From Floridaenema evergladense BLCC-F167 (GTDB lineage Bacteria > Cyanobacteriota > Cyanobacteriia > Cyanobacteriales > Aerosakkonemataceae): DNA of 64,000 nucleotides. The position numbers were made by a program, and so were the translations under genes. Below are positions 1 through 64,000 of the stretch, piece after piece. The notes below the pieces were generated by a model that worked only from the letters and a program-made list of their open reading frames with translations, had not been told where the DNA came from and did not search any database. The stretch lies in NCBI RefSeq assembly GCF_041929205.1, contig NZ_JBHFNT010000303.1. The stretch is one strand, 5' to 3'. How positions within the stretch are numbered: the stretch's first letter is position 1; each line of letters begins with the position of its first letter.

Positions 1-182
1 TGATTGATTTGGACGTGGTGCCGCAGGTGTTGGATGAGGAGATGGTGTTGACGTTTTAAGCCCCATGATCCTACCTTTGCGAGGAATTCTTTACATTTCT
101 TTACATCGTGTCCTATTTTGCGCGTATCTCGGCTTTACCCCAAGGTGGCACTTAATTGAGGAAAGCATCGCCAGCCTGAAAA

Positions 183-200
183 TGTGCGCCATGGCGCACA
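183..200. repeat. 18-bp perfect palindrome TGTGCGCCATGGCGCACA (copy 1 of 3)
   Basis: Exact string match. The other copies are at 32415-32432 and 36972-36989. Confidence 0.8.
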
Positions 201-254
201 ATTCTACTGAGTTTCATAAATTACTCTCAAAGTTTAAGTAGAAAATCTTCATTG

Positions 255-758
255 TCAGACAACTACCTGCTGCCGTATCATCACCTGCTCTCGAATCGCA
301 GAAGCAGCTGCGGTGGCGATCGCCTCCCAATCCGATTCAGTTAGAATTGAGCGTAACAGAAAACGTAGTTCGGAACGCTCATTTTCCGATATCCTTGGCT
401 GTGCTGCTAGCTCTTGAGAGTACATTGCCAATAGTCGTTCTTGAACTTCTGGAGAAGGAGCGAGTAACCGCTGCAAAAGCAACTGTCTGCCACAATCTAC
501 TGCTGCTTCCATTCCTGCACCTAAATTCCAAGAAGCCAGTAGCTTAATAAACTCACTGATAATGACGGAACGCAACTCGAAGAAGTCAGCGAATCCAGAT
601 GGATTTTGGAGAAATTCTCCTAAGTTCGCTCCTAATTCAAAACCTGCTCCAATATCACATCCCGCCTCTTCCTCAATGCGAACTGCTTCCCTGACCCATT
701 CTTCATCCAGCATCAGTTGCATCAAATCAACCACTGTTTCTTCTGTTTGCTTTTCCAT
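255..758 (-). CDS. hypothetical protein (167 aa)
   Basis: Clean 167-aa ORF with no overlapping competitor. No motif I recognise. Acidic and Leu-rich. Confidence 0.3.
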   Translation of the reverse strand: MEKQTEETVVDLMQLMLDEEWVREAVRIEEEAGCDIGAGFELGANLGEFLQNPSGFADFFELRSVIISEFIKLLASWNLGAGMEAAVDCGRQLLLQRLLAPSPEVQERLLAMYSQELAAQPRISENERSELRFLLRSILTESDWEAIATAAASAIREQVMIRQQVVV

Positions 759-765
759 TTCTGTC

Positions 766-972
766 TTAGTTTAAGCTGCTTGTACCTTCACCATCTTTAG
801 TCCTTTTCAGTCGGTAGCGATATAGCGGTGAAGAGTGAATTTGTTCATCAAGTTGGGCAATTAAACTATCTAAAACTAAAATCTCTGCATCGGCTCTATT
901 GCAGATTTCCTTCATCTTGGCTGAAGTCTGCTTAACTGTTTCTAGATTGGGTAGCTTCGGTTCCTGAGTCAT
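766..972 (-). CDS. small hypothetical protein (68 aa)
   Basis: Short ORF co-directional with and immediately downstream of the 255-758 and 1037-2338 ORFs. No recognisable motif. Confidence 0.2.
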   Translation of the reverse strand: MTQEPKLPNLETVKQTSAKMKEICNRADAEILVLDSLIAQLDEQIHSSPLYRYRLKRTKDGEGTSSLN

Positions 973-1036
973 AGTAGGTTAATGGCAACTAGCATATCGT
1001 TATTGAAACGCTTGATTAATTCTTTGGTGAATGCGG

Positions 1037-2338
1037 CTATAGCATAGAAAGAGAGCGAATAACTTTTACTGCTTCACGAGTACTAATATCATTACGGCAT
1101 TCTTTAATTGGCTGGGAATTTCGTTCTCCATAGTAAGACTGGCGGACAAAACCTGCTCCTATAAAACGGTAGAAGGGGCCATTCCCCGCCCAGTCCATAT
1201 ACATATCCGCTTCTGGAAAATTTTGCCGCATTTCTGAATCTTGATAATGCCCGTAATACAGTGTCGTCTGACCAAAAAGCTGGGTATTCACTGTAATCTG
1301 ATTTTCTCGTTCAGGAATTCCCCCAATACCCCCGTATGTACCCTCAATTTTCTGCTCCAGCAAATAAGTTTTACGATATCTCTGTTTAGCCATTCGTCTA
1401 GCTTCTTTGGTTGTCCAAGGCTTAACAGGAAGCAAATCGGGTTGGACTTCTAATAAGTCTAAATAAGATCGATCGCCCGTCACTTCCCAGATTACCTGTG
1501 CTATAAATTTACAACAACTTAACGGTGCTTGCACTACCTGTTTTTCTGTGAACCGTACCACAATCCAACCCCACTCATTAAACAATTGATTGCGACGGAA
1601 ATCGCTATCTTCATCCCAGCAGTGTGTCGGTTTCAAAGACAAGCCAGCATAAGGCTCATCCACTTCCACATCAATACCAATACCTGAGATATTATGGACA
1701 ATAGTAAAGTCTGCCGAATAAGACTTCTTTGACATCGGAATCTTGAACTGAACACCCTGTACTGTGCTAGGAAAATAGCATTGTAAGTATCGCATAAATT
1801 CTTCTTCGCTCACCCCTTGCCGTGCTTGAGAATGACCGATTGGGTTAACTCGATTTGACATCAAATCTGATAGCAATTGACAACGTGATTTAAGATTAGT
1901 TAATAATTTTTGGGCTTTAATTTCAGGTGGATGCTCGGAAATTATCTGCTGTTTTTGATACGTTGCCAACTTTATTTGGTATTCGGACATTTGTTGTCGA
2001 TACTGCGAAAGCAGCTTAGTACGATAACTCAGTAAATATGTGTAAGCAGCTGCTATCAAACAAGAATAAGCACTGACAAGTAACAGCAATTCTATCCACG
2101 ACCAACCCCAAGAAACAGCCAGTAACGGAAGTGCGATCGCACCACCCAACCACAATAGCCAAATTAAACCAAACCATTCGACAGATGGCACTATTAATAA
2201 GTTCGGTAACTGTGGTTTTGTAACAGATGAAGAATTATCAGAAACAACTGTTATCTGATTGTCTCTAAACAAGTTTAAAGGATATTTACGGCAGAAATTT
2301 GTTACCGCTTCTGGATAAAACACCATCGGATAATTCAT
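1037..2338 (-). CDS. membrane-anchored protein with DUF559/Vsr-like PD-(D/E)xK nuclease-fold domain
   Basis: 433-aa ORF. The N-terminus has hydrophobic helices (WFGLIWLLWLGGAIALPLLAVSWGWSWIELLLLVSAY...). A coiled-coil linker follows. The central segment ADFTIVHNISGIGIDVEVDEPY...DSDFRRNQLFNEWGWIVVRFTEKQV fits the DUF559/Vsr pattern (DF...IEVDG..H....D..R...L...G..V.RF...V) as I remember it. A C-terminal domain of about 110 aa is unassigned. Confidence 0.45.
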   Translation of the reverse strand: MNYPMVFYPEAVTNFCRKYPLNLFRDNQITVVSDNSSSVTKPQLPNLLIVPSVEWFGLIWLLWLGGAIALPLLAVSWGWSWIELLLLVSAYSCLIAAAYTYLLSYRTKLLSQYRQQMSEYQIKLATYQKQQIISEHPPEIKAQKLLTNLKSRCQLLSDLMSNRVNPIGHSQARQGVSEEEFMRYLQCYFPSTVQGVQFKIPMSKKSYSADFTIVHNISGIGIDVEVDEPYAGLSLKPTHCWDEDSDFRRNQLFNEWGWIVVRFTEKQVVQAPLSCCKFIAQVIWEVTGDRSYLDLLEVQPDLLPVKPWTTKEARRMAKQRYRKTYLLEQKIEGTYGGIGGIPERENQITVNTQLFGQTTLYYGHYQDSEMRQNFPEADMYMDWAGNGPFYRFIGAGFVRQSYYGERNSQPIKECRNDISTREAVKVIRSLSML

Positions 2339-2569
2339 TTTCTTTTTTTTTTTGGTAGCGCTGTCGCGCTTTGTTGTAAAAAACTAGTAGAAATAAATGC
2401 CAAAACTTACTCAGAAAAAGCCTCAGTACCGAAAAGGCAATCGAGCCATCAACGAACCCTCTACAGTCAAACCAATTCCTATTGAACCTGATGAAGAAAC
2501 TGAAACAATCTTAGCTCGAATAGAAGCCGAACGCGATTACTATCACACTTGTACTAACAGTAAATACTG

Positions 2570-3208
2570 ATGAACTTAGCCACTCAATCTTTAGCTCATA
2601 CATCAATTACGGCAGCCCAACTTTGGCATCAATTAGAAATTGCCGAAACAACTGAAGAAATTGATCGCTTATTCCAATCAATTTGGCACAATCAAGAAAA
2701 ACAAGAAATTGCCATTGATGCTCATGCCGAACTTGCCAACCAAATTGATGCCGAAATTATAGCAATTAAAGCGAGAATGGAATTTCTAGTCCAATTGCAT
2801 CAAAGTGCGATCGATAAATTGGAAGGTTGGCGAGAGCGATTAGACCAAACTGTTATTTATTTTAATCAGATTGGAGCAATTACAGCCGAAATTGTTGGTA
2901 AACAGCATCGAATTACTGTCAAAGAAAACCCACCGACTTGTGAAGTATCTATCGACCCTTCTCAACTCCCAGACCAATATCGCCGTGTCGAAACTAAAAC
3001 CATAATTTCGGCTGACAAAAAGGCAATTACTGATGCTTGGAAGCAAGGAATACCTGTAGAAGGTACAAAAGTTTATCGTAGGCGTAAAGTAATTTATAGC
3101 TTACTACCAAGCAATTTACCTCAATACCAAGCTAGCACAATAGTCAATGTTGAACCATTAGAAAATCAGCCACAACCTACCAAAAAGCGACGTAAAAAAG
3201 CTGATTGA
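2570..3208 (+). CDS. Siphovirus Gp157-family protein
   Basis: 212 aa. An N-terminal coiled-coil is followed by ...HRITVKENPPTCEVSIDPSQLPDQYRRVETKTIISADKKAITDAWKQGIPVEGTKV. This matches the remembered Gp157 pattern (sv-K-PPsVeIiDe..IP.e...vpa.kqiDKkai...lKaG..vpGa.l). The gene ends in a basic KKRRKK tail. Confidence 0.5.
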   Translation: MNLATQSLAHTSITAAQLWHQLEIAETTEEIDRLFQSIWHNQEKQEIAIDAHAELANQIDAEIIAIKARMEFLVQLHQSAIDKLEGWRERLDQTVIYFNQIGAITAEIVGKQHRITVKENPPTCEVSIDPSQLPDQYRRVETKTIISADKKAITDAWKQGIPVEGTKVYRRRKVIYSLLPSNLPQYQASTIVNVEPLENQPQPTKKRRKKAD

Positions 3209-3259
3209 GCTAAAATAGGGGAGCAAAGGTATTATCCTTATTCCCCTATTTTTGGATAG

Positions 3260-3460
3260 CTAGAGATTAATCCAATAGTGAGGGTCATCCACTTGCTCAG
3301 GGGTAATATCAAACAGTTTTGATAATAGATGTTTCCTTTGTTTAAGGATGCTATCTTCCTCATATTCAGTCAAATCAGCAATTAAATTAACCTCCACATC
3401 CAAATCAAACAGAAATGTTGTTTCCCTTTTAATTGCATTTTCAGTACCAACTATTTTCAC
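3260..3460 (-). CDS. small hypothetical protein (66 aa)
   Basis: Isolated short ORF in an otherwise non-coding gap. No motif. Confidence 0.15.
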   Translation of the reverse strand: MKIVGTENAIKRETTFLFDLDVEVNLIADLTEYEEDSILKQRKHLLSKLFDITPEQVDDPHYWINL

Positions 3461-3537
3461 TATGCTTGCTCCATTTGATAATACGAAGTAGCTAACTTGG
3501 CCTTATGTTAGCACATTACTTGCTTTGCTTTTTTAGC

Positions 3538-3553
3538 CCCTCCAATTGGAGGG
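3538..3553. repeat. 16-bp perfect palindrome CCCTCCAATTGGAGGG (copy 1 of 3)
   Basis: Read directly from the sequence. It lies 85 bp upstream of the 3638 ORF start. Copies 2 and 3 are at 7123-7138 and 9277-9292. Confidence 0.8.
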
Positions 3554-3637
3554 TATAAAAATCATTCAAGAGCAGGTTTTATTTGCTTAACCTTAATTGT
3601 CACGCTCAGAAAACTTGTAGTTCATTCATTTTCAATC

Positions 3638-6600
3638 ATGAAAAAGATAGCGTTTTCTACTGCAACTTATCACTCTACTGAATTAGCGAAAGGAGAGGGT
3701 CTTAAAATCCCTGTATTTGATATGTCGCTGACCGACGGTAAAACGAAAGGTCGCTATCAAGCTGAACCGGAAGTGTTGAGAAACTCAATGCTTGAACTGC
3801 TATTTGAACCATCTGAATTGAAATCGCTTGTGATTGTTAAACCCGACCCCGATGATAACAGTCACGACCCTCTCAAAAATATTGATTTTGGTGATGATAT
3901 TCCTAGAAGAGCTGCTTTCAGTTCTGGTAAAAATGTCTACTTTGCCGACCAACAACTTTCAACTAAACTATTAAGTATCTTTGCCACTCAACCCGACCAC
4001 GCCTGTCGTTATGGCTCTCTACTAGTCAGCAGTTGTACTCAAGGAGCGCAACTTTTAGATAGTTCCGCAGATGGTCAAGCATTGAAAGTTAAAATTGTTG
4101 ACTCTCAAAGCGATAATCCCAAAAAAAAAGCGTTAGCTAAAAAATGGCAAACTGGAGACTGTCATGGCAAAATCTCACCCGCTTTAGCTCAACAACTTGG
4201 AGGAATTCATAACCGACCTTTCCAATTTCGTATGGCATGGATGAAACAGTGGTCGCAGGAAGATTGTCCAACTCCAGAGATTAGCTTCTTAGCTAAAGGA
4301 ACCTTGCTACCTGATGCTCAATTAACTGATAATTCCGGCTATGATATCATTTTAGACCGCTCTTCTATCAAAGGAGTTGCTCGCGACCAACTTGCTTCTT
4401 TAATTCCTTGCGGTGATTACGAATTTCCCCAAATTGTTTTAGGAAATCGTGGTAATGCTAAAACAACCGAGTACGAAAATTCTTGGCAATTCTCGATTTG
4501 GTACTCAGAATCAGCCATTGAAGCTGACATCGTTCCTGCTACTAAAGCCGAGGCTCAAAAATTAGCAAGTTTACAAAATAATCGCATACAACTTGCTAAA
4601 TACTTAGTTGAACAACATGACAAAAAAGCAGCTTTCCGACAGACCACAGATGACACAGAAACCTCATTAAACGAACTAAGCGACGAGCAAACTAAACGCC
4701 ACGAATCTCGCCTTATCTCTATTCTCAGAAATGACAAATTGGGTCAATTACTAGACTTTCCCAAAGTTGTTGACTTCATGCAAGAACAACTTGCTAGAAA
4801 ATGGAAAGATTTAGCTATCAAAGGTGCCATTCATCATGGTTCCGCAATGGCTCAACCTGGTGAAGATTTGTTACCAGGAACGATTGTTGCACCTCATTTA
4901 CGACATGGAACGGAAGTTATCGTTACTCGCTACCCAATTGTTAGTAAAGACAACATTCGTCGCTACACAGTTAACAACAAACAAAAACCCGAACTCATGC
5001 AGTACAAAGGCTGTGTCTTCATTCGTCCCGACCAAGCTATGCAGCATCACCAATGCGATTTTGATGGCGACCAATTGGTAATTACACCTGCTTCCAGACT
5101 ACCTCACATTGCCAAAGAAACCCTTCATGCTAATGATGAAAATCAATACGAAGCTATCGAAAAACGCCCGAAAATTGATTACACTCAAGCTACTGACGAA
5201 GATGGTAAGCGTAAGTATACCAAACTCAGACAGATTGCTGTAGCGATCGCTAAAAACAAAATCGGCTGGGTAGCCACTTTGATTGGACGAGTACAATCTT
5301 CTGCACCAGAAGCAGGACAACCAGAGGCTTTATTCAATCAACGGAAACAGAAACTACTGGGTAAGTTATTCGATGCACTTCAAATCGAAGTCGATAGCCC
5401 TAAAAGTGCTACTAGGCTAGAAGACCACCATCCTAATCTACTAGAAACAGCTTCCAAGTGGTCTCAACAACATCCTTGCCACCTGTTCGATTTTAAAGAC
5501 GACCTCAGACTTTACAAAAGCGTACCGCTACCTACAGAAGATGGTACAGCAATTAGCGCGATCGCAAAAGTTGCTGTCAATCCAGCTTGGGAACCGACTC
5601 GTCTCAAGAGTCGCCATCGTGATGAATTTCGTTACCTTTTTAGTCCACCATCAGATTTAGACGAACGAGAAACTTGGGAGAAACATTACATAAATTGGGC
5701 GCAAGATGTCAAAGAACGTTATCGAGAAAGGATGGGCGAAATCTATGAGTTACATGGTGATAATCCTAGCAATTTAAAAGAGGCGGTTAGCAAATTGTAT
5801 GAGAGTTTGAGAAGCGATGTTGCAGAAACTTTTCCCAATCTAAGAGAACGCTTTTTAGCAGCCAGTGCGATGTGGCATTTAGAAACTACCAATCCTAATT
5901 TAGACGTTCCACGTAAAGCTGGTAAAGAACTTTCTCGCCAGCTTGAGATTGAATTTCATCTAGAATCGGATTACCAACAATTACACTCAGCATTACCTAA
6001 AGATACCTACATTCTTAGCGTTCCCTTTGAGGAATTTGTCAAAGACGATAAAGGTAAAATTGTCACAGACAAGCAACGAAAACCAGTCGTTCAAGATTTA
6101 GCTAAACAGTGGAAAGAGAGGCTAGATAGCAAAAACATTCAATACGAAGCTACATTGCATCCTAGTTTACCGATGGTCAACTTTGCTTTACTTGACCCTA
6201 GCGATAAGTTAATCGAAATTCTGGAAAAACGGTGTGGTAATAACATAAATGACATCGATAACTTGGACTTAACTTACCGTGATGGTTTAGGTCGGATTCA
6301 AGATATTAGTTCGCGGATTGTTGCACCTACCGAGTATACCTGGCTGGAGTCTCAACATCAAACACCTAAAGCAGCATTAGTGCTTAACTTGTTTACAGAT
6401 GAAATCTGTCAGCAATTACAAAACTTTCAATTTGACCGCGCCGAATTGATTGGACAGAAACACAATGATTGCAAAGATATTGATTTTAGCAATCGAGAAT
6501 GGAAAGGTCGAAAATTAACTTTTTCAGTTGGTTCCTTTAAGAGTTCTGACTTAAGGTATAACGGTAGTCCTATCGTCCTTCTTGATGGGAAACAATTAGC

Positions 6601-7090
6601 AATGTTTTCCGCTAATTCGCCAAAACTACCAATTGATGCTACCTTCGAGGCGACTATTGAACCTTCCTCAAAAGGCAGTAGCTTGCTGTTGAATATCGAC
6701 CCCAAATCCGTACAATTAATGCAGACAGTTGAACCAGAAATCCCAAATGAAGTAACTGCTAATGACGTAAAAAATGAGCAGGGTCAACTAGATTCTTTGG
6801 GTTTTTCGCAATTACTTAAAGAGGCGATTTACGACCTTTACAAACAAACCGGAGAAACTGAGTTTGTCATGGGTGATTGGAGCGTGAAAATTAGGAAAGT
6901 TCGTAACAATCTTAGATGTTGGGTTAACGATAAAAATGATAGTTCCGTTTTTGCGGCTGATTTGAAAACTGGCAGAATTATTAAGGAACTTTCACCAAGC
7001 AACTGCGATAAATTACTGGCACAAGTTTTTGAACCTACTCTCGAACCTAACAAACCAGAAACACCAGAAATGGCACAATCACAAGTTTAA
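3638..7090 (+). CDS. RdRP-like (eukaryotic-type cellular RNA-dependent RNA polymerase / two-barrel RNAP family) protein
   Basis: 1150-aa ORF. Four collinear motifs match the RDR/QDE-1 family as I recall it: GDCHGKIS (aa ~173-180), FQFRMAWMKQ (~195-204, cf. FQIRYGGYKG), VIVTRYPIVSKDNIRRYTV (~426-444, cf. V.VT+NPClHPGD+RvL.AV) and CVFIRPDQ..QCDFDGDQLVITP (~459-483). The DFDGD is encoded at nt 5057-5071 (cf. SGSDLDGDxYFV and RNAP beta-prime NADFDGDQM). A C-terminal half of about 650 aa is unassigned. Confidence 0.55.
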   Translation: MKKIAFSTATYHSTELAKGEGLKIPVFDMSLTDGKTKGRYQAEPEVLRNSMLELLFEPSELKSLVIVKPDPDDNSHDPLKNIDFGDDIPRRAAFSSGKNVYFADQQLSTKLLSIFATQPDHACRYGSLLVSSCTQGAQLLDSSADGQALKVKIVDSQSDNPKKKALAKKWQTGDCHGKISPALAQQLGGIHNRPFQFRMAWMKQWSQEDCPTPEISFLAKGTLLPDAQLTDNSGYDIILDRSSIKGVARDQLASLIPCGDYEFPQIVLGNRGNAKTTEYENSWQFSIWYSESAIEADIVPATKAEAQKLASLQNNRIQLAKYLVEQHDKKAAFRQTTDDTETSLNELSDEQTKRHESRLISILRNDKLGQLLDFPKVVDFMQEQLARKWKDLAIKGAIHHGSAMAQPGEDLLPGTIVAPHLRHGTEVIVTRYPIVSKDNIRRYTVNNKQKPELMQYKGCVFIRPDQAMQHHQCDFDGDQLVITPASRLPHIAKETLHANDENQYEAIEKRPKIDYTQATDEDGKRKYTKLRQIAVAIAKNKIGWVATLIGRVQSSAPEAGQPEALFNQRKQKLLGKLFDALQIEVDSPKSATRLEDHHPNLLETASKWSQQHPCHLFDFKDDLRLYKSVPLPTEDGTAISAIAKVAVNPAWEPTRLKSRHRDEFRYLFSPPSDLDERETWEKHYINWAQDVKERYRERMGEIYELHGDNPSNLKEAVSKLYESLRSDVAETFPNLRERFLAASAMWHLETTNPNLDVPRKAGKELSRQLEIEFHLESDYQQLHSALPKDTYILSVPFEEFVKDDKGKIVTDKQRKPVVQDLAKQWKERLDSKNIQYEATLHPSLPMVNFALLDPSDKLIEILEKRCGNNINDIDNLDLTYRDGLGRIQDISSRIVAPTEYTWLESQHQTPKAALVLNLFTDEICQQLQNFQFDRAELIGQKHNDCKDIDFSNREWKGRKLTFSVGSFKSSDLRYNGSPIVLLDGKQLAMFSANSPKLPIDATFEATIEPSSKGSSLLLNIDPKSVQLMQTVEPEIPNEVTANDVKNEQGQLDSLGFSQLLKEAIYDLYKQTGETEFVMGDWSVKIRKVRNNLRCWVNDKNDSSVFAADLKTGRIIKELSPSNCDKLLAQVFEPTLEPNKPETPEMAQSQV

Positions 7091-7122
7091 CCACAGCGAT
7101 AAAAAGCTTTCAAAACTAAACT

Positions 7123-7138
7123 CCCTCCAATTGGAGGG
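7123..7138. terminator. palindrome CCCTCCAATTGGAGGG (copy 2), likely intrinsic terminator
   Basis: It lies 33 bp after the stop of the 3638-7090 ORF. The GC stem is followed by the T-run GGGGGTTATTTTTCT. Confidence 0.5.
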
Positions 7139-7168
7139 GGTTATTTTTCTGGTGAGAAACTACCTAAT

Positions 7169-9268
7169 ATGAGGAAGTCTTTAAACAACATCTCAAATTT
7201 CATAGAAAATATCTGTTTCAATTTTTTTATTATGGTGACAAAAACAGCATCAAATCGAAACCGCAGCCAAGGTAATTACATTACCCCTCATACACCCGAA
7301 GGTACAAAGATTTTAAATTACCTGAGAAATCGTTGTGAAAAAGCTTTGAATTATTGTTTGTCAAATGGATTAAAAAGTGTAGACGATTTTGCTGATGCAG
7401 TTGAAGAACTAACTGAAGCTGATGGTAAACCAAGTATTAGTGTAGAAATCAAGCACAACGGAATCGTTCTTAGCTTAACTGACCGACCTGAGTACGGCTC
7501 TACTACAGGTAAATATATGATGGAACATTTGGGTGAATCAGACGATAACCGATTTACCAAAACCGGAATTGAAGCAATTCTTAATCCTCAGAAAAGCCGT
7601 CGTCAACAACCAGATGATTTATTAAATGGTTTAGATGACGATGAACCGCAACCTTTATCTAAATCTAAGCACAATAGTAAAGTTCATCATCGGGATATTC
7701 CAGACTTAGGTGAAGATGCACCATTGACTAAAACCCAAAGACAGAGGAAAGTTAACAGCAATGATTCAGAGGAATTAACGTTAGAAAAAGTTCAACCAAA
7801 ATCTAAAAGTAAGAGCCAATCTCGAACCGATGAATTAGATGACTTATTAGACGAATTAGATGGAAATGAACCATTATCTAAAACTAGAAATCAACCTCAA
7901 AAGTACGAAGTAAAATCAAATCAAACTAGCAGACAATCAGTTCCTCAATCATCAAATAACTTAGATATTGATACCATACTCGATGTTACTTCCCAGGTTA
8001 GTAGTCGAGCCGCCACTTCTGGAAGTGAAGTAGATGGTACAACTGTTGGTGGACTTAGCACTCAATTTGCAGTACTCACTACTTTGATTAGCAAAAAAGC
8101 AGCCGCACAAGTTTTTGAAGCAGCTAAAGCTATAGGAAGAGAACGTCAGGTTAGTAATATTATCAAAAGACTTAAAGCACAAAGTCAACGTGCTGACTCC
8201 TTATCTTCACGAGTTAAAAGCTTGACCCAAGAAGAATCAGATGAATCAGATGAATTAGAAACATCACCAGATGAACCCATAATAATTGAGGAATCCTCGT
8301 CAGAAGAAGAGGTAGAATCTGTATCAAATCCTGGGGTTATTTTGGCTGAAGCTGTTAACAAAATCAGCGATACAATCGATAAAACTTCCCTCACCTTAGC
8401 ACCAGATACTTTAGAGAAATCTGAACCTATTAAAATTGACACCAACGCTAGTTTTGATAAACAACTTGCACAAATTAATCAGGCTCTCGACCGACTAGAA
8501 AAGCGTCTCGATACTCTAGAAGCACGAATTGAAGCTTTAGAACAAAAACTTTCTACTACTGAAACTGAAATAAATGAACCAGTGGTTGAACCTGATAATG
8601 ATTTGAATTCAAACAACAGCAAACCGTCTCCATTAAAACCGATAAATATGGACAATTCCAGCAATAAAAAAGTGTCTGACTCATCACAAATCGCTTCCTT
8701 ATTAGCACAAGTTTATAACTTAGTTGAAGAAGAAGCAGTAGTAGCAGGTGAAACCCTAGAAAATGGAGTTGAATTAGGTGCTACCAAACTTTATCAGACT
8801 CGCCAGCGCAATTCTGTATCTGTGAAATTAGAAAATCAACAGGGTGAAGAGTTGTTCCGAGCAACTTGTTCCCAAGGTCAATGGAAAGTCATTAATGATT
8901 TCTTGAGCCAAGAAGACAAACAGGAAATCGCTCGCTTAGACATTTTACAACAAACAATTCATCAAGAAACATTAGCTGAAGTGTTAGGGAAAAGCGGTTT
9001 AACCCAAATGAACTTTACCGACTTGCAAGGTCGTCGTCTCGACTTTGAAATTGAGTTTAACGATAGGTCTAAGTCCTCTGCTTTTATCCAAGGCTTTAAC
9101 GAACACGATGAAGTAGTTTTTGACGCAACTATTGCTAAAGGTAAAGTTGAAGTACTTCAATGTGATATCCCTATTGAAGATGTAAAATATCTGCTTTCTC
9201 AAAAGCAACAGAATTCTCATCTCGCAGCACAAAAAAATCAAGAAAGTGAGTCCGAAATGGAAGCTTAA
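7169..9268 (+). CDS. acidic tandem-repeat / coiled-coil protein (699 aa)
   Basis: Long ORF, very D/E/S-rich. It has internal repeats (DDLLNGLDDDEPQPLSKSKHNSK / DELDDLLDELDGNEPLSKTRNQPQK). A heptad coiled coil (LEKRLDTLEARIEALEQKL) is present. The C-terminal ~180 aa are non-repetitive and look globular. Confidence 0.5.
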   Translation: MRKSLNNISNFIENICFNFFIMVTKTASNRNRSQGNYITPHTPEGTKILNYLRNRCEKALNYCLSNGLKSVDDFADAVEELTEADGKPSISVEIKHNGIVLSLTDRPEYGSTTGKYMMEHLGESDDNRFTKTGIEAILNPQKSRRQQPDDLLNGLDDDEPQPLSKSKHNSKVHHRDIPDLGEDAPLTKTQRQRKVNSNDSEELTLEKVQPKSKSKSQSRTDELDDLLDELDGNEPLSKTRNQPQKYEVKSNQTSRQSVPQSSNNLDIDTILDVTSQVSSRAATSGSEVDGTTVGGLSTQFAVLTTLISKKAAAQVFEAAKAIGRERQVSNIIKRLKAQSQRADSLSSRVKSLTQEESDESDELETSPDEPIIIEESSSEEEVESVSNPGVILAEAVNKISDTIDKTSLTLAPDTLEKSEPIKIDTNASFDKQLAQINQALDRLEKRLDTLEARIEALEQKLSTTETEINEPVVEPDNDLNSNNSKPSPLKPINMDNSSNKKVSDSSQIASLLAQVYNLVEEEAVVAGETLENGVELGATKLYQTRQRNSVSVKLENQQGEELFRATCSQGQWKVINDFLSQEDKQEIARLDILQQTIHQETLAEVLGKSGLTQMNFTDLQGRRLDFEIEFNDRSKSSAFIQGFNEHDEVVFDATIAKGKVEVLQCDIPIEDVKYLLSQKQQNSHLAAQKNQESESEMEA

Positions 9269-9276
9269 AATGTTTC

Positions 9277-9292
9277 CCCTCTAATTGGAGGG
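9277..9292. repeat. palindrome CCCTCTAATTGGAGGG (copy 3, one mismatch, stem extended by 1 bp)
   Basis: It starts 9 bp after the stop of the 7169-9268 ORF. Confidence 0.7.
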
Positions 9293-9390
9293 GGTCATTC
9301 TAACTATTTCAATTGACCGAGTATGGTGAAGTCACGAACACCAAGTTCCTTTTAAATTGACATCGAACCTACATAAATCAAGAAACTCTT

Positions 9391-10005
9391 ATGACAGTTT
9401 ACCAAAATTCTTGCCAGAGCCGACGCAAAAAGCTCTTATTCAATCGCTGGTTAACTCAACATCAAATCAACCTTGGCGATTTACTATTTATTGCTATTTG
9501 CATAGCAGTATTAATTTACTTTACCATCCGTCAACCTTTTTTCATCACAACATTAGGTTGCTCTAGCCTTGTATTTCTCAGCTTATGGCATATCGTTAGA
9601 GCGATTCCAATTGTAGAACAATATATCGGTAGCAAAATTCGCTTTTGGCACGTTACCACTGCTATTATTACTGCCACTGCATTATGTTCTGTACTTGATT
9701 CTCCAGCTAATGCCATCTTTCTTTCAGGTTTAGAAGTATTTATGCAACAACTAGCGCAAGGCGCGGCGGCGGCGGGAGGTCAACCGATTTCTACTGAAGT
9801 GATTACGTTGATTTTCAACTTAATTCGAGGCGCTTTTCTTTTGCTAGTAGCTGCTGCTTCATTGTTCGCTTATAACCAAGCACAGCAAGGGAATGATTGG
9901 CGACCAATTGTAACTCAAGTAGCACTGGCTTTTTCCATTGTAATTGCCATTGATGTTGTTACCTTTTTATTCGTTGGTAATGGTACTGGTGTTACTGGAG
10001 GCTAG
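9391..10005 (+). CDS. polytopic membrane protein, possible T4SS pilin (VirB2/TrbC-like) or VirB3-like
   Basis: 204 aa with about 4 hydrophobic helices and a central Ala/Gly-rich stretch. It lies immediately upstream of the VirB4-like ATPase. Confidence 0.3.
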   Translation: MTVYQNSCQSRRKKLLFNRWLTQHQINLGDLLFIAICIAVLIYFTIRQPFFITTLGCSSLVFLSLWHIVRAIPIVEQYIGSKIRFWHVTTAIITATALCSVLDSPANAIFLSGLEVFMQQLAQGAAAAGGQPISTEVITLIFNLIRGAFLLLVAAASLFAYNQAQQGNDWRPIVTQVALAFSIVIAIDVVTFLFVGNGTGVTGG

Positions 10006-10101
10006 AGAAAAGCCACAAGCAAGAAAGAGTGAGCGCGATAAAAAATATTTACTACCTTCAAATTCCTAACTGCTTTCGCTGTTTCACTCTTTATTTCCTT
10101 C

Positions 10102-13100
10102 TTGTTTATCACTTCAGCTTTTCTATTATTTTCAATTATGCTCAAAGACCCAGACAAAGACTTTGTTTCTGTCAATAAAATCTTGGGAAAACAGGCATCT
10201 ATAGGCTTTATTCCCGCCGAACAACTCATTCCCTGGATGGCTATTGCCATCGTTTCATACATTATCACTAACGGCTTTTTTAGCCTGGGAATGCCTTGGT
10301 TTTTCACTACTACTCTTTGGCTAATTGTTAGTTGGTGGTTTCTCACCGGAAAGCAACCTCACTTGTTTGTAGATAAATTTCGATTTCCCCCTGGTACTGA
10401 GTGGTACAACGGCAATCTATCATACCTTCCCCCAGTACCAGAGAAACGACCACCTACCCTTCGTAGTCGCTTTAAAGATTCGCAAGTTCGCATCAAACTT
10501 CAACCTAAAATTGCCCCCAATCAATTAGGAGGCAACAGCCGACTTATGCCATTTCAAAATTATCAAAATCTTCTCTGTCTAGTTACTATCAAAAAAGACA
10601 ACCGCGAAGTTTCTGGCTATTTACTTAACGAAGGCAGCCAGTACCAAGTTGTATTTGGTTTCTCCACTCCAGGATTGCATAATCTCCTCTATCGTCATGA
10701 AGTTAGCAATGCCGCTAGTGCTTTAGAAGAGGGATTAAAAGATATTCCACCAGGAGAGAAGCTGGTATTTCATACAGGTTGCTACAGCAATGACAGTATG
10801 CGACAGCAGCAGCTAAACGAACAGGTTGAAACTTGTCACTTGAAACCAATTTCAGTACTGATTAGGAACGAACAAAAGCGGGTTCAAGAACTAACTCTAA
10901 CTGGTACCAGACAAGTATGGAATCAAACAATTTTCTCTACTTGGACGTTTAATGCTCAATCCGGCTCTCAGTCTAACGACTTTTTGAGCAAAATTATTGA
11001 TGGTATTTTAAATACAGCTAACAGTATTGTTGCTCAGTTTACCGGAAATGAGCGCTTGAACAAAGAACGCTTCTACAAACAATTACTGCTGCAAGCTTTC
11101 GAGCAAGGATACCTGAATTGGGAAATCCTACTTAATACTAAGATTGGGCTAGAAATTCAACCGATGAATGCCGAGCAATTGTGGTCGTGGCTGTGGCAAA
11201 AATTCAACAATACACCAGCACCACCTATTCCACAGTTACTCACTTTGTCAGAAACTACATCCGATTATAAACTAACAGAAACTATCAACAATCACAAACA
11301 CGCTTGCACCATTTTAATTGCAGGTCAAAATGGTCGTTCTAGTTGCCCAGAACATAAACAAGATAAATCGCGCATTTGGCTTAATGGCAAAAATACAGAA
11401 TGTGGCGTATTGACGATGGAAGAAAGTCCTGGTGGTTGGATTAATACTAGAGAACAATTGAAATGGTTGTGGAAAGTGATGAGTTCCACTTACGTTCATG
11501 ATACTGAAGCCGTTGTCGAAATTAGTGCAGCTTCTAACTTTTTTATTCAGGATAACTTAGCTCGTCAAGCCAAACAATCTAAAACTGCTAGAAAACTAGC
11601 TTTAGAAAAAGGGCAAGGTCGAGATGTCGGTGCTGAAGTTAAGCAAGAAGAATCTTTCGATGCTCAAAAGAAAATGTATAAAGGTGCTAAAGCACTACAC
11701 GCGGCAGTTGTTTTCTTAGTCTATCGACCAACACCAGAACAACTCAACCAAGCTTGTCAAATGTTGACCAATAGTTTCGGTTCTGCCAAAGTAATTAGAG
11801 AGCGAAATATTGCTTGGTTAGTATGGTTAGAAACTTTACCCATTACTACAAATTGGCTATTGCATAGTAGTTCCCTAATTAACGAACGTCGTCTTACTTT
11901 TGATACAGAAACAGTTGCAGGTGTCTTACCTTTAACGACTGCTCGAGATATCGATTCAACTGGTGTTGAATTTATTACTAAAGGTGGTAAACCCGTTAGC
12001 ATCGATATCATGCACAATCAAACCAGTCGGGCAATTATTACTGGTGAAAGTGGTAGCGGTAAATCAGTTTTGGGATGGCGGTTTGCTCTTGATGCGTTAG
12101 CTGCTAACATTCCCGTTGTTGGCATGGATATTTCTAGTGGTTCTGGTAGCACTTTTGAAACAGCTCTAGCACTTTTAGGCGATGATGGTGCATACTACGA
12201 TATTACCAAAGGTAGCTCAAATTTACTGGAAATCCCCGACCTGCGACGTTTTGATAAACTAGAACGTTCTCGACGCTTAGACCAGTGGAAAGAGTTTATC
12301 AGAAAAGCATTGACTATTATCAGCATGGGTAAGGTAAATGACCCTAAATTAGCACAACGAGTTGATGCTATCCTGCTGTTAACTTTGAAAAAGTTTCTCG
12401 AAGATTTAGAGATTATCGAACGCTATAATGCGGCTTTTGAAAAAGGTTGGAAATCAAATGAATGGCAAGAGATGCCAACACTCAAAGATTTGCTAAAATT
12501 CTGCACCAAAGAACAATTAAATTTAGCAAATTTTACCGACTTAGACCGCTTTGCTATCAACCAAATTACTACTCAATGTCATGCCTTACTCGCCTCACCT
12601 TTAGGAAAAGCACTAGCTAAACCAAGTACATTTTCTCCCGCACCTGCAATTAAATTTTTCGCGTTAAGTGGTTTGAGTAACGAACAAGACCAATATTTGA
12701 TGGCAATGAATGCTCATGCTGCTTGTATTCGCAATGCTCTTTCCCACCCAAAAAGCTTATTTATTGGAGACGAACTTTCGATTTTGTTGAAAAAAGATGG
12801 CTTTGCTGAAGTAATAGGTGAACTTTGTGCAGTCGGACGGAAAAATGGGATTTCAGTGCTGCTACTTTGCCAAGATATTGATAGCATAAATGATTGCAGT
12901 GCCGGAACGATGATTCTACAAAATATGGTGTACCGCATTACCGGGAGATTAACATCTAATGCAGTTAATTCTTGGGTGCAAAGTTTGGGGTATCCACCAG
13001 AAATCATCGGTCAAAATGCTACCGAAGCGTTCTTTCCCAGAACGGTTGACCTCTGTTCTCATTGGTTAATTGAAAAAGGCGGTCGGTTTTGGCAAACACA

Positions 13101-13338
13101 GTTTTATCCAGGGGAAATGGTGTTAGCAAGTGTGGCTAACAACCAAACAGAATTGATGGCTCGTGCTAGAGTTATGGCTCAATATCCCGATAGCTTGAAA
13201 GGGCGATTGTTAGGACTTAAACACTTTACTGCCGAGTACGTTCAAGCGATTAAAGAAGGACGCTCTCTTGCCAATATTGGCAACGACTCCATTACCGATA
13301 TTCAGCAGCAACAATATTCTATTCGCATAGCTAGTTGA
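10102..13338 (+). CDS. T4SS ATPase VirB4/TrbE/TraC-like (with N-terminal VirB3-like TM segment)
   Basis: 1078 aa. N-terminal TM helices are followed by a large NTPase domain. Walker A is ITGESGSGKSVLG (nt ~12043-12066) and Walker B-like is LFIGDELSILL. RKNGISVLLLCQDIDSI resembles the VirB4 RK...TQ..D motif. Confidence 0.65.
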   Translation: MFITSAFLLFSIMLKDPDKDFVSVNKILGKQASIGFIPAEQLIPWMAIAIVSYIITNGFFSLGMPWFFTTTLWLIVSWWFLTGKQPHLFVDKFRFPPGTEWYNGNLSYLPPVPEKRPPTLRSRFKDSQVRIKLQPKIAPNQLGGNSRLMPFQNYQNLLCLVTIKKDNREVSGYLLNEGSQYQVVFGFSTPGLHNLLYRHEVSNAASALEEGLKDIPPGEKLVFHTGCYSNDSMRQQQLNEQVETCHLKPISVLIRNEQKRVQELTLTGTRQVWNQTIFSTWTFNAQSGSQSNDFLSKIIDGILNTANSIVAQFTGNERLNKERFYKQLLLQAFEQGYLNWEILLNTKIGLEIQPMNAEQLWSWLWQKFNNTPAPPIPQLLTLSETTSDYKLTETINNHKHACTILIAGQNGRSSCPEHKQDKSRIWLNGKNTECGVLTMEESPGGWINTREQLKWLWKVMSSTYVHDTEAVVEISAASNFFIQDNLARQAKQSKTARKLALEKGQGRDVGAEVKQEESFDAQKKMYKGAKALHAAVVFLVYRPTPEQLNQACQMLTNSFGSAKVIRERNIAWLVWLETLPITTNWLLHSSSLINERRLTFDTETVAGVLPLTTARDIDSTGVEFITKGGKPVSIDIMHNQTSRAIITGESGSGKSVLGWRFALDALAANIPVVGMDISSGSGSTFETALALLGDDGAYYDITKGSSNLLEIPDLRRFDKLERSRRLDQWKEFIRKALTIISMGKVNDPKLAQRVDAILLLTLKKFLEDLEIIERYNAAFEKGWKSNEWQEMPTLKDLLKFCTKEQLNLANFTDLDRFAINQITTQCHALLASPLGKALAKPSTFSPAPAIKFFALSGLSNEQDQYLMAMNAHAACIRNALSHPKSLFIGDELSILLKKDGFAEVIGELCAVGRKNGISVLLLCQDIDSINDCSAGTMILQNMVYRITGRLTSNAVNSWVQSLGYPPEIIGQNATEAFFPRTVDLCSHWLIEKGGRFWQTQFYPGEMVLASVANNQTELMARARVMAQYPDSLKGRLLGLKHFTAEYVQAIKEGRSLANIGNDSITDIQQQQYSIRIAS

Positions 13339-13362
13339 TAGCTAATTTCAGGAGAATAAACC

Positions 13363-14217
13363 ATGAGTAACAGACTACTTTTGATGAAACTTGCTCTCAC
13401 CATTCCCGCAATGTTACTGCCATTAATTTTAAGTCCGGTTGAGGCACAGGCTGCTAGTTCAGATAATTCTTACACCACGACTACTACTGTTAATAATCCT
13501 GCTCCTTCTAACTTCACAGTTCCTACTTCGCAAACTCAACAAATCGAGCAACAAATGCAATCGTCTGCTGCCGAATTTTTCGGTCAAAGCAATAATCCAA
13601 TTCAGCAAATATCGGGTGCTTTTACCAAAATTACGACACAACTTGACCAAATGCTACAATCATTCGTTGGTTCTCTGAAAATTCCTGATTTGCCAGAAGT
13701 TATAGCTAAGATAATGAGCGGTAACTTCGCCGATAATCAAAGTACTAGACTGTCTGCTACTTTAGAGAAAAAACCTCAAGGTTCTTACAGCATTCAATCA
13801 GATTTAGCTAATCTTGTCCAACAGCAAACAGCAATTTCAACTGCTGCTAATGCCACTCTTAGTAAAGCTGCTCAGGATAGGCAAGCTCAAATGGCACAAA
13901 TAGTTGACCAAAATGTTGCCCAAAATATTCAATTGGGCGAAGAATCGCAAAACCAAGATGTCACGCAACACATCATGCGTAACATTTCTCAACAAACGGC
14001 GCTAGCAGCACAGAATCAAGGTGCGATTGTCCTTCAGAATCAACAAGCACAGATCGATCGCGCCCTCGCCAATACTTTAAGTGCCCAACAAGCTAAAGAA
14101 CTCAGCGAACTCAATGTCACCCAGCGAAGACAAGATGCTGCGGCTGGTACTGCTTCTTCTACGCAAGCTGGACTGTTTCAAATGCCTGGTGGGATTACGT
14201 TAGGAAAAAAAGATTAG
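13363..14217 (+). CDS. secreted Q-rich helical protein, possible VirB5/TrbJ-like
   Basis: Signal peptide MSNRLLLMKLALTIPAMLLPLILSPVEAQA, with Q-rich helical body. It sits between the VirB4 and VirB6 candidates. Confidence 0.35.
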   Translation: MSNRLLLMKLALTIPAMLLPLILSPVEAQAASSDNSYTTTTTVNNPAPSNFTVPTSQTQQIEQQMQSSAAEFFGQSNNPIQQISGAFTKITTQLDQMLQSFVGSLKIPDLPEVIAKIMSGNFADNQSTRLSATLEKKPQGSYSIQSDLANLVQQQTAISTAANATLSKAAQDRQAQMAQIVDQNVAQNIQLGEESQNQDVTQHIMRNISQQTALAAQNQGAIVLQNQQAQIDRALANTLSAQQAKELSELNVTQRRQDAAAGTASSTQAGLFQMPGGITLGKKD

Positions 14218-14259
14218 GTTATTCAAAAATTCAAGTCAAAGTTAGTTAGCACTCAGAAA

Positions 14260-15345
14260 ATGTTGGTAATATTCATTGCTGAAACTAGCACAAGCGGACA
14301 AGCATTAGATACTCTTTCTCATGCCATAGAAGTTTCGCAAAAAACTGTCGAATCTTGGAATTTAGTTTGGTTTAATACTTTCAATACTCAAGAATCTGCT
14401 TTGTGGATTGCCTTAGTCAAACTGGGGTTAATTTTAGCTGGTATGTCTGTGATTTACCTAGCTGTTACCAGCGGCAAGGAGATTATCGAAAAACAATCTT
14501 GGTCGGAATTAATTGCCATGATAATTTGGCCGATTGTTATTGTATTTTTCTTGAGTAACAATGGCAACCTTTTAGCCCAAAGTGTTAAACTCATTCACGG
14601 GATTGGGGCAGTACAAGTTCAACAAATCTTAGAAATTCAATTAGGAGAAATGACATTTAGAAGTGCGCTTACCGATGTCAACCTCACTAGTGCTGCCAAA
14701 GAAGAAATTGAAAAACTTTATAGCGAATGTCAGGGTAAAGTAGGTGAGGCTTTAGTTGCGTGTTGGAATGATAAAAAAGAAACTGCTCGAGCTATTCTCA
14801 ACGAAGCCGAACAAAAAAATGGTAGTCCTCTCAAAAGTTTGCAACGATTCGTCGAAAACTTAGCCAATGTTACTAATGTCGCTGATATCGCTAGTGGTGA
14901 TTTTGCCGGACAAGTGTTTCGTTCTACTGTTTTACCAATTATTCGATTAATTTTACGAGCAGTTCAGTGGGCATTTGTCAATATCTTAGAAGCTGCATTA
15001 TTGTTAACAGCATTGTTCGCTCCAGCAGCAATGGGATTATCATTGTTGCCATTGCAAGGGAAACCAATATGGGCTTGGTTAGCTGGATTTCTGTCTTTGT
15101 TTGGCATCCAACTTGGCTACAACATTGTTGTGGGATTAGTAGCTGTAGTTATTGTTAATTCAGATGCCGAACTAATCACTGATATTGCTTTCCTGTTCTT
15201 TTTAGCTGTGTTTGCTCCCGTTTTAGCTGTTTTGATTGCCAGAGGCGGTGGTACTGCCTTGTACAATGCACTTGCTAATAATACCAAACAGCTTACCGAT
15301 ATTTTCAGCAATGCTATTGGTGTATTTGCTGGCAAGCTAATTTAA
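14260..15345 (+). CDS. polytopic inner-membrane protein, possible VirB6/TrbL-like
   Basis: 361 aa with 6 or more hydrophobic helices. Its position after the VirB5-like gene matches VirB operon order. Confidence 0.35.
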   Translation: MLVIFIAETSTSGQALDTLSHAIEVSQKTVESWNLVWFNTFNTQESALWIALVKLGLILAGMSVIYLAVTSGKEIIEKQSWSELIAMIIWPIVIVFFLSNNGNLLAQSVKLIHGIGAVQVQQILEIQLGEMTFRSALTDVNLTSAAKEEIEKLYSECQGKVGEALVACWNDKKETARAILNEAEQKNGSPLKSLQRFVENLANVTNVADIASGDFAGQVFRSTVLPIIRLILRAVQWAFVNILEAALLLTALFAPAAMGLSLLPLQGKPIWAWLAGFLSLFGIQLGYNIVVGLVAVVIVNSDAELITDIAFLFFLAVFAPVLAVLIARGGGTALYNALANNTKQLTDIFSNAIGVFAGKLI

Positions 15346-15374
15346 AACTACTTTAGTTCGCTGCATTTCTAGTT

Positions 15375-16088
15375 ATGACTTTTAAATCATTACCATCTCA
15401 ACCCTTACTACCGGAATCAAAAAACACTTTAGCTTGGTGCTTTGTGTTGTTGACAGGTATGGTGAGCATTTTGACTGTTGCCGTTGTATTTAATAGTTTC
15501 AATCTCAATTCATTGGCTCGAAAAAAAGTGACATTCGTGCAATTAAAAGATGGCACAACAGCCAGAGTTATGGAAGCAGATAGCTCCTATCGAGAACCCA
15601 AAACTATTAAAACTTTTGTCTCAAATTGGATTAATCTTACCTGGAGTTGGGATGGAAAAATCCCCGGTACAAATGAACCTGACCCTGGCATCAAAATCAG
15701 AAAAAGTAGCAAAGTTCCTACTAGTGCATGGATGGCTTCTTTGATGATGGAATCAGAATTTGGAGAAGCTTCTTTGGTAGAACTTGCCAAACTCATACCT
15801 AACGGAGTTTTTGAAGGTAGAACTCGTTCTACAGCTTACGTTTCTTACCTTTCCGAACCAAGAGAAATCAAACCAGGGGTTTGGGAAATCGATTTAATTG
15901 CCACCCGTGTCCTTCTCGAACCAGGTATTGGTGAGAGCCGACAACCATTTAATCGCACTATCACTATCAAAACCACTGAAATTCCCGTTTCTCCTTTAGG
16001 TGAAAACGCCAACCTAGTGGAAAAAACCGTAAATTCCATGCGTTCTGCTGGGTTAGAAATTACCAAAATTGTTGAATTTAAACCTTAA
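15375..16088 (+). CDS. bitopic membrane protein, possible VirB8-like
   Basis: 237 aa. One N-terminal TM (LAWCFVLLTGMVSILTVAVVF) is followed by a soluble ~190-aa domain. Size and topology match VirB8/TrbF. Confidence 0.4.
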   Translation: MTFKSLPSQPLLPESKNTLAWCFVLLTGMVSILTVAVVFNSFNLNSLARKKVTFVQLKDGTTARVMEADSSYREPKTIKTFVSNWINLTWSWDGKIPGTNEPDPGIKIRKSSKVPTSAWMASLMMESEFGEASLVELAKLIPNGVFEGRTRSTAYVSYLSEPREIKPGVWEIDLIATRVLLEPGIGESRQPFNRTITIKTTEIPVSPLGENANLVEKTVNSMRSAGLEITKIVEFKP

Positions 16089-16100
16089 AAGAGGTGAATA

Positions 16101-17639
16101 ATGAATCGACAAGTTAGTTCCACTCCTGCTTCTGAGTTGTCCGAGGATATCGACTTCAATGACTTTGCTGATTTCAATCCTCATTTGCCACTGTCATTAG
16201 AAGCTCAATATCAACTTACACAAGATGAGGAAAAACCCCAACCTCCTCCTGTTGCTCAACGAGGTATCCCTCGAATGGTAGCAATGCTTTTATTAACAGG
16301 GGGAGTGATTATAGTGGGATTGTCAATTTGGCAGTTTGTTAAACCGAAATCAGATACCAAACCACCCGTTCCAACAACAGCCCAAAAAACTAAGGAACCC
16401 CTGCTAAAAGATGAAAAGCCTGAACTGCTGGCGAGATTGGCTTACGTTGACCAACAAAAACTAATCGCCCAAACTCCTAAAAGTAACGAGCCAACCCAGA
16501 GAGAACCAAAACCATCACCTACACCAAAAGCAACGCCTAAACCAACTCCTCATCGGGTAGTTGAACGACCTCCTGCTCCCCGTATAGTGGCGACTCGTCC
16601 TCCAGTACGTCCCACAGCACCTCCCCCGACTCCTAGAACCATAGTCCGAACTGTTACAGTTCCTGCACCTGCACCTAAACCTGCACCTACACTTACTTCA
16701 ACTCCTGAAAAGCTCAATCCGTTCGAGCGGTGGAATCAGTTAGCTCAACTAGGTCAAACCAGGGGGAACGTTGAAGTTGAAACAGAGAAGTCCCCAGTTA
16801 CTCAGAACTTGCCCATCCCAACTAAAGATAATTCTGCTAATCAGGACAGCAAACTGCTTACAGTTAATATTGGTAAGGAGCAACCACCAGAAACACCATT
16901 GGCATCCCGTCAGCTTTCCTCCGGTACTATCGGTATTCTCAACCGCACGCCTCAACCTCTAACAACTTCAAACACTTTACAGATTGCACTCGGAACCATT
17001 ACTAAAGGTACTGTATCAGTTCCCTTACTTTGGGACACTGGTAGTGGCGAACAGCTTTATAACCGATTTGCCATTACCTTAACCGAAGATGTTTTAGCCA
17101 CTAATGGTTCGGTTGCCTTGAACAAAGGAACTGTGATTATTGCTCAAGCCAATCATGTCGGTAAAAAGAATCTCATGGTACAAGCCAGCGCCATTGCCAT
17201 TGTCTACACCGACGAATCGGGAAAAGTTAAGCAGCAAGAAATACCCTCCGGTGCAATTTTGATTGCAGGTGAAGATGGTACGCCGTTGATTGCCAAAGGT
17301 CATCTCGATTCTGGTGATGATATTGCCAAGCAGGATTTGTTTGTCGGACTGCTTTCCGGGATTGGACGAGTTGGAGAAGTGTTTACACAACCGAGAACTA
17401 CAAGTAGCACTAGCATCAACAGTGGTGGTTTTAACAGAGACACCATCACTGTAGAAAACCGGGAACCACAAATTTGGTCGGCTGTCCTCGATGGCTTTTT
17501 CAGTCCTTTAGCGAAACGACTGGAAAGACGCTCGCAGCGAGCAGTTGAAGAACTCTTAAGCCGTCCCAATATTGCTATGGTTCCCAAAGGTACTAAAGTT
17601 TCCGTTACAGTCAATAGTTTCCTCACCATTAGCCGATAA
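16101..17639 (+). CDS. VirB10/TrbI-like T4SS protein
   Basis: 512 aa. The layout is cytoplasmic N-terminus, single TM (MVAMLLLTGGVIIVGLSIW), a long proline-rich linker (PTPKATPKPTPHRVVERPPAPRIVATRPPVRPTAPPPTPR...), then a C-terminal beta-rich domain. This is the canonical VirB10 architecture. Confidence 0.5.
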   Translation: MNRQVSSTPASELSEDIDFNDFADFNPHLPLSLEAQYQLTQDEEKPQPPPVAQRGIPRMVAMLLLTGGVIIVGLSIWQFVKPKSDTKPPVPTTAQKTKEPLLKDEKPELLARLAYVDQQKLIAQTPKSNEPTQREPKPSPTPKATPKPTPHRVVERPPAPRIVATRPPVRPTAPPPTPRTIVRTVTVPAPAPKPAPTLTSTPEKLNPFERWNQLAQLGQTRGNVEVETEKSPVTQNLPIPTKDNSANQDSKLLTVNIGKEQPPETPLASRQLSSGTIGILNRTPQPLTTSNTLQIALGTITKGTVSVPLLWDTGSGEQLYNRFAITLTEDVLATNGSVALNKGTVIIAQANHVGKKNLMVQASAIAIVYTDESGKVKQQEIPSGAILIAGEDGTPLIAKGHLDSGDDIAKQDLFVGLLSGIGRVGEVFTQPRTTSSTSINSGGFNRDTITVENREPQIWSAVLDGFFSPLAKRLERRSQRAVEELLSRPNIAMVPKGTKVSVTVNSFLTISR

Positions 17640-17644
17640 CCGTT

Positions 17645-18334
17645 ATGAAAACTCTGAGTTGCTCTTTGGTTACAGCAGCGCTCGCTGCTGTTTTTTGCCC
17701 AATTTCGACAATCGCTCAATCGGTAGTCAGTGGCTATCAAATTGTGGGTCGAGATATTGCTATCAATCGTGCTCTTGATGTTAAAGTTTATCCGGGACGG
17801 GCGAGTGTGATTGACTTTAGCCAAACGGATGAGGTGATTGGCTATGTGTTGATTGCTGACCCCTCTCGTCTGGTGTTCGGTACAGATACAGAATTATCAG
17901 GCGGTCGTGCTAAAACTGTATTCTTGCGCTCAATTCTACCATTGCGCTTTCCTGGTGCTACTACCACTAACATCACCAGCCTTTCCATCAAAACAATGGA
18001 TTCTCAACACAGACAACGACTTTATACTTTTAACGTAACACTCGCTAATAATCGACCAGAGCAATTAGGAATTCAGATTGCTACAGTTCCCTCTGGAAAT
18101 AGGCAATCTTTAGGTATTAGTGCTGGTCAAACTATTACCGCATCAGATGTAGAAAGAGGCTTGAAAATTGCTATCCAAAGAAGGTACACCACAGCTAACG
18201 ACCCAGTTGTTTATCAGGTGCGACAGTTTTTAGACAAATTGAAAAATCGCAATCTCTCACCAACCGATGCGGCAATAGAGGTAGGAATAGATTTTTCAGT
18301 ACTTATTGAACTTGTCAAGATTGCTCGAGAATAA
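17645..18334 (+). CDS. secreted protein, possible VirB9/TrbG-like
   Basis: Signal peptide MKTLSCSLVTAALAAVFCPISTIAQS with beta-rich body. Assigned only by position in the T4SS block. Confidence 0.25.
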   Translation: MKTLSCSLVTAALAAVFCPISTIAQSVVSGYQIVGRDIAINRALDVKVYPGRASVIDFSQTDEVIGYVLIADPSRLVFGTDTELSGGRAKTVFLRSILPLRFPGATTTNITSLSIKTMDSQHRQRLYTFNVTLANNRPEQLGIQIATVPSGNRQSLGISAGQTITASDVERGLKIAIQRRYTTANDPVVYQVRQFLDKLKNRNLSPTDAAIEVGIDFSVLIELVKIARE

Positions 18335-18342
18335 GGGTTTTC

Positions 18343-20688
18343 ATGCTCAAAAAGAATTCACCGCCTGTATCGTTGCGTTTACTGTTAACAATTCCCTTTG
18401 CCGGGGTAATTACCCTATCCGTTGGATTAACTGGTTGGATATCTTTTATTACTAGCAAGCAGACCATGAACGATTTGGTAGCACAGTTACTTCAACAAGC
18501 AACTCAACGTATCTGCGAACCCTTGGAGGACTTCGATACTTTCCCAATTGCCGACCTGATAGCTCAAGAAACCGGACAGTTGGTTTTGAATAATTTACAA
18601 ATTAGTCCTCACAGTCAAACTTTTATCCTGACTCGTTCTGGAAACATTATTGCCTACTCTACTTCTACTACAACATATCTTCCCAATTATTTAGCAACAA
18701 AAGAATCAATTGAGCGGGAAAATCTCATTAACTATTCAGTTCAATTTTTACTCAAACATTTCCTTAATCTAGCTGCTATTACCAAAAGCGAAACGCTGAC
18801 TTTTACTGCTAATGGTGATAAGTATTTACTTCAAGTGAAACCTTTTTTTGAGTCCGATGTTGGTAATGAGCACAATATAGATTGGTTAATTGTGGCTGTC
18901 GTCCCGGAAACTGATTTTATCAACCAGGTAAACGCCAACACTCGCGTCATGTTGGGTCTTTGTTTTCTGGCATTAATTCTCTCTATTTCGCTCCTTTTAT
19001 TGATTTCTTGGCGAATTGAACTCAAACTACAGCGATTAATTGCTGCTACCCAAGCGATTGCTGCTGGAAACCTCAACCAACAGGTACTCGGAAGTAATGT
19101 AGTCGAACTCGAATACCTGGCTCTTGCTTTCAATCAGATGAGCCAACAATTACAAAAGTATCATTCTCAATCCGAACACTACTCTCGGATTCTCCAACTG
19201 AGAGTCGAATCTAAAACTCGCCAACTCAAACTGAAAAATCGGGAACTCAAAAAAGCAAAAAAGGCAGCTGAAGCCGCTAATCATGCGAAAACTTCGTTTC
19301 TGGCTAATATGAGTCACGAATTGCGAACTCCGCTCAATGCCATTCTTGGCTTTACTCAACAGATGGCTCGTCACCAACAAACGACTCCCGCTCAACAGTT
19401 GAGTTTAAATATTATCAATCGCAATGGCTCTCATTTATTGAAACTTATTAATAACATTTTGTCTCTTTCTAAAATTGAAGCGGGTGAAATGAAGCTGGAT
19501 GAAACCGCCTTTGACTTCTATGCTTTACTCGATGATATTGAGCAGATGTTGTTGGTTAAAGCTCAGGCTAAAGGTTTGCAATTAAATTTTGACCGTTCGG
19601 AAAAAGTCCCGCAATATATCCGCACTGACGAAAGTAAATTACGCCAGGTTTTAATTAATCTTTTAGAAAATGCGATTAAGTTTACTCCTTCCGGTAGCGT
19701 CACGCTTCAAGTTAAAGTGACTGACCGTTTACCTCCTTCTCCCCACCAGCATTCATTAACAGCTAAAGCTTTACTTTTTTGGATTAGCGATACAGGTTTC
19801 GGTATTGCTAAGGAAGAATTGGGGTCTTTATTTAAACCTTTTGTCCAAACCCAAACGGGTAGGCGTTCTCAAACTGGAACTGGATTGGGATTGCCGATTA
19901 GTCGTCAATTTATTAAGTTGATGAGAGGTGATATTCGAGTGAAAAGCAAATTAGGAACAGGAACCACTTTTCGGTTTTATATTCGAGTTGGTTTGGCTGA
20001 TGCTTGGGAAGTGGACAATCACCTCTCATCTCCTAGAGTTATTGGTTTAGCTCCCAACCAACAAAAGTACCGCATCTTGGTTGTTGATGACCAATGGGAA
20101 AATCGTTTGCTTTTAAGTGAGTGTTGTCAGGAAGTGGGTTTTCAAGTTTGGCAAGCATCTAACGGCAGGGAGGCCATTGAGTTGTGGCAGCAATACCAAC
20201 CACACTTGATTTGGATGGATATTCGGATGCCGATAATGGATGGTTATCAAGCAACTCAATTCATCAGAAAACAGCCAAATGGCGAACAGACGGTGATTAT
20301 TGCTTTGACGGCTAGCGTCTTTGATGTGAAGCGGGAACAAGCTTTTGATGTCGGTTGCAATGACTTTGTAGCTAAACCTTGTCCAGAGGCGGTGATTTTT
20401 GAAAAGATGGCACTTCATTTGGGTGTTCGCTACCTCTACGAAACTCAATCTTCCCATCTCCAGCATCAGTTAGTTCCACAAATCACTCCTGAATCGCTTT
20501 CTGTGTTGCCTCAAGGATTGCTCGTTCAACTTCACCAAGCAGCGGAGCTTGGCGATGACCAAACAGCTAAACAACTTATTGAGCAGATTCCAGAGTTTCA
20601 CAATCTACTCAAAATTACACTGGCGCAACTGGTGGAAGAACTGCGATTGGATACTATTAGCGACCTGACTAAATTTTCTGTTGAATGA
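18343..20688 (+). CDS. hybrid sensor histidine kinase / response regulator
   Basis: Domain order is TM, HAMP-like, H-box ANMSHELRTPLNAILGF, G-boxes GTGLGLPISRQFIKLMRGDIRVKSKLGTGTTF, then REC (ILVVDDQWENRLLL...DIRMPIMDGYQAT...ALTAS). Confidence 0.85.
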   Translation: MLKKNSPPVSLRLLLTIPFAGVITLSVGLTGWISFITSKQTMNDLVAQLLQQATQRICEPLEDFDTFPIADLIAQETGQLVLNNLQISPHSQTFILTRSGNIIAYSTSTTTYLPNYLATKESIERENLINYSVQFLLKHFLNLAAITKSETLTFTANGDKYLLQVKPFFESDVGNEHNIDWLIVAVVPETDFINQVNANTRVMLGLCFLALILSISLLLLISWRIELKLQRLIAATQAIAAGNLNQQVLGSNVVELEYLALAFNQMSQQLQKYHSQSEHYSRILQLRVESKTRQLKLKNRELKKAKKAAEAANHAKTSFLANMSHELRTPLNAILGFTQQMARHQQTTPAQQLSLNIINRNGSHLLKLINNILSLSKIEAGEMKLDETAFDFYALLDDIEQMLLVKAQAKGLQLNFDRSEKVPQYIRTDESKLRQVLINLLENAIKFTPSGSVTLQVKVTDRLPPSPHQHSLTAKALLFWISDTGFGIAKEELGSLFKPFVQTQTGRRSQTGTGLGLPISRQFIKLMRGDIRVKSKLGTGTTFRFYIRVGLADAWEVDNHLSSPRVIGLAPNQQKYRILVVDDQWENRLLLSECCQEVGFQVWQASNGREAIELWQQYQPHLIWMDIRMPIMDGYQATQFIRKQPNGEQTVIIALTASVFDVKREQAFDVGCNDFVAKPCPEAVIFEKMALHLGVRYLYETQSSHLQHQLVPQITPESLSVLPQGLLVQLHQAAELGDDQTAKQLIEQIPEFHNLLKITLAQLVEELRLDTISDLTKFSVE

Positions 20689-20713
20689 CTCACCGGGTTA
20701 AAAACAAAGTTAT

Positions 20714-21511
20714 TCACATTTGAGCGTCTGTTTTTTTTCTGGGATTGAGAACAGTATCGATCGCTTTATCAATTAATTCAATCGATTCCTCACCTGGGTA
20801 ACTAGATACGGGGATTTTTCTGTTGGTTAATTTAGGTGGTTTAGTGCCATGTTTTTCTGTATAGTAGCCATCAGCGAAACTTTGGATTAGCTGGATTTGG
20901 TCTGGGTTACTTTTAATGCCCTTTTCTTTTAATCTTTCTGCTACCGTCCAAGCTTTCTTTGTTTTAGTATTAGCTTTATTGTTAGTTTGATTATTAGCTT
21001 CAGTTTCTGGTGATGAACCATTTATTCCTTGGGCAACATCGACTAAATTATCTGGTTGTCTAAAGTAATCTTCTAAAATTGGAATAACTGAACGATACCA
21101 CTTTAACTGTGACCCCTGCCATTTATTAGTTTTAGAAGTCGCCAGCAAACTAATACCGTGTTCAGAACCTGCTTCCGTGAGTATCCAAATCCGCTTTTCA
21201 TTGTTTCTTTCTTGGTATCCCAGCTTAACTAATGCCGTGTTTACTTGTTCCGGCTTAATTTTAACGGTTAAGTTTTCTGTTAATAGCGCCGCTAGTTCTG
21301 TAACACTCATTCCTTCTTCTGGTAGCGAGTGAGTTGCACCAATCAAAGATTTTGCTAATTCTGCTATTTCTTTGAGTTCTGGGTAAATAGCGGCTAAAGC
21401 ATTGAATTTGAATTGAGCAATTGCGGCATTACTCAGTCCGGTATTTTCTAGCCAATTAGATAGTTGGTCGATAGTTTGGATGGCTGTTGCCACCTGTTCG
21501 GGAGAAGGCAT
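20714..21511 (-). CDS. hypothetical protein (265 aa)
   Basis: Clean ORF. No motif recognised. A central N/T/K-rich linker is present. Confidence 0.3.
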   Translation of the reverse strand: MPSPEQVATAIQTIDQLSNWLENTGLSNAAIAQFKFNALAAIYPELKEIAELAKSLIGATHSLPEEGMSVTELAALLTENLTVKIKPEQVNTALVKLGYQERNNEKRIWILTEAGSEHGISLLATSKTNKWQGSQLKWYRSVIPILEDYFRQPDNLVDVAQGINGSSPETEANNQTNNKANTKTKKAWTVAERLKEKGIKSNPDQIQLIQSFADGYYTEKHGTKPPKLTNRKIPVSSYPGEESIELIDKAIDTVLNPRKKTDAQM

Positions 21512-21599
21512 GAGACAATAAAAAGCTTTTCCCTTAGATTACGCTCTTGACGCGATTATAGTCCAGCCTGCAAATGAAAAACTTATGTTTTTGCTTTTT

Positions 21600-22349
21600 T
21601 CAAAAATTCCCTAGTTCGTGAAATTGGCTAGAATCCCAATAAGCATCTATATCTGCAATTTGATTTTGCTCAATTTTAACTCCTTCTGCTAATAGCGATC
21701 GCTCTTGCTCTATTACATATTCCCATAACAAACGACCATCGGCTCTCACAATCCGGTGAATTGGTAATTGAGAATTGGCTTTTTTCAGGAAGGTTGGAAT
21801 AGCACGAGCATAAGCTTTAGATACTCCCATTGCCATCAATAAGTCAGTAGTTTTTACAACTTTCCCAGGTGGAATTCGTTGTACGAACTCAGCAAATCGT
21901 CCTTTTGCTTCATCAGGAAGAGGTTTAAATTGATAAGGTGCTAATGTTATTTCATCCCCCGCTAAAACTTGTCCATCTCTAATAATCATCCCCAAAAAAC
22001 CTCGTTTCCCTTTAATTCTTTTGGTTAAACCTGGTTTAAGTTCGTTTAAATAACTACAAGGTTCGCAAGGCAAAGTTAATCGAATCAGAGCTAATGAGCC
22101 TACTTGTAAAACTGTGCCCGATGAGAATTGTTCTATCGGAGTATCAACTAAAAGATTTTCTTTTAACTCACCTGGCTTTAAACCAAATTCAGTTAGAGTT
22201 GAGGTACTCGCAATTAACACTTGACGTGGGTTTCCAGGTAACGCATTTACATCACCTGAAATTCCATATCCCCTTTGCAGGTTTAGTATTTGGCTCTCTT
22301 GCACTCTGACACCAGGCTTATCTTTGATAAAGAGTTTAACTACTTTCAT
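21600..22349 (-). CDS. MOSC-domain protein fused to an alkyltransferase-like (MGMT DNA-binding-like, Cys-less) domain
   Basis: Start chosen at MKVVKLF, just downstream of the rarA stop; the ORF track's upstream M overlaps rarA. The MOSC core is GYGISGDVNALPGNPRQVLI...GENLLVD...LPCEPCSYL. The C-terminus ...GVSKAYARAIPTFLKKANSQLPIHRIVRADGRL matches the MGMT/ATL helix-turn-helix plus PCHRV loop, with Ile in place of the catalytic Cys. Confidence 0.55.
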   Translation of the reverse strand: MKVVKLFIKDKPGVRVQESQILNLQRGYGISGDVNALPGNPRQVLIASTSTLTEFGLKPGELKENLLVDTPIEQFSSGTVLQVGSLALIRLTLPCEPCSYLNELKPGLTKRIKGKRGFLGMIIRDGQVLAGDEITLAPYQFKPLPDEAKGRFAEFVQRIPPGKVVKTTDLLMAMGVSKAYARAIPTFLKKANSQLPIHRIVRADGRLLWEYVIEQERSLLAEGVKIEQNQIADIDAYWDSSQFHELGNF

Positions 22350-22365
22350 AGAGACATTATTATGC

Positions 22366-24585
22366 TTACAAGCTGGCTTTAACAAAAACAACAGTTGTTG
22401 ACCAAGGTAATGTTTTGTGGAGTAAGTAGCGGGTGAATAACTCTTGTATTTTCCCAACTTCTTTTTGAGATAGAGTTTGAGCTAAACGTTCTGCTAATGT
22501 AGGGCGAGAGGAATTAGAGTTAACAAACCAGCGTTCTAGTAAACTCGGTGTAATATGCAAATTCGTTTGCAGATGTTCGGGAAAAATTTCTCCCGTTAAA
22601 CCAAGCGACAAAAAAGCTTTCTGCAAATCTTCCACATCCCAATTGACCATTGAATCTAAGGGGTCTGCATAAATACTTTCTTCTGCCATTACCAACCTTT
22701 CGTACAAAGAAGGCTCAAACTGTTTCGGGTCTAGCCAACGATAAAGACGTTGCGTATGACGCGGTACGCTTTCTGCTAACACTAAAACACCTGATTTTGG
22801 TAGTAATTTAGCTATTTTTTGTACGGCAGCAGTTTTGTCTGGTTCTTGTGTTAGTACGTTGCGTCCGATGATGTAGTTAAACTCTACATTGGCAGCTTCG
22901 GCTGTTAGGACATTTGGTAATTCTGCTAAAGTCGATGTCAGCACAAATGGACGCATTAATTCTGGTAGCGCTACTGCAAGTTCTTCTAATGCTGAGGCTT
23001 CTTTATCAGTGCGAACGCAAGCATAAACACCGCCTTCCGGTACTTGGCGGACGGCTTCCCAGGTAAGTAATCCACTACCTGCATTGAGATCCAGTATTAT
23101 ATGATGTCGCTGGAGTTGAACTAAACTAAAAATGCGCTCGCGTACTTTTTCTAATTGCTCTCCAACTTGAGACAAAGTACGCTGCAACCAGCGTTCGGTT
23201 GCTTTATCAGTTGTCCCATAAGTCAACACTTCTGCTGGTGCGATTCCCATACCTTCTAAGGAAGCAGCTAATTGTGCTTCTCGACGACGTGCAACAGCCT
23301 TCTCAATTCCACCTTCAAATCCTTGAAGTGAAGGTTGATAAAATACTTGTCCTTGCAAGCTGGCGGGTAAATATTGTTGAGCTACCCAATGGTCGCGGTA
23401 AGCGTGAGGATATAAATAACCCGCACCATGTCCAAATCCTTTTTTATCCCGATTAGCATCTTTCAAATGGTTGGGTACTTCTGCTTCTTTTTCCTTTTCT
23501 ACTACAGATAAAGCATCGAAAAATCCCATCACGCTATTTGATTTGGCTGTATTTGCTAAATATAAAGTGGCTTGCGCTAAATGATAGCGTCCTTCTGGCA
23601 TTCCTACGCGGTCAAACGCTTCGGCACAAGCATTCACTACTACTACGGCGTTGGGGTCAGCTAGTCCTATATCTTCGCTGGCTAGTATCAACATTCGCCG
23701 AAAGATGAAACGGGGGTCTTCTCCGGCATAAACCATTTTGGCTAACCAATACAATGCGGCATCTGGGTCAGAGCCGCGTAAGCTTTTTATAAATGCACTG
23801 ATGGTATCAAAGTGTGCATCGCCTTCTTTATCGTAGAGGACTGCTCTTTGCTGGATTGATTCTTCTGCTACTGCTAAGGTAATTTGAATAGTTCCTTCTT
23901 TATCTGGTGGTGTAGTTTCTACTGCTAGTTCTAAAGCGTTGAGTAGAGAACGAGCATCGCCATTGGCAACATTTACTAAATGTTCTATAGCATCGGGTTC
24001 TAGCTTTATTTTTAGTTTGCCATAGCCGCGTTCAGAATCATTGAGCGTTTGCTCGATAATACGGTGTAAATCTTCATCGTCGAGCAGTTTGAGTTGAAAA
24101 ATTCGCGAACGGCTAACTAGTGCTTTGTTGACTTCAAAGTAGGGATTTTCGGTAGTAGCGCCAATCAGGATAACTGTACCGTTTTCTACCCAGGGCAGTA
24201 ATGCGTCTTGTTGGGATTTGTTAAAACGGTGTACTTCATCGACAAATAGAATAGTGCGTTGGGAGTGCTTTTTTTGTTTTTCTTGGGCTGTGGAAATCGC
24301 ATCTCTAATTTCTTTGACTCCCGAAAGTACGGCGTTGATGGCAATAAAGTGAGCTTTGGTGGTATTGGCGATGATGCGAGCTAATGTAGTTTTGCCCGTA
24401 CCAGGTGGGCCTGAGAAGATGATTGATGATAGTTGGTCGGCAAGAATTGCACGGCGCAATAAGCGTCCTGGGCTAATGATGTGGTCTTGACCGATAAATT
24501 CATCCAGAGTGCGCGGTCGCATTCTGGCTGCTAGGGGTGCTTCGGTTAAAGCAAACTGCGGTTGATTTTGAGCCAAAGAGTCCAT
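22366..24585 (-). CDS. rarA: replication-associated recombination protein A (RarA/MgsA AAA+ ATPase) with C-terminal methyltransferase-like extension
   Basis: Walker A GPPGTGKTTLARIIA and Walker B ILFVDEVHRFNKSQQDALLP, with the RarA lid/tetramerisation region. An extra ~300 aa C-terminus carries a Rossmann motif-I-like ILDLNAGSGLLT plus NYIIGRNVL. Confidence 0.8.
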   Translation of the reverse strand: MDSLAQNQPQFALTEAPLAARMRPRTLDEFIGQDHIISPGRLLRRAILADQLSSIIFSGPPGTGKTTLARIIANTTKAHFIAINAVLSGVKEIRDAISTAQEKQKKHSQRTILFVDEVHRFNKSQQDALLPWVENGTVILIGATTENPYFEVNKALVSRSRIFQLKLLDDEDLHRIIEQTLNDSERGYGKLKIKLEPDAIEHLVNVANGDARSLLNALELAVETTPPDKEGTIQITLAVAEESIQQRAVLYDKEGDAHFDTISAFIKSLRGSDPDAALYWLAKMVYAGEDPRFIFRRMLILASEDIGLADPNAVVVVNACAEAFDRVGMPEGRYHLAQATLYLANTAKSNSVMGFFDALSVVEKEKEAEVPNHLKDANRDKKGFGHGAGYLYPHAYRDHWVAQQYLPASLQGQVFYQPSLQGFEGGIEKAVARRREAQLAASLEGMGIAPAEVLTYGTTDKATERWLQRTLSQVGEQLEKVRERIFSLVQLQRHHIILDLNAGSGLLTWEAVRQVPEGGVYACVRTDKEASALEELAVALPELMRPFVLTSTLAELPNVLTAEAANVEFNYIIGRNVLTQEPDKTAAVQKIAKLLPKSGVLVLAESVPRHTQRLYRWLDPKQFEPSLYERLVMAEESIYADPLDSMVNWDVEDLQKAFLSLGLTGEIFPEHLQTNLHITPSLLERWFVNSNSSRPTLAERLAQTLSQKEVGKIQELFTRYLLHKTLPWSTTVVFVKASL

Positions 24586-24659
24586 TGCTTTATGGTAGCT
24601 ATTTTCTTGGGATGTTCACTCCCTATCAAACAGTTAAACTTTGTGCAAAACCGTTTACT

Positions 24660-25787
24660 TTATTGTGCTGACAGCTTCGATTCAATTTCATTTAACTTGG
24701 AAGCAAGAGCAACTTTCAGTGCTTCCAACTCTTGTTGTTCCATATTATCAAGTGCTATTTCTCGCACTTGCCGAATCATACCTGTAGCACGAGATGGCGT
24801 TTGTTCTTTCGCTTGTTCTTTTAGATAACTGCTAATTTCTGATGAAACTAATGCCCTAGTTTTAGCCACAGATAATTTTTCTTGTAAAATTCGCTTAACT
24901 AACTTGGCTCTAACTTTTTTAGCCTCTGCTTCCTTTATTCCTAACGCTTTGGCATTACAACGCTGCACGGCAATTGCCTGTATTCCCCCCAGTCCTTGAG
25001 TACGAATAGCTTGCTTTAAATCTGCTGCTAATCCCAGCATAGGAAAAATATTGGTATTAATGGAAGCTGGGTTTAATTGCAAAGATAGTAATACGCTAAG
25101 TACGCTCTTTTCTGATGAGTTGAGTTCTAATTCGGCTAAAACTTCTTGTTGTGACTCTGGGCTAACTACTACTATTTCACTAATTTGATTAGTTTTTCCC
25201 TGCCTTTCTAGCCGTCGGACTGCGGTTCTTAAAATGCGAGGAATATCTTGCTCGTTTAAATTACTTGTCTGAGCTATTTCTTTGATTAGCGCTTCTGCCA
25301 TATCTAGCGGATTTAAGTTTTCCCGATGCAAGTTGGCGAGGAGAACGCGACGGTGCAACGCTTCGGGACAAGGGATAATTACTGCTTTTATCGTACCCCA
25401 CTGCAATTGCAAAGCCGCACGCCAACGTCGTTCTCCATCAAATAGTAGATACCGTCCATCTGGTTGTTCTATGAGGATAATTGGTTCCTGCTGTCCATCG
25501 CTAGCTAGGGAAACCATCATCCCGTTAATGCTTTCCGGTGAAAATGTCTGTCTTGGTTGGTCTGGGTTAGGATCTATCTGCTCCACTGATATGTCTATTA
25601 CACCCCCTGATGTGAGAGTTGAACGCAATTCTTGCACTTTGGTTTCAACTTGTTGAGAGTCAACGGAACGCAATTGCTCTATTTCGGCTTGCAGTTCGGT
25701 TATTTTAGTTTCTAAGGCGTGGACTTCTTGAGAGTATTCCGCACCAGAGAACAGATTGGATAGGTCTATTTGTGGTTTTTTACTCAT
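24660..25787 (-). CDS. parB: ParB/Spo0J-family partition protein
   Basis: ParB N-domain with ...EPIILIEQPDGRYLLFDGERRWRAALQL.... Its start overlaps the parA stop (ATGA). Confidence 0.8.
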   Translation of the reverse strand: MSKKPQIDLSNLFSGAEYSQEVHALETKITELQAEIEQLRSVDSQQVETKVQELRSTLTSGGVIDISVEQIDPNPDQPRQTFSPESINGMMVSLASDGQQEPIILIEQPDGRYLLFDGERRWRAALQLQWGTIKAVIIPCPEALHRRVLLANLHRENLNPLDMAEALIKEIAQTSNLNEQDIPRILRTAVRRLERQGKTNQISEIVVVSPESQQEVLAELELNSSEKSVLSVLLSLQLNPASINTNIFPMLGLAADLKQAIRTQGLGGIQAIAVQRCNAKALGIKEAEAKKVRAKLVKRILQEKLSVAKTRALVSSEISSYLKEQAKEQTPSRATGMIRQVREIALDNMEQQELEALKVALASKLNEIESKLSAQ

Positions 25788-26586
25788 GTTTAGTCTTCGA
25801 TTTCTTGAGCAGTTGAGTAATTTTGGTGACTATTGGGGTGAAGTCTTTACAGGCTGGATGTAAAGGACGATAAAGGTGAATTGGTAATCCTAGTGCAGAG
25901 GCATTCTTGAATTCTGATGAGAAACGGATTGGTTGGAAGCAGTGAATGGATAGTTTGGATAGTTGTGGTTCTAGGGAAGCTAAGATGTTGCGGTGAATGG
26001 CGATCGTCTTGTCGTATTGATTAGGTACAAATCCGAGGATCTGCGGTTCTGGTTTGAGTCTCAGGCGACGAGAGTTGTGGTAAAACCATTCTATGAGTTT
26101 GCCCGACCCATCTGCTGATTTTGGTTCTACTTGTATCGGAACTAGTAAATGTGTACAAGCGGAAAGGGCGATTAAAGGTAATGGCCCTAATGTGGCAGGA
26201 CAGTCGAAAATGAGAATGTCTTGAGGTAATGGATAATCTAATAGGCGATCGCCAAGTAAATAAGCACCCCGTTCGTGCAACACTAGTTCGTTAATAGTCT
26301 TTACTAATCCCATTTCTCCTTGTACGGCTACTACGTTTTTTACCTGGTCTTGCCATAAGGGTGTAGTAGGCCAGTTTCCCTGGAAATCGTCTCGCAATAC
26401 AGCGGCAATAGTTTGGTCGGGATGAGGTCGGGGTAATCCTCCCATTAGGGAACAGGAACCTTGTGGGTCTAAGTCAACGAGCGCTACACTGAACCCAGCA
26501 TTGCCTAATAAGTAAGCCAGATGCACGGCTAGGGTAGTTTTCCCACTGCCACCCGCGTTGGAAAGGAGCGCTAGTCTGATTGCCAT
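25780..26586 (-). CDS. parA: ParA/Soj-family partition ATPase
   Basis: Deviant Walker A region LALLSNAGGSGKTTLAVHLA...VDLDPQGS. The signature Lys is replaced (NAGG instead of KGG). Typical ParA length. Confidence 0.75.
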   Translation of the reverse strand: MAIRLALLSNAGGSGKTTLAVHLAYLLGNAGFSVALVDLDPQGSCSLMGGLPRPHPDQTIAAVLRDDFQGNWPTTPLWQDQVKNVVAVQGEMGLVKTINELVLHERGAYLLGDRLLDYPLPQDILIFDCPATLGPLPLIALSACTHLLVPIQVEPKSADGSGKLIEWFYHNSRRLRLKPEPQILGFVPNQYDKTIAIHRNILASLEPQLSKLSIHCFQPIRFSSEFKNASALGLPIHLYRPLHPACKDFTPIVTKITQLLKKSKTKHE

Positions 26587-26667
26587 ATACTAACACCACG
26601 ATTAACTTTGTTAGTTTAACATCAGCGTGGAATAATGTTATCCCACAATTAAGTTTTTGACCTTTTT

Positions 26668-27255
26668 TTAACCAGGAGAAACTATTGCTTTTACCTGAGC
26701 GACAGAATTTTGTTGTAATGCACGAACAGCGAGATCCTCACAAGCAGCTACACTTAATTGGGAAATCGCCTGTTTAATTACCGGGATAGCTGGAGGATTA
26801 ACACTCAACTTATCGATTCCCAAACCTAACAAAATTGCTGTAGCGGCAGGCTCGGCAGCTAGTTCACCACATAAACTCACCCAGATTCCCGCCCGATGAG
26901 CAGCTTGAACTGTTTGCTGCACCATGAGTAACACAGCTGGGTGCATCGCATCAGCCAAAGCAGCTACTTGTGGGTGAGTGCGATCGCTAGCCATCACATA
27001 CTGACTCAAATCATTAGTCCCAATACAAAAAAAGTCTACCTCCGCTGCTAAGCGCGAGGCAAGCACCACTGCTGAAGGTACTTCGATCATAATTCCCAAA
27101 GAAATCGTTCCCGCAACCGGAATATTCGGTTGACGCAGTTCCGACTGCACTTCCGAAAGGATTCCTTTGGCAGCTTTAACTTCCTCTAGAGGGGCAATTC
27201 CCATACTACGCCCATTCATGTTCACTCGTCTGCACAAATCTGCTATTTGTGACAA
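26668..27255 (-). pseudogene. C-terminal fragment of a PEP-utilizing enzyme (PtsI-like TIM-barrel domain), N-terminally truncated
   Basis: GIMIEVPSAVVLASRLAAEVDFFCIGTNDLSQYVMASDR...CGELAAEPAATAILLGLGID matches the Enzyme I C-terminal domain (FFSIGTNDLTQY). At 195 aa it is far shorter than a full ~570-aa enzyme, and no upstream domains are present. Confidence 0.5.
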
Positions 27256-27268
27256 ATCATATCCTTGC

Positions 27269-28725
27269 TCAGATGCGGCACCACAAATTTTCTCTGCCAG
27301 TAGCTAATTGACCTTCAATTCTTGCCGCTTCTGCTTTTGCTCTCGCTGCTGCGGTAGCTTGACCTGTAGTTTCGATCGCAGAGTTTTCCGCTTGCAATTC
27401 TAACAGATTTCTCCGTTCCGCTTCGGCTGCACCTTTATCAACAATTGCCTGTCTTTCTAACCTAGATTTTGCTTCTTGTTCGATCCGTTCGGCATCATGT
27501 CTAGCAGCAGCTTCTTGGGCATCAGTAGTAATTTGAATCGCAATTTGTACCGACTTTTGCAAACTTTTCAAAGTTTCTTCATCTACTGGTTCTACTGATT
27601 GAATATCAACGTTAAAAATTACCAAATTATTGGTTCTAAAACGGAATTCTTCCCGCACTCGACCTTCGGTATCTGTACCAAATACAGCAGTACGAATAAT
27701 CCGAGCAGAATTGCGGTGAAACTCGTCAAATTTTACACTGGCTACTGCACCCCGAACGCGAGATGCGATCGCTTTACAAGCAGTATCTACAAAATCAGGT
27801 ACTTGGAAAAGTTTTGCCGCTGCTTGTTCATCATCTCGATTAACATCAAAATACCAATTATAAGACAAACGTAACTGAAGTCTGGCATGATCTGATGTTT
27901 CAACTGTGAACAAATCAGTCATAAAATCTGGGCCTAATAATAAGGCCAAAGACTTGATTATATGAGGTCTTTTTGGTACGCTACCGGATAAACTCAACAC
28001 CGTAAAAGCTTCATCTGGCCCCAGCATTACTAAGTCTGGGCCAAATACAGTTCTGGCGGTTCTTTCCTTATAATCATGTATTTGCACGGCGGCATTTTGG
28101 GGAACATGAAAAACCACAGCCCTTGTTTTATTTCGTTCGCTTCTTGTCTCAGATTTCGAGGGAATTTCTGATATTTGATTTTGCCGATCGCCACCTTTGT
28201 TAGTATGATGTCGCCCCCTTTCCGAAACCGGATCGTTTTTAATTGCTAATAGTTCTTCCACAATTGGTGGCAATTCTTTTTCCCACAGTTCTTCATAAGG
28301 ACTGAGCATATAAGCTTGCGGGCCACTAACAACTTTCACTTCACCTGTTTGAATATCTCTAATATAAATTCCTTCATTCTTATCCAGAGGAATTGCTTGA
28401 CGTTTTTCAACTACTTCTACTTGCACAGGAGGGATATAATCTCTTGGCCCTGCAATCATCCACATATCCCCTGGTTGACGTTGAATTAATATCGAGGTGG
28501 TACAATAATCATCGGTTCCGGTTTTAATATTAACCGTTCGTGATCGCGCAAAGTAATAGTTTGTGGGCCAACTTCCAGTCTAGTCACCCCTGTATTGTTA
28601 TCTAAAACGTGAATAAATTGCTGAGGTTTTAAGCGAATTATGCCGCTAGCAATTCCTGGTAATTCGGATTTATTTTCTGTAGTGCGATCGCTTATATTCA
28701 TAGCCATCTTTTCCAAGTAATTCAA
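27269..28725 (-). pseudogene. major vault protein (MVP)-like gene, fragmented and truncated
   Basis: Fragment 28486-28725 ([29 protein letters not shown]...IIVPPRY) resembles MVP repeat 1. A TAA stop and +1 frameshift follow. Fragment 27269-28465 aligns by recollection with MVP repeat 8, the shoulder and the start of the cap-helix ([22 protein letters not shown]..., [48 protein letters not shown]). Repeats 2-7 and the distal cap-helix/C-terminus are absent. Confidence 0.55.
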
Positions 28726-29136
28726 TACTTTTACCTGGGATAAACGCGATTATTTCCTCTGGCAGCTTTCTCTTTCTAAAAAAGCGAAAATAACGTTATC
28801 CTTGCTAATCCTGCTCAATTCTAACCGCCAGATTTCAGCAATAGCTAACTTGTAATACAACTACAATTTTCTATGAAATTCTTAACGGTCTAAATCTACC
28901 AAAACTACCGCATAATTTTTTCTAACTTTTAGTTATTTCATCAATCCCTAATCTTTTTAATTGGCTGGGCTTTTCCATCAATAAATCTGCTTATCTAATA
29001 TGGTTTCGATTTCTGCTGGACTCATTCTATTTCTTCTTTCGGCATTGACTACATTTTGCTAACTATTCGTCAAGATTTTGAGCAAATTTTGCAGCTAATA
29101 AATTAGGAGATGAAGCTTAATTGATGAATTCAGAGA

Positions 29137-32100
29137 TTAAGATTGCAAATCAAACAGATTGCCCTGTCCACAGTTACCATTGATAATCTCTAAGAGTGCA
29201 GTACGTTCGGTTTCATTAAAATGCCATCGCCATACCCAAAAAGCGCGAATTTGCCCGTACTGATTAGCGATCGCTTCCCAATCCGCCTGACACTGTATTA
29301 CTGCCAAAAGTTTCGCTATTTGACGTGGTTCCTTTGTTTGATTGTACCCCCTAGTACCTGGATACTCGGCTGGCAATTGGATTAACGTATCATCTGAAAG
29401 TTTCAGAGTGATAGCACGAGGCGTATTGTCCTCTAACACCAAACCAGATTCCCCAGAGGCAGGTGAAACTGGTGAGACTGGTGAAACCAGATGAAACTGA
29501 GGTAAAACTGAAGCGGTTTCAAGTTCAAACCCTTGATTAGTAAGAGTTTCAGTCGGTGAAACCATTGAAACCAAATCTTGAGAACTAGAGACTAAATCTG
29601 TTTTTTGAGTTTCTTGGTTTCCTTCACAGTTATGAGAGGCTGAAACAGTTGGTATTAGGTGATTAGAGCCGGAAACTGAATTTAGTTTCTCATCAGTTTC
29701 ACTATCAACGACAACTTCAGCGTCAGGAGGCATATCGTCACCACCTGGATGATTTGGGCGATCGCCAGGGCCATTGTCGGGAGGATTGTCAGGTGGATCT
29801 GTGTCATCGGAGTCAATACCAAACAACTCAATGGGAATTAACCACGCCTTTTTCATTTTCTTTTGCGGTGGGTTAGGTTTAAGCAACCTCCCTTCAGAAT
29901 CGTACCCTGCTGTTAACAAAGCTCGCTTATAGGCTAAAACTTCATCTCGCGAAGCATCAAAACGGACAGAGCGATCGACTATGCCACCTATCTTCAATAA
30001 AGTAGCTTTGAGGGATTTTTGATTGTAAGTGGCAGGTTTAAAAGCTTTTTGGACTTCACTCCAAACACTCGCCGGATGAATAGCTACCCACTGTACACCG
30101 TCGTCATCAGTCAATAAACGCTTATCCCAACTACCAACTTCGTCTTTCCCTTCCAACGCCTGAATGCAGCGAACAAAATCAGTTAATGGGTTGCCATTAT
30201 TCTCCTCATCATTCTCGATCGGTGTTAAGTTATCCAAAGCCCAAATGCGAGGTTGTTCGTTTCCTCCTACCAGTTCAATTACCTTTTCGGCATAATAGAC
30301 AACCAGTGCCAAATTCCAAGCAATACGTTCGTGTGCTAAAGGTAATCGGGCTAAAAATTCACTGCAAATAGCATTAATTTCCTGGGGATGATAGCCAATC
30401 CCAATTAATGTGGAAAAAGAACCGGAAGCTAATTTCATCGCCTCCTTCAGCTGAGGAATCGCTACAGTGTCACCACCTGGGTAAAAAGGAACTCTGGCAA
30501 ACCGAGTGAAAGCCGCATCGTGTTCGCCGCCTAGTATATGGTTACTGGTAAAGCCTAAAGGACTGCGTGGTGTTTGCCGATTTCCCCTGACTACACGCGG
30601 TTTGGCGTTGTACATCGCCTTGCAAAATTCGTCCAACTCTCTAGTACTGTCCCCGTTGCGTGGAGGATCGTCCCAGATTACGGGTAAACTACCTGTTTTA
30701 CTCAGGTGTTCGTAGACAGCAGAGATGGTAACTTTGCTAATCATTCCCAAAGATGCCCAGTTGGTGCCAACTAGAGAAAGTGCTGCTTCTAAGGCAACGG
30801 TTTTTCCCGTACCAATAGCACCGTAGGCATTAAGAATCGGGAATCGTCCTTCTTTATCTAAGATTGTTTGAAAATGAAGCCCAGCAATTACCCAACCACA
30901 ACAAAGTAAAAATTGATTGATATTATCTGCACCAAAAACTATTCTGGCAGCTGCAATTAAACGTTTTAAACCTTCAATTCCCGTATCTTCTGCCACTATT
31001 GGACAGGGAATAAAGTCCTCTTTTCCTAATGCTGGGTCAAATACGGTAGAACTATCGCTTTCAGTTGTTGGTTGACCATCTGATGTGAACTGAGCATTAT
31101 TTAATACCCATAAGCCGTTTGATTGTTGTCCGTAGCGATCGATCGACCGAAAAATTTGCCCCTCACGATGACGGCGATACACTGCTTGTTTGGCAGCAAT
31201 TAAAGCATTAAGTTCCCATTTAGTTAAACTAACCACCACCACAAATCCTAAAGCTTTGGAAAGGGCAGTGGTGAATTTATCGGGTGATGTCAAGTCAGTC
31301 GCTTTGATCAGTACTCGATACTGTGTTTGTTCCCATTCTGGTTTCAGTTGCAGTATGAAACCGCCCCCTTCTTCCGAGGTGAGTTCCCGTTCAATGGCGA
31401 AATCAAAATTACAGCGAGGTTGCCAAGTAATCTCGCCATCCTTGTTTGTTTTCCAGTAACCGATGGTTCCCAAGTAGCTTTGCGGTTCGTTCCAATCAAC
31501 AGTTTCTGCTTGTTCAAACTGCTTTTCCCAAAGGTTGATAGAGGTACATTTACCAATTACTTCATGGATAAAGTTATTAGCACCGTGATTTTGGATGTAA
31601 TCATCGGCTCCTTTATCACCGTTGGGATAGCTCTCATCACATTGCCACAAACCAGTTGCGTTGTACAAGGGGACTTGAAAGGCTTTTAGCTGGTGCGCGA
31701 GTTTGCGCTGTGCCCAGCGAACACCAGGTTTGGTAGCAGCATCGGCATCAAAGCAGAAGATGAAACCGAAACCTGCTTTAGCGAAGTTCTCTAGTCCGGG
31801 TACCAAGTAGCGTTTCTTTTGTGGGTCTTCCTTGCTACTGGTTAATCCCATCTCGACACCGAGTAAGACAATCGTAGCAATGCCAGCAGCATTAATTGCC
31901 ATCCCGGTGAACACGCCTTCTGTAATCACTAAACAGGGATGACCGTCTATTTTATAAGCTTTTTGTTTGAGTGCTTCTAGGTCATTCCAGAACCGGGGGT
32001 CATCTGGGTGATGTAGGAGAATCGCATCGTAGTCACCCAATGGTGAACGATACTTGGGGGCTTTCTTTGTTTTATCGTCTCGCCAGGGTTTATCGGGTAA

Positions 32101-32304
32101 AAATTGAATCTGAATCCCGATTCCTTCAAGTAGTATGCCATCTGATTTGGCGGTGTAACCCAGTCGGTATGAGGCTTCTTGAGCAGAAACGGAACGACAG
32201 TTGGCTAGTGCCCAATTTAGCGGTAGTCCCCGTCGATAGATTTCCTGGATATGACGGGGATTAAGGGTTTCACAAGTGCTTTTGTTCTCAGATTCCATGT
32301 TCAC
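29137..32304 (-). CDS. plasmid-type replication primase-helicase (TOPRIM-like DUF3854 N-domain + SF3/D5-like P-loop NTPase)
   Basis: 1055 aa. The N-terminal region (..FIFCFDADAATKPG..) resembles the TOPRIM-like DUF3854 domain. The central part has Walker A LNAYGAIGTGKTVALEAAL and Walker B SLPVIWDDPP. A Pro-rich low-complexity linker (PPDNPPDNGPGDRPNHPGGDD) precedes a C-terminal domain. An iteron-like region lies directly upstream. Confidence 0.6.
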   Translation of the reverse strand: MNMESENKSTCETLNPRHIQEIYRRGLPLNWALANCRSVSAQEASYRLGYTAKSDGILLEGIGIQIQFLPDKPWRDDKTKKAPKYRSPLGDYDAILLHHPDDPRFWNDLEALKQKAYKIDGHPCLVITEGVFTGMAINAAGIATIVLLGVEMGLTSSKEDPQKKRYLVPGLENFAKAGFGFIFCFDADAATKPGVRWAQRKLAHQLKAFQVPLYNATGLWQCDESYPNGDKGADDYIQNHGANNFIHEVIGKCTSINLWEKQFEQAETVDWNEPQSYLGTIGYWKTNKDGEITWQPRCNFDFAIERELTSEEGGGFILQLKPEWEQTQYRVLIKATDLTSPDKFTTALSKALGFVVVVSLTKWELNALIAAKQAVYRRHREGQIFRSIDRYGQQSNGLWVLNNAQFTSDGQPTTESDSSTVFDPALGKEDFIPCPIVAEDTGIEGLKRLIAAARIVFGADNINQFLLCCGWVIAGLHFQTILDKEGRFPILNAYGAIGTGKTVALEAALSLVGTNWASLGMISKVTISAVYEHLSKTGSLPVIWDDPPRNGDSTRELDEFCKAMYNAKPRVVRGNRQTPRSPLGFTSNHILGGEHDAAFTRFARVPFYPGGDTVAIPQLKEAMKLASGSFSTLIGIGYHPQEINAICSEFLARLPLAHERIAWNLALVVYYAEKVIELVGGNEQPRIWALDNLTPIENDEENNGNPLTDFVRCIQALEGKDEVGSWDKRLLTDDDGVQWVAIHPASVWSEVQKAFKPATYNQKSLKATLLKIGGIVDRSVRFDASRDEVLAYKRALLTAGYDSEGRLLKPNPPQKKMKKAWLIPIELFGIDSDDTDPPDNPPDNGPGDRPNHPGGDDMPPDAEVVVDSETDEKLNSVSGSNHLIPTVSASHNCEGNQETQKTDLVSSSQDLVSMVSPTETLTNQGFELETASVLPQFHLVSPVSPVSPASGESGLVLEDNTPRAITLKLSDDTLIQLPAEYPGTRGYNQTKEPRQIAKLLAVIQCQADWEAIANQYGQIRAFWVWRWHFNETERTALLEIINGNCGQGNLFDLQS

Positions 32305-33327
32305 ACCTTATAAGCTTGTTGGTGCTGGTGGTAATCCAGAACTGATTTTGGAGAGATGAGTAATCTAGGTACTCAATAAACAGTGAGGTCTTATGTGGCA
32401 TAGTCTTTAATTTTGTGCGCCATGGCGCACAAATTCAAGGATGCAGAATTTTTTAGCTCTTTTAGATTAGCAGCCCCCTGTTCACAGACATTTGACAGTC
32501 CTTGGATCATAATGATCATAATGATCAGATTTGTGAACAAAAATGGAACCCTTACTGAATAAAGGTTTAAGACGACGAAAAAATATTTTTGGGTAAGCCG
32601 AGGGGTATTTCTGGGTAAGCCGAGGGGTATTTTTCTGTGTACAGGCTGAATATTAGTATTGGCAAGGGTTTGGGACTTTTGGTTAACTCAAGGGGTATTA
32701 TTGTTCACTAACTCTTAATGAAGCTAAAATGCAAGTGGATAAGGCTTTTCAGATGTTCTAGTTCAGATTGAGTTTCCTGTTCACAAGGAGTCATTAGATA
32801 CGCCTCATTCAGTGCAAAGAGTACCTGATTCATACAAGTCTCATCTCATTGCTCGCTATGTTTATCCAACTAACGCAGTACTGCCTAAGTTCAGTCTCGC
32901 AAAACAGTCTTGAGGAACTGAAGCAGCGAAGCTCACTACTTCAGTTCACCCGCGACAGATTGCCAATCTGGAACTGATTTTAACTGCTTCAGGTCAGGTT
33001 CAGTCCTTTCGATATAAGCAAGTAAGATTGTCGGAAGCTGGATGCGATGAAAGTTGCACATCCAGATTTAACAGAGAGGGGCGAGGGGTATTGACTGCTC
33101 CTCAATTCCTGTCTCAAATTACTTAAACTTGCTCATTCATTCAGCTAGAACCAGCAAATGAGCAAGTTTAACCTAAACACGAAACTAAGAAAGCGGTAAA
33201 AACAAATGATTAATTCATTAGCTTTTTAAATAGCTCAATAACTGAATTAAATTATTATTTAAAGTTTTTAAAGGTCGGGATTAAATATGTTAGAATTAAC
33301 CAATATACATATTAAGTAATTGCTTAA
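32305..33327. promoter_or_regulatory. non-coding region with iteron-like direct repeats and palindromes; putative replication origin / rep promoter
   Basis: About 1 kb has no convincing ORF. It contains the 22-bp palindrome TTTGTGCGCCATGGCGCACAAA (32412-32433). GATCATAAT is tandemly repeated 2.6 times (32505-32528), flanked by inverted TGTTCACA/TGTGAACA. The 20-mer GGGTAAGCCGAGGGGTATTT is repeated in tandem (32591-32610, 32613-32632). GAGGGGTATT cores recur at 32691 and 33082. CCTGTTCACA recurs at 32776. Confidence 0.35.
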
Positions 33328-34548
33328 ATGCTGAAAAGTTTTAAGACAAAGCTAAACCTAAATAACCAGCAAAGAACATTAGCTTCTCAACACGCAGGGG
33401 TTTCTCGTCACGCTTGGAATTGGGGTTTAAATGTTTGTCTTACAGCAAAAGATGCTCAGGAAAAGCGACCAAGTGCTATTGACTTACATAAGCGATTAGT
33501 AGCAGAAGTTAAATCAGTTAATCCTTGGTATTATCAAGTTTCCAAATGCGCTCCTCAACAAGCGTTAAGATATTTAGATGAAGCATTTAAACGTTGTTTT
33601 AAAGTTCCGGGGACTCGTCAACCTAAGTTTAAAAAGAAAAATATTAAAGACAGTTTCTATCTAGAAGGAAATATTAAGATTTCTGGCAATCAGATCAAAA
33701 TCCCTAAGTTTGGCTGGGTTAAATGTTATGAAATCCTCCCAACAGTTCAACCTAAAAATGTCACCATTTCCAAAAAAGCAAATGATTGGTATATCAGCTT
33801 TAGATACGAGTTAGAGCCATCGCCAATTCGCCATACTAGAAAGCGGATCGGAGTTGACGTAGGAATTAATGCTCTGGCTACTTGTTCGGATGGTACAGTT
33901 TTTCCTAACCGGAAAGCTTATCGAAAGGCTAAAAGAAAGTTAGCTCATCTGCAACGGTCTTTCTGTCGTAAGCAACTCGGTTCAAAAAACCGCGCCAAAG
34001 CAAATCTAAAGGTAGCTAGATTGCATAGAAAAGTTGCTAACATCAGACAAGACGCATTGCACAAACTAACAACTTGGCTAGCTAAAAACCACAGCGAAAT
34101 TGTGATAGAGAATTTAAACGTCTCTGGAATGCTAAGAAATCATAGATTGGCTAGTGCTCTTGCTGATTGTGGATTCTATGAATTTAAAAGGCAACTTGAA
34201 TATAAAGCTAGTTGGTATGGTTCAACAGTAATTAGAGTTGACAGGTTTTACCCAAGCTCGCAACTTTGTAGTTGTTGTCATCATCGTCAAAAAATGCCAC
34301 TCTCAAAAAGAATTTTTAAGTGTGGCAATTGTGGGATGGAGTTAGATAGAGATTTGAATGCCAGTATTAATTTAGAAAATTGGCACGCCATTATTGAATT
34401 TCCAACAACCGTTAGCTCAACGGGGATTGCTTGTGGAGAGTTAAGTAAACTTAATGGTTCAACTGTTAAGGATTCGATGAAGCAAGAAGAAAACGTTAAA
34501 TTTACTTGGTTTGCAGCTTCGTTCTGTGACCAAAGTAAGTTTGAGTAA
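33328..34548 (+). CDS. tnpB: IS200/IS605-family accessory protein TnpB (OrfB, RuvC-like + zinc finger)
   Basis: 406 aa. Typical TnpB N-terminus ...NQQRTLASQHAGVSRHAWNWGL.... The RuvC-like core is IGVDVGINALATCSDG. The C-terminal zinc finger is CSCCHHRQKMPLSKRIFKCGNCGMELDRDLNASINL. No tnpA is adjacent. Confidence 0.85.
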   Translation: MLKSFKTKLNLNNQQRTLASQHAGVSRHAWNWGLNVCLTAKDAQEKRPSAIDLHKRLVAEVKSVNPWYYQVSKCAPQQALRYLDEAFKRCFKVPGTRQPKFKKKNIKDSFYLEGNIKISGNQIKIPKFGWVKCYEILPTVQPKNVTISKKANDWYISFRYELEPSPIRHTRKRIGVDVGINALATCSDGTVFPNRKAYRKAKRKLAHLQRSFCRKQLGSKNRAKANLKVARLHRKVANIRQDALHKLTTWLAKNHSEIVIENLNVSGMLRNHRLASALADCGFYEFKRQLEYKASWYGSTVIRVDRFYPSSQLCSCCHHRQKMPLSKRIFKCGNCGMELDRDLNASINLENWHAIIEFPTTVSSTGIACGELSKLNGSTVKDSMKQEENVKFTWFAASFCDQSKFE

Positions 34549-34568
34549 GTTTTTCGGAGCGGACAACC

Positions 34569-36185
34569 TCAGTGATTGTTTTCCAGTGCTTGGTTGAGGC
34601 GCTTTTGGGTTTGGGCAGTTATAGGTCGTTTGCCAGTTTCGATCATCGAAACCATAGATTTAGCCAGCCCTGCTAATTCAGCAAGTTTAGTAACGCTTAA
34701 TCCTTTCGCTATTCGGAGTTTTCTTACCTCTTCTCCAGTAAGTAGGGAACAATTTAAAAACTGCTGAGACTGAAGTTTAGTATTACTCTGCTGCTTACGC
34801 TTATGAGCTTCGTCAGTTAAAAGTTTTTTCTGGTTAGACTTCCTCTGCTTTGTAATCCCATTCAATCTCTGGACAATCTCTGCTGGAGAACGTACCCAGA
34901 GCCTACCACCTAGTAGCTGTTCAAAACCAGCGGGTGTACGTTTTGTAAAATCAGTCAAGCGTGTCCCTTCTTCCTCAGTCGCATCCAAAGCCCAAAAAGA
35001 TGCCGCTTCTTCAGGATCGTTGGGTATGCTTGTGAGCGGGCTGGGGTTCACTAATTCCGGCCAGTACTGAAGTGGATAAGTTTCCGAATCAGGTTGAATA
35101 CTCCATCCTTTCTCTAGTAAAACTCTCAGCGTAATTTCCCAACGTCTGACCAACTTTTTCCTTTCTTTTGAAGAAGTAATAGCATCTGTCACTAATTCTT
35201 CTCCAAAGGCAACTTTCATTAATGTTTCTACTATCAGCGGACTGCCTGGGTTGACTTTAGTTTTGAATAGCAGCCAGGTCATCAGTCGTGCTGCACCAGG
35301 ATGGTCATACCAAATGCTCATTAAATCGCGTAGCAATCCTTGAGACAAGATCCCGTACTCGTAATAGCCTGCTCTAGAGGCACGTTTTTCCTTATTAAGA
35401 AAGTATTGCGCCCAGTTTCCACATCGGATCTTGAGCGTAAATCCTACGAGCGTTTTCTCACCAATGGGGTTTCCTTGGCGATCGGAAAAACAATCTTGGT
35501 AGTGCAAAATAGGCTCAGCAATCTCCCAAAGGTAAGTGCGACTGACGCTGAACGCTCCAACCGCTCCTTTTTCCGGCCATGATGCGTACACCAGAAGATG
35601 ACAAGGTTGTTTCGCCAGTTCTAACAGCCATGTTAATTTTTGTTGCTTGTTTAGCTTTTTGTTATAGTTCAGACCCAAATATCGTTCCAACTGAACATTA
35701 CTTATAACAAATTGTTGCTCCCAAGGGCGATCGAGTTGTGTAGCATGGGCAGCATAGATCAAATGAAGACAGGCAGCTCGAATATCAAATTGCTCTATCA
35801 GGGCTAGAGCAGCTTCTCCCTCCAAGACAGCAGGAGGCTTTGTGTGCAAATCATCAGTTACCCAAAAAGATATATAGCCCTGACCTTTAGCAACAGGACT
35901 TTCGTAATAGGGTTGCCCTTGTTCAGCGTTAAGCCAACAAAGATTCTGACCTTGCGTCAGAATGTTACATCCTTCCCAAATTAATCTGTTCGATGCCATA
36001 AAATTGGTTTGACCATCGGGGAACAAATTGGGGCTAGTCGGTGGACGGGAAAAGGAACGGTAGCGTCCCCGACGTTGCGGTTGGCTGCTCCGCTCTTTTT
36101 GAGGAACTGCCTTACCAGCTATCTCTGGCTGCTCTGAGGTTCCTAATTGTGTATTGATATTAATTTTATTATTTGTTCCTGGCAT
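34569..36185 (-). CDS. large protein with C-terminal XRE/Cro-type HTH
   Basis: 538 aa. The C-terminus LTGEEVRKLRIAKGLSVTKLAELAGLAKSMVSMIETGKRPIT is a Cro/C1-type helix-turn-helix. The N-terminal ~450 aa are unassigned. Confidence 0.45.
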   Translation of the reverse strand: MPGTNNKININTQLGTSEQPEIAGKAVPQKERSSQPQRRGRYRSFSRPPTSPNLFPDGQTNFMASNRLIWEGCNILTQGQNLCWLNAEQGQPYYESPVAKGQGYISFWVTDDLHTKPPAVLEGEAALALIEQFDIRAACLHLIYAAHATQLDRPWEQQFVISNVQLERYLGLNYNKKLNKQQKLTWLLELAKQPCHLLVYASWPEKGAVGAFSVSRTYLWEIAEPILHYQDCFSDRQGNPIGEKTLVGFTLKIRCGNWAQYFLNKEKRASRAGYYEYGILSQGLLRDLMSIWYDHPGAARLMTWLLFKTKVNPGSPLIVETLMKVAFGEELVTDAITSSKERKKLVRRWEITLRVLLEKGWSIQPDSETYPLQYWPELVNPSPLTSIPNDPEEAASFWALDATEEEGTRLTDFTKRTPAGFEQLLGGRLWVRSPAEIVQRLNGITKQRKSNQKKLLTDEAHKRKQQSNTKLQSQQFLNCSLLTGEEVRKLRIAKGLSVTKLAELAGLAKSMVSMIETGKRPITAQTQKRLNQALENNH

Positions 36186-36259
36186 TAGTTGGGCTTTCCC
36201 CGAAATTGCTAAATGGTAAAGTGAGCTAAGGAAAGAATTAGTGAATTAATGCGGACTTC

Positions 36260-37372
36260 CTAAGCTGTTATTTCTTCAGAAAATTCAATAGCTGCTTTAG
36301 TTTCAACAGTTACGTTGTTTTGGGAAACTTCTGAAACCGAAACATCGATCCAATCTACAATTGTTGACACGGTATCGTTGTAGGAGTTAGCTGCACTGTG
36401 GGGAATAGGAGTAGTTTCAGCAAGAGTGGAACTGCTTGCCTTAAGTGCCGCTTCTAAAACTTTGGCTACCCAGTCCACCAAAACCAATCCTTCTCCTCTA
36501 GCAGCATCTTGTATCAGGGATTGCAAGTGTGCAGGAAGCTGTAAAGTTAAGGTAAAAGTTTCTGTTGATGGCAACGTTCTTTTGGCTTGCTCAGGGATTG
36601 CCTGTCGATTAGTCCAAAATTCGCATTCTGCTCCCCTTTCGTTGCCGTCCTTTTCAATAAAGTTCAATTTCCCTAACTGGTAGCAGTAAAAACTATGGGG
36701 GTCATCTAGGAACTCTCGGCTGCAATGGTAGCAGTTCCAACAGCTTCGTGAATCAGTTCCCGCTTGACTTTGTGGCTTTTTGGAGATGTTCTTGTTCTTA
36801 GAGTTAGAACCTGAACCTTTTTGCTGATATTCTTTGGCAATTTGGGCAACATGAGTGGATGTAACTCTACCTTTAGGAGCAGTAGAGACGGCTTTAGCCC
36901 AAGCTTCCTGTTGCTTTTCGGGAGGGAGCGTCACCAAAGGACGAGTTTGGCGCTCGTTGGCGGGAAGAATTTGTGCGCCATGGCGCACATTTTCATAGAC
37001 GGTAGCTGCTTCAATTAACTGGTAAGCAGAACGACGAGACATTTCCCAACGATTAATACAGTAATCATCAAAGGTTCCGTACTCTTGTCGATATAAACGC
37101 CGCTCTTGAATTCGTCCTAAAGCTTGTCCTATCTCCCAAAATGCTCTCAGACCCTGTTCAACTTTAGCCTCCAAGCTACTCAGTTCTATTAACTCAGCTT
37201 CTGTAAGTGTATTTCCTGTAAATAAATTTTCAGCATTAACTTCTTCTAGCTGGGAGTCCTGTACTGACCCAACAGGCGTAGTAGAATTAGCTAATGACTG
37301 TTTAGACGCATCAAGATGATCAACCGTGTCAGAAAATAGCATTGATATATGGGGCTTTGCATCATGCAACAA
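36260..37372 (-). CDS. hypothetical protein with probable DNA-binding N-domain and Cys-cluster
   Basis: 370 aa. The conserved-looking block LRAFWEIGQALGRIQERRLYRQEYGTFDDYCINRWEMSRRSAYQLIEAA resembles phage/plasmid antirepressor or ParB-like N-domains, but the match is vague. A CWNCYHC...FYCYQ Cys cluster is present. The 18-bp palindrome lies inside it. Confidence 0.35.
   Translation of the reverse strand: MLHDAKPHISMLFSDTVDHLDASKQSLANSTTPVGSVQDSQLEEVNAENLFTGNTLTEAELIELSSLEAKVEQGLRAFWEIGQALGRIQERRLYRQEYGTFDDYCINRWEMSRRSAYQLIEAATVYENVRHGAQILPANERQTRPLVTLPPEKQQEAWAKAVSTAPKGRVTSTHVAQIAKEYQQKGSGSNSKNKNISKKPQSQAGTDSRSCWNCYHCSREFLDDPHSFYCYQLGKLNFIEKDGNERGAECEFWTNRQAIPEQAKRTLPSTETFTLTLQLPAHLQSLIQDAARGEGLVLVDWVAKVLEAALKASSSTLAETTPIPHSAANSYNDTVSTIVDWIDVSVSEVSQNNVTVETKAAIEFSEEITA
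36972..36989. repeat. 18-bp palindrome TGTGCGCCATGGCGCACA (copy 3), inside CDS 36260-37372
   Basis: Exact match. It encodes ...VRHGA... in the minus-strand ORF. Confidence 0.8.
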
Positions 37373-37670
37373 CTAATATTGCAGCCTGCAAACTGAATGA
37401 CAAGGATTGCTTAAAGTTTCTTATTAATTCGCTCTTATAGCCAGCTTCACCGCTTTATCCAGCGATTACATGAGGTAGTGATGGAAGTGGAGAGGAAATA
37501 CTCTACTGGTATATGGGATAGTCAGTTGCCAAACCCTTGTAAATTCAAAAGTTTTCCTTTTAAATTAGATAGATAGGTAACGTCTATAATCTTTGGTCAG
37601 TCTTATCCCAGACATTCCTTATTATTAAGAGTGTGTAAAGGATAAAAGTAGTGATACAAAGATTGAAATA

Positions 37671-38135
37671 GTGTACAGCTATACTGCGAAGGTTAAATTT
37701 GTGACTGTTGGCTCTGTGTCTTCTCCTCTCCAAGAACGTCAAAAGCGGCTGACTCAACTAATCGAGCAACTGCTAGAAGAGAGTTGGACTCAAAGTAGTT
37801 TAGCCAATGCCGTTGGTGTAGATTTTTCAACAGTGCATCGGTGGTTAAGAGGCAAGACTATTCCTGATGTTGATTCTAAAAACTTTCGGCAATTGGCAAA
37901 GTTAAGTGGTGGCAATACAGTAACACTACAACTTTATTTAGATGGCGAAATTTCTTTATCAGAATACCGTAACGGTTTTGAGAAGGAAACAATAGCAGAA
38001 GTACGGGATATCAGTAAGAAATCAGCATCTGATGATATTAAAAGGGAAATATTAGCGAAAATTAAAGCACTAGAGCCAGCTGATATTTTGGATGTAATTT
38101 CCTCATCAGCAGCATTTTTAGCTAATCAGGTGTGA
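37671..38135 (+). CDS. small HTH (XRE-like) transcriptional regulator
   Basis: 154 aa. WTQSSLANAVGVDFSTVHRWLRGKTIP is a helix-turn-helix. Confidence 0.4.
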   Translation: MYSYTAKVKFVTVGSVSSPLQERQKRLTQLIEQLLEESWTQSSLANAVGVDFSTVHRWLRGKTIPDVDSKNFRQLAKLSGGNTVTLQLYLDGEISLSEYRNGFEKETIAEVRDISKKSASDDIKREILAKIKALEPADILDVISSSAAFLANQV

Positions 38136-38530
38136 AGCAAGATAATACTTAAAAAGTTATAGCAATTACTTAAGTCCGGCAAAAATAATTTAATTTTTAG
38201 TTCCTATGTTTTGACTAGAAATTTTTCATCTGGACTAAGAGAAATTTGTATCCTCATCGTCTTCTATCATTCAGTGATTGAGGTATATAAATATTTAAAA
38301 AACTCCAATTCTGGGGAATTAATTATTTAAAATCAACTGGTTGTTTCAGTGAGTTTTTAATAAAACTAATCGTTAAAATTGTAAGTTTATAAACTAGGAA
38401 ATAGCAGAAAGGTTCGGTGCGATTTGCCCCACCTACCTACTTAATATGTCGGTAAACCCTGTGCCTCACGCCTGTTGCAAACTGCTGTAGACTATGGACT
38501 ACTAACTACAATAAAACTGAGCACTAAATT

Positions 38531-39340
38531 ATGACTTTTGCCAAGAAAACTTATCTAATTACAGGTGCATCTGAAGGAATTGGCCGAGCACTAGCTATCA
38601 AATTAGCAGAAAAAGGTGCAAATTTAGTTTTAGCTGCACGCAATCAAGAAGCTTTGGATGAAACTGCTAATGCTTGCATTAATAGCGGCGGGAAAGCGAT
38701 CGCCATTCCCACCGATGTCACCAAACCAGAAGCTTGTCAAAATTTTCTAGAAAAATCGATGACAACTTTTGGCGCTATCGATGGATTGGTAAATAATGCC
38801 GGGATTTCCATGTTTGCCAAGGTTGAAGAAGTGACAGATGTTTCTATATTCGATCGCCTGATGCAAGTCAACTATTTGGGTGCAGTTTATTGCACTTATT
38901 ATGCACTTCCTTATCTCAAACAATCCAAAGGTTTGCTAGTAGCCATTTCATCCTTAACAGGAAAATATGGCATCCCCACTCGTTCCGGTTATGCAGCTAG
39001 CAAACACGCCATGCAAGGATTCTTCGACTCCCTGCGAATTGAGTTGCGCGGTACGGGCGTTGACGTTTTGGTAGTTTCTCCTGGTTTTGTCGCCACTGAG
39101 ATCAGACACAAGCTTTTAGGAACAGGTGGAAAGATAATCAAAGCTACTTTATCTAACGAACAGGAGAATATGATGTCTGTTTCCGAATGCGTTGAACAAA
39201 TTGTCAAAGCAATGGAAAAACGGCAACGAGAACTAATAATGACTGGCAGAGGTCGTTTTGGTTTGTGGCTAAAGTTAATTGCTCCCAACTTGTTGGATAG
39301 GATAGCGGAAACAGCGATTAGATCTCAAAAGCAAAGTTAA
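38531..39340 (+). CDS. SDR-family (short-chain dehydrogenase/reductase) oxidoreductase
   Basis: TGASEGIGRALA (TGxxxGIG), NNAG, and the catalytic YAASKHA (YxxxK). Typical ~270-aa length. Confidence 0.85.
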   Translation: MTFAKKTYLITGASEGIGRALAIKLAEKGANLVLAARNQEALDETANACINSGGKAIAIPTDVTKPEACQNFLEKSMTTFGAIDGLVNNAGISMFAKVEEVTDVSIFDRLMQVNYLGAVYCTYYALPYLKQSKGLLVAISSLTGKYGIPTRSGYAASKHAMQGFFDSLRIELRGTGVDVLVVSPGFVATEIRHKLLGTGGKIIKATLSNEQENMMSVSECVEQIVKAMEKRQRELIMTGRGRFGLWLKLIAPNLLDRIAETAIRSQKQS

Positions 39341-39498
39341 CATATCGTTGGATTGAAAATTACAGCAGCTTGCAAGCTGCGTGAGGTAGCTCCATAAAAT
39401 TTTGGCCATTGTTAAGTGTTTATCTTAGTTTTTTATTGATTTGAAAGTTTTTAATGTTTCTAATTTAAAAAACAAAAACTCTGATGCTTTTTCACAAT

Positions 39499-40026
39499 TC
39501 ATTTAAACTGACTGTAATGTACATCAAAAGGAATTGTTAGTCCAAAAACTTGTTCAATCTCATTACGAATAGCTTCGGCGTTACCCCACACAATATCGCT
39601 AGTAGTATGACTACGAGAAGACACTTCATTTTCAATAAGTTGGCAGTAATCATTACCATTGCGGGCAACAAAAAAGCCATAAGTGCGACAAGCAATAGGA
39701 CGTGCATCGTAAATCCGACAAGCACCCTCATTTTCATCAAGATAGGGACAGACAACCTGTGAGCTTACGGTATTTTCTGCTATCTGCACCAAAAGCTTAT
39801 CGATTTTCTGTTCGACTTCGATGCGGATGGGTTTCGGTAGTGCAACAACTGCTTCATCAATACGTGCCCATTCCTGTAAACTCAGTTCGGGAGGCTGTGC
39901 CAGCTGACGACAACATTGTGAGCAGCCCCGACGACACGGCCACCAGTCACGCGAACTACGAATGTCTTGCACCCGGACTTCTATGCGCTGTTCGAGATCA
40001 AGTAATTCTTGTTGTGCTTCCTTCAT
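39499..40026 (-). CDS. YkgJ-family Cys-cluster (CxxCxxCC) protein
   Basis: WWPCRRGCSQCCRQ (CxxxxCxxCC) plus downstream Cys residues VCPYLDENEGACRIYDARPIACRTY. This matches the putative zinc/iron-chelating PF03692-type family. Confidence 0.55.
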   Translation of the reverse strand: MKEAQQELLDLEQRIEVRVQDIRSSRDWWPCRRGCSQCCRQLAQPPELSLQEWARIDEAVVALPKPIRIEVEQKIDKLLVQIAENTVSSQVVCPYLDENEGACRIYDARPIACRTYGFFVARNGNDYCQLIENEVSSRSHTTSDIVWGNAEAIRNEIEQVFGLTIPFDVHYSQFK

Positions 40027-40192
40027 TAAACCTGTATTTTTCTACCAAATAAGTCTCAAACCTGCATTATTATTACCCAAATTAGCTGCCGAATAACAGG
40101 CTACTAACCATTACTGGGACAAATCTGTTCCCTTCCCTAGTGTAGGTAGTTCAGCTATTACTAGGAAATAATGGCTAGCGCCATTTGAAAAT

Positions 40193-40609
40193 ATGAGCCC
40201 GATTGATAAACCAAGCTTAATGAAAAACCAAGAAGATTCACTTCTAGAAAATGCTGAAAAAATAGAAAATCAAAACTTCAGCATTAGCTTTGAAAAAGTC
40301 GTTTTGATTATAGGAGTGCAAATCTTAGCTCAATCAGAAGATGAACTAGAACGGCGCGTTATTTTAAGTTCAGGTATTAAAGGAGAACCACCTCTTCTAT
40401 CTAGCTGTACACTAACTGAATTGCTTACTGGTATTCCTATCCAAGAAACTTTGCAGAGGCTAGAACAAAAATTACCGGAAATCATTGAAACAGCAAGAAA
40501 TAGGAAAAAAATCAAGCAAGAAGTACAAAGTATTTCAAACCACATCACTACTTCACAATCAATGTCAGAAAATTCGGTCGAAAGAAGTACTCAAATCAGC
40601 TTTTTCTAA
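40193..40609 (+). CDS. hypothetical protein, candidate beta-grasp/Ubl-like component
   Basis: 138 aa. A TAA stop, 1 nt, then the ATG of the next gene suggests translational coupling. The alternating beta/alpha pattern FSISFEKVVLIIGVQILAQSEDELERRVILSSGIKGEPPLL gives a weak Ubl resemblance. Confidence 0.25.
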   Translation: MSPIDKPSLMKNQEDSLLENAEKIENQNFSISFEKVVLIIGVQILAQSEDELERRVILSSGIKGEPPLLSSCTLTELLTGIPIQETLQRLEQKLPEIIETARNRKKIKQEVQSISNHITTSQSMSENSVERSTQISFF

Positions 40610-40610
40610 T

Positions 40611-41039
40611 ATGCAATACATCCTGAAACTAGAAGGTCAAGAGCTACCATTAACAGCCGAAGTAGCAGCAACAGACCAAACAATCATTGCAGCACTCGCA
40701 CCGTTTTTTCCAGAAGCTGCTAGCGCAGAAATCAAACGAGAGCAGAACGGCGAAACCACCATCATTCGTCTAGTCAAAAAAGCAGGCACTAAAGGGAATT
40801 ACCTAGAAAACATCATCAATGCTACCAATGAATTGAACCCATCTATTGCACTTTCATGGCAACTAAAACAAATAGAAATTCGAGGAGAATTAACCTTAGA
40901 GAGATTGCTAAAAATTCAGCCATTACTGGAAAATGCAATAAGTGAAGGTGAAACCTGGGAACTTGAAATAAGCAAAGTAATTTCCCGCTTAAAAACTTGT
41001 CAACCAATTGCTTCAAATCAACCCATCAAAGGATATTAA
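40611..41039 (+). CDS. hypothetical protein, candidate beta-grasp/Ubl-like component
   Basis: Start taken at MQYILKLEGQELPLTAEVAATDQTIIAALA. The ORF-track start at 40485 overlaps the previous gene. The C-terminus is ...NQPIKGY. Confidence 0.3.
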   Translation: MQYILKLEGQELPLTAEVAATDQTIIAALAPFFPEAASAEIKREQNGETTIIRLVKKAGTKGNYLENIINATNELNPSIALSWQLKQIEIRGELTLERLLKIQPLLENAISEGETWELEISKVISRLKTCQPIASNQPIKGY

Positions 41040-41073
41040 TTAAACCCCATCGCTCTGTGCAATTGCTCAATTC

Positions 41074-41805
41074 TTGAATCCAATGATGGGAAATCTTAAA
41101 CAATATCAACTGCCAGTAAAAGTAGGAGATTGCCTTGATTACTTACGTTCGCTCCAGCTGCAAACAATTTTACTAGAGCTTTACGGGCAACTTTTTCCCA
41201 TCCAATGGAGCAATTCTACTATCCCATTGTTCCAACAATCTCATCCCACAGTATACACAGACCGAGAAATCGAATTTTTGCAACTGCTTAATACTTGGTT
41301 TCCCATTGAATATTACGAAGAATTGGAAACAATTGAGGAAAGATATACAGAAATTTATCTGTATCCACAAAACATTAGTTGGTGGAATCAAACATTCGAG
41401 GAACTCAGTCAAGTAGAACAATTTATCATCAGTTTACTAGATTGGGGATACGAGCGGGAAAAATGGGAATCGGTTTTTGGTTTTAGCTCTACTTACACTG
41501 CTAAACCAGAAGAAATTAACTGGGAAAAGTTAGAACGATTATGCCAAACAAAAAAACCGCCATTACAATACTTCAGCAACGTAATTAGCATCATCGACCA
41601 TAGTTCAGACTGCATTTGGCTAGACCTGACTGATGAAAGTTATGAATCCTTGGCTTGGAGTAAAGAGAATATCATTTACCTAAAAAGCCAATGGGGAAAA
41701 GCACTTGAATTACAGCAGCAAATGGCAGAATTTTCAGTTTGGTTTGAAACGAAAGTCGAACACAAAAAAGCCGCCTTAAAACTGTGGAACCAATCTAAAA
41801 AATGA
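41074..41805 (+). CDS. acidic alpha-helical protein, candidate 6E-like component of the Ubl-conjugation operon
   Basis: 243 aa, Glu-rich helical (EIEFLQLL..EYYEELETIEERYTEIY..). It overlaps the E2-like gene start (ATGA), so it sits in an operon with the E2/JAB/E1 genes. Confidence 0.3.
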   Translation: MNPMMGNLKQYQLPVKVGDCLDYLRSLQLQTILLELYGQLFPIQWSNSTIPLFQQSHPTVYTDREIEFLQLLNTWFPIEYYEELETIEERYTEIYLYPQNISWWNQTFEELSQVEQFIISLLDWGYEREKWESVFGFSSTYTAKPEEINWEKLERLCQTKKPPLQYFSNVISIIDHSSDCIWLDLTDESYESLAWSKENIIYLKSQWGKALELQQQMAEFSVWFETKVEHKKAALKLWNQSKK

Positions 41806-42488
41806 ACGTACCATTACCACCTCTAAACATTGGAAAACTGGTGCAAACGATTGTTCCTCAAACCGAGTTGGGTGAAGTACAAGCCCAACTCTTATTTTTG
41901 TCGGGACAGTACGTTTTGATTTACAAAGAACAGGAAAAAACCCATTGTAAATTTGTATCACCAGCCGCAATAGCAAGAGCTTTTACCAATACAGTAATTG
42001 ATTCGGGTTGGCTTGATTGTCATACCGTCCGCTGGGGACATGGTTTATCTGGGGAATGGATAGTGCAGTACTACCCACCGCAGCAGTATCAAATTCTGTG
42101 TGAAAACAATGAATGGCGAATTCCCCTACCTGCCTTCGTATTTATAGGCTATCGGACTAGGTACTGGATTTGGGCATCGAAAACTAAACAGTTTGACCCG
42201 AATGCGGCTTTGTACGCCGCACCTCTACCTAATGTTTATGGTGATGGTGCAATTTGCTTTGGCGAACTGCATCCACCTGATTGTACGCCAAGCCAAATCG
42301 GAGTAGCCTGGAAAATATTTTGGCAGAGTAATTTCAGCAACCATCTAATTCAAGGTAAATCAAAGCACTACCCTCAAGACGTGCTTAAGCAATTAATGCA
42401 GGTGAAAAACAAACGAATTTATCCCAGCAAAGACTTAGTGATTTTCAACAAATCCCTCGACGTTATTTGCCAAGGCATTATCAGATGA
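41802..42488 (+). CDS. prokaryotic E2-like (UBC-fold) protein
   Basis: PLPNVYGDGAICFGELHPPD matches the E2 active-site signature HPN(I/V)...G.IC...L. The catalytic Cys is at nt 42255-42257. 228 aa. Confidence 0.55.
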   Translation: MNVPLPPLNIGKLVQTIVPQTELGEVQAQLLFLSGQYVLIYKEQEKTHCKFVSPAAIARAFTNTVIDSGWLDCHTVRWGHGLSGEWIVQYYPPQQYQILCENNEWRIPLPAFVFIGYRTRYWIWASKTKQFDPNAALYAAPLPNVYGDGAICFGELHPPDCTPSQIGVAWKIFWQSNFSNHLIQGKSKHYPQDVLKQLMQVKNKRIYPSKDLVIFNKSLDVICQGIIR

Positions 42489-43228
42489 AAATTCCTCAAT
42501 TTGTAGAGTATAAAACGGCTTTTGATGCAAGTTTACCACCAATAACTGCTAGCGCACTCGAATATTGGTTATCCAGAAATGGCGTATTTATTCGAGCACA
42601 GCGACAAGGATTAAAAGCTTGTTTCCCCATCGCTAACTGTCGCATTGCTTCCTTGGCAGTAATAGAACCTTATTTTCAGATGGAATACCCTCGCGTACCG
42701 TTGGAAATAACCAAATTGATGTGGTTACTTAGTGAGTCAGCAGGCGAAAATGAAATACTTTTTCACCTATCCTTTGAAACCGGAGGTTGGCATTTAGAAA
42801 TTCCCGCCCAAATTGCTACACCAACGAGCGTTACACCTTTAATCAGTTCGGTTAATTCATCTTATGAAACAGCATTGATTGAAGTGCATTCTCATGCCAA
42901 CATGAGTAGTGAATTTTCGGAAGCAGATAATCGAGAAGAAACTGGATTTAGAATTTTTGCCATTCTAGGTAAGCTGAGAAGCCAACCGGAAATTAATACT
43001 CGAAGTGACGTTCTCTCCCGCCCGAGCTTGCGCTATAACGGGAGCTTCTCACTTCAGAATAAAGATAGCTGTACGCCATCCCCACCTGAGAAAGCTTCAC
43101 ACTTCACAGGCTGGGTATCCCCTAAGCCTCTGTGTGCAGACAAGATGAGTCCCACCTCGTTTAATGCTCGTTCTAATATATTTCGAGCGGCGTTTTCATC
43201 TCTATCCATTGCTAGGCCGCACTTATGA
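42467..43228 (+). CDS. JAB/MPN+ (JAMM) metalloprotease-domain protein; C-terminus probably disrupted by IS
   Basis: JAMM motif ...WHLEIP...IEVHSHANMSSEFSEAD (E ... HxH-x7-S-xx-D) at nt ~42885-42925. The ORF then runs into the 3' end region of the minus-strand tnpB (from ~42980). Its distal part is therefore probably IS-derived read-through. Confidence 0.5.
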   Translation: MPRHYQMKIPQFVEYKTAFDASLPPITASALEYWLSRNGVFIRAQRQGLKACFPIANCRIASLAVIEPYFQMEYPRVPLEITKLMWLLSESAGENEILFHLSFETGGWHLEIPAQIATPTSVTPLISSVNSSYETALIEVHSHANMSSEFSEADNREETGFRIFAILGKLRSQPEINTRSDVLSRPSLRYNGSFSLQNKDSCTPSPPEKASHFTGWVSPKPLCADKMSPTSFNARSNIFRAAFSSLSIARPHL

Positions 43229-44343
43229 CATTCGTGCAGGCGAATAGATAGAGTTTTCGGTACTTTTGCGCCACAACTTGAGCAATTTTGAGATGTTCCA
43301 TGAGGACTTACTTTTACAATTCGGACACCGCATTTAACTGCCACTGCGTCCAAAATGGTAATGAACCTCCCCCATGCTGCATCCAAAATTGATTTGCTCA
43401 ATCTTGTTCGAGCAAGCCCTTTGATGTTTAGATCTTCTACCGCAATTAAGTCATACCTTTTGACTAAATTGTGAGCGGTGTTATAGTGAAAGTTTTCCCT
43501 AATCCGACCAATTCTCTGATGAATTCTGGCTATCTTATTTTTCTGCTTGTTAGAGCGATTCGACCCCTTTTTTGACCTTGCTAACTTACGTTGTTGACGA
43601 GCCAAATGAGACTGAGTTTTGCGGTAGATTTGTTGAATGGGAACTGTCTCACCTTCAGAAGTGGTAAGAAATTCCTTGAGTCCCACATCAATGCCAATAA
43701 CTGTTTTCACCTCATCCAATGGCTTATGTTCGGGTACAGTTTCATCCTCCATAGAAATACAGCAGTACCACCCATCAGCTTTGCGAACAATGGTGCAAGT
43801 TTTTAGGGTAAATCCATCAGGAAGAGGACGATGTAAGATGACTAGCATCTCTCCTATCTTTGACAGTTTCAACACACCATTGTTAAGATGCGCTCCTGCT
43901 TTTGGACAATTTATTCGTGGGTAAACGAATGACCGCAACTCATCAACTTTTTTAAATTTGGGTCTACCACCTCGCTTGCCTGATTTATCAGGAAATAACC
44001 AACGCTCGATCGCCTTATTCAATCTTTGCAAATTAACTTGCTGTGACTCTGACCAAATATTTTTGTACTCAGGAAACAACACTTTAGTTTGCTTTAGATC
44101 CGACTGCTGCGTGTAGTAATTAACAGTTGCAGGTATCTCTCCGATTGGCTCATAAATTATACTGCAACGGTCAATTTGACATCTGGTTCGTCGTAGCCAA
44201 TCTAACCTCTGCTCCAGACAATAATTCCAATGCCGTCGAAGCAACTCTAATGTATGGAGCATAGTTGCTTCTTGTTTGGCATTGGGTTTAATTCGGTAGC
44301 AGTAAGTTAGAATCATAGCTGTTATTTTACAGCTTATCGCCAA
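43054..44343 (-). CDS. tnpB: IS200/IS605-family TnpB (OrfB)
   Basis: 429 aa. RuvC-like IGIDVGLKEFLTTSEG. Zinc finger CSSCGAKVPKTLSIRLHECHKCGLAMDRDENAARNI. No tnpA is present. Confidence 0.85.
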   Translation of the reverse strand: MAISCKITAMILTYCYRIKPNAKQEATMLHTLELLRRHWNYCLEQRLDWLRRTRCQIDRCSIIYEPIGEIPATVNYYTQQSDLKQTKVLFPEYKNIWSESQQVNLQRLNKAIERWLFPDKSGKRGGRPKFKKVDELRSFVYPRINCPKAGAHLNNGVLKLSKIGEMLVILHRPLPDGFTLKTCTIVRKADGWYCCISMEDETVPEHKPLDEVKTVIGIDVGLKEFLTTSEGETVPIQQIYRKTQSHLARQQRKLARSKKGSNRSNKQKNKIARIHQRIGRIRENFHYNTAHNLVKRYDLIAVEDLNIKGLARTRLSKSILDAAWGRFITILDAVAVKCGVRIVKVSPHGTSQNCSSCGAKVPKTLSIRLHECHKCGLAMDRDENAARNILERALNEVGLILSAHRGLGDTQPVKCEAFSGGDGVQLSLF

Positions 44344-44422
44344 TCATGACAATAATATACGATAAAGGATTCAGGTCTGTTTACTAGTCTACCGAAAACC
44401 TGTCTTCTGGACTGGCTCTACG

Positions 44423-45091
44423 TTGGTAGACCCGGATATTATTGAGGCGAAGAACATTCCCAGACAGAACTTTATTGAAAGTGAAATTGGCAGTAATAAA
44501 GCCTTAGTTCTAGCCACTAGATACAACCTAGCATTAGGCAGCAATTTAACTGCTATTCCCAAACCTTTTCATCAAGATTTATTAGATAGTTGGTGGACGG
44601 GTTTAACAATAATTATTGGTTGTGTGGATAATGCAGCAGCCCGTTACCAAATAAGTCAATGTCTGGAATTGAATCAAAATAAAGAACCGGATATTTGGTA
44701 TTTGGATTGTGGGAATCATGCCAATTCAAATTCGGGACAAGTGTTACTTGGTTCCACCAATCAATTTCAACTAAAAAATGCTTTCGATAACCCAGAAAAA
44801 CCCAGTTTTTGTATTAACTTACCTTCGCCTACTTTGCAGCATCCTGAATTACTAGAAGCGCTACCTGAAGAACTGAGTAATACCTCGCTTTCTTGTGCAG
44901 AAATTGCATTGCGTAACCAACAAGCATTATTTGTAAATCAACAAGTAGCTGCTATAGCCACAGAGTACGTAAAATCTCTTGTATTAACAGGAGGATTGAG
45001 AAGGTTTGCTACTTACTTTAATAGTGATATTGGTTCAATGCGATCGCGCTACATTTGTTCCCAAAATATAACACAATATAACACAACATGA
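44423..45091 (+). CDS. E1-like (ThiF/MoeB/UBA-fold) protein, N-terminal Rossmann GxGxxG segment missing (probably IS-disrupted)
   Basis: (TGSTL)VDPDIIEAKNIPRQNF matches the E1 ...G.L.LVD.D.VE.SNL.RQ motif. IIIGCVDNAAARYQI matches the E1 DN...R motif (nt ~44623-44650). The reading frame is open from 44366. The nucleotide-binding GxGxxG that should precede it is absent. LSCAEI is a candidate catalytic Cys. Confidence 0.5.
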   Translation: MVDPDIIEAKNIPRQNFIESEIGSNKALVLATRYNLALGSNLTAIPKPFHQDLLDSWWTGLTIIIGCVDNAAARYQISQCLELNQNKEPDIWYLDCGNHANSNSGQVLLGSTNQFQLKNAFDNPEKPSFCINLPSPTLQHPELLEALPEELSNTSLSCAEIALRNQQALFVNQQVAAIATEYVKSLVLTGGLRRFATYFNSDIGSMRSRYICSQNITQYNTT

Positions 45092-46338
45092 ACCAACTTT
45101 TCCACCTGGACACTGCTATCGGGAATCCAAATCAGTTACTCAAACTTCTAGAGTCAGAAAATCCAGCTTTAGAAGTAAGAGAAGTAATAGCAGTTTTTGG
45201 AGCATCTCTTAGCCAACCAAAGTTATCTAAATTGCATCAGTTTCAATTGGGAGATATTGTAACCCAAGGACAACATTATGGAGTAGTAACTGCATTAAAT
45301 GAAACAGACCGACCCATAACAATTACTTGGGATGGAAATAATGATTCTGAACCTGATGTATTTGCTTACACGCTGGACGAAATTCGGTTTTTGGGAATTG
45401 CAATTATTCCTCAATTAGTCCCACTGAAAACAATTGTAGAACTACCAGCAAACATAACTATTCAGATAGCGAATGCTAAATTCGTCAAGTTCCATCAAGC
45501 GAATACTTTCTTAGTTGAAGAAGTTAACGAACACCATTTGATTATCTGCTCTCTTGAAGAACGATATCACTTTCCTAAACAACTGTTTCCGGGAAAGTTT
45601 TTTGCTTGTATTGTAGATATTCCCATCTCGGCTCAAGTACCTAGCAATTTATCTTTAATAGCCTTAAAAACTAAAGTTAAATTGCATTTAGCAATGGCTA
45701 ATGCTGTTAACGATAATTTGGAATGCTTAACGGCAATGAAGAAACAACAATTATTTGAGGAGTTGGTTTCGCAATTAGCAGGTGAACATTATGATACTGA
45801 GGAACTAAACGAAGTTTGGTCGGCAGTATGGGCAGAACAAATTGCTAGTTTAGCTAAGGAACAAGGCTTGTACAACTTTAAACTAGGTGAGCGGGTTTTC
45901 AGACAACGAGAAGGATTAGAAATTTGGGGAACTATTGTGAGGTTAAACATTGAATTAACCCGACCTTTTCAAATTGAGTGGGAGCAGGGAGAAGTGCAGA
46001 ATTATAGCGTGATTGAATTAAAATGTTTAGGGATTACTCCCCTCAAACCTGTTATCAAATTATCGCCTAATGTTGCTTACCAAATTAGCGAAGACGGTCG
46101 TTACTTTAAAGCTTGGATTGGCTTTCGTACCAAAGGGTTAGCGAAAGCTTGGTGGCGGATAATTAAAAAGCAAGTGGGATACCTCAGTTATTGGCGAGAA
46201 TGTTTTAGTGCTGAATTGAAACATACAGATAAGCGTTATGAATGCGTTGTAGAAAAGTTTCGTCAAAAAACTGTGGCTAAACGATTGTCAGCTTTGCAAA
46301 GATTAGCAGAAATTAACTTGGAAGAAATGCCGCGATGA
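45088..46338 (+). CDS. hypothetical protein with two SH3/KOW-like internal repeats
   Basis: 416 aa. It overlaps the E1-like stop (ATGA). The repeats FQLGDIVTQGQHYGVVTAL...ITITWDGNN...YTLDEIRFLGIA and FKLGERVFRQREGLEIWGTIVRL...FQIEWEQGE...SVIELKCLGIT align convincingly. Confidence 0.4.
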   Translation: MNQLFHLDTAIGNPNQLLKLLESENPALEVREVIAVFGASLSQPKLSKLHQFQLGDIVTQGQHYGVVTALNETDRPITITWDGNNDSEPDVFAYTLDEIRFLGIAIIPQLVPLKTIVELPANITIQIANAKFVKFHQANTFLVEEVNEHHLIICSLEERYHFPKQLFPGKFFACIVDIPISAQVPSNLSLIALKTKVKLHLAMANAVNDNLECLTAMKKQQLFEELVSQLAGEHYDTEELNEVWSAVWAEQIASLAKEQGLYNFKLGERVFRQREGLEIWGTIVRLNIELTRPFQIEWEQGEVQNYSVIELKCLGITPLKPVIKLSPNVAYQISEDGRYFKAWIGFRTKGLAKAWWRIIKKQVGYLSYWRECFSAELKHTDKRYECVVEKFRQKTVAKRLSALQRLAEINLEEMPR

Positions 46339-46429
46339 ACGGAAGAAAAAACAGAGTATTATACTAGCTCAAGAGACTCATTAGTGGTAAAACTTAGTAA
46401 GAGTTAACTAGCATAAGTTTCGAGCAAGA

Positions 46430-47122
46430 ATGAACCCAGAAGAACAGCAAGAAATCCTCAAGTTACGTGCTTTAAACGTCACTCCTAAACAAATTGCCCG
46501 TAAATTAGGTTTGAAAGTATCAGAAGTAACTGCATTTATCAAAGAACAAGCCGAACAAACTGCAAGAGCGAAAGCTCAAACTGGTGAATTACCACCCATA
46601 GATAAATGTCTAGCTGATACCAGATGTGCTAAAAGATTACTGTTTGAAGATAGTGATTCTCTTCAGAACGAAATCGGAGGTTTAGGGTTAATTTTAGTAG
46701 CCAGAACTACTGGATATAACCGCTATAGCGTTTGTACTTATTTGCTAGATTACTGGTGTTTGGGTCTAAAAGATACAATCGGACCTAGAGACTTTAACAG
46801 TAATAAGTATCTAGAATTCGTGCAAAATTCATATATGAACTTTCCCCAGGGATACCAAGAGATTACTTTAGAACAAGCACAAGCAATAGTTTTTGGTGCG
46901 ATAGATTATGCCAAATCGTTGGGATTTAGCCCTCATCGAGATTTTGAACAATCACGAACACATCTGGGTGAGTGGAATGGGGAAAGTCAACTAAAATTTG
47001 GTCGGGCTGGTAGACCTTTTTATATTAGCGGCCCTTACGATAATTTCCAACGAGTTATTAGTACTCTGGAAAAGAGTGTAGGAGTGGGAAATTTCGATTA
47101 TTTCGGTGGGTTTGAGGTTTGA
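46430..47122 (+). CDS. hypothetical protein with N-terminal HTH
   Basis: ILKLRALNVTPKQIARKLGLKVSEVTAFI resembles a sigma-region-4/LuxR-like helix-turn-helix. The remaining ~170 aa are unassigned. Confidence 0.35.
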   Translation: MNPEEQQEILKLRALNVTPKQIARKLGLKVSEVTAFIKEQAEQTARAKAQTGELPPIDKCLADTRCAKRLLFEDSDSLQNEIGGLGLILVARTTGYNRYSVCTYLLDYWCLGLKDTIGPRDFNSNKYLEFVQNSYMNFPQGYQEITLEQAQAIVFGAIDYAKSLGFSPHRDFEQSRTHLGEWNGESQLKFGRAGRPFYISGPYDNFQRVISTLEKSVGVGNFDYFGGFEV

Positions 47123-47904
47123 ATGAGCTAATGAGTACATATAACATTTTGAGCCAAACTGAACGTCAACGGGTAAGTGATGGAGAAGTCGTATCTATCT
47201 TGAGTGGTTGCGAGTCTTCATCTCGGAAACTGGTGTTAATATTGCCACAATTGGGAGATTTCGACAGCTTGGAGTATGCTTGGTGGTTGCAACGAGAAGC
47301 CCAACAGCTACAAGCACAAGGTATAGCAATTCGAGCAGTGGGAATTGGTAATCGCACTTCCGGTCAAAAATTTTGTAATTATACGGGATTTCCGGCAGAT
47401 TGTTTATTTGTAGACCCTACTGCCCAACTGCACCAAACACTCAACCTATATTCAGGTTTATCCCTCAAAATGCCTGGTTTATCGCCTGGTGCGAATGCTT
47501 GGCTCAACCTAATGTTAATGTGTGCCGGAATTGGTAGTCCAGGGACTTTGGCAGAAGTGTTTCGCGGATATCGGGGAGACGCAAAAGCACCTCAATTAAT
47601 TGGTGATGAAGAAATTGTACGGGCTGCCCCCCTGCCGCCAATTAAAGGCTCATTCTTCAAATTGGCAGGTGGCAAAGGTTTTCAACGTCCCTTTGAGTTA
47701 GCAACTTTACGATTGCGAAATATGACAGAAGTGCTAACTAATTGGAAAACTTACGTTCCTAACCCTGCTTATCTTACCCAACGCGGCGCAACTTTCTTGT
47801 TTAATCAGCAGGGGGAATTACTTTATGAACATCGCGACTGTGCCATCCTTGGCTTCGCTGCTGATATGAGTAATCCGCTATCTTTTCTCAAGAAAATCAA
47901 CTAA
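47119..47904 (+). CDS. hypothetical protein, possibly thioredoxin-fold (AhpC/TSA_2 / PRXL2-like)
   Basis: It overlaps the previous stop. ...RKLVLILPQLGDFDSLEYAWWL... gives a weak resemblance to peroxiredoxin-like 2 proteins. No CxxC motif is present. Confidence 0.25.
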   Translation: MNELMSTYNILSQTERQRVSDGEVVSILSGCESSSRKLVLILPQLGDFDSLEYAWWLQREAQQLQAQGIAIRAVGIGNRTSGQKFCNYTGFPADCLFVDPTAQLHQTLNLYSGLSLKMPGLSPGANAWLNLMLMCAGIGSPGTLAEVFRGYRGDAKAPQLIGDEEIVRAAPLPPIKGSFFKLAGGKGFQRPFELATLRLRNMTEVLTNWKTYVPNPAYLTQRGATFLFNQQGELLYEHRDCAILGFAADMSNPLSFLKKIN

Positions 47905-47957
47905 AGTAAGCTAGCGCTTAAATCAAAGGTTGAAGAAATAGTAATTGATTAAAATCA

Positions 47958-49379
47958 ATGATACACAATTTACTCAACCTAACCCAAACAAGCGAATCAC
48001 ACCAGTTTACTTTTACCCCACAACAATCAAAAGCTATCCAACAACTAAAAGAATTTTTGATTAGCCCAAACACAATATTTCTGTTATGTGGATATGCCGG
48101 AACCGGAAAATCAACAATCATCATTCAATTCATCAAAGAACTGCTACAACAAGGCAAAAGAATTGCTTTGAGTGCGCCCACCAACAAAGCAGTTAATATC
48201 CTCAAAAAGATGGCAGCACAGCACCAAATTATCGGAGTAGACTTTTTGACAATCCACCAACTGTTAGGATTAGGAATGGTCAGAAAAGAACAAGATAAAG
48301 TGCTAGAGCAAACCAACTCCAGTACCCTATACCTATACGATATCATCATTCTTGACGAATGTTCGATGGTAGGAATAGAACTGTGGAAATGGATAGAAAA
48401 AGGATTCAAGCAAACACTGTTTAACCGGAAAAAACTAATTTTGATGGGAGACCCAGCCCAATTAAATCCCATTGGAGAAAAGCGCAGTCCTAGTTTTAAT
48501 GTCATCAATCGAGCCATCCTGACAGAAGTAGTTAGACAACCAGGAGAAAGCCCAGTACTGGACTTTATTACAAACTGTCGCTCCTTTGTAAAAAGTCAAG
48601 CTAAAACTTCAATTTTCCTACCTCATTCTCAATACAAAAAAGGAGACAAATCGAATGGTGCTTTTAAAGTAACCAGCGAAACAATGTTAGACTATGCTAT
48701 CAAAACTATCAAGCGAAAATTTGCTCTTCATCCCGATTGTTTAAGAATTCTCTGCTGGACAAACAAACGAGTAGATTACTACAATCAAATAATTCGAGAA
48801 CAAGTCTACGGTTCGACTGCACCACGATTCGTTTCTGGCGAACGACTAATTACTAAAAAACCAATAATAGCACCAGATGGTAAGACAGTAATTTTACCAA
48901 CTTCGACTGAATTTACCGTAAAAGAAGTAGAAATCAGTCAACATTATGGCTATCGAGTATGGCTGCTAAAAATTGTTACCGATGAGGGAATAATGCGGCA
49001 GATTTTGGTGCGCCATGAATCCGAATCCAACCGCTACGAAGCAGAACTAGAACAGAAGCTAAAAAGTGCCAAACGAAATGGTTTCTTGTGGCGCAAATAT
49101 TATTGGTTCAAAGATGATTTGTTTGCCGAAGTCGATAATTGTTTTTCTTTAACGGTACATAATTCGCAAGGAAGTACTTTTGATGAAGTAGGAATAGATG
49201 GGGATGACCTTTTCACGCGCTTATTGGTAGGAAATGATGAGAGCAGAAAACAGAAATTAAAGGAGTATCATCGTTTGTGGTATGTGTCAGGTTCCAGATG
49301 TAAAAAAAGACTACTGTTTGTCGCTCCTCAACCTCACAAAGTTGAGCGATTACTACCACGACAAATGACACTTTTTTAA
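47958..49379 (+). CDS. RecD/Dda-like SF1 DNA helicase
   Basis: Walker A LLCGYAGTGKSTII. Motif Ia LSAPTNKAVNIL. Walker B IIILDECSMV. Motif III LILMGDPAQLNPI. Motif V/VI LTVHNSQGSTFDEVG. Confidence 0.75.
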   Translation: MIHNLLNLTQTSESHQFTFTPQQSKAIQQLKEFLISPNTIFLLCGYAGTGKSTIIIQFIKELLQQGKRIALSAPTNKAVNILKKMAAQHQIIGVDFLTIHQLLGLGMVRKEQDKVLEQTNSSTLYLYDIIILDECSMVGIELWKWIEKGFKQTLFNRKKLILMGDPAQLNPIGEKRSPSFNVINRAILTEVVRQPGESPVLDFITNCRSFVKSQAKTSIFLPHSQYKKGDKSNGAFKVTSETMLDYAIKTIKRKFALHPDCLRILCWTNKRVDYYNQIIREQVYGSTAPRFVSGERLITKKPIIAPDGKTVILPTSTEFTVKEVEISQHYGYRVWLLKIVTDEGIMRQILVRHESESNRYEAELEQKLKSAKRNGFLWRKYYWFKDDLFAEVDNCFSLTVHNSQGSTFDEVGIDGDDLFTRLLVGNDESRKQKLKEYHRLWYVSGSRCKKRLLFVAPQPHKVERLLPRQMTLF

Positions 49380-49482
49380 TTAAGGAATTAGGGAGTAGGC
49401 AACTTTGATTCGCTGCTCTCTATTTCCTAATAATAAACACTGCTATCGCAGCGATAAGTCGAACCATTAAATTGCCAGAATT

Positions 49483-50922
49483 ATGACAAGAATTGGACTG
49501 AAAAAATCAGTTAGAGCTAAAACAGTTGACTCTACTGTAACGTCCCCAGAACGTTCAAATACAGATAGTGCTAAAAAACGACAAAAAAGTTCAAAGACTA
49601 CCTCTACTAACCAACCAAAACCAACTGAACTGTCAGAAACTATTTCATCCCAAACCGAACAAACCTCTGAAATATCAGCTCTACCAATACCAACACCAGT
49701 AGAAGCGATTTGCAATTCTAGAGAATTCAACGATTACGTACAGGTACTTAAAGCGATCGTTCCTAACAATAATAACCATCCGATATTGTGCAACATTCTG
49801 ATTGAAGCCGAACCGAAATCCCAACAATTACAATTGACTGCATACAACCTAGAATTTGGAATGCAAGTTAGCTTTGATGCCACAGTTAATCAACCAGGTT
49901 CTCTGACATTACCTGTTACCATACTAGCTGATATATTAGGAAAATTTCCTCAAGGTCGGCTGACAATAAACAGTGAAGTTACTATACCCAAAGGTAACAA
50001 AGCTGCAAACACACCACCATCCATAACTGCTACCTTATCAATGCCAAGAAGTCAGCACGTTATTCGAGGATTAATCGCCAGCGAATTTCCGACAATTCCT
50101 CCAGTAAACCACAAGTTGTTTTCTCTCCCAGCTAGCACGCTAATAGGGGTACTTAAAGGTAGCTTGTTTGCTGTCAGTTTGAATGAAGCGAAACGAATTA
50201 TAACAGGTGTTAACTTTAAACTTAGTTATGATGCAGAACGTGGAATTAATCGCCTGAGAATTTGGACAACAGACGGACATCGAATTGCCATGATTTTGGG
50301 ATTAAGTGAGAGCAACAACGAGGCTAATCATTGGCTCGAAGAAGCAGTAGAATTTACTGTACCTGCCAAAGTATTGAAGCTACTAGAACGCAATTTAAAC
50401 CCGACAGAGCGGGTTGCTATCTACTACGATGGTTCAGCAGAGCAGGCAGCAAAGTATGTAGCTTTTTGTTGTCAAAATTGGCAAATGACGACTCAGTTGT
50501 TAGAAGGAAATTATCCACCATGTAACCAAATTGTTGACCCTTACAGAAGTGAGTTGAAGTATCAAATAATAGTAGAGCGATTAGCTTTAGTTAGGGCATT
50601 AGAAAGATTAGCAACTCACAGCGATAAATCCCACGTTACGGTAGGGTTAGAATTTGATTCCCAACAGCAACAAATTCGAGCTTCAATTACTAATGCAATT
50701 AGTTCTGGTCAGGAAATAATTGCTGCTAAAATTGATGGTGATAAGTTGCGAGTAAAGTTAGATATTCGTTATTTAATCGATACGGTGAAAGCAGTTACAA
50801 CTTCAGATTTGCGAATGCTGTTAGCTTCATCCCTGGCACCAGTATTGATTGTACCTTTTGGTACGCCAATTTCGGGAGAAGCGGCAATCGAATCCGAATA
50901 TGCAATAGCACCCCAAGAGTAA
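49483..50922 (+). CDS. DNA polymerase III beta sliding-clamp (DnaN)-like protein with ~110-aa low-complexity N-terminal extension
   Basis: After an S/T/Q-rich N-terminus the protein follows the DnaN layout (NHPILCNILIEAEPKSQQLQLTAYNLEFGMQVSFDATVNQPGSLTLPVTILADILGKFP...). The three-domain length is ~370 aa. It is divergent from the ~385-aa housekeeping DnaN. Confidence 0.6.
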   Translation: MTRIGLKKSVRAKTVDSTVTSPERSNTDSAKKRQKSSKTTSTNQPKPTELSETISSQTEQTSEISALPIPTPVEAICNSREFNDYVQVLKAIVPNNNNHPILCNILIEAEPKSQQLQLTAYNLEFGMQVSFDATVNQPGSLTLPVTILADILGKFPQGRLTINSEVTIPKGNKAANTPPSITATLSMPRSQHVIRGLIASEFPTIPPVNHKLFSLPASTLIGVLKGSLFAVSLNEAKRIITGVNFKLSYDAERGINRLRIWTTDGHRIAMILGLSESNNEANHWLEEAVEFTVPAKVLKLLERNLNPTERVAIYYDGSAEQAAKYVAFCCQNWQMTTQLLEGNYPPCNQIVDPYRSELKYQIIVERLALVRALERLATHSDKSHVTVGLEFDSQQQQIRASITNAISSGQEIIAAKIDGDKLRVKLDIRYLIDTVKAVTTSDLRMLLASSLAPVLIVPFGTPISGEAAIESEYAIAPQE

Positions 50923-51019
50923 GTGAAAAAGGGAGAAGGAGAAGAAAGTTATGAGTTATGAGATTCAACTCAAAACTCATAACTTTACCTGCTCTCCCTA
51001 ATTACTCTTAAATCAATCA

Positions 51020-51955
51020 TTATTCTCTTCTGGGCAGATTGAACTGAACGATAAATTGCTGAAAATCAGATAAGGATTCAACGGTAACAGCTTCCCTATG
51101 CAGCGTTTTCAGTAAGTCAGAATCTAGTACATCAGTAATGCTATCGACCAACTCTTTTGGTACTTCTCCAAACCGAATTTTCAGAACTTCAATGATATAC
51201 TCATACCCAATTAAACGCTCAGGTGTGGTAGCATAACGCATTTTATTTTCCTCCTCAAAACGTTTGATTTCTTGAGTAAACCCACTTTCCAAATCTCCTG
51301 GCAATGTCATCATCCAGTCAATTAATCGAAATAATTCACGGATTTCAGCCCGATTATAACCTCGTTCAAACAGACTCTTGACAATGCTTAATTTCCACTC
51401 TAACCGTTCTTGAGGTTTTCCACTTGTCGCCTGCGTTTTCAAGTGCGCCATAACGAGAGGAGCGAAAGGGTTGATACTTGCTTCTAAAGTTTGCCAGTCC
51501 TGTTGATAGTCTAGCAACTTAACCATCGAAAACCTTAACAAAACCCTAGTTCCCCAGATTTCATAACTGTACTCTTGGGGTCGCCAAGATTTTTCTGAGT
51601 CGGCTAAAATTGCTAAATTCGCCACTTTTTTCCGATAAATACCAAAAATGCGACTGTTGTAAACATACATTCTTTCCGCAAAAGTTGATTGGTATTGACT
51701 TTGCACTTCTAAATGAATCAACACCCAAGTTTCTTGACCATTAGTTAACCACACTTTAACTAATTTATCAGCTTCTCGTTGTCCTAATTCGTCATCCCGC
51801 ATCACTTGTCTGAGTTCGTTATCCAGAAATTCATGGGGGATTTTCCAGTCTATTTGTTCGTAGATATCCGGGAAAAAGAAAGCAATAAAAGATTTAAAGT
51901 AGACAGCGATAGCTTCTTTCCAAGGATTATCATAATCATCCCGTTGTTTAGACAT
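51020..51955 (-). CDS. Rpn-family / PD-(D/E)xK recombination-promoting nuclease (putative transposase, DUF4351-type)
   Basis: DYDNPWKEAIAVYFKSFIAFFFPDIYEQIDWKIPHEFLDNELRQ...WVLIHLEVQSQYQSTFAERMYVYNSRI matches the abundant cyanobacterial family pattern (D.D...K.L...F...FFP....ID.s..EFLD.EL ... IHIE.QSQ...F..RM..Y). Confidence 0.6.
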   Translation of the reverse strand: MSKQRDDYDNPWKEAIAVYFKSFIAFFFPDIYEQIDWKIPHEFLDNELRQVMRDDELGQREADKLVKVWLTNGQETWVLIHLEVQSQYQSTFAERMYVYNSRIFGIYRKKVANLAILADSEKSWRPQEYSYEIWGTRVLLRFSMVKLLDYQQDWQTLEASINPFAPLVMAHLKTQATSGKPQERLEWKLSIVKSLFERGYNRAEIRELFRLIDWMMTLPGDLESGFTQEIKRFEEENKMRYATTPERLIGYEYIIEVLKIRFGEVPKELVDSITDVLDSDLLKTLHREAVTVESLSDFQQFIVQFNLPRRE

Positions 51956-52055
51956 ATTCCTCGATTTTATTAGTCCAATTAAAAGTATACATTAGACAAA
52001 ACTTTCTTTTCCCCTAGCGGGGATTCTCTGGGAACTTTTGTGAAAAACTGGAATA

Positions 52056-53411
52056 ATGCACCAACCATTATCACTCAAATATCGACCAAAAAACCTGGCA
52101 AGTTTAGTAGGTCAAGAACCCATCAAAATCGCCCTAACAAATGCAGTAACTTCTGCTAAAATTGCCCCAGCTTATTTGTTTACCGGGCCAAGAGGAACAG
52201 GTAAAACCTCCACAGCACGCATTCTAGCCAAATCGTTAAATTGTCTCAATTCGTCAGTTCCGACAGCAAATCCTTGCCAAAAATGTGTATCATGTAAAGC
52301 AATTGATGCAGGCAATAGTTTGGATGTAAGTGAAATTGATGCAGCTAGTCATAATGGGGTAGAAGATGCTAGAGAATTAATCGAACGCAGCAATTTTGCA
52401 CCAGTAATGAGTCGGTATCGGATATTCGTTTTAGATGAATGCCACCAACTTAGTAGTAGTGCTCAAAATGCGCTGCTAAAATGTATCGAAGAACCACCAT
52501 CTCATGTGGTATTTATTCTCTGTACGACTGAAGCACACAAGGTATTACCAACTATTAGTTCGCGCTGTCAAACGTTTAACTTTAAAGCACTCTCTATGGA
52601 GGCAATTGTCGAACAATTGTCACGAGTAGCTGTTCAAGAATCAATCGCCATTACAGAGGAAGCAAATAAGCTAATTGCACGACATTCAGAGGGTGGATTA
52701 AGAGATGCTTTGCAATTGCTTTCTCAATTATCGCTGATGGGAGAACAAATTACACCAGAGCGTGTAGTAGAAGTGTCTGGTGGGATTCGTTCTCACGATT
52801 TAGCTACGATTGTCAAAGCTATCTGTGCTGGTGACGTACTGACAATATTACAATCAGCAAGAACTCTAATTGATAGTGGTAAAACACCGAAATTGATTTT
52901 GAGTAGCCTGTTGGCAGTTTACCGCGATTTACTGATTGTTAAAAGCGTACCCAAAAGTGAGAATGTAGTCGCCGGAACTCTGAATTATTCGCAATTGCGA
53001 CAAGTTGCTAACAAGCTAGATTTTCCTAGCATAGATGCAGCTTTGATGCAGTTACAAAAATCAGAAAGTCAGTTGAGAGTAACGACTAATGGTGCTACTT
53101 GGTTAGAAGTATGCTTGCTCAATTTGATTTACAATAATCAAGAGCAGCATAATCGAAACGGAAATGGTAAAGCAGGAGAATTGAGTTCCGTTTGGATGAA
53201 GGTTATTGAAGCTACAAAACCAGCTAATCGCAGCTTACTTTCTCGTGCCAAATTAATCAGTTTAAATGAGAGTAACTGTGTACTAGCTGTTCCACCATCT
53301 GATGTAAAGAAGTTTCAAAGCAACGTTGCATTAGTAGAACGAATTGTTAGTCGAGTATTGGGTTATCCGGTTACGATTAAGCTCGAACAAAGGAAGGAAC
53401 TGTCAGTATGA
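52056..53411 (+). CDS. dnaX: DNA polymerase III gamma/tau subunit (DnaX), short gamma-like form
   Basis: YLFTGPRGTGKTSTARILAKSLNC. Zinc module CQKCVSCKAI. Walker B/SRC region RIFVLDECHQLSSSAQNALLKCIEEPPSHVVFILCTTEAHKVLPTISSRCQTFNF. At 451 aa it lacks the tau C-terminal domains. Confidence 0.85.
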   Translation: MHQPLSLKYRPKNLASLVGQEPIKIALTNAVTSAKIAPAYLFTGPRGTGKTSTARILAKSLNCLNSSVPTANPCQKCVSCKAIDAGNSLDVSEIDAASHNGVEDARELIERSNFAPVMSRYRIFVLDECHQLSSSAQNALLKCIEEPPSHVVFILCTTEAHKVLPTISSRCQTFNFKALSMEAIVEQLSRVAVQESIAITEEANKLIARHSEGGLRDALQLLSQLSLMGEQITPERVVEVSGGIRSHDLATIVKAICAGDVLTILQSARTLIDSGKTPKLILSSLLAVYRDLLIVKSVPKSENVVAGTLNYSQLRQVANKLDFPSIDAALMQLQKSESQLRVTTNGATWLEVCLLNLIYNNQEQHNRNGNGKAGELSSVWMKVIEATKPANRSLLSRAKLISLNESNCVLAVPPSDVKKFQSNVALVERIVSRVLGYPVTIKLEQRKELSV

Positions 53412-54361
53412 TAACGCTATTAGTTGGCAACGATACTGAAGCAATTAAGCAAGAATTGGCAACATTAAAAGCACACACGCATCCCCGGTGGCGAGACTTT
53501 AATGTACATCAATTTAGTGCCGAACAATTAAGTGCTGCCATGATGAGTGCTTTTTCAATTCCTTTTGGTGAAGGTGGCAAACTAATTATTGTAGAAAACT
53601 GTGATTTCAAACAGTTTGGTGAAACTGGATTAGAGATGTTGCAACCTTTATCCATGTTACCCAAAACTACCCATTTGGTATTTACGGCTAATTCGATTGA
53701 TAAGCGACTGAAGGTAACTAAACATTTGTTATCGTTAGGTAAGCTCAAAGAGTTGGCTTTGATTCCACCTTGGCGTACTGACTTAATCGAACAAGCGCTC
53801 GGCAATACTGCTAAACAAATGCAGTTAACTATTGCTCGTGATGCTGTAAACTATTTAGCTCAAGCTATTGGTAATGATACTACCAGAATGGTGAAAGAAT
53901 TGTCAAAGTTAGCTGTCTATGCCGCAGGTGCAAAAATTACCAAAGAGCAGGCTATTGCGTTAATTCCCATCACTACAAGTAACAGTTTACAATTAGCTCA
54001 AGCATTACTAAAACGTGAAATTGTTGTCATTGTTCAAATAGTACGCGAATTACTATCTCGTGCTGAATTTCCTTTAGTAATTGTGGCTACTCTCATTACT
54101 CAGTTTAAGACTTGGTTGTGGGTAAAAGCAGCATTAGTAGCTAAACGCTCTGACTCAGAAATTGCTACTTTGTGCGGCTTAGGCAATCCCAAACGAATGT
54201 ATTTCTTACGGCAAGAGATAAATGAGGTTTCGACAAATTACTTGTCAAAAGTACTTTCGATGCTATTTGAGTTGGAAGTTGAACTAAAAAGTGGAGAAAA
54301 GGCTGATTCCATACTGCCAGCATTGTTGAGAATTGTACAGGTACCCTCGCATACTCAGTAG
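53408..54361 (+). CDS. DNA polymerase III delta subunit (HolA)-like
   Basis: Overlaps the dnaX stop (ATGA). 317 aa and helical. Assigned from its position as a clamp-loader partner and its size. Motif-level support is weak. Confidence 0.45.
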   Translation: MITLLVGNDTEAIKQELATLKAHTHPRWRDFNVHQFSAEQLSAAMMSAFSIPFGEGGKLIIVENCDFKQFGETGLEMLQPLSMLPKTTHLVFTANSIDKRLKVTKHLLSLGKLKELALIPPWRTDLIEQALGNTAKQMQLTIARDAVNYLAQAIGNDTTRMVKELSKLAVYAAGAKITKEQAIALIPITTSNSLQLAQALLKREIVVIVQIVRELLSRAEFPLVIVATLITQFKTWLWVKAALVAKRSDSEIATLCGLGNPKRMYFLRQEINEVSTNYLSKVLSMLFELEVELKSGEKADSILPALLRIVQVPSHTQ

Positions 54362-54376
54362 ACGAAAAGCGAAAAG

Positions 54377-54494
54377 GTAGGGGTTAGGGGGTAGGGGGTA
54401 GGTGTTAGGGAATCTTTAGGTGATAGGGCTCAGGTGGTAGGGGATGGGGAAAAAGACTCTTCCCTAACACCCAACCCCTAACCCCTACTCCCCG
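54377..54494. repeat. G-rich heptamer repeats (GGGGTAG/GGGTTAG) arranged as long imperfect inverted repeat (hairpin)
   Basis: Left arm GGTAGGGGTTAGGGGGTAGGGGGTAGGTGTTAGGG. Right arm CCCTAACACCCAACCCCTAACCCCTACTCCCC. It lies directly after the holA-like stop. STRR-like heptamers are typical of filamentous cyanobacteria. Confidence 0.55.
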
Positions 54495-54647
54495 CACCCA
54501 AGATTTACTCATACTACATAGTCATGCTACAATAATGGGGCAAGTAGTAATACATGAACTGGCTATGGTTTGGGTTCTTTTTGCCTAACTGGTGCGCCAA
54601 CCGCTGGATTGCGCGTATACCGCACAGAAATGCGTGACTACTCAGTA

Positions 54648-54720
54648 GTTTGATTAGCTCAGTGGTAGAGCATCCGAACGCATCGGTAGGACGTAGGTTC
54701 AATCCCTACATCAAACACCA
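54648..54720 (+). tRNA. tRNA-like gene (probable degenerate/pseudo-tRNA; anticodon arm does not fold canonically)
   Basis: Perfect 7-bp acceptor (GTTTGAT/ATCAAAC). D-arm GCTCAGTGGTAGAGC. T-arm GTAGGTTCAATCCCTAC. Encoded ACCA 3' end. The anticodon region ATCCGAACGCATCGGTA gives only 3-4 bp of stem and no U33. Confidence 0.45.
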
Positions 54721-54796
54721 GGAAGTTAGCTCAATGGGTAGAGCGATCGACTGAAAATTCGATTTGTCGCAGGTTCAAATCCTGTACTTTCAACCA
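54721..54796 (+). tRNA. tRNA-like gene, anticodon loop CTGAAAAT (GAA, Phe-like) but 8-nt loop and imperfect acceptor
   Basis: D-arm GCTCAATGGGTAGAGC. Anticodon stem ATCGA/TCGAT with 8-nt loop CTGAAAAT. T-arm GCAGGTTCAAATCCTGT. The acceptor GGAAGTT/ACTTTCA pairs at only 5 of 7 positions. The 3' end is ACCA. Confidence 0.45.
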
Positions 54797-55175
54797 ACCC
54801 TGTCCGGGTCAAAAGACACTACTTTTTGGAAGTAGCTTACCTCAACTCTCTAACAAACTCTGCAATGTAGGTGTGTACTAGGGATAGTAACAGTAAAGAA
54901 GCCAGTGCAATTGTTTTCTCTCTAACTTGAGTATGTCCTTCATTGTCTTTATCCAGTTTTCCTAGATACAACAAACTGAACGGCATATCTGAGGATTGCG
55001 ATCTTTTTCTGAGTACTCTACTCACGAAGTAGCAATCATCTTAATCCAGTCCGAGAAGAAGCAACTCGCCCGCAACCGAACTGCAAACACCTACATTTGC
55101 AGATTTGACAATCTGTGTAGTATCTATGTAGCATAAAGTTAATAGTAAAAACCTAAGTCGTCTGAGCAATTTTCT

Positions 55176-56693
55176 ATGTGGAAAACATTTTATATTAAAC
55201 CTAACGAAATTGGAATTTTGTATCACCGTAGTGATTTCCAAAAAATTTTGCAGCCGGGGACTTACACTTATTTTGGTTGGCACTGGCAAGTCAAAACCTA
55301 CGATCTCAATCAACCAGAGGTAAAGATTGAGAACTTGGAGCTATTACTGCGAGATCGTAGTGCGGAGTTAGAACCATACTTATTAGTAGTAAGAACTGCA
55401 TTCAATCAAGCTGCTTTAGTACGAGTAGGACAAAATTGGCTCAGTGTTTTACCCAATCGATTGCGAGCTTTTTGGCGCGGTTTTATTGAAGTAGAATCTT
55501 ATCTTTTCAATTTGAATGAAAGTTTGGAATTACCAGCCGAGTTTAGAGAACAAATACGTAAGATTGCCTTGGATGGAATCCAGAAGTTCTTAATTTCCGA
55601 GTCGGAAATTGGTTTACTTTACGTGCAGAAAAACTTCGTGCGATCGCTCGAACCAGGCGAATATGCTTTTTGGACTGTCGAACGAGTTGTTTTAGTTCAC
55701 AATCTCAGTCGAATTATACCCAATCCAGACTTTCCCTTGCCAGATGTATTGATCGAGCAACATCCTGATTTCGTAGCAGCTTACTGCGAAACGGTGCAAT
55801 TACAAAATCATCAGGTAGCCATTGTTCGCTATCAAGGTAAAGTTATTTCTATTCTCCCACCCACTATTCGGAAACTATTTTGGCGAGGTGTGGAAGTAGA
55901 GGTAATTGATATCAGCAATGATGCTAAATTACCAACTAATTTAGTGGCAGAATTAGTCTTGAATGCGCCAGAGAGAGTTCGCAATTTTTTGCATATTCAA
56001 GAAGTGCCAGCACAGCACGTTGGATTACTTTACATCAATCAAGAGTTTCAAACCCAACTTCAGCCAGGAATACACGCTTGGTGGATATTTGGACGTTCTT
56101 GGCAGACGGAAGCTATTGATTTGAGATTGCAAACGATCGAAGTATCCGGTCAAGATATTCTCTCTAAAGATAAAGTACCTTTGCGGTTGAATTTAACTGC
56201 TGGGTTTCGCATTCTAGATCCATTAAAAGCCAAAAACGGCTTATCCGATATTGCTGGTTTCTTATACAAGGAACTACAATTTGGTTTGCGGGGAGCAGTG
56301 GGCGAACGTACTCTAGATGCTTTACTAGAAAATAAAGGAGCAGTCGATAAAAGTGTAGCTGAATATATCGAGCAAAAAACTGCCGACTATGGAATTGAAA
56401 TTAATTCCGTTGGGGTCAAAGATATTATTTTACCTGGCGAGATTAAGACAATTTTGAGTAAGGTGGTAGAGGCAGAGAAATCTGCTCAAGCTAACGTAGT
56501 ACGTCGTCGGGAAGAAACTGCTGCTACTCGCAGTATGTTGAATACGGCGAAAGTGATGGAAGATAATCCGGTGGCTTTACGTTTGAAAGAGTTAGAAGTG
56601 TTAGAAAGAATTGCTGAGAAGATCGATCGCATTCAAGTTAACGGTAGCTTGGATAGCATTTTGACCGACTTAATTCGGCTCAACCGGGAATAA
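55176..56693 (+). CDS. SPFH/band-7 domain protein with triplicated N-terminal segment
   Basis: The C-terminal ~250 aa form an SPFH core (...DILSKDKVPLRLNLTAGFRILDPLKA...GIEINSVGVKDIILPGEIKTILSKVVEAEKSAQANVVRRRE...). Three N-terminal repeats have the form E.G.LY....F...LQPG.Y.FW. Confidence 0.7.
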   Translation: MWKTFYIKPNEIGILYHRSDFQKILQPGTYTYFGWHWQVKTYDLNQPEVKIENLELLLRDRSAELEPYLLVVRTAFNQAALVRVGQNWLSVLPNRLRAFWRGFIEVESYLFNLNESLELPAEFREQIRKIALDGIQKFLISESEIGLLYVQKNFVRSLEPGEYAFWTVERVVLVHNLSRIIPNPDFPLPDVLIEQHPDFVAAYCETVQLQNHQVAIVRYQGKVISILPPTIRKLFWRGVEVEVIDISNDAKLPTNLVAELVLNAPERVRNFLHIQEVPAQHVGLLYINQEFQTQLQPGIHAWWIFGRSWQTEAIDLRLQTIEVSGQDILSKDKVPLRLNLTAGFRILDPLKAKNGLSDIAGFLYKELQFGLRGAVGERTLDALLENKGAVDKSVAEYIEQKTADYGIEINSVGVKDIILPGEIKTILSKVVEAEKSAQANVVRRREETAATRSMLNTAKVMEDNPVALRLKELEVLERIAEKIDRIQVNGSLDSILTDLIRLNRE

Positions 56694-56788
56694 AATAATA
56701 GTGTGATCGCCGGAGAATTAATCGAGCGATCGCATACACATTGCTGCCATTTGTACTGCTTAATTTTTATTTTTAGCCGCCCCTATCG

Positions 56789-59446
56789 GTGGCGGTAAAT
56801 AGAAGTAATTGTAGTCTACAAATGCAACCAGATTATCTGAAATTACTGGCTCAATTTGAGCAGGAATTCTCTCCTATCTCTCGCCATCAATCAGTAACAG
56901 AAAACCAATTGGTTGAGGCTAACAATCTCCTAGAATTACTAGGAGAAGAGATCATTTGGCATGAAACAACACCTGCAACCAACCCACTCAATAAAAACCT
57001 GCCATCTGATTTACCAAAAGAACTGAAACAAGCTTTACAACAGCAAGGCATAAAACAGCTTTATTCTCACCAAATCAAAGCTCTCAAAGCAGTGCGTCAA
57101 GGTCGAGATATCATCTTATCAACTACAACTAGTTCTGGCAAATCTTTGAGCGCATATCTTCCGATTTTATCAGGAGTAATGCAGCATGATTATACCGCCT
57201 TAGCTTTTTATGGATTAAGAGCCTTAACATCAGACCAAGGTCAAAAAGTTGCTAACTTAATCAAATCTATTCCCCAGTCTACACAACCTCGATTAGCGAT
57301 GCTAACCGGAGATACTAGCAAAGAGGAAAGAGAAAGATTATTAGCAACTAATCCTCAAATTATTGGAGCTACGCCGGAATTAATTCACTTTGCACTTAGA
57401 GGAGTTCATTGGAGTCAACCTTGGCAGCAATTCTTGAGCAAACTGCGTTACGTGCTAATTGATGAAGCGCACACTTTCAATGGTGTTTATGGAGCAAATA
57501 TGGCAGCTTTAATTCGGCGGTTAAAGTTAGCAGTTGATGGTAATGGTGGTAATTCTAATCAACTACAATTCATCTTTTTGAGTGCTACAATTGGTAATCC
57601 AGTAGAATTGGCTAGGAGATTATCTAGTAGAAATCGTCACCGTAATTCAACTAAACCAGATAGATTGGTTTGGATTAATTCCAGTGGAGCAGCTACACCT
57701 TCTCGACAGTTAATTGTCACTAAACCTAGCCATAATGCTAACCCAGATGCAGCGAGAATTATCTTGTTTTTATTGCAATCTGGACAAAGCGGGATTTGTT
57801 TTTGTAATGGCAGACAAGCTATTAAGAATTTGTGGTCAACTTTACGACAAGAGGCGATTCAACAAGGTTATAGTAGCATTGAAAAACAAGTAGCTATATT
57901 CTATAGCAGTTTAACTAGCCAGCGTCGTACCGAAATAATTCAACAATTAGAACTAGGCCAGATTCGATGTATTATTAGTACCAGTTCGTTGGAAGCTGGA
58001 ATTGACCTACCACAACTGGATTATGTAATTATTAGAGGTTGGCCTGGAAGTTTGCAAGCATTTCGACAAAGATTAGGAAGAGCAGGGAGAGTAAAAGCTG
58101 GTTTAGCTGTTTTTATTCCGATTGCTCAATTACCTTTGGATAATTATTTTGCTACACATCCTCAGTTGTTATTAGGAGCTCCGTCAGAACAGGTTAGCTT
58201 TAGTACCAATTACCCGATAGACTTAGCCAAACATTTGATGTGTGCCGCAGTAGAAACGGGAATTCCTGTGACTAAACTCAAGTACTATTTTGGTAAATTG
58301 GCGCTGACTATTGCCACAGCTTTGATGGAACAGGGAGTCATGCACAAAAGTCGCGGTCGATTATGGGCGAAAGGATTTCCCCATAAAGATGTTAACTTTC
58401 GGGGTGGAATAAACAGCAGCACAGTTCAATTGGTAGATGCGGAATTTGGAGAAGAAGTTGAAAGTTTAAGTGCTGAAATTGCTATCCATGAAGTGTTCCC
58501 TGGTGCAATTTACCGAACGCAAAATTCGGACGGACAATTAGTAACTTATCGCTCGGAAACTCTGGAATTGCAAATGGGAAAAGCCCTATTGCAGTTAATT
58601 ACAGAAACTCCGTTGTTTACGACTGCTGTCAATCGTGTTGATACCTGTATCCATCAAGAATTGAGTACGCCTAAAATTGTTCCTTTGCTTGTGTCAACAG
58701 CAGAAAGTAATGGTTCAACTCAAGTTCCGTTATCGATACAATTGAGTTTAGGTTGGGGTGAAATTAGTCAACAAGTGACTGGGTATCAATTACTAACCAG
58801 GTCATACAAGTTAACTTGTTTGCAGAAAAAGTGCGTAAATTATAAGGAAGGATTGAACGAGCGTACTCATTGTCCAGCTTGTGGTAAACGGTTGCGGAAA
58901 GCGGAGTTAACAACGGTACTTAATGAAGTTGAGTTTGAGCAACCTTATGCTATCAAGTTTAGTACTCCTGTTGTCCAGATTAGTGTTAGCGAATCAGTTA
59001 ATCGATACTGGCAAGAAATTGTAGTTCGGACTCGCACTCAACTGTTGCAAACCAAGCAACCAATTCCGACAAATTATCAACAACTATGGGAATATCCAGC
59101 GCAGTTTTTAGTAATTCATAGTTTTGGGCATCAGATTTTAGCAGCTTTGCCATTGGTGGTATTGGCTGGGATGAATGATGTGAGTTTTCGGGTAGAAAAA
59201 AGAGGAATTGCAGATTATGTTGGTTTATTTTATGACAGGGTTGAAGGTGGTTCCGGTAGTGCGGAGGCAATTTTTAAGCAGTTACCAAAACTTGCTAAAG
59301 TAGGAGGTGAATTAGCTCGGAATTGTGAATGCGAATCCGGTTGTCCTAAGTGTTTGATTCAACCTGGTTGTCCTGATGGTAATAAAGGTTTGCTCAAAGA
59401 ATTGGGACTGCTTTTATGTGATGCGCTTTCATTAATTGAAGCATAA
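56789..59446 (+). CDS. DEAD/DEAH-box helicase with C-terminal DUF1998 zinc-ribbon domain (MrfA/YprA-like; DrmA/DrmB-like architecture)
   Basis: Motif I TTTSSGKSL. Motif II LIDEAHTFNG. Motif III LSATIGNP. Motif VI-like QRLGRAGR. C-terminal Cys cluster CECESGCPKCLIQPGCPDGN. Confidence 0.7.
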   Translation: MAVNRSNCSLQMQPDYLKLLAQFEQEFSPISRHQSVTENQLVEANNLLELLGEEIIWHETTPATNPLNKNLPSDLPKELKQALQQQGIKQLYSHQIKALKAVRQGRDIILSTTTSSGKSLSAYLPILSGVMQHDYTALAFYGLRALTSDQGQKVANLIKSIPQSTQPRLAMLTGDTSKEERERLLATNPQIIGATPELIHFALRGVHWSQPWQQFLSKLRYVLIDEAHTFNGVYGANMAALIRRLKLAVDGNGGNSNQLQFIFLSATIGNPVELARRLSSRNRHRNSTKPDRLVWINSSGAATPSRQLIVTKPSHNANPDAARIILFLLQSGQSGICFCNGRQAIKNLWSTLRQEAIQQGYSSIEKQVAIFYSSLTSQRRTEIIQQLELGQIRCIISTSSLEAGIDLPQLDYVIIRGWPGSLQAFRQRLGRAGRVKAGLAVFIPIAQLPLDNYFATHPQLLLGAPSEQVSFSTNYPIDLAKHLMCAAVETGIPVTKLKYYFGKLALTIATALMEQGVMHKSRGRLWAKGFPHKDVNFRGGINSSTVQLVDAEFGEEVESLSAEIAIHEVFPGAIYRTQNSDGQLVTYRSETLELQMGKALLQLITETPLFTTAVNRVDTCIHQELSTPKIVPLLVSTAESNGSTQVPLSIQLSLGWGEISQQVTGYQLLTRSYKLTCLQKKCVNYKEGLNERTHCPACGKRLRKAELTTVLNEVEFEQPYAIKFSTPVVQISVSESVNRYWQEIVVRTRTQLLQTKQPIPTNYQQLWEYPAQFLVIHSFGHQILAALPLVVLAGMNDVSFRVEKRGIADYVGLFYDRVEGGSGSAEAIFKQLPKLAKVGGELARNCECESGCPKCLIQPGCPDGNKGLLKELGLLLCDALSLIEA

Positions 59447-59545
59447 TCCGATTAGGTGAACTTGGGGAAGTGTATTATTTAATAAGCGCTTCTCCAAAGC
59501 GCTTTCCAAAAGATTCAATTGAGAAATGCGAGTATAGCTTCTGGC

Positions 59546-61459
59546 TTATTGCTTCTCTTCACCAAATCTGCGTAAGAGCCAAAATTTCCACCAACACTTC
59601 TTTTTCACGGGCCAAGTTATTTCACAAAGAGTCCCCTTTTTAGCTAAACCTTTTCGGGTAAATTTACCTCCAAGTTGTCGGGCTAAATTCTTAAACTGCT
59701 GCGTTCCTCGACCTTCAGATGATGAATTAATACCTTGTCCATTATCAGTAATACTCAGAGTATACCAGTTTTCTTTTTCAATGCAAGTAACACTCAGGCG
59801 AGTTACTCCTTTCGCGTGTTTTCCTACATTGCACAATGCTTCTTCTAAAAAACGGCAGAGTCCTTGTTTCTTTTCAATGCTTAATTGCTCATTATCAATA
59901 GGTACAAAAGAATAAACTTTAATTTTCAAATTTCTAAAGCCGGGTAAATCTCGCTCTAATGTATGAACATATACTTGATAAAAAAGTTCATGTATGGGAG
60001 CTTGTAAGTTAATTTCTAATCTCCTTTCTAAGTAAAGACTATCTGCTTGAGTTACGGTTTCTTTCTGCATGAATTCATAAATTGCTCGCAATTCCGAATT
60101 AACATCTTTTAGGTCTTTAATTAATTGTTTGTGTTGGGATAAATTTTGCTCTTGTAAATCTCTCAGGATTGCAGCTAACTTTTGTAATGGGCCATTATGT
60201 ATAGTATCAAATGTGCGATCGATTAACATTTGCCGATCGCTAATTCTAGCTCTCAAAGCGCGGTCATACTGATAAAAAGCATTCAGGACTACACCATTTA
60301 CAACTAACAGTATCATTGCTGGCAATACTGGTATCCACCAGCCAAAAATTATGCAGAAATAAGCAATTCCTAATAAAATAATGCCAGCTACACTAACAAC
60401 TAAAATATTTTTTCCCGGAGATTGAGTTATTTTTCCTAAACTGATTCCCACAATACCCCACAGTAAAATCCATAAATATTCCCATTCTTCTGACCAACTT
60501 TGTAAAAGTGGTCGTTTGTCCAGTACTGCACTAACAATTTGACTAACTGCATGAGCTTGAATTTCTACTCCGTAAACTACTCCCGGTGCCGGATCTGTAC
60601 TGCGAATTGCTGCGGTATTTATGTGATCTTTAATGCTAGGAGCGGTCAGACCAATAATGATAATGCGATCGCGTAACCACTGAGGATTATATTCTCCGTT
60701 GTTTAACTGATTCAAGGATATCCTTCTAAATCTTTTTTCCCCACTCCGAAAGTTAAGTAATATTTGAATTCCGCCATCATCTACTTTTACATATCCTCCA
60801 GTTTTCGATAAAAATCGAGGTAATTCAGTGGAACCAAATCTCATAGTTTCCGAGTCTTTAATTCCGTTTTCCAGTTTAATACCTTGGCTGGCTAAATAAG
60901 CTTCTGCTAACTTTAAAGATAGAGAAAATTTATACCCTTTTGGAGTTGGAGTTGCTAATAAACTACGTCTTAAATTACCATCATAATCTAACATCGCATC
61001 TACAAAACCAACTTGTTTAGTAGGTAATGCTGGTGGAGGTGCAAATTCAGCAGGTAACACTTTTTCTATGCCAATTAAATTTTTAGTATTTTTAAATGTG
61101 GCAACTAAGGAACTATGGCCTGGTTCTACTGGCAAATCTCTGATAATATCAAGACCGATTACTTTCGGTTTATATCGCTGCAATTTGTTAATTAATTGGG
61201 CTATTTCGCGATCGGGAATAGGATAAGTTTTTATACTTTGGATATCTTCTTCATTAATACCAATAATAGTGATTCGTTCATCGATAGTTTCGGGAGGACG
61301 TAACCGGAGAAATTTATCAAACACTGCTAATTCCAAAGATTGCAGATAACCAAGCGAACGGGCAATTATTACTAGGAAAATTACTATTATTCCTGGGATT
61401 GTCCCAGTCCGCCAAATCCTTAATTGTTCTTGGATTCCTTGCCAAATATCCTCTTGCAC
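59546..61459 (-). CDS. CHASE2-domain sensor histidine kinase (HisKA_3/NarX-type)
   Basis: The N-terminal extracytoplasmic CHASE2-like region is flanked by TM helices, with a cluster of TMs (aa ~330-400). The C-terminal HATPase is NVGKHAKGVTRLSVT...ITDNGQGI...GRGTQQFKNLARQLGG. A NarL-type regulator is encoded directly downstream. Confidence 0.7.
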   Translation of the reverse strand: MQEDIWQGIQEQLRIWRTGTIPGIIVIFLVIIARSLGYLQSLELAVFDKFLRLRPPETIDERITIIGINEEDIQSIKTYPIPDREIAQLINKLQRYKPKVIGLDIIRDLPVEPGHSSLVATFKNTKNLIGIEKVLPAEFAPPPALPTKQVGFVDAMLDYDGNLRRSLLATPTPKGYKFSLSLKLAEAYLASQGIKLENGIKDSETMRFGSTELPRFLSKTGGYVKVDDGGIQILLNFRSGEKRFRRISLNQLNNGEYNPQWLRDRIIIIGLTAPSIKDHINTAAIRSTDPAPGVVYGVEIQAHAVSQIVSAVLDKRPLLQSWSEEWEYLWILLWGIVGISLGKITQSPGKNILVVSVAGIILLGIAYFCIIFGWWIPVLPAMILLVVNGVVLNAFYQYDRALRARISDRQMLIDRTFDTIHNGPLQKLAAILRDLQEQNLSQHKQLIKDLKDVNSELRAIYEFMQKETVTQADSLYLERRLEINLQAPIHELFYQVYVHTLERDLPGFRNLKIKVYSFVPIDNEQLSIEKKQGLCRFLEEALCNVGKHAKGVTRLSVTCIEKENWYTLSITDNGQGINSSSEGRGTQQFKNLARQLGGKFTRKGLAKKGTLCEITWPVKKKCWWKFWLLRRFGEEKQ

Positions 61460-61482
61460 AATTATTTAATTTCCCTTTAATT

Positions 61483-62166
61483 TCAATCAATTAAACCTTC
61501 TTCTCTAGCTCGCATTTCGGTTTGAATGCGAATATTTTTACCTTCTTCAGGATAAACATTTAAAGCATCTTGAACTTTATTCCAATAATGTCTTACCATA
61601 CGTTCAGATACGTTTAAGCGATCGGCAATTGCCTTATCTTGTAATCCTTCTTGAAATGCTAATTCTAATACCTTTAACCATTCTGGTTTAAATTCTAATC
61701 CAGCTTGGATACTTTTAATATCTTTGGTATGAGTTAATCCTTGTAAAGCCCAGTTTACTCTGGCTAACATTTCCTGTCTAGACAGGCTTTTATCTGCTAC
61801 TGTAAATCCTCCTTTGTGGCTATCAATTTCCTGTTTAATTCGCACTAAGGTTCTAGCATGAGCACTTTGTACCACTAAGTTAATTTCCGGGTATTTTTTC
61901 AGGATTTTTCTCAACAATTGGATTCCCAGATCTGTGCGAGCAACTTCTCCAGTTTGTTCGGGAATTGAAAGATCCATAACTATGACATCTGGAGAAAAGT
62001 TTTCTATTTGTTTTTCAGCATCTTGGACAGTCTGCGCGGTAATAATTTCTGCCTGGAAATAATGCTTTTGCAATATATCAATTGTTCCACTTATGACTAA
62101 TTCATGGTCATCAATTACCAGAATTTTTTCTATTTTGGTTTCTGACATTTTTGGGTTCATAATCAA
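61483..62166 (-). CDS. NarL/FixJ-family response regulator (REC + LuxR-type HTH)
   Basis: REC domain ILVIDDHELV...DVIVMDLSIPEQTG...LVVQSAH. C-terminal HTH LQDKAIADRLNVSERMVRHYWNKV. Confidence 0.85.
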   Translation of the reverse strand: MIMNPKMSETKIEKILVIDDHELVISGTIDILQKHYFQAEIITAQTVQDAEKQIENFSPDVIVMDLSIPEQTGEVARTDLGIQLLRKILKKYPEINLVVQSAHARTLVRIKQEIDSHKGGFTVADKSLSRQEMLARVNWALQGLTHTKDIKSIQAGLEFKPEWLKVLELAFQEGLQDKAIADRLNVSERMVRHYWNKVQDALNVYPEEGKNIRIQTEMRAREEGLID

Positions 62167-62201
62167 TCCTGTTGCTGTGTTAAAATTTTAAAATCATTTT
62201 A

Positions 62202-62915
62202 TCATACTTCAGACCATTGGAAATACCAAATATCAGTCAAATTTTTTCGACAACGGGAACAATTTCCCGATGTTAAAACTTTAAAAGTCTTGCTAAGGTA
62301 AGCTAAATTTGGGCATTTGGCATGAGAATCAAGTGTTGCTTTGTCAGGATAAGAAATACCAACAATTAAATTAGCTAAATGATTTCCTAAACTTAGATTA
62401 ATTGAAATTGATATTTTGGTCAAATCATGCGTCAAATTTATTTGCAGCAGTTCATTTAAGATTTGCAAAATCACTAAATTAAGCTCTGGAGATTCTTGTC
62501 TCCAGTCAGTAGGTATTTCTAAGTTAATTTTAAGATAAGGATGTTTTTGACACCACAAAGCCGCTAAACTTTGTATTCCTAAAGGTAAACTATATTCGCA
62601 GTTAATGGGTGCTAGTCGATCGCTCAATTCCGATAAAGAATGATAAATCTTTTCAATTTTTTCTAAGTAATCTTGGCTAAATTTTGGAGAAATACCTTCT
62701 TCATTTATAAGTAAAGACTCTAGCATTCTTCGCATAGCACAAGATTCTTGTAGTAAATCATTACGGATATTTTCTGCTTCGTAAAACAGGTGTTTTGACT
62801 GTCTATAAGACCACCATTGTAAAGCTTTTTCAGTATAACGATAAAAGGCGACGAACCACAGTAAACTCATAACACAGCCCAGAAAAACTATTACATAAAA
62901 CTTTTCAATAATCAC
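62202..62915 (-). CDS. membrane protein resembling a degenerate HisKA_3 kinase (no phospho-acceptor His, no G-boxes)
   Basis: N-terminal TM. ENIRNDLLQESCAMRRMLESLL sits where ER.RIARELHD would be, with Leu in place of His. The N-box-like LVILQILNELLQINLTHDL is present. The ORF ends without G1/G2 boxes. Confidence 0.35.
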   Translation of the reverse strand: MIIEKFYVIVFLGCVMSLLWFVAFYRYTEKALQWWSYRQSKHLFYEAENIRNDLLQESCAMRRMLESLLINEEGISPKFSQDYLEKIEKIYHSLSELSDRLAPINCEYSLPLGIQSLAALWCQKHPYLKINLEIPTDWRQESPELNLVILQILNELLQINLTHDLTKISISINLSLGNHLANLIVGISYPDKATLDSHAKCPNLAYLSKTFKVLTSGNCSRCRKNLTDIWYFQWSEV

Positions 62916-63133
62916 AATAGTATCGTAGTTTTGACAACCTAAGTAAATTCCCAGATACCCTGATGTTTCCCATAACTAGTTAACTAGGATATCATCAAAA
63001 TACTCAGTAAGTCATTACCTATTTCGGTAAAGTTAATTTCCGAAAGTTGCTATTGTGATTTCCGAAAACTACATGAGCGAATTAAACAAACAGATAGTTA
63101 AACAAAAACTCTCTATTTCCCTTGACATTAGCC

Positions 63134-64000
63134 TTAACCTCTTGGTTTTGTAACCATTGCTCTTCTTACCGCTGCATCAGCATTAACGAATCCATAACCA
63201 TTGTAAATATCGTAACCGGGATTACCCAAATCGTAGGCAGTTTCTGAGAGAATTTGTTTAACACTAGCTGCCGTTAAATTTGGATTAACACTCCAAACTA
63301 AAGAAGCAACTCCAGTTACATTTGGCGTAGCAGCGGAAGTACCATTAAAGTCCGTTTGATAACCAAAACGTACTCCCAAAAAAGAAGTAGCTTTAGTACT
63401 AACCACTTCTGATGGTCCCATTAAAGTTAATCCATCACCGTATTGCGAACCCCATCCAAACCAAGCGGGGTATTCAATTCTTTGACCAGGATTTTTTGGA
63501 TAACCAAAATAATCTTTAGTTCCCCAAGAAGCGCCAACAGCAATTACATTATTATATTGCTGTGCTAACACTGCCGGAGAAGAAATTCCTGGTATACCTA
63601 AATTACCATCATTTCCCGCTGCTATCACAAACAAAACATTTGGGTTATTAGCCACTACTTGTTCTAATTCAAGATCGGAATTTTGTCCAAATGTATCACT
63701 ATATCCCAAGCTCATATTAATCACTAAACGTTGACCTTTGCTGTTAGCTGTATTAATCATATTTTTGGTGGCTTCAACTAAAGATTGATCGTTTAGATCT
63801 TGGTCTAAAACATCGATGTTAATTACCTCAGAATTCCAATTAATACCACTCATGCCAATGCCATTATTACTGGTGGCAGAAATGATGCTTTGAACCGCTG
63901 TACCATGAGAGGTATAGCTATCACTAAAGTCATCACTAATGTTATTACTATAGCCGCTCGCATTTTTTAAATCAGGATGAATATTACCAAAGTAATTAAA
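63134..64000 (-). CDS. subtilisin-like (S8) serine peptidase, 5' end beyond window
   Basis: The catalytic Ser motif is GTSAATPNVTGVASLV. The Asn/oxyanion region is IAAGNDGN. A His motif (SHGT) is encoded upstream of the listed Met, so the ORF continues to the window edge. Confidence 0.7.
   Translation of the reverse strand, partial: FNYFGNIHPDLKNASGYSNNISDDFSDSYTSHGTAVQSIISATSNNGIGMSGINWNSEVINIDVLDQDLNDQSLVEATKNMINTANSKGQRLVINMSLGYSDTFGQNSDLELEQVVANNPNVLFVIAAGNDGNLGIPGISSPAVLAQQYNNVIAVGASWGTKDYFGYPKNPGQRIEYPAWFGWGSQYGDGLTLMGPSEVVSTKATSFLGVRFGYQTDFNGTSAATPNVTGVASLVWSVNPNLTAASVKQILSETAYDLGNPGYDIYNGYGFVNADAAVRRAMVTKPRG

Follow-up and report, generated by a model that had tools for sequence, protein, structure and literature searches.

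Positions 40193-46338 of the window (the whole 64-kb stretch of DNA that was analysed) carry genes in the order ORF1, ORF2 (a candidate ubiquitin-like protein, Ubl, with a helical domain), ORF3, E2, JAB, E1 and ORF416, together with an IS200/IS605 element. The features, with coordinates and strand, are as follows.

40193..40609, +, ORF1, 138 aa, pI 5.0; first cassette gene
40611..41039, +, ORF2, 142 aa; candidate Ubl domain and helical C-terminal domain, ends ...KGY
41083..41805, +, ORF3, 240 aa, pI 4.7; acidic, Trp-rich
41802..42488, +, E2-like conjugating enzyme, 228 aa, intact; Prok-E2_D, 121 bits
42485..43004, +, JAB/JAMM peptidase gene, truncated; Prok-JAB 1.3e-4, PRTRC_A 2.2e-7
43005..43135, -, right end of the IS and probable omega-RNA scaffold; boundary shared with other copies
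43054..44316, -, tnpB, 420 aa, intact ORF; NCBIfam guided_TnpB 4.6e-81, full length
44346..44419, +, two remnants of an IS200-type tnpA, recognised by comparison with intact copies
44420..45091, +, fragment of a ThiF-type E1 gene; Pfam ThiF 2.2e-11, PRTRC_ThiF 1.1e-30
45088..46338, +, ORF416, 416 aa; start overlaps the E1 stop codon

The first-pass annotation had read the locus as a prokaryotic Ubl/E1/E2/JAB operon, and profile searches bear this out, with Pfam matches to Prok-E2_D (4.8e-35), ThiF (2.2e-11) and Prok-JAB (1.3e-4) alongside the candidate Ubl domain of ORF2. The UBC and ThiF folds are thereby supported, a structure search with E2 returning mostly UBC enzymes, and the E2, JAB and E1 motifs that had been pointed out are all present where they were placed. 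Its assignment to a '6E'/Bub/Bil type has to be given up. Because E2 belongs to Pfam Prok-E2_D and NCBIfam yields PRTRC_B (E2), PRTRC_A (JAB) and PRTRC_ThiF (E1) as its only, or best, matches, we place the operon, on sequence grounds, in the PRTRC-like Prok-E2_D group, type '6d' of Iyer and Aravind, and not in 6e, Bil or Bub. The PADLOC check that had been proposed returned no model matching E2 or JAB.

Type 6d was described as a Ubl, a JAB with JAB-N, E1-like and E2-like proteins and an alpha-helical protein, with Anabaena PCC 7120 and A. variabilis, whose plasmids were also matched by tblastn with the cassette, among its founding examples (Iyer et al. 2006, PMC1779556). The present operon agrees with this type in its E2 family (PF14460), in having JAB and E1 as separate genes, and in the small candidate Ubl with a conserved glycine and the acidic helical protein upstream. 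It differs in that the Ubl of this lineage is fused to the helical domain and an extra 416-aa gene is coupled to E1; moreover, the His C-terminal to the catalytic Cys varies among cyanobacterial members, and the window copy is inactivated. The PRTRC systems of proteobacterial and Bacteroidetes plasmids and ICEs (TIGR03734-03742) share the gene order (F)-B-A-ThiF, as in Polaromonas, and some cyanobacterial homologues in IMG and UniRef are named 'PRTRC system protein B'. However, all three PRTRC scores fall below the NCBI curated cutoffs (62.5 vs 131, 30.6 vs 102 and 106.7 vs 145, respectively), identity to proteobacterial members is only 18-30%, a PRTRC-type ParB is missing, ORF3 is unlike protein F, and ORF1 has no match to protein E. 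No experimental study of the function of type 6d or PRTRC was found in the literature searched, and sequence searches detected no solved structure of any such system.

ORF1 and ORF2 are, as had been noted, small coupled genes, only one base separating the ORF1 stop codon from the ORF2 start codon; the acidic helical protein that had been listed with them is ORF3, which follows them. ORF1 has an acidic, variable N-terminus and a conserved GIKGEPP...LP...NQLxLF core, and it has homologues at the same position in every cyanobacterial cassette examined, with no match in Pfam, NCBIfam or PADLOC. Residues 1-62 of ORF2 (40611-40796), ending KKAGTKG, may form a ubiquitin-like domain, which is followed by a helical domain of ~80 aa ending PIxG[FY]. 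In Oscillatoria and Pseudanabaena plasmids these halves are separate adjacent genes, the Ubl ending GSKG-VK or GTKG-TT, and G[TS]KG is conserved at the boundary in fused and split lineages alike. N-terminal halves of ORF2 homologues match PRTRC_C (TIGR03738) weakly (E=0.019 and 0.11), up to the last model position. In the AF2 model of ORF2 (pLDDT 62) a helix lies between two pairs of strands, a disordered linker covers KKAGTKGN, and helices follow; the topology of the N-terminal part is compatible with a beta-grasp. With a model at this pLDDT, no significant Foldseek match for it, and PRTRC_C E values of 0.02-0.1, the Ubl assignment is a weak one. ORF2 also matches PADLOC 'C3a152' (1e-26), which fits the fact that the cassette adjoins type III CRISPR loci in relatives. 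ORF3 is conserved in the cyanobacterial cassettes, 25 of its residues being invariant, and lies directly 5' of E2, the place of PRTRC protein F and of Iyer's 'novel alpha-helical protein', with no similarity to Polaromonas PRTRC_F detectable.

The E2 ORF carries PLPNVYGDGAICFGEL, in which the putative catalytic Cys152 is encoded at 42255-42257, and Cys152, P141 and N144 are invariant among 45 homologues. An identical E2 protein is recorded for Floridanema evergladense BLCC-F167. JAB retains codons 1-173 of 201 and with them the catalytic E, HSH, S and D residues (motif E...HSH-x7-S-xx-D at ~42887-42928), while alignment with intact homologues shows its C-terminal 27 residues (IGIYSHFYSIPARWVFELPEMLVEKVPT) to be absent; as the first-pass annotation had noticed, its frame reads on into IS sequence, to a stop at 43228. 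The E1 fragment begins at TLVDPDIIEAKNIPRQ (44420/44423) and covers codons 56-277 of an intact E1; VDNAAARYQ is present and the GTGGTGG nucleotide-binding loop (GxGxxG) is not. Profile matches begin at model positions 49 (ThiF) and 51 (PRTRC_ThiF), and translation across the junction shows that the second tnpA remnant continues in frame into the fragment. Since tblastn found no copy of the missing N-terminus elsewhere in the 64-kb window, the truncation that had been claimed is genuine and not an artefact of start-codon choice. ORF416 is the final operon gene in the present sub-lineage, lying 4-7 bp from E1 in every close relative and absent 3' of E1 in more distant cassettes. It has no family match in Pfam, NCBIfam or PADLOC, and its dN/dS is 0.24-0.26.

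The intruding element is, as had been read, a minus-strand IS with tnpB lying between recognisable JAB and E1 sequences. Its TnpB matches HTH_OrfB_IS605, OrfB_IS605 and Cas12f1-like_TNB in Pfam, shows the motifs GIDVG, AVEDL, DRDENAA and CxxC...CxxC in translation, and shares 77-93% identity with 31 copies from other cyanobacteria. The right end finishes ...GGGAGAGAACGTCAC at 43005, a sharp boundary identical in 19 other copies, and its conserved hairpins show compensatory changes. Rfam holds no family matching this end; by analogy with TnpB biology it is a probable omega-RNA scaffold, and the putative guide would be the 20 nt adjoining it (43004-42985, TTCGAGTATTAATTTCCGGT on the IS strand). 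Intact copies conform to IS200/IS605 elements with divergent tnpA and tnpB: they encode a 136-aa Y1-type TnpA, insert 3' of a short motif (CCAA) with no target duplication, and have a left end beginning CT[TA]AATGTCGGCAGGGG directly after CCAA. The window copy retains full-length TnpB and the right end but is unlike these in being joined to host DNA by deletion, not by a transposition junction. Its tnpA survives as 44346-44384 (MTIIYDKGFRSVY, then stop) and 44387-44419 (VYRKPVFWTGS), with ~258 bp deleted between the two; against intact copies, BLAST maps window 44419-44386 ~250 bp from 44394. The last 25 tnpA codons and the 89-bp left end are gone. Judged from its sequence, the element is unable to transpose because the left end and most of tnpA are lost, with tnpB and the right end still intact. 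No second copy lies elsewhere in the window.

The extent of the damage is read by comparison with nine relatives, of which eight are 92-97% identical and the ninth 75-81%; Phormidium ambiguum, Phormidium sp. LEGE 05292 and several metagenome contigs carry intact sister operons at 92-97% identity. In all nine, JAB (199-201 aa) and E1 (277-278 aa) are encoded by distinct genes, E1 of the intact sisters carrying GTGGTGG, and the spacer in intact relatives is 119-146 bp. Relative to the nine the window is short of 366-398 bp of operon DNA, and relative to the intact sisters of 370-395 bp. What is missing comprises the 27 codons at the 3' end of JAB, the spacer and codons 1-55 of E1, a segment that encodes the JAB C-terminus and the E1 stretch MIDLTY...GTGGTGG. 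Homology to all intact sisters ends at 43004 and resumes at 44419; empty sites in relatives read [G/A]CCAA followed by TTCGAG... The arrangement recurs in an independent assembly, the Logan assembly of SRR30638121 (L003), which matches window 36128-44452 without a difference and so runs through both IS junctions. The remaining cassette ORFs are free of stops and frameshifts, and dN/dS is 0.1-0.34 for all cassette genes, the E1 fragment included, which suggests that inactivation was recent. That part of an earlier reading, 'freshly inactivated by transposition', thus stands; simple transposition does not, given the lost left end and tnpA, from which we infer at least two deletions after insertion.

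We propose the following course of events; its order and mechanism are deduced from a single end state. A full IS200/IS605 element, ~1.84 kb long and comprising both ends, tnpA and tnpB, would have inserted beside CCAA at about JAB codon 180; ~258 bp inside tnpA would have been lost later; and a deletion of ~540 bp, extending from within tnpA into E1, would have removed the left end together with 27 JAB codons, the spacer and 55 E1 codons. The position of the IS between recognisable JAB and E1 sequences, the open frames and low dN/dS of the other genes, and the JAB-E1 fusions that do occur in type 6e operons (PMC1779556) would also suit a simple recent insertion between the two genes, or the splitting of a fusion, with excision restoring the operon. 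We find this scarcely credible, since the nine relatives keep JAB and E1 apart, the E1-side junction falls inside tnpA and not at the IS end, and both genes are truncated, so the element is not 'exactly between' them; in-silico excision fails to restore E1, as 370-395 bp of operon DNA are missing. A clean, restorable insertion is known instead from relative L041, in its E2 gene. Two same-orientation copies, one in JAB and one in E1, could have recombined homologously and removed the DNA between, a classical route to IS-flanked deletions that gains some appeal from the many related IS copies in these genomes and from a CCAA on the IS strand 3 nt from the E1-side junction. Such recombination predicts that E1 would adjoin the intact left end of an undamaged IS, whereas the window copy has lost its left end and 25 tnpA codons; homology between window and relatives runs 3 nt beyond CCAA, so that no left-end base is left, and with a junction inside tnpA an extra deletion would still be required. 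It is thus a very improbable route. With insertion followed by successive deletions as the preferred account, and taking our explanation as a whole, we hold with good confidence that a cyanobacterial conjugative plasmid carries, at 40193-46338, the dead allele of an operon of seven genes.

By homology, an intact operon would run a Ubl cascade. The JAMM peptidase would cut ORF2 after the conserved GTKG, yielding a Ubl of ~62 aa with a C-terminal glycine, a processing analogous to the trimming of C-terminal Ubl extensions by Bil DUBs (PMC10557695). The ThiF-type E1 would adenylate this glycine, the Ubl would move to E2 Cys152 as a thioester, and it would then be joined to target lysines, an attachment that JAB could also reverse. 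In the window copy Ubl activation would be impossible because E1 is without its ATP-binding loop.

As to the role of such a cascade, nearly all occurrences of the cassette are on plasmids, most of them conjugative, and its neighbourhood is ambiguous, replication genes flanking it at one end and defence systems at the opposite end. Our best guess, offered tentatively, is a role in mobile-element conflict, for example defence against phage or rival elements. It would be tempting to see a Bil- or Bub-type anti-phage system, past or present, that tags phage structural proteins: the parts (Ubl, E1, E2, JAB) are the same, the Bil deubiquitinase likewise exposes a glycine, the cassette in relatives adjoins type III CRISPR, CD-NTase with SAVED, AbiE, pPIWI-RE and SIR2 genes, and Iyer et al. 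suggested a part in defence or addiction. Yet membership in BilABCD, whose type I is related to 6e and whose type II is CEHH/6C (Chambers et al. 2023 preprint PMC10557695; Hör et al. preprint 10.1101/2023.09.04.556158), is contradicted by the family assignments. The E2 is of family D; the intact E1 consists of one adenylation domain of 277 aa and lacks the Prok-E2_C-type domain described at the N-terminus of the multidomain type II BilD (PMC10557695); the JAB-E1 fusion of type 6e is absent; and there is no Bil-type PADLOC or NCBIfam match. The cassette is equally linked to plasmid replication genes (prim-pol, DnaN, DnaX, helicase), and anti-phage activity, demonstrated for Bil, was not found for 6d in the literature searched. 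We regard this alternative as improbable. It is less unlikely, though still doubtful, that the cassette benefits its own plasmid instead of defending against phage, controlling replication, establishment or partition through tags on host or plasmid proteins. Its near confinement to plasmids and its conserved position between prim-pol and the DnaN/DnaX/helicase genes favor this idea, and proteobacterial PRTRC is defined by linkage to a ParB homologue (TIGRFAM naming), although no such ParB adjoins the cassette here. Moreover, since five independently broken copies (window, L041, L045, L046 and L037) evidently persist on their plasmids or contigs, the cassette is not essential for plasmid maintenance.

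In summary, the cassette is of a type already described, and the present copy has been disabled for good by a mobile element and later deletion.

Every motif that the first-pass annotation had assigned to E2, JAB, E1 and tnpB in the operon at 40193-46338 is present, the first three in plus-strand ORFs and tnpB on the minus strand, and profile searches back the folds proposed for the three conjugation proteins. E2 matches PF14460 (Prok-E2_D) at E=4.8e-35 (121 bits against a Pfam cutoff of 25), the E1 fragment matches Pfam ThiF at 2.2e-11, beginning only at model position 49 (at 51 for PRTRC_ThiF), and JAB matches Prok-JAB at 1.3e-4, its 22.3 bits lying slightly below the Pfam cutoff of 25.

Features of the operon and of the insertion element within it
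41802-42488, plus strand: E2, containing PLPNVYGDGAICFGEL; Cys152 at 42255-42257
~42887-42928, plus strand: JAB motif E...HSH-x7-S-xx-D, read from the translation
43054-44316, minus strand: tnpB; guided_TnpB 4.6e-81, model positions 3-389 of 389; three TnpB Pfam domains
44346-44387, plus strand: tnpA fragment one, MTIIYDKGFRSVY, then a stop
44387-44419, plus strand: tnpA fragment two, VYRKPVFWTGS, in frame into E1 at TLVDPD
44420/44423, plus strand: E1 fragment, the ORF starting at TLVDPDIIEAKNIPRQ; GxGxxG absent
45088-46338, plus strand: ORF416, 416 aa, family searches without a match

The operon's predicted products make it a cyanobacterial 6d or PRTRC-like cassette, not a 6E, Bil or Bub system, and the label first given to it has to be replaced. 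Type 6d, as described in PMC1779556, combines a Ubl with E1-like and E2-like proteins, a JAB that carries an additional N-terminal domain and a helical protein that diverges rapidly, its members including Anabaena PCC 7120 and A. variabilis; by tblastn, the window E2 matches plasmids of these two strains and 40 further cyanobacterial plasmid records, mostly conjugative. The UBC-like fold that characterizes type 6d is found in E2, whose Cys152 (in PLPNV...G.IC.G) is invariant across an alignment of 45 sequences, and JAB is a stand-alone peptidase with the E, HxH, S and D residues of that type: E90, H135, S136, H137, S145 and D148 are all invariant when it is aligned with the Polaromonas PRTRC_A. 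A strictly conserved Arg and Trp mark the JAB N-terminal domain of type 6d; the corresponding domain here spans about 85 residues, in which W102 is invariant and no Arg remains so once the Polaromonas protein is added. PDB sequence searches with E2 and JAB detected no relative of known structure for either. JAB-E1 fusions are a feature of type 6e (PMC1779556), and type 6C, since renamed type II Bil, has a multidomain E1, BilD, with an N-terminal Pfam14459 'Prok-E2_C' domain (PMC10557695). Neither type fits the window operon, since the E1 of intact relatives, in contrast to that of BilABCD, is a 277-aa protein with a ThiF domain alone, JAB has its own gene, E2 belongs to family D without a Pfam match to PF14459, and neither E2 nor JAB is matched by PADLOC.

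The only NCBIfam matches are PRTRC_B for E2, PRTRC_A for JAB and PRTRC_ThiF for E1, all below the curated cutoffs of TIGR03735, TIGR03736 and TIGR03737 (30.6 against 101.8 bits for A, 62.5 against 131.45 for B, and 106.7 against 144.75 for the E1 fragment with PRTRC_ThiF). A PRTRC-type ParB and PRTRC proteins E and F were not found for the window cassette; the sole ParB in the window (24660-25787) is an ordinary partition protein adjoining ParA, about 15 kb away. In one preprint PRTRC is taken to stand for a 'pilus retraction' system, in conflict with the naming of the ParB-related, ThiF-related cassette.

The element that interrupts the operon was defined from 31 related tnpB loci in other cyanobacteria, 77-93% identical to the window TnpB. 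In every copy the right end (RE) terminates in ...GGGAGAGAACGTCAC, at base 43005 in the window, and the RE region holds conserved hairpins with compensatory changes. Intact copies carry, upstream of tnpB, a divergent 136-aa IS200-type tnpA and an 89-bp left end (LE) that in all of them begins CT[TA]AATGTCGGCAGGGG straight after CCAA. The window TnpB is full-length, with RuvC and zinc-finger motifs visible in the translation, whereas 13 + 11 codons are all that is left of tnpA, about 258 bp being absent between the two fragments and the last 25 codons and the entire LE absent as well. Thus, the window element is an immobile remnant of 1,415 bp, in which RE is present and exact while TnpA and LE are not. 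Megablast of the IS against PLSDB gave no match, and an Rfam scan of 42800-44600 returned chance matches only and no omega-RNA family. A second tnpB in the window (33328-34548, plus strand, 406 aa, with the full Pfam TnpB domain set) has no match to the element at 43005-44419 in a blastn self-search.

The nature of the lesion can best be seen from a comparison with eight close relatives at 92-97% nucleotide identity (L041, L045 and L047-L052) and one at 75-81% (L043). Homology of all nine with the window breaks at 43004 and resumes at 44419, and between the equivalents of these positions they carry 366-398 bp that are absent from the window. This DNA comprises the final 27 codons of JAB, the spacer (119-146 bp) and codons 1-55 of E1, in which GTGGTGG lies. 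Read on the IS strand, all nine IS-free alleles have [G/A]CCAA followed by TTCGAGTATT..., the boundary between the two falling precisely at the RE junction; insertion was 3' of the short target motif and made no duplication. It follows that the element first entered by an ordinary IS200/IS605 insertion, at about JAB codon 180. On the E1 side, the junction is a deletion scar, left by the loss of about 167 bp of IS and about 370 bp of operon DNA, with 1-2 nt of microhomology. Both IS junctions are seen in an independent Logan assembly. It had been proposed that removing the IS in silico might restore the E1 motifs, which it cannot do, as the operon DNA present in the relatives is missing; more generally, in-silico IS excision may fail to recover the ancestral gene.

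Other explanations of the truncated E1 fare less well. An artefact of start-codon choice would leave the N-terminus encoded in the window, and tblastn finds neither this segment nor a GxGxxG anywhere else in the 64-kb window. The same negative result, together with the lack of a second IS copy in the window, led us to drop the idea that the segment had been moved elsewhere by an IS rearrangement. It might also be asked whether there was a second insertion at the E1-side junction, as TTGG on the plus strand (CCAA on the IS strand) lies at 44420-44426, 3 nt from the deletion junction, with G in the window against T in all relatives at 44422. We dropped this reading because homology to the relatives runs past the motif, and judge its proximity to be a coincidence, though an unexplained one. 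Deletion after insertion is the reading that we retain. The predicted nucleotide-binding loop of E1 is lost in the window copy and kept in the family (GTGGTGG in intact relatives), and JAB, without its last 27 residues, continues in frame into IS sequence, as had been noticed from the translation, and stops at 43228. With E1 lacking its ATP-binding loop and JAB its conserved C-terminal segment, the system cannot work in the window, and the operon is a dead member of a known, functionally uncharacterised family.

The suggestion that the inactivation was fresh holds for its age, not for its simplicity. When the window is compared with the close relatives, all cassette genes, and the E1 fragment with them, have a dN/dS of 0.1-0.34, similar to the flanking ORF416 and ORF230, which indicates that the cassette was constrained for most of the divergence and that inactivation was recent; the lesion is, however, no simple IS insertion, as tnpA, LE and operon DNA have been deleted. 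The apparent fresh insertion is exhibited by L041 (Logan SRR36387038_585246, 92-95% nucleotide identity) and not by the window: a different, tnpB-only IS (11449-12893, equivalent to about 42057 in the window) lies cleanly in E2 codon 85, and its removal in silico gives back a 228-aa E2. In a further relative (L046, ENA ERZ27276650 k141_595346) an IS630/DDE_3 element sits in E2 codon ~75, in Floridanema aerugineum (L045, JBHFNQ010000214.1) a 4.4-kb deletion has removed both ORF1 and the Ubl gene ORF2 and has cost ORF3 its first 80 codons, and in Chroococcidiopsis CCNUC1 JAB and E1 are absent. The view that all close relatives are broken was abandoned when Phormidium ambiguum, LEGE 05292 and several metagenome contigs proved to carry intact copies.

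Seven genes make up the operon in the sub-lineage of the window, namely ORF1, ORF2 (142 aa), ORF3 (240), E2 (228), JAB (201), E1 (277) and a 416-aa ORF coupled to E1, while the order in Nostocales plasmids is prim-pol, genes of ~155, ~144 and ~248 aa, E2, JAB and ThiF. ORF1 had no match, PRTRC protein E (NCBIfam) included. In the gene order ORF3 takes the place of PRTRC protein F, and BLASTP and hhalign detected no similarity between ORF3 and PRTRC_F. In this sub-lineage ORF416 is coupled to the E1 stop codon without exception, and it evolves under purifying selection, with a dN/dS of ~0.25; it had been described as repeat-containing, and BLASTP self-comparison shows no internal repeat. Exact-protein look-ups found neither ORF416 nor a 429-aa version of TnpB on record.

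ORF2 is the probable carrier of the Ubl, which in type 6d is a small beta-grasp protein with a conserved C-terminal glycine. Its residues 1-62 terminate in KKAGTKG (AGTKG being conserved), and an ~80-aa helical domain comes after them. Oscillatoria and Pseudanabaena plasmids have a gene for each half, and there the Ubl gene encodes 65-70 aa, with G[ST]KG and two further residues at the end. The N-terminal halves of ORF2 homologues match PRTRC_C weakly (E=0.019 and 0.11), the match reaching the last model position. An AF2 model of low confidence (pLDDT 62) shows strand-strand-helix-strand-strand, a disordered linker over GTKG and then helices; Foldseek with this model gave no significant fold match. 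Because the Bil DUB trims its Ubl to expose the glycine, JAB would, by analogy, presumably release the Ubl from ORF2. ORF2 (40611-41039) is also matched by the PADLOC model 'C3a152, Type III-C specific' at 1.1e-26. A CRISPR function was rejected since in plasmids of Anabaena cylindrica and Sphaerospermopsis the cassette adjoins type III loci, with Csx11, RAMP and Cmr1 genes directly beside it, and what the model captured was probably a neighbour gene, not a CRISPR component.

The window belongs to a conjugative plasmid, with type IV secretion genes, ParA, ParB and a DUF3854 protein, and it also carries DnaN, DnaX, HolA and helicases. In PLSDB, 354 records match E1 and 42 match the window E2. 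Megablast of the upstream region against PLSDB gave distant matches alone, at ~75% identity. Two further ORFs lie on the minus strand. One (27269-28465, 398 aa) matches MVP_shoulder (1.1e-53), Vault_3 (4e-30) and Vault_4 (4e-18); repeats of vault proteins are familiar chiefly from eukaryotes, and their presence on a cyanobacterial plasmid is unusual. The other (26668-27255, 195 aa) matches the C-terminal third alone of PtsI/PEP-utilising enzymes (TIGR01417 positions 392-564, 1.5e-53) and looks like a gene fragment adjoining the ParA/ParB genes.

The cassette of relatives is bordered on one side by replication genes and on the other, often, by known defence systems (type III CRISPR, CD-NTase + SAVED, AbiE, pPIWI-RE and SIR2). 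In L041 (1675-9419) and in another relative, L042 (1743-9367), a pPIWI-RE module (pPIWI_RE X, Y, Z and REase) lies directly upstream, a position taken in the window by SDR and CxxCxxCC genes. For the mechanism of intact cassettes, our choice is a predicted Ubl-conjugation cascade. For its role, we tentatively favour conflict with mobile elements, a reading that we put a little short of even, over plasmid maintenance, which seems rather unlikely. Our literature search found no experimental study of 6d, PRTRC or Prok-E2_D, annotation mentions aside, and no published phage protection through Ubl conjugation by type 6d.

The direct value of the dead window copy is low, and the comparison that it prompted is more useful. 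It sets the family assignment right, and it suggests that some cyanobacteria make the Ubl in fused form, which JAB would be expected to process, a testable prediction, with intact operons at hand in culturable strains (Phormidium ambiguum IAM M-71, on contig MRCE01000032, and Nostoc PCC 7120, on pCC7120beta). The broken copies form a natural knock-out set, each hitting a different cassette gene, in what is apparently an E1/E2/JAB/Ubl family, common on plasmids, that has no reported experimental function.

It would be tempting to ask whether the stranded TnpB is inert. The 20 nt beside RE match the uninterrupted JAB allele of L047, L049-L052 and L041 at 20/20, directly after CCAA in the sister allele; such a perfect match is expected from TnpB biology for any insertion. 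An RNA from RE would carry the guide TTCGAGTATTAATTTCCGGT, with CCAA before the target, and the plasmid could then target its sisters, which we regard as quite improbable. If true, a plasmid with a dead operon could cut, eliminate or convert sister plasmids with an intact one, and the loss-of-function allele would become self-favouring. Taken with the three other independent knock-outs of the cassette in close relatives, this could mean that 6d is costly and has been repeatedly selected against in these hosts.

Follow-up and report, generated by a model that had tools for sequence, protein, structure and literature searches.

Large plasmids of cyanobacteria are maintained in multiple copies beside polyploid chromosomes, and their replication is poorly known; to our knowledge, only the Rep proteins (CyRepA and CyRepX) have been studied so far. 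Plasmid-borne accessory subunits of DNA polymerase III (Pol III) have precedents at the level of annotation: dnaX or dnaN is present on many Bacillus, Clostridium, and Pseudomonas megaplasmids, and Nostocales plasmids of the pCC7120beta type carry a RefSeq-annotated, uncharacterized cluster with the order dnaN-dnaX-PolB-holA-delta'-ssb, along with a prim-pol gene. We analyzed a 64,000-nt window of a 65,185-bp contig of Floridanema evergladense, in which genes for a helicase, a beta sliding clamp (DnaN), a short DnaX, and HolA are clustered (Table 1). No experiment and no paper on this module was found in the literature. Our main reading, to which we assign a probability of roughly 70%, is that the gene cluster forms the replication-accessory core of a large cyanobacterial plasmid of the conjugative type, comprising a beta clamp, its own loader, and a Dda-like helicase.

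Table 1. Features of the module and of the surrounding plasmid backbone (coordinates within the window)
Feature	Coordinates	Strand	Profile matches and remarks
RarA/MgsA-fusion AAA+ protein, 739 aa, further fork-associated factor	22366..24585	-	MgsA_C + AAA_assoc_2; NF009881, 1254 bits (cutoff 651)
parB-parA partition genes (plasmid backbone)	24660..26586	-	ParB_N; AAA_31/CbiA/ParA
Rep candidate, DUF3854 (Toprim-like, CyRepA-type) N-terminus joined to primase-related body	29137..32304	-	PF12965, 65 bits
Conserved protein of unknown function, 416 aa	45088..46338	+	Precedes helicase in closest plasmids
Dda/RecD-type SF1B helicase, 473 aa, first gene of module	47958..49379	+	AAA_19, AAA_30, PIF1, UvrD_C_2 (Pfam)
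Divergent beta sliding clamp DnaN, 479 aa	49483..50922	+	TIGR00663, 181.9 bits (cutoff 137.65); three Pfam clamp domains
Disordered, basic, S/T-rich N-terminal tail of clamp, ~72 aa	49483..49698	+	pLDDT <50, residues 1-66
Inserted cargo gene, weakly Rpn/YhgA-like nuclease/transposase, outside module	51020..51955	-	PF04754, E = 0.006; phrog_3300 transposase, E = 7.5e-4
Short DnaX ("mini-tau"), 451 aa, AAA+ domains I-III + C-terminal KH domain	52056..53411	+	TIGR02397, 398.7 bits (cutoff 250)
C-terminal type-II KH domain of DnaX, residues ~371-445	53166..53390	+	
HolA (delta subunit), 317 aa	53408..54361	+	TIGR01128, 181.3 bits (cutoff 80); PF06144 + PF21694 (both delta domains)
MrfA/Hrq1-like DEAH helicase containing an MZB zinc domain, in synteny with module	56789..59446	+	DEAD, Helicase_C, WHD_HRQ1, MZB

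The contig is plasmid-like in its gene content, which includes ParAB, a Rep of the CyRepA type (DUF3854), and type IV secretion system (T4SS) genes; the latter were identified by profile searches of the window open reading frames (ORFs) as TrbI and a VirB4/TraC-like protein. It probably represents a conjugative-type plasmid. The N-terminal 270 aa of the Rep candidate show 50-60% identity to DUF3854/P4-primase proteins encoded by small plasmids of cyanobacteria, and the body of the protein resembles proteins annotated as primase/polymerase. CyRepA plasmid initiators combine an N-terminal DUF3854 with a C-terminal DEXDc helicase domain (PMC10079941). A preliminary description of this DNA had identified a TOPRIM/SF3 primase-helicase 20 kb upstream of the module; the Toprim-like DUF3854 domain is indeed present, but no helicase domain, SF3 included, was detected in the Rep candidate with Pfam, NCBIfam, or PHROGs profiles.

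The helicase matches the PHROGs "Dda-like helicase" family (phrog_325) over its full length (282 bits, residues 4-463), and the SF1 motifs GYAGTGKST, DECSM, GDPAQL, VHNSQGST, and YVSGSR are readable in its sequence, so that, together with the Pfam domains, its original designation as a Dda/RecD-type SF1 helicase with all motifs holds. RecD2 and RecD proper were ruled out, with scores below the respective equivalog cutoffs (88.9 against 500 and 83.6 against 310). The C-terminus of the helicase, QMTLF, is clamp-binding-like; because it is not kept in the helicase homologs compared, a direct link between helicase and clamp is unsupported.

DnaN exceeds the family cutoff, matches all three beta-clamp domains (PF00712, PF02767, and PF02768), and, in an AlphaFold2 (AF2) monomer model compared by Foldseek, adopts the beta-clamp fold over residues 74-479 (TM ~0.9 to solved clamps), bearing out its description as a beta-clamp homolog. 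DnaN shares only 27-29% identity with canonical clamps, cyanobacterial ones included. Its N-terminal extension, previously put at ~110 aa, is about 72 aa long, given that homology begins at residues 74-76 and model confidence is low through residue 66. This tail has 36% S+T, 12 K/R residues, and a net charge of +5. A tail is found in every close member of the DnaN family, with a conserved MxK..L start. In the peptide-binding cleft, the equivalents of T172, G174, H175, P242, Y323, and P363 (E. coli numbering; alignment at ~20-25% identity) are kept, and, in the same low-identity alignment, M362 is replaced by A, M364 by Q or L, and V170 by W across the whole subfamily.

DnaX, like DnaN and HolA, is intact. 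Aligned with E. coli gamma, it retains every ATPase, arginine-finger, and zinc residue (Walker A, four Zn cysteines, DECH, sensors 1 and 2, and the SRC arginine finger), and its Pfam matches are PF13177, PF22608, PF12169 (the domain III collar), and PF23007. Against the full-length cyanobacterial equivalog PRK14948, DnaX scores 533 bits, short of the 593-bit cutoff. Housekeeping cyanobacterial DnaX proteins are 610-817 aa long and have an internal KH domain with a further ~110-130-aa tail behind it; the window protein is devoid of this tail and of the ~100-aa linker of the chromosomal forms. The preliminary description had presented a gamma-length DnaX with the Zn module and the SRC motif intact and without a tau C-terminus. 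The length and the motifs stand, but the C-terminus is a KH domain that shares its fold with DnaA domain I and tau domain V, that is, a tau-type C-terminal domain. Because of this C-terminus, the protein is a "mini-tau" and is not gamma-like. The holA gene, whose start overlaps the dnaX stop by 4 nt (ATGA), had been proposed as an overlapping HolA-like gene, and the assignment passes profile searches; the protein also matches B. subtilis delta (3zh9, E = 4e-11).

Neither delta' (HolB) nor a polymerase was found in the window: there is no second PF13177 protein among the 47 ORFs of at least 150 aa, and no polymerase is encoded. On plasmids resembling the window (type A), a delta' query matched dnaX only. 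The minus-strand gene between dnaN and dnaX is where it had been reported, but its likeness to Rpn-type nucleases is weak (Table 1). The spacer at this position varies: it contains Uma2 in locus L003 and GNAT plus TetR genes in L006, and is empty in L002 and L005.

Two further proteins accompany the module. The MrfA/Hrq1-type helicase contains a DEAH core, the Hrq1 winged helix, and the MZB domain (PF00270, PF00271, PF22982, and PF09369), with homologs 2-8 kb from the module in loci L002, L003, L005, and L006; the RarA-fusion protein is encoded next to the partition genes. Both companions are compatible with repair and with replication. The 416-aa protein has homologs at 44-45% identity immediately 5' of the helicase in L001 and L002 and no match in Pfam, NCBIfam, PADLOC, or PHROGs. 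Given that the MZB-containing helicase is the most constant neighbor, that a RarA fusion lies on the same plasmid, and that DnaX is devoid of the long linker and the tail found in housekeeping DnaX, the module could serve DNA damage tolerance or repair, with the clamp and loader acting mainly in gap filling or fork restart rather than in routine plasmid replication. We consider this unlikely. The clamp-loader genes sit among the Rep, Par, and T4SS backbone, neither an exonuclease of the MrfB type nor a lesion-bypass polymerase was seen in the window, and the sister modules of the pCC7120beta type add PolB, prim-pol, SSB, and delta', a replisome-like set which points to DNA synthesis on the plasmid as the shared function.

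In PLSDB, at least 39 plasmids of cyanobacteria (74-554 kb) encode the short DnaX, and RefSeq already names the genes on them dnaN, dnaX, and holA. HolA is present on 39/39 of these DnaX-bearing plasmids, the MrfA-like helicase on 34, and the Dda-like helicase on 18, where it is syntenic 5' of dnaN; the order helicase-dnaN-dnaX-holA recurs in loci L001-L003 and L005. Because at least 39 plasmids carry the same set, the module is a recurrent plasmid backbone, not a rarity, and the earlier view that it is unusual for a plasmid was overstated, all the more so considering the Bacillus, Clostridium, and Pseudomonas megaplasmids mentioned above. In PLSDB, 29 of the 39 carriers are predicted to be conjugative; moreover, the module adjoins large transfer-region genes in Gloeocapsa pGLO7428.02, and a Lysinibacillus plasmid carries ThiF, dnaX, and a Pol III subunit beside T4SS genes. 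These observations would fit a role in establishment after conjugation, whereby the clamp, loader, and helicase are made early in the recipient and convert the incoming single strand to duplex without host factors. Such a dedicated role appears improbable, considering that the other 10 carriers are typed as non-mobilizable and that the T4SS association may reflect a shared backbone alone.

An origin in antiphage defence or counter-defence, or in the replisome of a phage-plasmid, is highly improbable. All module proteins have PHROGs counterparts, a Mu Gam-like gene is located at 2570-3208 of the window, the Dda-like helicase in part matches the candidate system PDC-M16A, and the MrfA-like helicase matches the helicase cores of BrxH, SngC, and DruE. 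However, these PADLOC helicase matches span generic cores only; PADLOC yields no match for DnaN or HolA and a single marginal, generic AAA+ match for DnaX (mad8, E = 9e-4). Furthermore, no capsid, terminase, or tail genes were detected among the 47 ORFs scanned, and no close phage relative was found; every phage match, the best phage DnaX included, is below 40% identity, compared with 50-62% for DnaX on plasmids.

In a sample of 80 housekeeping dnaX loci, several on complete chromosomes and none from Floridanema, neither dnaN nor holA occurs within 6 kb of dnaX, in accord with the expectation that these genes are normally dispersed. In a neighbor-joining tree, the suggested comparison with housekeeping copies, the short DnaX proteins form a clade apart from the long cyanobacterial ones. 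Several plasmid sets can coexist in one strain (three in O. nigro-viridis PCC 7112 and two in A. cylindrica PCC 7122), and Chlorogloeopsis sp. ULAP02 encodes one long and one short dnaX. Taken together with the HolA profile matches, these results agree with the initial proposal of an element-encoded sliding clamp and clamp loader and show, at the level of sequence comparison, a conserved, plasmid-restricted paralog family separate from the long housekeeping DnaX. That these are instead the housekeeping dnaN, dnaX, and holA of the organism, lying on a chromosome fragment or chromid, is exceedingly improbable. The composition of the sample leaves some room for this explanation, as do some short dnaX genes located on contigs of great length (such as P0040, whose contig measures 1.5 Mb), but it conflicts with the divergence of DnaN, the sub-cutoff score and missing C-terminal tail of DnaX, the absence of clustering in the 80 loci, the occurrence of up to three sets on three plasmids in one strain, and the ParAB, Rep, and T4SS genes of the contig. 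In addition, Floridanema aerugineum is the species named for a HolA identical to that of the window (P0241) and for a second short DnaX with 54% identity (P0071).

Under the preferred reading, that of a replication-accessory core, the DUF3854 Rep would prime the plasmid origin, and DnaX and delta, translationally coupled, would form the loader that places the plasmid clamp onto the primed plasmid DNA. The loader might be completed by host delta' or by a fourth DnaX, and the polymerase on the clamp might be host Pol III alpha or Pol I; both suggestions are guesses. The Dda-like protein would be the 5'-3' helicase of the module, with the MrfA-like helicase 3' of it. The KH domain of DnaX, equivalent to tau domain V and DnaA domain I, could tether a partner, such as the polymerase or a helicase, and the basic disordered tail of the clamp and its altered cleft strand (M362A and M364Q/L) could bias it toward plasmid-specific partners. 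A more far-reaching possibility, which we advance tentatively and regard as doubtful, is an orthogonal, self-contained clamp system, in which a delta'-less, T4-like DnaX4-delta loads only the tail-bearing clamp of the plasmid, while the altered cleft, basic tail, and KH domain recruit the host polymerase and the plasmid helicase or Rep specifically to plasmid DNA. If so, several large plasmids and a polyploid chromosome could replicate in parallel with no competition for a single pool of clamps.

The conservation of a clamp and loader encoded on these plasmids implies that they contribute some of the elongation machinery themselves, beyond an initiator. Should the clamp-loader pair prove plasmid-specific, plasmid compatibility and host range would become easier to explain, and the pair could be used for better cyanobacterial vectors. 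The combination of mini-tau with a gene set devoid of delta' also provides biochemists with a minimal bacterial clamp loader of natural origin.

With the E. coli Pol III clamp and gamma/tau3-delta-delta' loader, the window proteins share families, folds, the ATPase, SRC, and Zn motifs, the three-domain clamp, the two-domain delta, and a KH domain like tau domain V. Unlike the E. coli genes, those of the window are plasmid-borne and clustered and include no delta'; the linker and C-terminal tail of DnaX are missing, and the clamp, at its low identity to canonical clamps, differs by its disordered basic N-terminal tail and by A and Q/L at positions 362 and 364. The Firmicute and Pseudomonas megaplasmid genes belong to other lineages and encode proteins 35-40% (DnaX) and ~24% (DnaN) identical to those of the window. 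The pCC7120beta type likewise combines paralogous DnaN, DnaX, and HolA (24%, 46%, and 33% identity to the window proteins, respectively) with a conjugative-type plasmid, and the PRTRC cassette, MrfA-like helicase, and ParAB are also present; however, its clamp tail is C-terminal and it has no Dda-like helicase, whereas the window type is devoid of PolB, delta', SSB, and prim-pol. Phage T4 (gp45, gp44/62, and Dda) is similarly a mobile element that supplies a clamp of its own, a loader in which delta' has no counterpart, and an SF1B helicase of the Dda type. The window proteins differ in being of bacterial type (beta dimer family and DnaX/HolA rather than gp45, gp44, and gp62), in their plasmid context, and in the lack of an accompanying polymerase, but the T4 loader, with its 4:1 composition, is a plausible analog of the loader encoded in the window.

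Profile searches identified all four genes of the module, namely, an SF1B helicase, dnaN, dnaX, and holA, at the listed open reading frames (ORFs), and their reality, claimed in the preliminary description, is thereby upheld (see the table). The helicase matched the PHROG family “Dda-like helicase” over residues 4–463 (282 bits) and scored below both the RecD and RecD2 equivalog cutoffs. The assignment of the last gene as holA, proposed earlier from the sequence, also holds in profile searches. In an alignment to Escherichia coli gamma, DnaX retains the Walker A motif (GPRGTGKTS), the four zinc cysteines, Walker B (DECH), sensor 1, SRC, and sensor 2, in agreement with the zinc module and SRC motif initially noted as intact. 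On the strength of the profile matches and the intact DnaX motifs, we consider the module confirmed: judged by its sequence, the window encodes an intact clamp, an ATPase-competent DnaX, and a delta subunit. The stop codon of dnaX overlaps the start codon of holA (ATGA). Promoter and terminator counts across positions 46300–56800 were not above those in shuffled sequence and therefore provide no evidence of an operon. The C-terminus of the helicase, QMTLF, was considered as a clamp-binding motif, but this ending is missing from all four readable homologs and, for this reason, is not used as evidence.

Features of the module and its surroundings (positions in the window unless another plasmid is named)
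Feature	Position	Strand	Evidence or remark
SF1B helicase, 473 aa	47958-49379	+	ORF list; AAA_19, AAA_30, PIF1, UvrD_C_2
DnaN beta clamp, 479 aa	49483-50922	+	TIGR00663 (181.9 bits; cutoff 137.65); three Pfam clamp domains
dnaN-dnaX spacer	50923-52055
Weakly Rpn-like gene, 311 aa	51020-51955	-	Between dnaN and dnaX
DnaX, 451 aa	52056-53411	+	TIGR02397 (398.7; cutoff 250)
HolA, 317 aa	53408-54361	+	TIGR01128 (181.3; cutoff 80); two Pfam delta domains
MrfA/Hrq1-like helicase	56789-59446		MZB domain
Mu Gam-like/Sipho_Gp157 DNA-end protection protein	2570-3208	+
RarA/MgsA-fusion AAA+ protein, 739 aa	22366-24585	-	Curated family NF009881 (1254 bits)
PEP-utilising enzyme fragment, 195 aa	26668-27255	-	Apparently truncated; adjoins vault-type gene, beside parA
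Major-vault-protein repeat and shoulder domain protein	27269-28465	-	181 bits; beside parA
Rep protein	29137-32304
PRTRC cassette	41802-45091		E2-like PRTRC_B, JAB-like PRTRC_A, ThiF
TnpB (IS200/605 OrfB)	43054-44343	-	Between JAB and ThiF genes
Family-B DNA polymerase of pCC7120beta, 605 aa	14067-15884		PolB exonuclease and polymerase domains; annotated “3'-5' exonuclease”
delta' of pCC7120beta	17835-18710		After holA; PF13177 (120 bits); annotated “AAA family ATPase”

DnaX was originally described as a gamma-length protein without the tau C-terminus. The protein is not gamma-like, and the second part of this description has to be corrected: residues 373–444 match PF23007, a KH-type domain, and this C-terminal region is modeled by AlphaFold with a pLDDT of ~90. 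The type-II KH fold is common to DnaA domain I and tau domain V (PMC8216460). In chromosomal cyanobacterial DnaX proteins, the same KH domain is internal (about residues 470–570), preceded by a linker of ~100 aa and followed by ~110–130 aa without a Pfam match. Because the plasmid protein has the C-terminal KH domain and lacks the long linker and tail, we denoted it “mini-tau”; domains I–III lead into the KH domain almost without a linker, and there is no terminal tail. One relative of the short DnaX (P0361, 914 aa) aligns as two segments, with the break at query residue ~125, and keeps the C-terminal KH domain. This protein resembles a plasmid-type DnaX that contains an intein.

The clamp is very divergent as well. 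DnaN shares only 27–29% identity with canonical clamps, some of them of picocyanobacterial appearance, and carries an N-terminal extension of ~72 aa (36% S+T, 12 K/R, net charge +5). Residues 1–66 have pLDDT values below 50 in the structure model, and the tail is accordingly predicted to be disordered. An N-terminal tail of this kind is present in every close DnaN relative; the pCC7120beta-type clamp has a similar basic tail, but at the C-terminus. In the peptide-binding cleft, the canonical final strand (F/Y)LVMPV(R/Q) is replaced by EY(I/V)xAP(Q/L)x, and the other cleft positions appear mostly conserved in the alignment.

A nucleotide search of PLSDB detected the same gene order on plasmids of Oscillatoria nigro-viridis, Anabaena cylindrica, Planktothrix, and Gloeocapsa, and no near-identical DNA (best identity ~69–76%, on O. 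nigro-viridis plasmids). The annotated plasmid regions contain helicase-dnaN-dnaX-holA, usually with a DEAD/DEAH helicase, homologous to the MrfA/Hrq1-like protein of the window, a few kilobases downstream. In protein-level searches, the short DnaX was found on 39 cyanobacterial plasmids of 74–554 kb, 29 of which are predicted to be conjugative, and HolA on 42 plasmids, the 39 DnaX carriers among them; the Dda-like and MrfA-like helicases occur on 18 and 34 plasmids, respectively. RefSeq already names the module genes on these plasmids dnaN, dnaX, and holA. The best 120 DnaX matches in a large protein collection are 439–512 aa long, except for one partial entry, and the named entries among them, like those among the HolA matches, are all cyanobacterial. 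Beyond cyanobacteria, plasmid dnaX/dnaN genes are present in Bacillus, Clostridium, and Lysinibacillus and in 112 Pseudomonas plasmid records; hence, the initial characterization of such genes as unusual for a plasmid was an overstatement. Insertions recur at a hotspot between dnaN and dnaX: the window has the weakly Rpn-like gene in this spacer, pANACY.01 has Uma2, pNPM2 has GNAT and TetR genes, and two other plasmids have nothing there. The inserted genes are small, mutually unrelated, and found on either the opposite or the same strand. The weakly Rpn-like gene is cargo and lies outside the module.

Could these simply be the housekeeping genes of the host? A genome scan with a 793-aa Microcoleus DnaX as the seed yielded 80 loci, all of them cyanobacterial and none from Floridanema (a member of Aerosakkonematales); several lie on complete chromosomes. 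The DnaX proteins encoded there are 610–817 aa long, apart from three shorter ORFs (425–539 aa), and none of the 80 loci has a dnaN or holA homolog within 6 kb of dnaX. In a neighbor-joining tree of the AAA+ region, the short forms, including the window copy, are set apart from the long cyanobacterial DnaX proteins, suggestive of a separate clade, although this tree, built without bootstrap, is indicative only. Module sets occur on three plasmids of O. nigro-viridis PCC 7112 and on two of A. cylindrica PCC 7122, and Chlorogloeopsis sp. ULAP02 encodes long and short DnaX in one strain. The distinct and unclustered long forms, the apparent separate clade, the multiple sets per strain, the coexistence of both forms, and the divergent clamp together strongly argue, from comparisons with other cyanobacteria, that the module is accessory and distinct from the housekeeping genes. 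The linkage of clamp, DnaX, and delta is conserved on plasmids, separately from those genes.

The window DnaX matches, at 100% identity, a protein named for Floridanema evergladense; the contig of that protein is 65,185 bp long, nearly all of it covered by the window. In profile scans of all 47 window ORFs of at least 150 aa, the backbone proved to be of plasmid type: it comprises the parA and parB genes, a TrbI-like gene, and a transfer gene with weak similarity to VirB4/TraC, and two TnpB elements accompany it. The backbone also includes a 1055-aa protein with an N-terminal DUF3854 domain, the Toprim-like domain of CyRepA1 and CyRepA2, experimentally defined cyanobacterial initiators (PMC10079941). 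Neither a DNA polymerase nor a second delta2-family protein (delta') was detected among these 47 ORFs. An origin from a phage or phage-plasmid is rejected because structural genes are absent from the window ORFs and the phage homologs found are distant, those of DnaX all being less than 40% identical. A defense system is rejected for the clamp-loader trio: PADLOC matched neither DnaN nor HolA, and DnaX had a single match, marginal and to a generic AAA+ model.

Several neighbors deserve mention in their own right. RarA/MgsA is a clamp-loader-related AAA+ protein that works at stalled forks in model bacteria, and a fusion protein of this family is encoded in the window. TnpB ends in QLSLF, an exact consensus beta-clamp-binding pentapeptide at the extreme C-terminus, and the C-terminus of the Rep protein (...QGNLFDLQS) is motif-like too. 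Owing to the insertion of the TnpB element within the PRTRC cassette, the window ThiF lacks the first ~50–60 residues, in which the Pfam ThiF profile begins, and, by its sequence, is probably inactive. The ThiF/PRTRC cassette adjoins the clamp-loader genes both in the window and in pCC7120beta (positions 1–18710). On a Lysinibacillus plasmid (11151–14835 of locus L087), ThiF overlaps dnaX, a gene for a Pol III subunit comes next, and type IV secretion system genes are nearby. The association between E1-like enzymes and the clamp loaders of plasmids may extend across phyla.

The cyanobacterial plasmids fall into two types. Type A, to which the window belongs, has the Dda-like helicase and no delta', the delta' query matching only dnaX there. 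By contrast, type B, exemplified by pCC7120beta, is without the Dda-like helicase and encodes delta', ssb, prim-pol, and a family-B polymerase, whose gene is flanked by dnaX and holA. Repair or damage tolerance and establishment after conjugation are competing explanations of the module; mainly because type B plasmids are replisome-like in content, we infer that the function common to both types is DNA synthesis on the plasmid. In such a scheme, the Rep protein would prime the plasmid, and DnaX and delta would load the plasmid clamp, the loader being completed by the host delta' or functioning as a 4:1 complex, the form of the phage T4 clamp loader. A host polymerase would then use the plasmid clamp, the KH domain of DnaX could tether a polymerase or a helicase, and the Dda-like and MrfA-like helicases might clear or restart forks.

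No description of this module family was found in the literature searched, which leaves many subscription journals outside. The module is genuine and lends itself to experimental tests, but it would come as no great surprise to a specialist. Much work has been done on the clamps and DnaX loaders of bacteria, and element-encoded versions are well established in phages and annotated on many plasmids; the window copy belongs to one such annotated but uncharacterized plasmid family. Worth recording against this background are the breadth of conservation of the module, the mini-tau architecture, the tail-bearing clamp, and the dichotomy between delta'-less plasmids and those with PolB and delta'.

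Follow-up and report, generated by a model that had tools for sequence, protein, structure and literature searches.

Stress-induced accessory tRNA operons are so far known from one model cyanobacterium. In the Anabaena translational-stress regulon, a 26-gene trn tRNA array and rtcB are co-regulated with the slipin gene alr0740, whose repression is lifted in a trcR mutant and by translation inhibitors (PMC10272220; PMC8421152). The tRNAs of the trn array are aminoacylated (PMC8421152), and TrcR was found to bind the promoter of alr0739, regarded by the authors as the one that drives alr0739-alr0740 (PMC10272220). Neither report mentions tRNA-like genes upstream of alr0739/alr0740 (PMC8421152; PMC10272220). 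A second point of comparison is offered by the Y RNAs YrlA and YrlB, encoded beside rsr and rtcB, which mimic the T arm, D arm and acceptor of a tRNA and whose genes adjoin that of the presumed protein partner in a context of RNA damage or stress (PMC4201824).

Here, we describe two tRNA-like genes and a structured leader RNA upstream of a slipin gene in Floridaenema evergladense, within a window of 64 kb (the whole stretch of DNA analysed) that makes up nearly all of a 65-kb contig. The leader lies 5' of the tRNA-like genes, which are of the families that we call type A and type B, on the same strand and within about 1.5 kb of the slipin, the arrangement by which we define the module. As in the L-array and the TrcR regulon, extra tRNA-type genes have an operon of their own outside the housekeeping set, a TGTAGTAT-type operator lies over a -10 element, and the slipin orthologue alr0740 is a published regulon member together with the trn array and rtcB. 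Unlike the L-array, which has up to 43 tRNA genes and is horizontally spread, the slipin operon has two or three units, a conserved structured leader and conserved spacers, is linked to a slipin in most surveyed loci (all of them chosen through the slipin), and has non-canonical anticodon loops in about half of its members and an unpaired 1:72 position. The resemblance to the Y RNAs extends to the tRNA mimicry and to the adjoining gene of a presumed protein partner, but the Rfam YrlA model reaches just 19.7 bits (gathering score 69), no Ro/Rsr (TROVE) domain was found by Pfam in the ORFs of the window, and, in place of a Y RNA stem fused to a tRNA-like domain, the window genes are complete cloverleaves with CCA. 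ARAGORN reported no tmRNA at the locus.

Layout of the locus in Floridaenema

The two tRNA-shaped genes lie head to tail on the plus strand, as the original prediction had it, with normal D and T arms and an encoded ACCA in both. They were recovered by ARAGORN, by folding and by Rfam RF00005 (gathering score 29), with 56.6 bits for the type A gene (tRNA1, 54648-54720) and 55.8 bits for the type B gene (tRNA2, 54720-54796); A54720 is used twice, as the final base of the tRNA1 CCA and as nucleotide 1 of tRNA2. In the Rfam alignment and fold, tRNA1 has a fully paired acceptor (GUUUGAU/AUCAAAC, 7/7), A73, the encoded CCA and unremarkable D and T arms. The anticodon arm has the stem CCGA/UCGG, that is, 4 bp with a 5-nt loop (ACGCA), or, in the alternative ARAGORN reading, 3 bp with a 7-nt loop without U33, which agrees with the 3-4 bp of stem and missing U33 first claimed for it. 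The 8-nt loop and 5/7 acceptor claimed for tRNA2 are also present: the loop CUGAAAAU sits on a 5-bp stem (AUCGA/UCGAU), and the acceptor (AGGAAGU/ACUUUCA, then A73 and the encoded CCA) has five Watson-Crick pairs, G3·U70 and an A1·A72 mismatch.

The positions of tertiary interactions, checked by eye, are all intact (U8, A14, G18G19, G53-C61, T-loop). Both genes have the body of an elongator tRNA (acceptor, U8, D arm with G18G19, T arm with a GTTC-type loop, discriminator base), and both deviate from the elongator anticodon arm (5 bp, 7-nt loop, U33, purine 37). ARAGORN labels them 'Ala cgc' and '??? gaaa', and in this genome neither gene looks able to present a decoding-competent anticodon arm, with a 5-nt loop on 4 bp in one and an 8-nt loop in the other.

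The leader RNA domain occupies 54544-54641 on the plus strand, as delimited by a 30-locus alignment (A4) and the covariance model R1. Its outer helix P1, which also has a proximal part, pairs 54544-54548 with 54637-54641 and ends 6 nt 5' of the type A gene, and it contains the hairpins H1 (54566-54591) and H2 (54592-54618, with an inner stem). On the 3' side of the pair (54797-54840, plus strand) lie the conserved spacer ACCCTGTCCGGGTCAAAAGACA, which follows each tRNA-like unit, and then the hairpin CTACTT/AAGTAG (54819-54835); the spacer is kept in [Phormidium ambiguum] (L018), in locus L019, where it occurs twice, once per unit, and in Anabaena 7120. Further conserved non-coding blocks in a 17-locus alignment, such as TTTCTCTCTAACTTGAGTATGTCC and CTTAATCCAGT...CGCCCGCAAC.GAACTG.AAACACCTACATTTGCAG, cover 54841-55104 on the same strand; no conserved ORF and no Rfam match were seen in them, and inspection by eye shows relatives of these blocks in Beggiatoa-type loci.

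Promoter scans placed the slipin promoter at 55105-55134 (plus strand; TTGACA, 18 nt, TAGCAT), with the boxes TGTAGTAT (55116-55123) and TGTAGCAT (55127-55134), separated by CTA, overlapping the -10 TAGCAT. In the Anabaena translational-stress regulon, published operators are of a type with two tandem boxes 2-3 nt apart that overlap the -10 and the transcription start (PMC8421152; PMC10272220), and the boxes of the slipin promoter are arranged in this way over its -10. Tandem TGTAGTAT-type boxes are found upstream of slipin or ydeI-slipin in nearly all cyanobacterial loci. A candidate promoter for the leader/tRNA-like operon, with the extended -10 TGCTACAAT, lies at 54524-54533 on the plus strand. 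The single box overlapping its -10, ATGCTACA (54524-54531), matches the TGTAGCAT box of the slipin promoter in reverse complement, and it is similar to the published TrcR half-site ATACTACA (operator from PMC10272220). TGCTAcAtT is kept at the same promoter position in other loci, and the Anabaena counterpart of window positions 54511-54556 reads ATGCTACATTGGGTTAC. In the window itself this TrcR-like site is weak, and the -35 region of the operon promoter has been replaced by a 160-bp insertion.

The insertion (54348-54507, no strand assigned) appears as one clean 160-column gap in the pairwise alignment with L018, and the imperfect direct repeat CGCATACT(CAGTAG) / CTCATACT(ACATAG) lies at its two borders. 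It supplies the holA stop codon (54359-54361) and contributes part of a -35-like hexamer; holA encodes 317 aa in the window versus 329 aa in L018. Inside it lies the previously reported heptamer structure, which proved real: an imperfect inverted repeat of GGGGTAG/GGGTTAG heptamers and their complements at 54377-54499 (no strand assigned), detected by TRF as period-7 arrays of GGTAGGG (54376-54410) and, on the complement, CCCTAAC (54462-54487), and by repeat search as 33-nt arms (54380-54412 versus 54460-54492) that are 85% complementary. This is the sole inverted repeat of the heptamer type in the 64-kb window, and all 3 copies of GGGGTWRGGGG in the window (0.02 expected) fall within it. Its fold energy gains only modestly over shuffles (z = -1.66) because the base composition is already G/C-strand-biased. 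In L018 there is no palindrome, and holA abuts the leader/tRNA-like module directly. We read the insertion as a MITE-like repeat element, and the palindrome would then be an unrelated and recent arrival at the junction between holA and the module.

Conservation of the leader and of the tRNA-like families

Alignments across genomes indicated that the cloverleaves and the leader fold are maintained by compensatory substitutions. Type A (alignment A5) is 97.2% paired, with double changes in 12 of 21 pairs, and type B (alignment A2, 35 members) is 95.4% paired, with double changes in 8 of 21; none of 500 shuffles equalled either alignment. The anticodon stems take part in this, compensatory changes being found in 4/5 stem pairs of type B and 5/5 of type A. 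In the leader alignment, 91.4% of cells are paired and both-sided changes occur in 14/28 pairs, a pairing score matched by 0/500 shuffles, and slid controls reached 27-41%. The decay that the original prediction favoured for the pair is therefore the wrong frame, since the cloverleaf of both families has been kept by compensatory substitutions across many genomes.

Model R1 matches the window at 54537-54653 with 101.6 bits. Outside its training set it recognised L020, L044, L063 and L065 (45-75 bits), of which L020 keeps the leader at 75 bits where ARAGORN finds no tRNA, and, with E-values of 3e-7 to 2e-4, nine Beggiatoa-type loci (L075, L077, L078, L083-L085, L087, L088, L091), none of which had been used to build it. 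The holA-only loci L013-L015 gave no R1 match, and no Rfam family matches the leader.

The acceptor, D and T arms are far better conserved than the anticodon loop. Among 65 distinct tRNA-like sequences, 31 lack a 7-nt loop having U33 and R37. The non-canonical arms set within conserved cloverleaves recur, as 4-6-nt mini-loops and as a UAU triloop on a 7-bp stem, and also include the 8-nt loop; the identical loop UGUAUCG is present in many loci. The short CCGA/UCGG arm of tRNA1 is shared, with 4-6-nt loops, by L018, L022, L025, L027, L031, L043, L044 and L063; at least nine distinct sequences from different loci have it and keep the rest of the cloverleaf. Among the 35 type B members, position 1:72 is unpaired in 26, and the loop has C32 in 27, U36 in 33, A37 in 28 and A38 in 28. 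In most of them only positions 34/35 switch (CAU, UAU, GAU, CUU, UUU, GUU or UCU), as in ANN-codon tRNAs with anticodon shifts, so type B members of other genomes may, from their sequences, be decoding tRNAs. The window type B gene is the only one of the 35 with an 8-nt loop and one of few whose loop lacks U36. It differs from its L018 counterpart at five positions, four of them inside the loop, where CTGAAAAT versus CTCTTAA amounts to three substitutions and one insertion.

Two further ideas were dropped. Concerted evolution had been considered for types A and B sharing an anticodon, but a rough hand count put such sharing at about 7 of 26 genomes, a frequency that does not clearly exceed chance. 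G3·U70 was set aside as an alanine-identity or tmRNA-like trait, being present in just 9/35 type B members.

Distribution of the module and the slipin

The full module runs, 5' to 3', from an extended -10 promoter through the leader of about 100 nt, tRNA-like A and tRNA-like B (with a third unit in some genomes) to a spacer and hairpin, the conserved blocks, a tandem-TGTAGTAT promoter and the slipin. The window has two tRNA-like units, and cyanobacterial loci have one to three. A same-strand ARAGORN tRNA lies at most 1.6 kb upstream in 40 of 47 cyanobacterial-type slipin loci (counting those for which 900 nt or more of upstream sequence was available) and in 14 of 15 distant loci. All surveyed loci were picked via the slipin, so the survey describes slipin neighbourhoods and cannot reveal how often the module occurs away from this gene. 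The leader and tRNA-like part also precedes slipins of 42-51% identity in Beggiatoa/Thiomargarita-like loci, and three distant slipins (L093, L097, L098) are preceded by longer arrays of seemingly ordinary tRNAs, a likeness to the L-array.

In Anabaena PCC 7120 the module (BA000019.2, approximately 860580-860821) lies between a transporter-type permease gene (BPD_transp_1) and alr0739-alr0740, and its type A unit has decayed to a remnant; in L019 it follows thiG. Flanking by holA, dnaX and the helicase is found in the Floridaenema/[Phormidium ambiguum] lineage only, and similarity to other cyanobacteria starts at about 54524. The holA-related loci L013-L017 have no tRNAs or leader, so the pair and the replisome genes do not move as a unit. 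Over 53788-55388 the two Floridaenema species hardly differ, and do so in a mosaic pattern, which makes conservation inside the lineage uninformative.

Searches keyed to the pair itself added little. An exact 40-mer of tRNA2 found only Floridaenema aerugineum among species-representative genomes, being too specific a pattern, and BLAST of the pair against plasmids returned generic similarity to enterobacterial and other tRNAs. In viral contigs, the degenerate pattern of the 8-nt Phe-type loop hit ordinary tRNA-Phe genes only, the type B 5' pattern hit 95 phage tRNA regions and is too generic to interpret, and the tRNA1 anticodon-arm and leader patterns had no match. A literature search on tRNA arrays with SPFH/slipin/band 7 and on alr0739 found no description of the module, which is apparently both widely conserved and undescribed.

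The slipin (SPFH protein, 505 aa, 55176-56693, plus strand; Pfam Band_7) has homologues of about 80% identity throughout the cyanobacteria, and most of these are encoded on multi-Mb contigs. Its AlphaFold2 model (pLDDT 84) consists of four N-terminal beta-rich repeat modules, then the SPFH domain and long helices; Pfam gives only a weak Band_7 match on the repeats. No membrane segment is predicted (maximum 19-aa hydropathy 0.92), and PADLOC has no slipin model. The beta-repeat modules, SPFH-like shoulder and long helix recall the major vault protein (MVP), and Foldseek aligned the two over about 580-600 columns with TM-scores of only about 0.3; vaults, too, are associated with small RNAs, as the slipin gene is with small structured RNA genes. 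At the sequence level, the slipin shows no similarity to MVP. A true MVP homologue is encoded elsewhere in the window (27269-28465); a sequence link between it and the slipin was looked for and not found.

Possible roles and alternative explanations

We put at about even the chance that the pair belongs, with one type A and one type B member, to a conserved non-coding operon that goes with the slipin, and that this operon works through stress-induced mimicry. Translational stress would switch on transcription of the leader/tRNA-like operon, and RNase P together with 3' processing would free the leader and also two tRNA-shaped RNAs that end in CCA. These would act alongside the slipin as mimics, for example as ligand, decoy or sensor, rather than as ordinary decoders, and their specificity would reside in the anticodon arm. 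We thus infer that the pair encodes stress-induced tRNA mimics, and the suggested tie to slipin function has gene neighbourhood as its sole basis.

A rather unlikely alternative is that the tRNA-like units serve mainly as RNase P and RNase Z signals that cut the 3' end of the leader and the 5' end of the downstream RNA, their own products being incidental. mascRNA does a comparable processing job for MALAT1: a cloverleaf whose anticodon arm is only loosely constrained, right after a structured non-coding RNA, where RNase P cleavage would set the 3' end of the preceding RNA. The 6-nt distance from leader helix to tRNA-like A, the same spacer after each unit, the much stronger conservation of acceptor, D and T arms than of the anticodon loop and the leader retained without a tRNA in L020 would all fit. 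A mere cleavage signal, however, needs neither the compensatory changes that preserve the anticodon stems, nor the conservation of loop positions 32, 36, 37 and 38, nor an exact UGUAUCG loop that recurs across many loci; unlike in the eukaryotic mascRNA, the anticodon stem and often the loop frame are under selection. It is also doubtful, though the family may well function elsewhere, that both Floridaenema copies are relics that lost their anticodon arms and drift between a selected leader and a selected gene. For tRNA1 this meets the difficulty that its short arm is no private defect, and for tRNA2 that, outside the loop, it differs from L018 at one position, which is not drift-like scatter; the intact tertiary-interaction positions point the same way. 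What speaks for relics is that tRNA1 is unable to present an anticodon, that the tRNA2 loop is exceptional in length and in lacking U36, that the 160-bp insertion disturbed the -35 region and that the type A remnant of Anabaena 7120 shows decay to be possible.

It appears very improbable that the window pair are working accessory tRNAs, a miniature stress-induced array in which tRNA2 would naturally suppress +1 frameshifts or read UUU(C) as a Phe tRNA (or possibly an Ala tRNA, through G3·U70). In classical frameshift suppressors, a tRNA that is normal in other respects carries an insertion next to its anticodon. tRNA2 does have, like sufD/SufB2-type and engineered quadruplet tRNAs (PMC9094753), an 8-nt loop on an intact 5-bp stem, taken by ARAGORN as the quadruplet anticodon gaaa. 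The 7-nt CUCUUAA in the sister genome nevertheless means that this loop did not arise by a one-base insertion into a cognate tRNA, and loop length and sequence vary freely in the family. G3·U70 with A73 is the alanine identity set, and tRNA2 carries both, yet G3·U70 is confined to a minority of type B members; an A1·A72 mismatch, moreover, should weaken EF-Tu binding. The original prediction had already judged, reasonably, that tRNA2 is no textbook suppressor, and the 1:72 mismatch and family context argue likewise. tRNA1 is unable to decode, and no gene requiring a frameshift was evident on unsystematic inspection. Canonical CU-NNU-AA loops in many family members, the seemingly ordinary arrays before L093, L097 and L098 and the aminoacylation of the Anabaena trn tRNAs (PMC8421152) are the points in favour. 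Least credible of all is the proposal that a conjugative element or plasmid integrated beside tRNA genes with the heptamer hairpin as junction, to which we give very little weight. A junction of gene sets does exist, with tRNA-shaped genes between plasmid-like upstream genes (ParA/ParB, DUF3854, TrbI and a plasmid-family dnaN/dnaX/holA set, the replisome flank being lineage-limited) and a slipin that elsewhere sits mostly on multi-Mb contigs, and with similarity to other cyanobacteria beginning there; to this extent the proposed boundary stands. The ICE or att-site part of the proposal found no support. Pfam detected no integrase or recombinase domain in any window ORF of at least 150 aa, as first noted, and no second copy of either tRNA 3' half turned up in the window (up to 3 mismatches, short BLAST), although the other end could lie outside it. 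GC content is 0.39-0.41 on both sides, without a step. tRNA-targeting integrases insert at the tRNA 3' end, whereas here the element-like genes are placed before the tRNA promoter, on its 5' side. The downstream side does not provide the claimed chromosomal-looking contrast either, the helicase there (BrxHI/SngC-like, DEAD and MZB domains) being equally lineage-specific and defence-like and two-component genes occurring on both sides (for example 18343-20688). L018 shares the same junction and lacks the palindrome, and the tRNA-like genes are not housekeeping tRNAs but form a conserved module with the downstream gene.

Returning to the mimic reading, a more far-reaching version, which we regard as improbable, is that slipin, leader and tRNA-shaped RNAs would make up one ribonucleoprotein, a bacterial counterpart of the vault with its small RNAs. 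The slipin, as a soluble protein of vault-like architecture, would build a cage, and under translational stress this cage would bind or enclose the leader and the tRNA-shaped RNAs. If so, the particle would be conserved from cyanobacteria to Beggiatoa-like sulfur bacteria, and the variable anticodon arm would set what the particle of each lineage recognises.

The slipin module is a far more widespread and compact relative of the stress-induced accessory tRNA operon of Anabaena. What is new is a leader without Rfam match and one to three tRNA look-alikes beside the slipin of a known stress regulon. Tests would suit Anabaena PCC 7120, for which trcR mutants and inducing antibiotics already exist. 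Since tRNA finders label these genes 'tRNA-Ala', 'tRNA-Ile(UAU)' or 'tRNA-Met', inferences on tRNA sets and codon capacity can be distorted by them. The variation of the anticodon arm within conserved cloverleaves amounts to a natural experiment on what a tRNA shape needs outside decoding.

The tRNA-like pair and an adjacent palindrome

ARAGORN, run over the whole window, detected two tRNA-shaped genes only: tRNA1 (54648-54720), labelled 'Ala cgc' and scoring 56.6 bits with the Rfam tRNA model, and tRNA2 (54720-54796), labelled '??? gaaa' and scoring 55.8 bits. The acceptor stem of tRNA1 is perfect and its D and T arms are normal; CCA is encoded, and the anticodon arm consists of CCGA/UCGG around a 5-nt loop. 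The anticodon arm of tRNA2 has a 5-bp stem and an 8-nt loop (CUGAAAAU); in its acceptor, A1·A72 does not pair and G3·U70 is present. Upstream, the holA-like ORF (53408-54361; stop TAG at 54359-54361) is followed by a period-7 array rich in G (54376-54410) and, further on, by its complement, rich in C (54462-54487). The two make up an imperfect palindrome whose arms, 33 nt each, are 85% complementary. ARAGORN, Rfam and repeat analysis thus bear out the anatomy given in the original prediction, a heptamer inverted repeat and two tRNA-shaped genes with odd anticodon arms.

The locus of [Phormidium ambiguum] IAM M-71 has the gene order of the window (PIF1-type helicase, dnaN, dnaX, holA, tRNA-like genes, slipin, DEAD/MZB helicase), and in the alignment window positions 54348-54507 are absent from it as a single clean 160-bp gap with borders CGCATACT and CTCATACT. 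Because the insertion provides the holA stop, the holA product is shorter in the window (317 aa versus 329 aa). The palindrome is the sole heptamer repeat of this kind within the window. Judged by this alignment, it is a recent insertion, putatively a small MITE-type repeat element. An exact 10-nt direct repeat, TACTCAGTAG, at the holA stop (54352-54361) and just before tRNA1 (54639-54648) is probably due to chance, because IAM M-71 carries CTCAACAG at the second site.

A conserved module upstream of slipin

No tRNA was found downstream of holA at loci encoding 74-85%-identical holA proteins. The slipin, an SPFH protein encoded at 55176-56693, is ~80% identical across cyanobacteria, where its gene is mostly on multi-Mb contigs. 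Upstream of slipin, IAM M-71 carries tRNA-like genes whose acceptor stems equal those of the window, and a 248-kb contig with thiG upstream carries three units. In Anabaena PCC 7120, two units lie between alr0739-alr0740 and a transporter-type (BPD_transp_1) permease gene, the first of them decayed and the second intact. Among 80 metagenomic slipin loci, surveyed for a same-strand tRNA-shaped gene at most 1.6 kb upstream, such genes were present at 40 of the 47 cyanobacterial-type loci that extend far enough upstream, and also at 14 of 15 loci with distant slipins (only 38-51% identity). For at least part of this distant set (L091-type), the named relatives of the slipin are Thiomargarita, Beggiatoa, Thiotrichaceae and Achromatium. 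Only in the lineage of the window does the module occur together with holA, dnaX and the downstream helicase. These gene neighbourhoods indicate that the pair travels with slipin, not with holA. At GC-rich metagenomic loci (L093, L094, L097 and L098; slipins 38-50% identical), arrays of 4-7 mostly ordinary-looking tRNA genes lie upstream of slipin, with one or two odd units (6- or 8-nt loops) nearest to it, suggesting that accessory tRNA arrays repeatedly have slipin as their 3' neighbour.

The units fall into two families that, on covariation, appear to be under structural selection. In type A (acceptor GUUUGAU/AUCAAAC), which includes tRNA1, 97.2% of cells are paired over 27 distinct sequences, with double-sided changes in 12 of 21 pairs; 0 of 500 shuffles match the observed value and slid controls give 26-41%. 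Type B (acceptor nGAAAGU/ACUUUCn), which includes tRNA2, has 95.4% of cells paired over 35 sequences and double changes in 8 pairs, again with 0 of 500 shuffles reaching this. Position 1:72 is unpaired in 26 of these 35, as it also is by eye in Beggiatoa-type relatives, and only 9 of the 35 have G3·U70. In 95 phage contig regions (IMG/VR loci L103-L182) the type-B 5' pattern AAGTTAGCTCA(2-4 nt)GGTAGAGC was seen. Phage tRNAs often have such AU-rich acceptor stems, a hint that the family may be of mobile origin.

About 100 nt upstream of type A are conserved at 40 of 60 cyanobacterial-type loci. For this leader, RNAalifold predicts two hairpins, which together with an outer helix and an inner stem seen by eye make 28 pairs; 91.4% of cells are paired and 14 of the 28 pairs show double changes, with 0 of 500 shuffles matching and slid controls at 27-41%. 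The covariance model built from the alignment has one match in the window (54537-54653), matches loci outside the building set, including Beggiatoa-type ones (E 3e-7 to 2e-4), and recovers the leader at L020, a locus with no tRNA by ARAGORN; it has no match in the holA-only loci. Between the slipin promoter and the tRNA-like unit nearest to it lie ~300 nt of conserved non-coding blocks (window 54841-55104; L102 3981-4300; L091 2210-2490). Neither these blocks nor the leader match any Rfam family. Inspection by eye shows the blocks to be common to cyanobacteria and Beggiatoa-type loci, the latter with an additional T-arm-like GTGGTTCGAcTCCAC; no conserved ORF was seen in them, and they could be a further structured RNA. 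At L014, a holA-only locus of Aerosakkonema, a gene for an 81-aa protein (5471-5716) with a weak RF-1 (peptidyl-tRNA hydrolase domain) match follows a 137-aa ORF downstream of holA, placing a translation-rescue-type gene at about the position of the module in Floridaenema.

Promoters and the slipin protein

The top promoter candidate of the tRNA-like operon is an extended -10, TGCTACAAT (54525-54533), whose position is conserved in other loci and which has only one box, ATGCTACA (54524-54531), related to the tandem boxes in front of slipin. The predicted slipin promoter (TTGACA, 18 nt, TAGCAT) carries tandem boxes, TGTAGTAT and TGTAGCAT, over its -10, and at nearly all cyanobacterial loci such tandem boxes lie upstream of slipin, or of ydeI-slipin. 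In Anabaena, induction by translation inhibitors is conferred by a pair of direct repeats, each of 9 nt, that cover the -10 and the start of transcription (PMC8421152). TGTAGTAT is the site of the TrcR repressor at the Anabaena trn tRNA array, a trcR mutant de-represses alr0739 72-fold and alr0740 (slipin) 42-fold, and TrcR shifts the alr0739 promoter in EMSA (PMC10272220). The slipin promoter of the window thus has the arrangement published for Anabaena TrcR-type operators, tandem repeats over the -10. Neither paper mentions tRNA-like genes at the alr0739/alr0740 locus.

In the AlphaFold model of the slipin (pLDDT 84), four N-terminal modules rich in beta structure precede an SPFH domain and long helices; no membrane segment is predicted. 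The modules repeat, by eye, the motif (E/H)(I/V)G(I/L)LY...PG.Y.(F/W)W and resemble duplicated SPFH N-terminal halves. In Foldseek, the C-terminal half aligns with stomatin, HflK/C and prohibitin, and the whole chain with eukaryotic major vault protein (MVP; ~580-600 columns, E down to 1e-13, TM ~0.3), a resemblance of modelled structure only, with no link to MVP at the sequence level. From this resemblance comes the speculative reading that slipin and the RNAs might form a ribonucleoprotein.

Genomic setting and readings of the module

The window appears plasmid-like in content, with ParA/ParB, DUF3854, TrbI, two TnpB genes, an E1/E2 pair, a vault-protein fragment and a dnaN/dnaX/holA set; among the homologues in the family of this holA are some annotated on Cylindrospermum and Tolypothrix plasmids. 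The IS605-family TnpB ORFs lie at 33328-34548 and 43054-44343; the latter, between a Prok-E2_D gene (41802-42488) and a ThiF-like E1 fragment (44423-45091), may interrupt that pair. A group II intron domain match (Rfam, 41.6 bits) lies at 33033-33112. A 398-aa ORF (27269-28465, minus strand) that strongly matches the Pfam families MVP_shoulder (1e-53), Vault_3 and Vault_4 looks like a true MVP homologue or a fragment of one, and adjoins a PEP-utilizers_C fragment (26668-27255). The helicase 3' of slipin (56789-59446; DEAD plus MZB, the MrfA Zn-binding domain; top PADLOC matches BrxHI and SngC) adjoins it only in the Floridaenema/[Ph. ambiguum] lineage. The original prediction took hairpin and tRNA pair as a possible integration boundary; no integrase was found among the ORFs of 150 aa or more, the window contains no repeat of the 3' half of either tRNA, and GC content is flat over the junction, so that a boundary at the pair is very unlikely.

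The anticodon arm is, by comparison, the variable part of the units, yet not random. A 7-nt loop with U33 and R37 is missing in 31 of 65 distinct sequences. Most type B loops hold the frame C32-U33-N-N-U36-A37-A38 and switch at 34 and 35, with anticodons (CAU, UAU, GAU, AAU, CUU, UUU, GUU and UCU) that all read ANN codons. Nine type B sequences share an identical UGUAUCG, which lengthens the stem to 7 bp around a UAU triloop. Type A forms two groups, one including members with canonical loops and a short-arm subgroup, containing that of the window, with a 4-bp CCGA/UCGG stem and 4-6-nt loops. That the pair in the window are real decoders, including a +1 suppressor, is very unlikely. The 8-nt loop of tRNA2 is the sole one among 35 type B sequences; its nearest relative, in IAM M-71, has CUCUUAA, and four of the five differences between both genes fall in the loop. 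An F. aerugineum contig is 96% identical to the window across 51588-59498, with the 1.6 kb around the pair nearly identical, so this comparison is uninformative on selection. Functionless relics in the Floridaenema lineage seem to us an unlikely explanation, and units serving as processing punctuation are doubtful to a similar degree.

The assignment of the pair to this conserved module stands on far firmer ground than any role of its RNAs. Our preferred reading, its mode of action included and its chances about even, is that the pair would belong, as the copy present at this site, to a conserved operon that is linked to slipin, probably regulated by stress and made up of a leader RNA and tRNA mimics.
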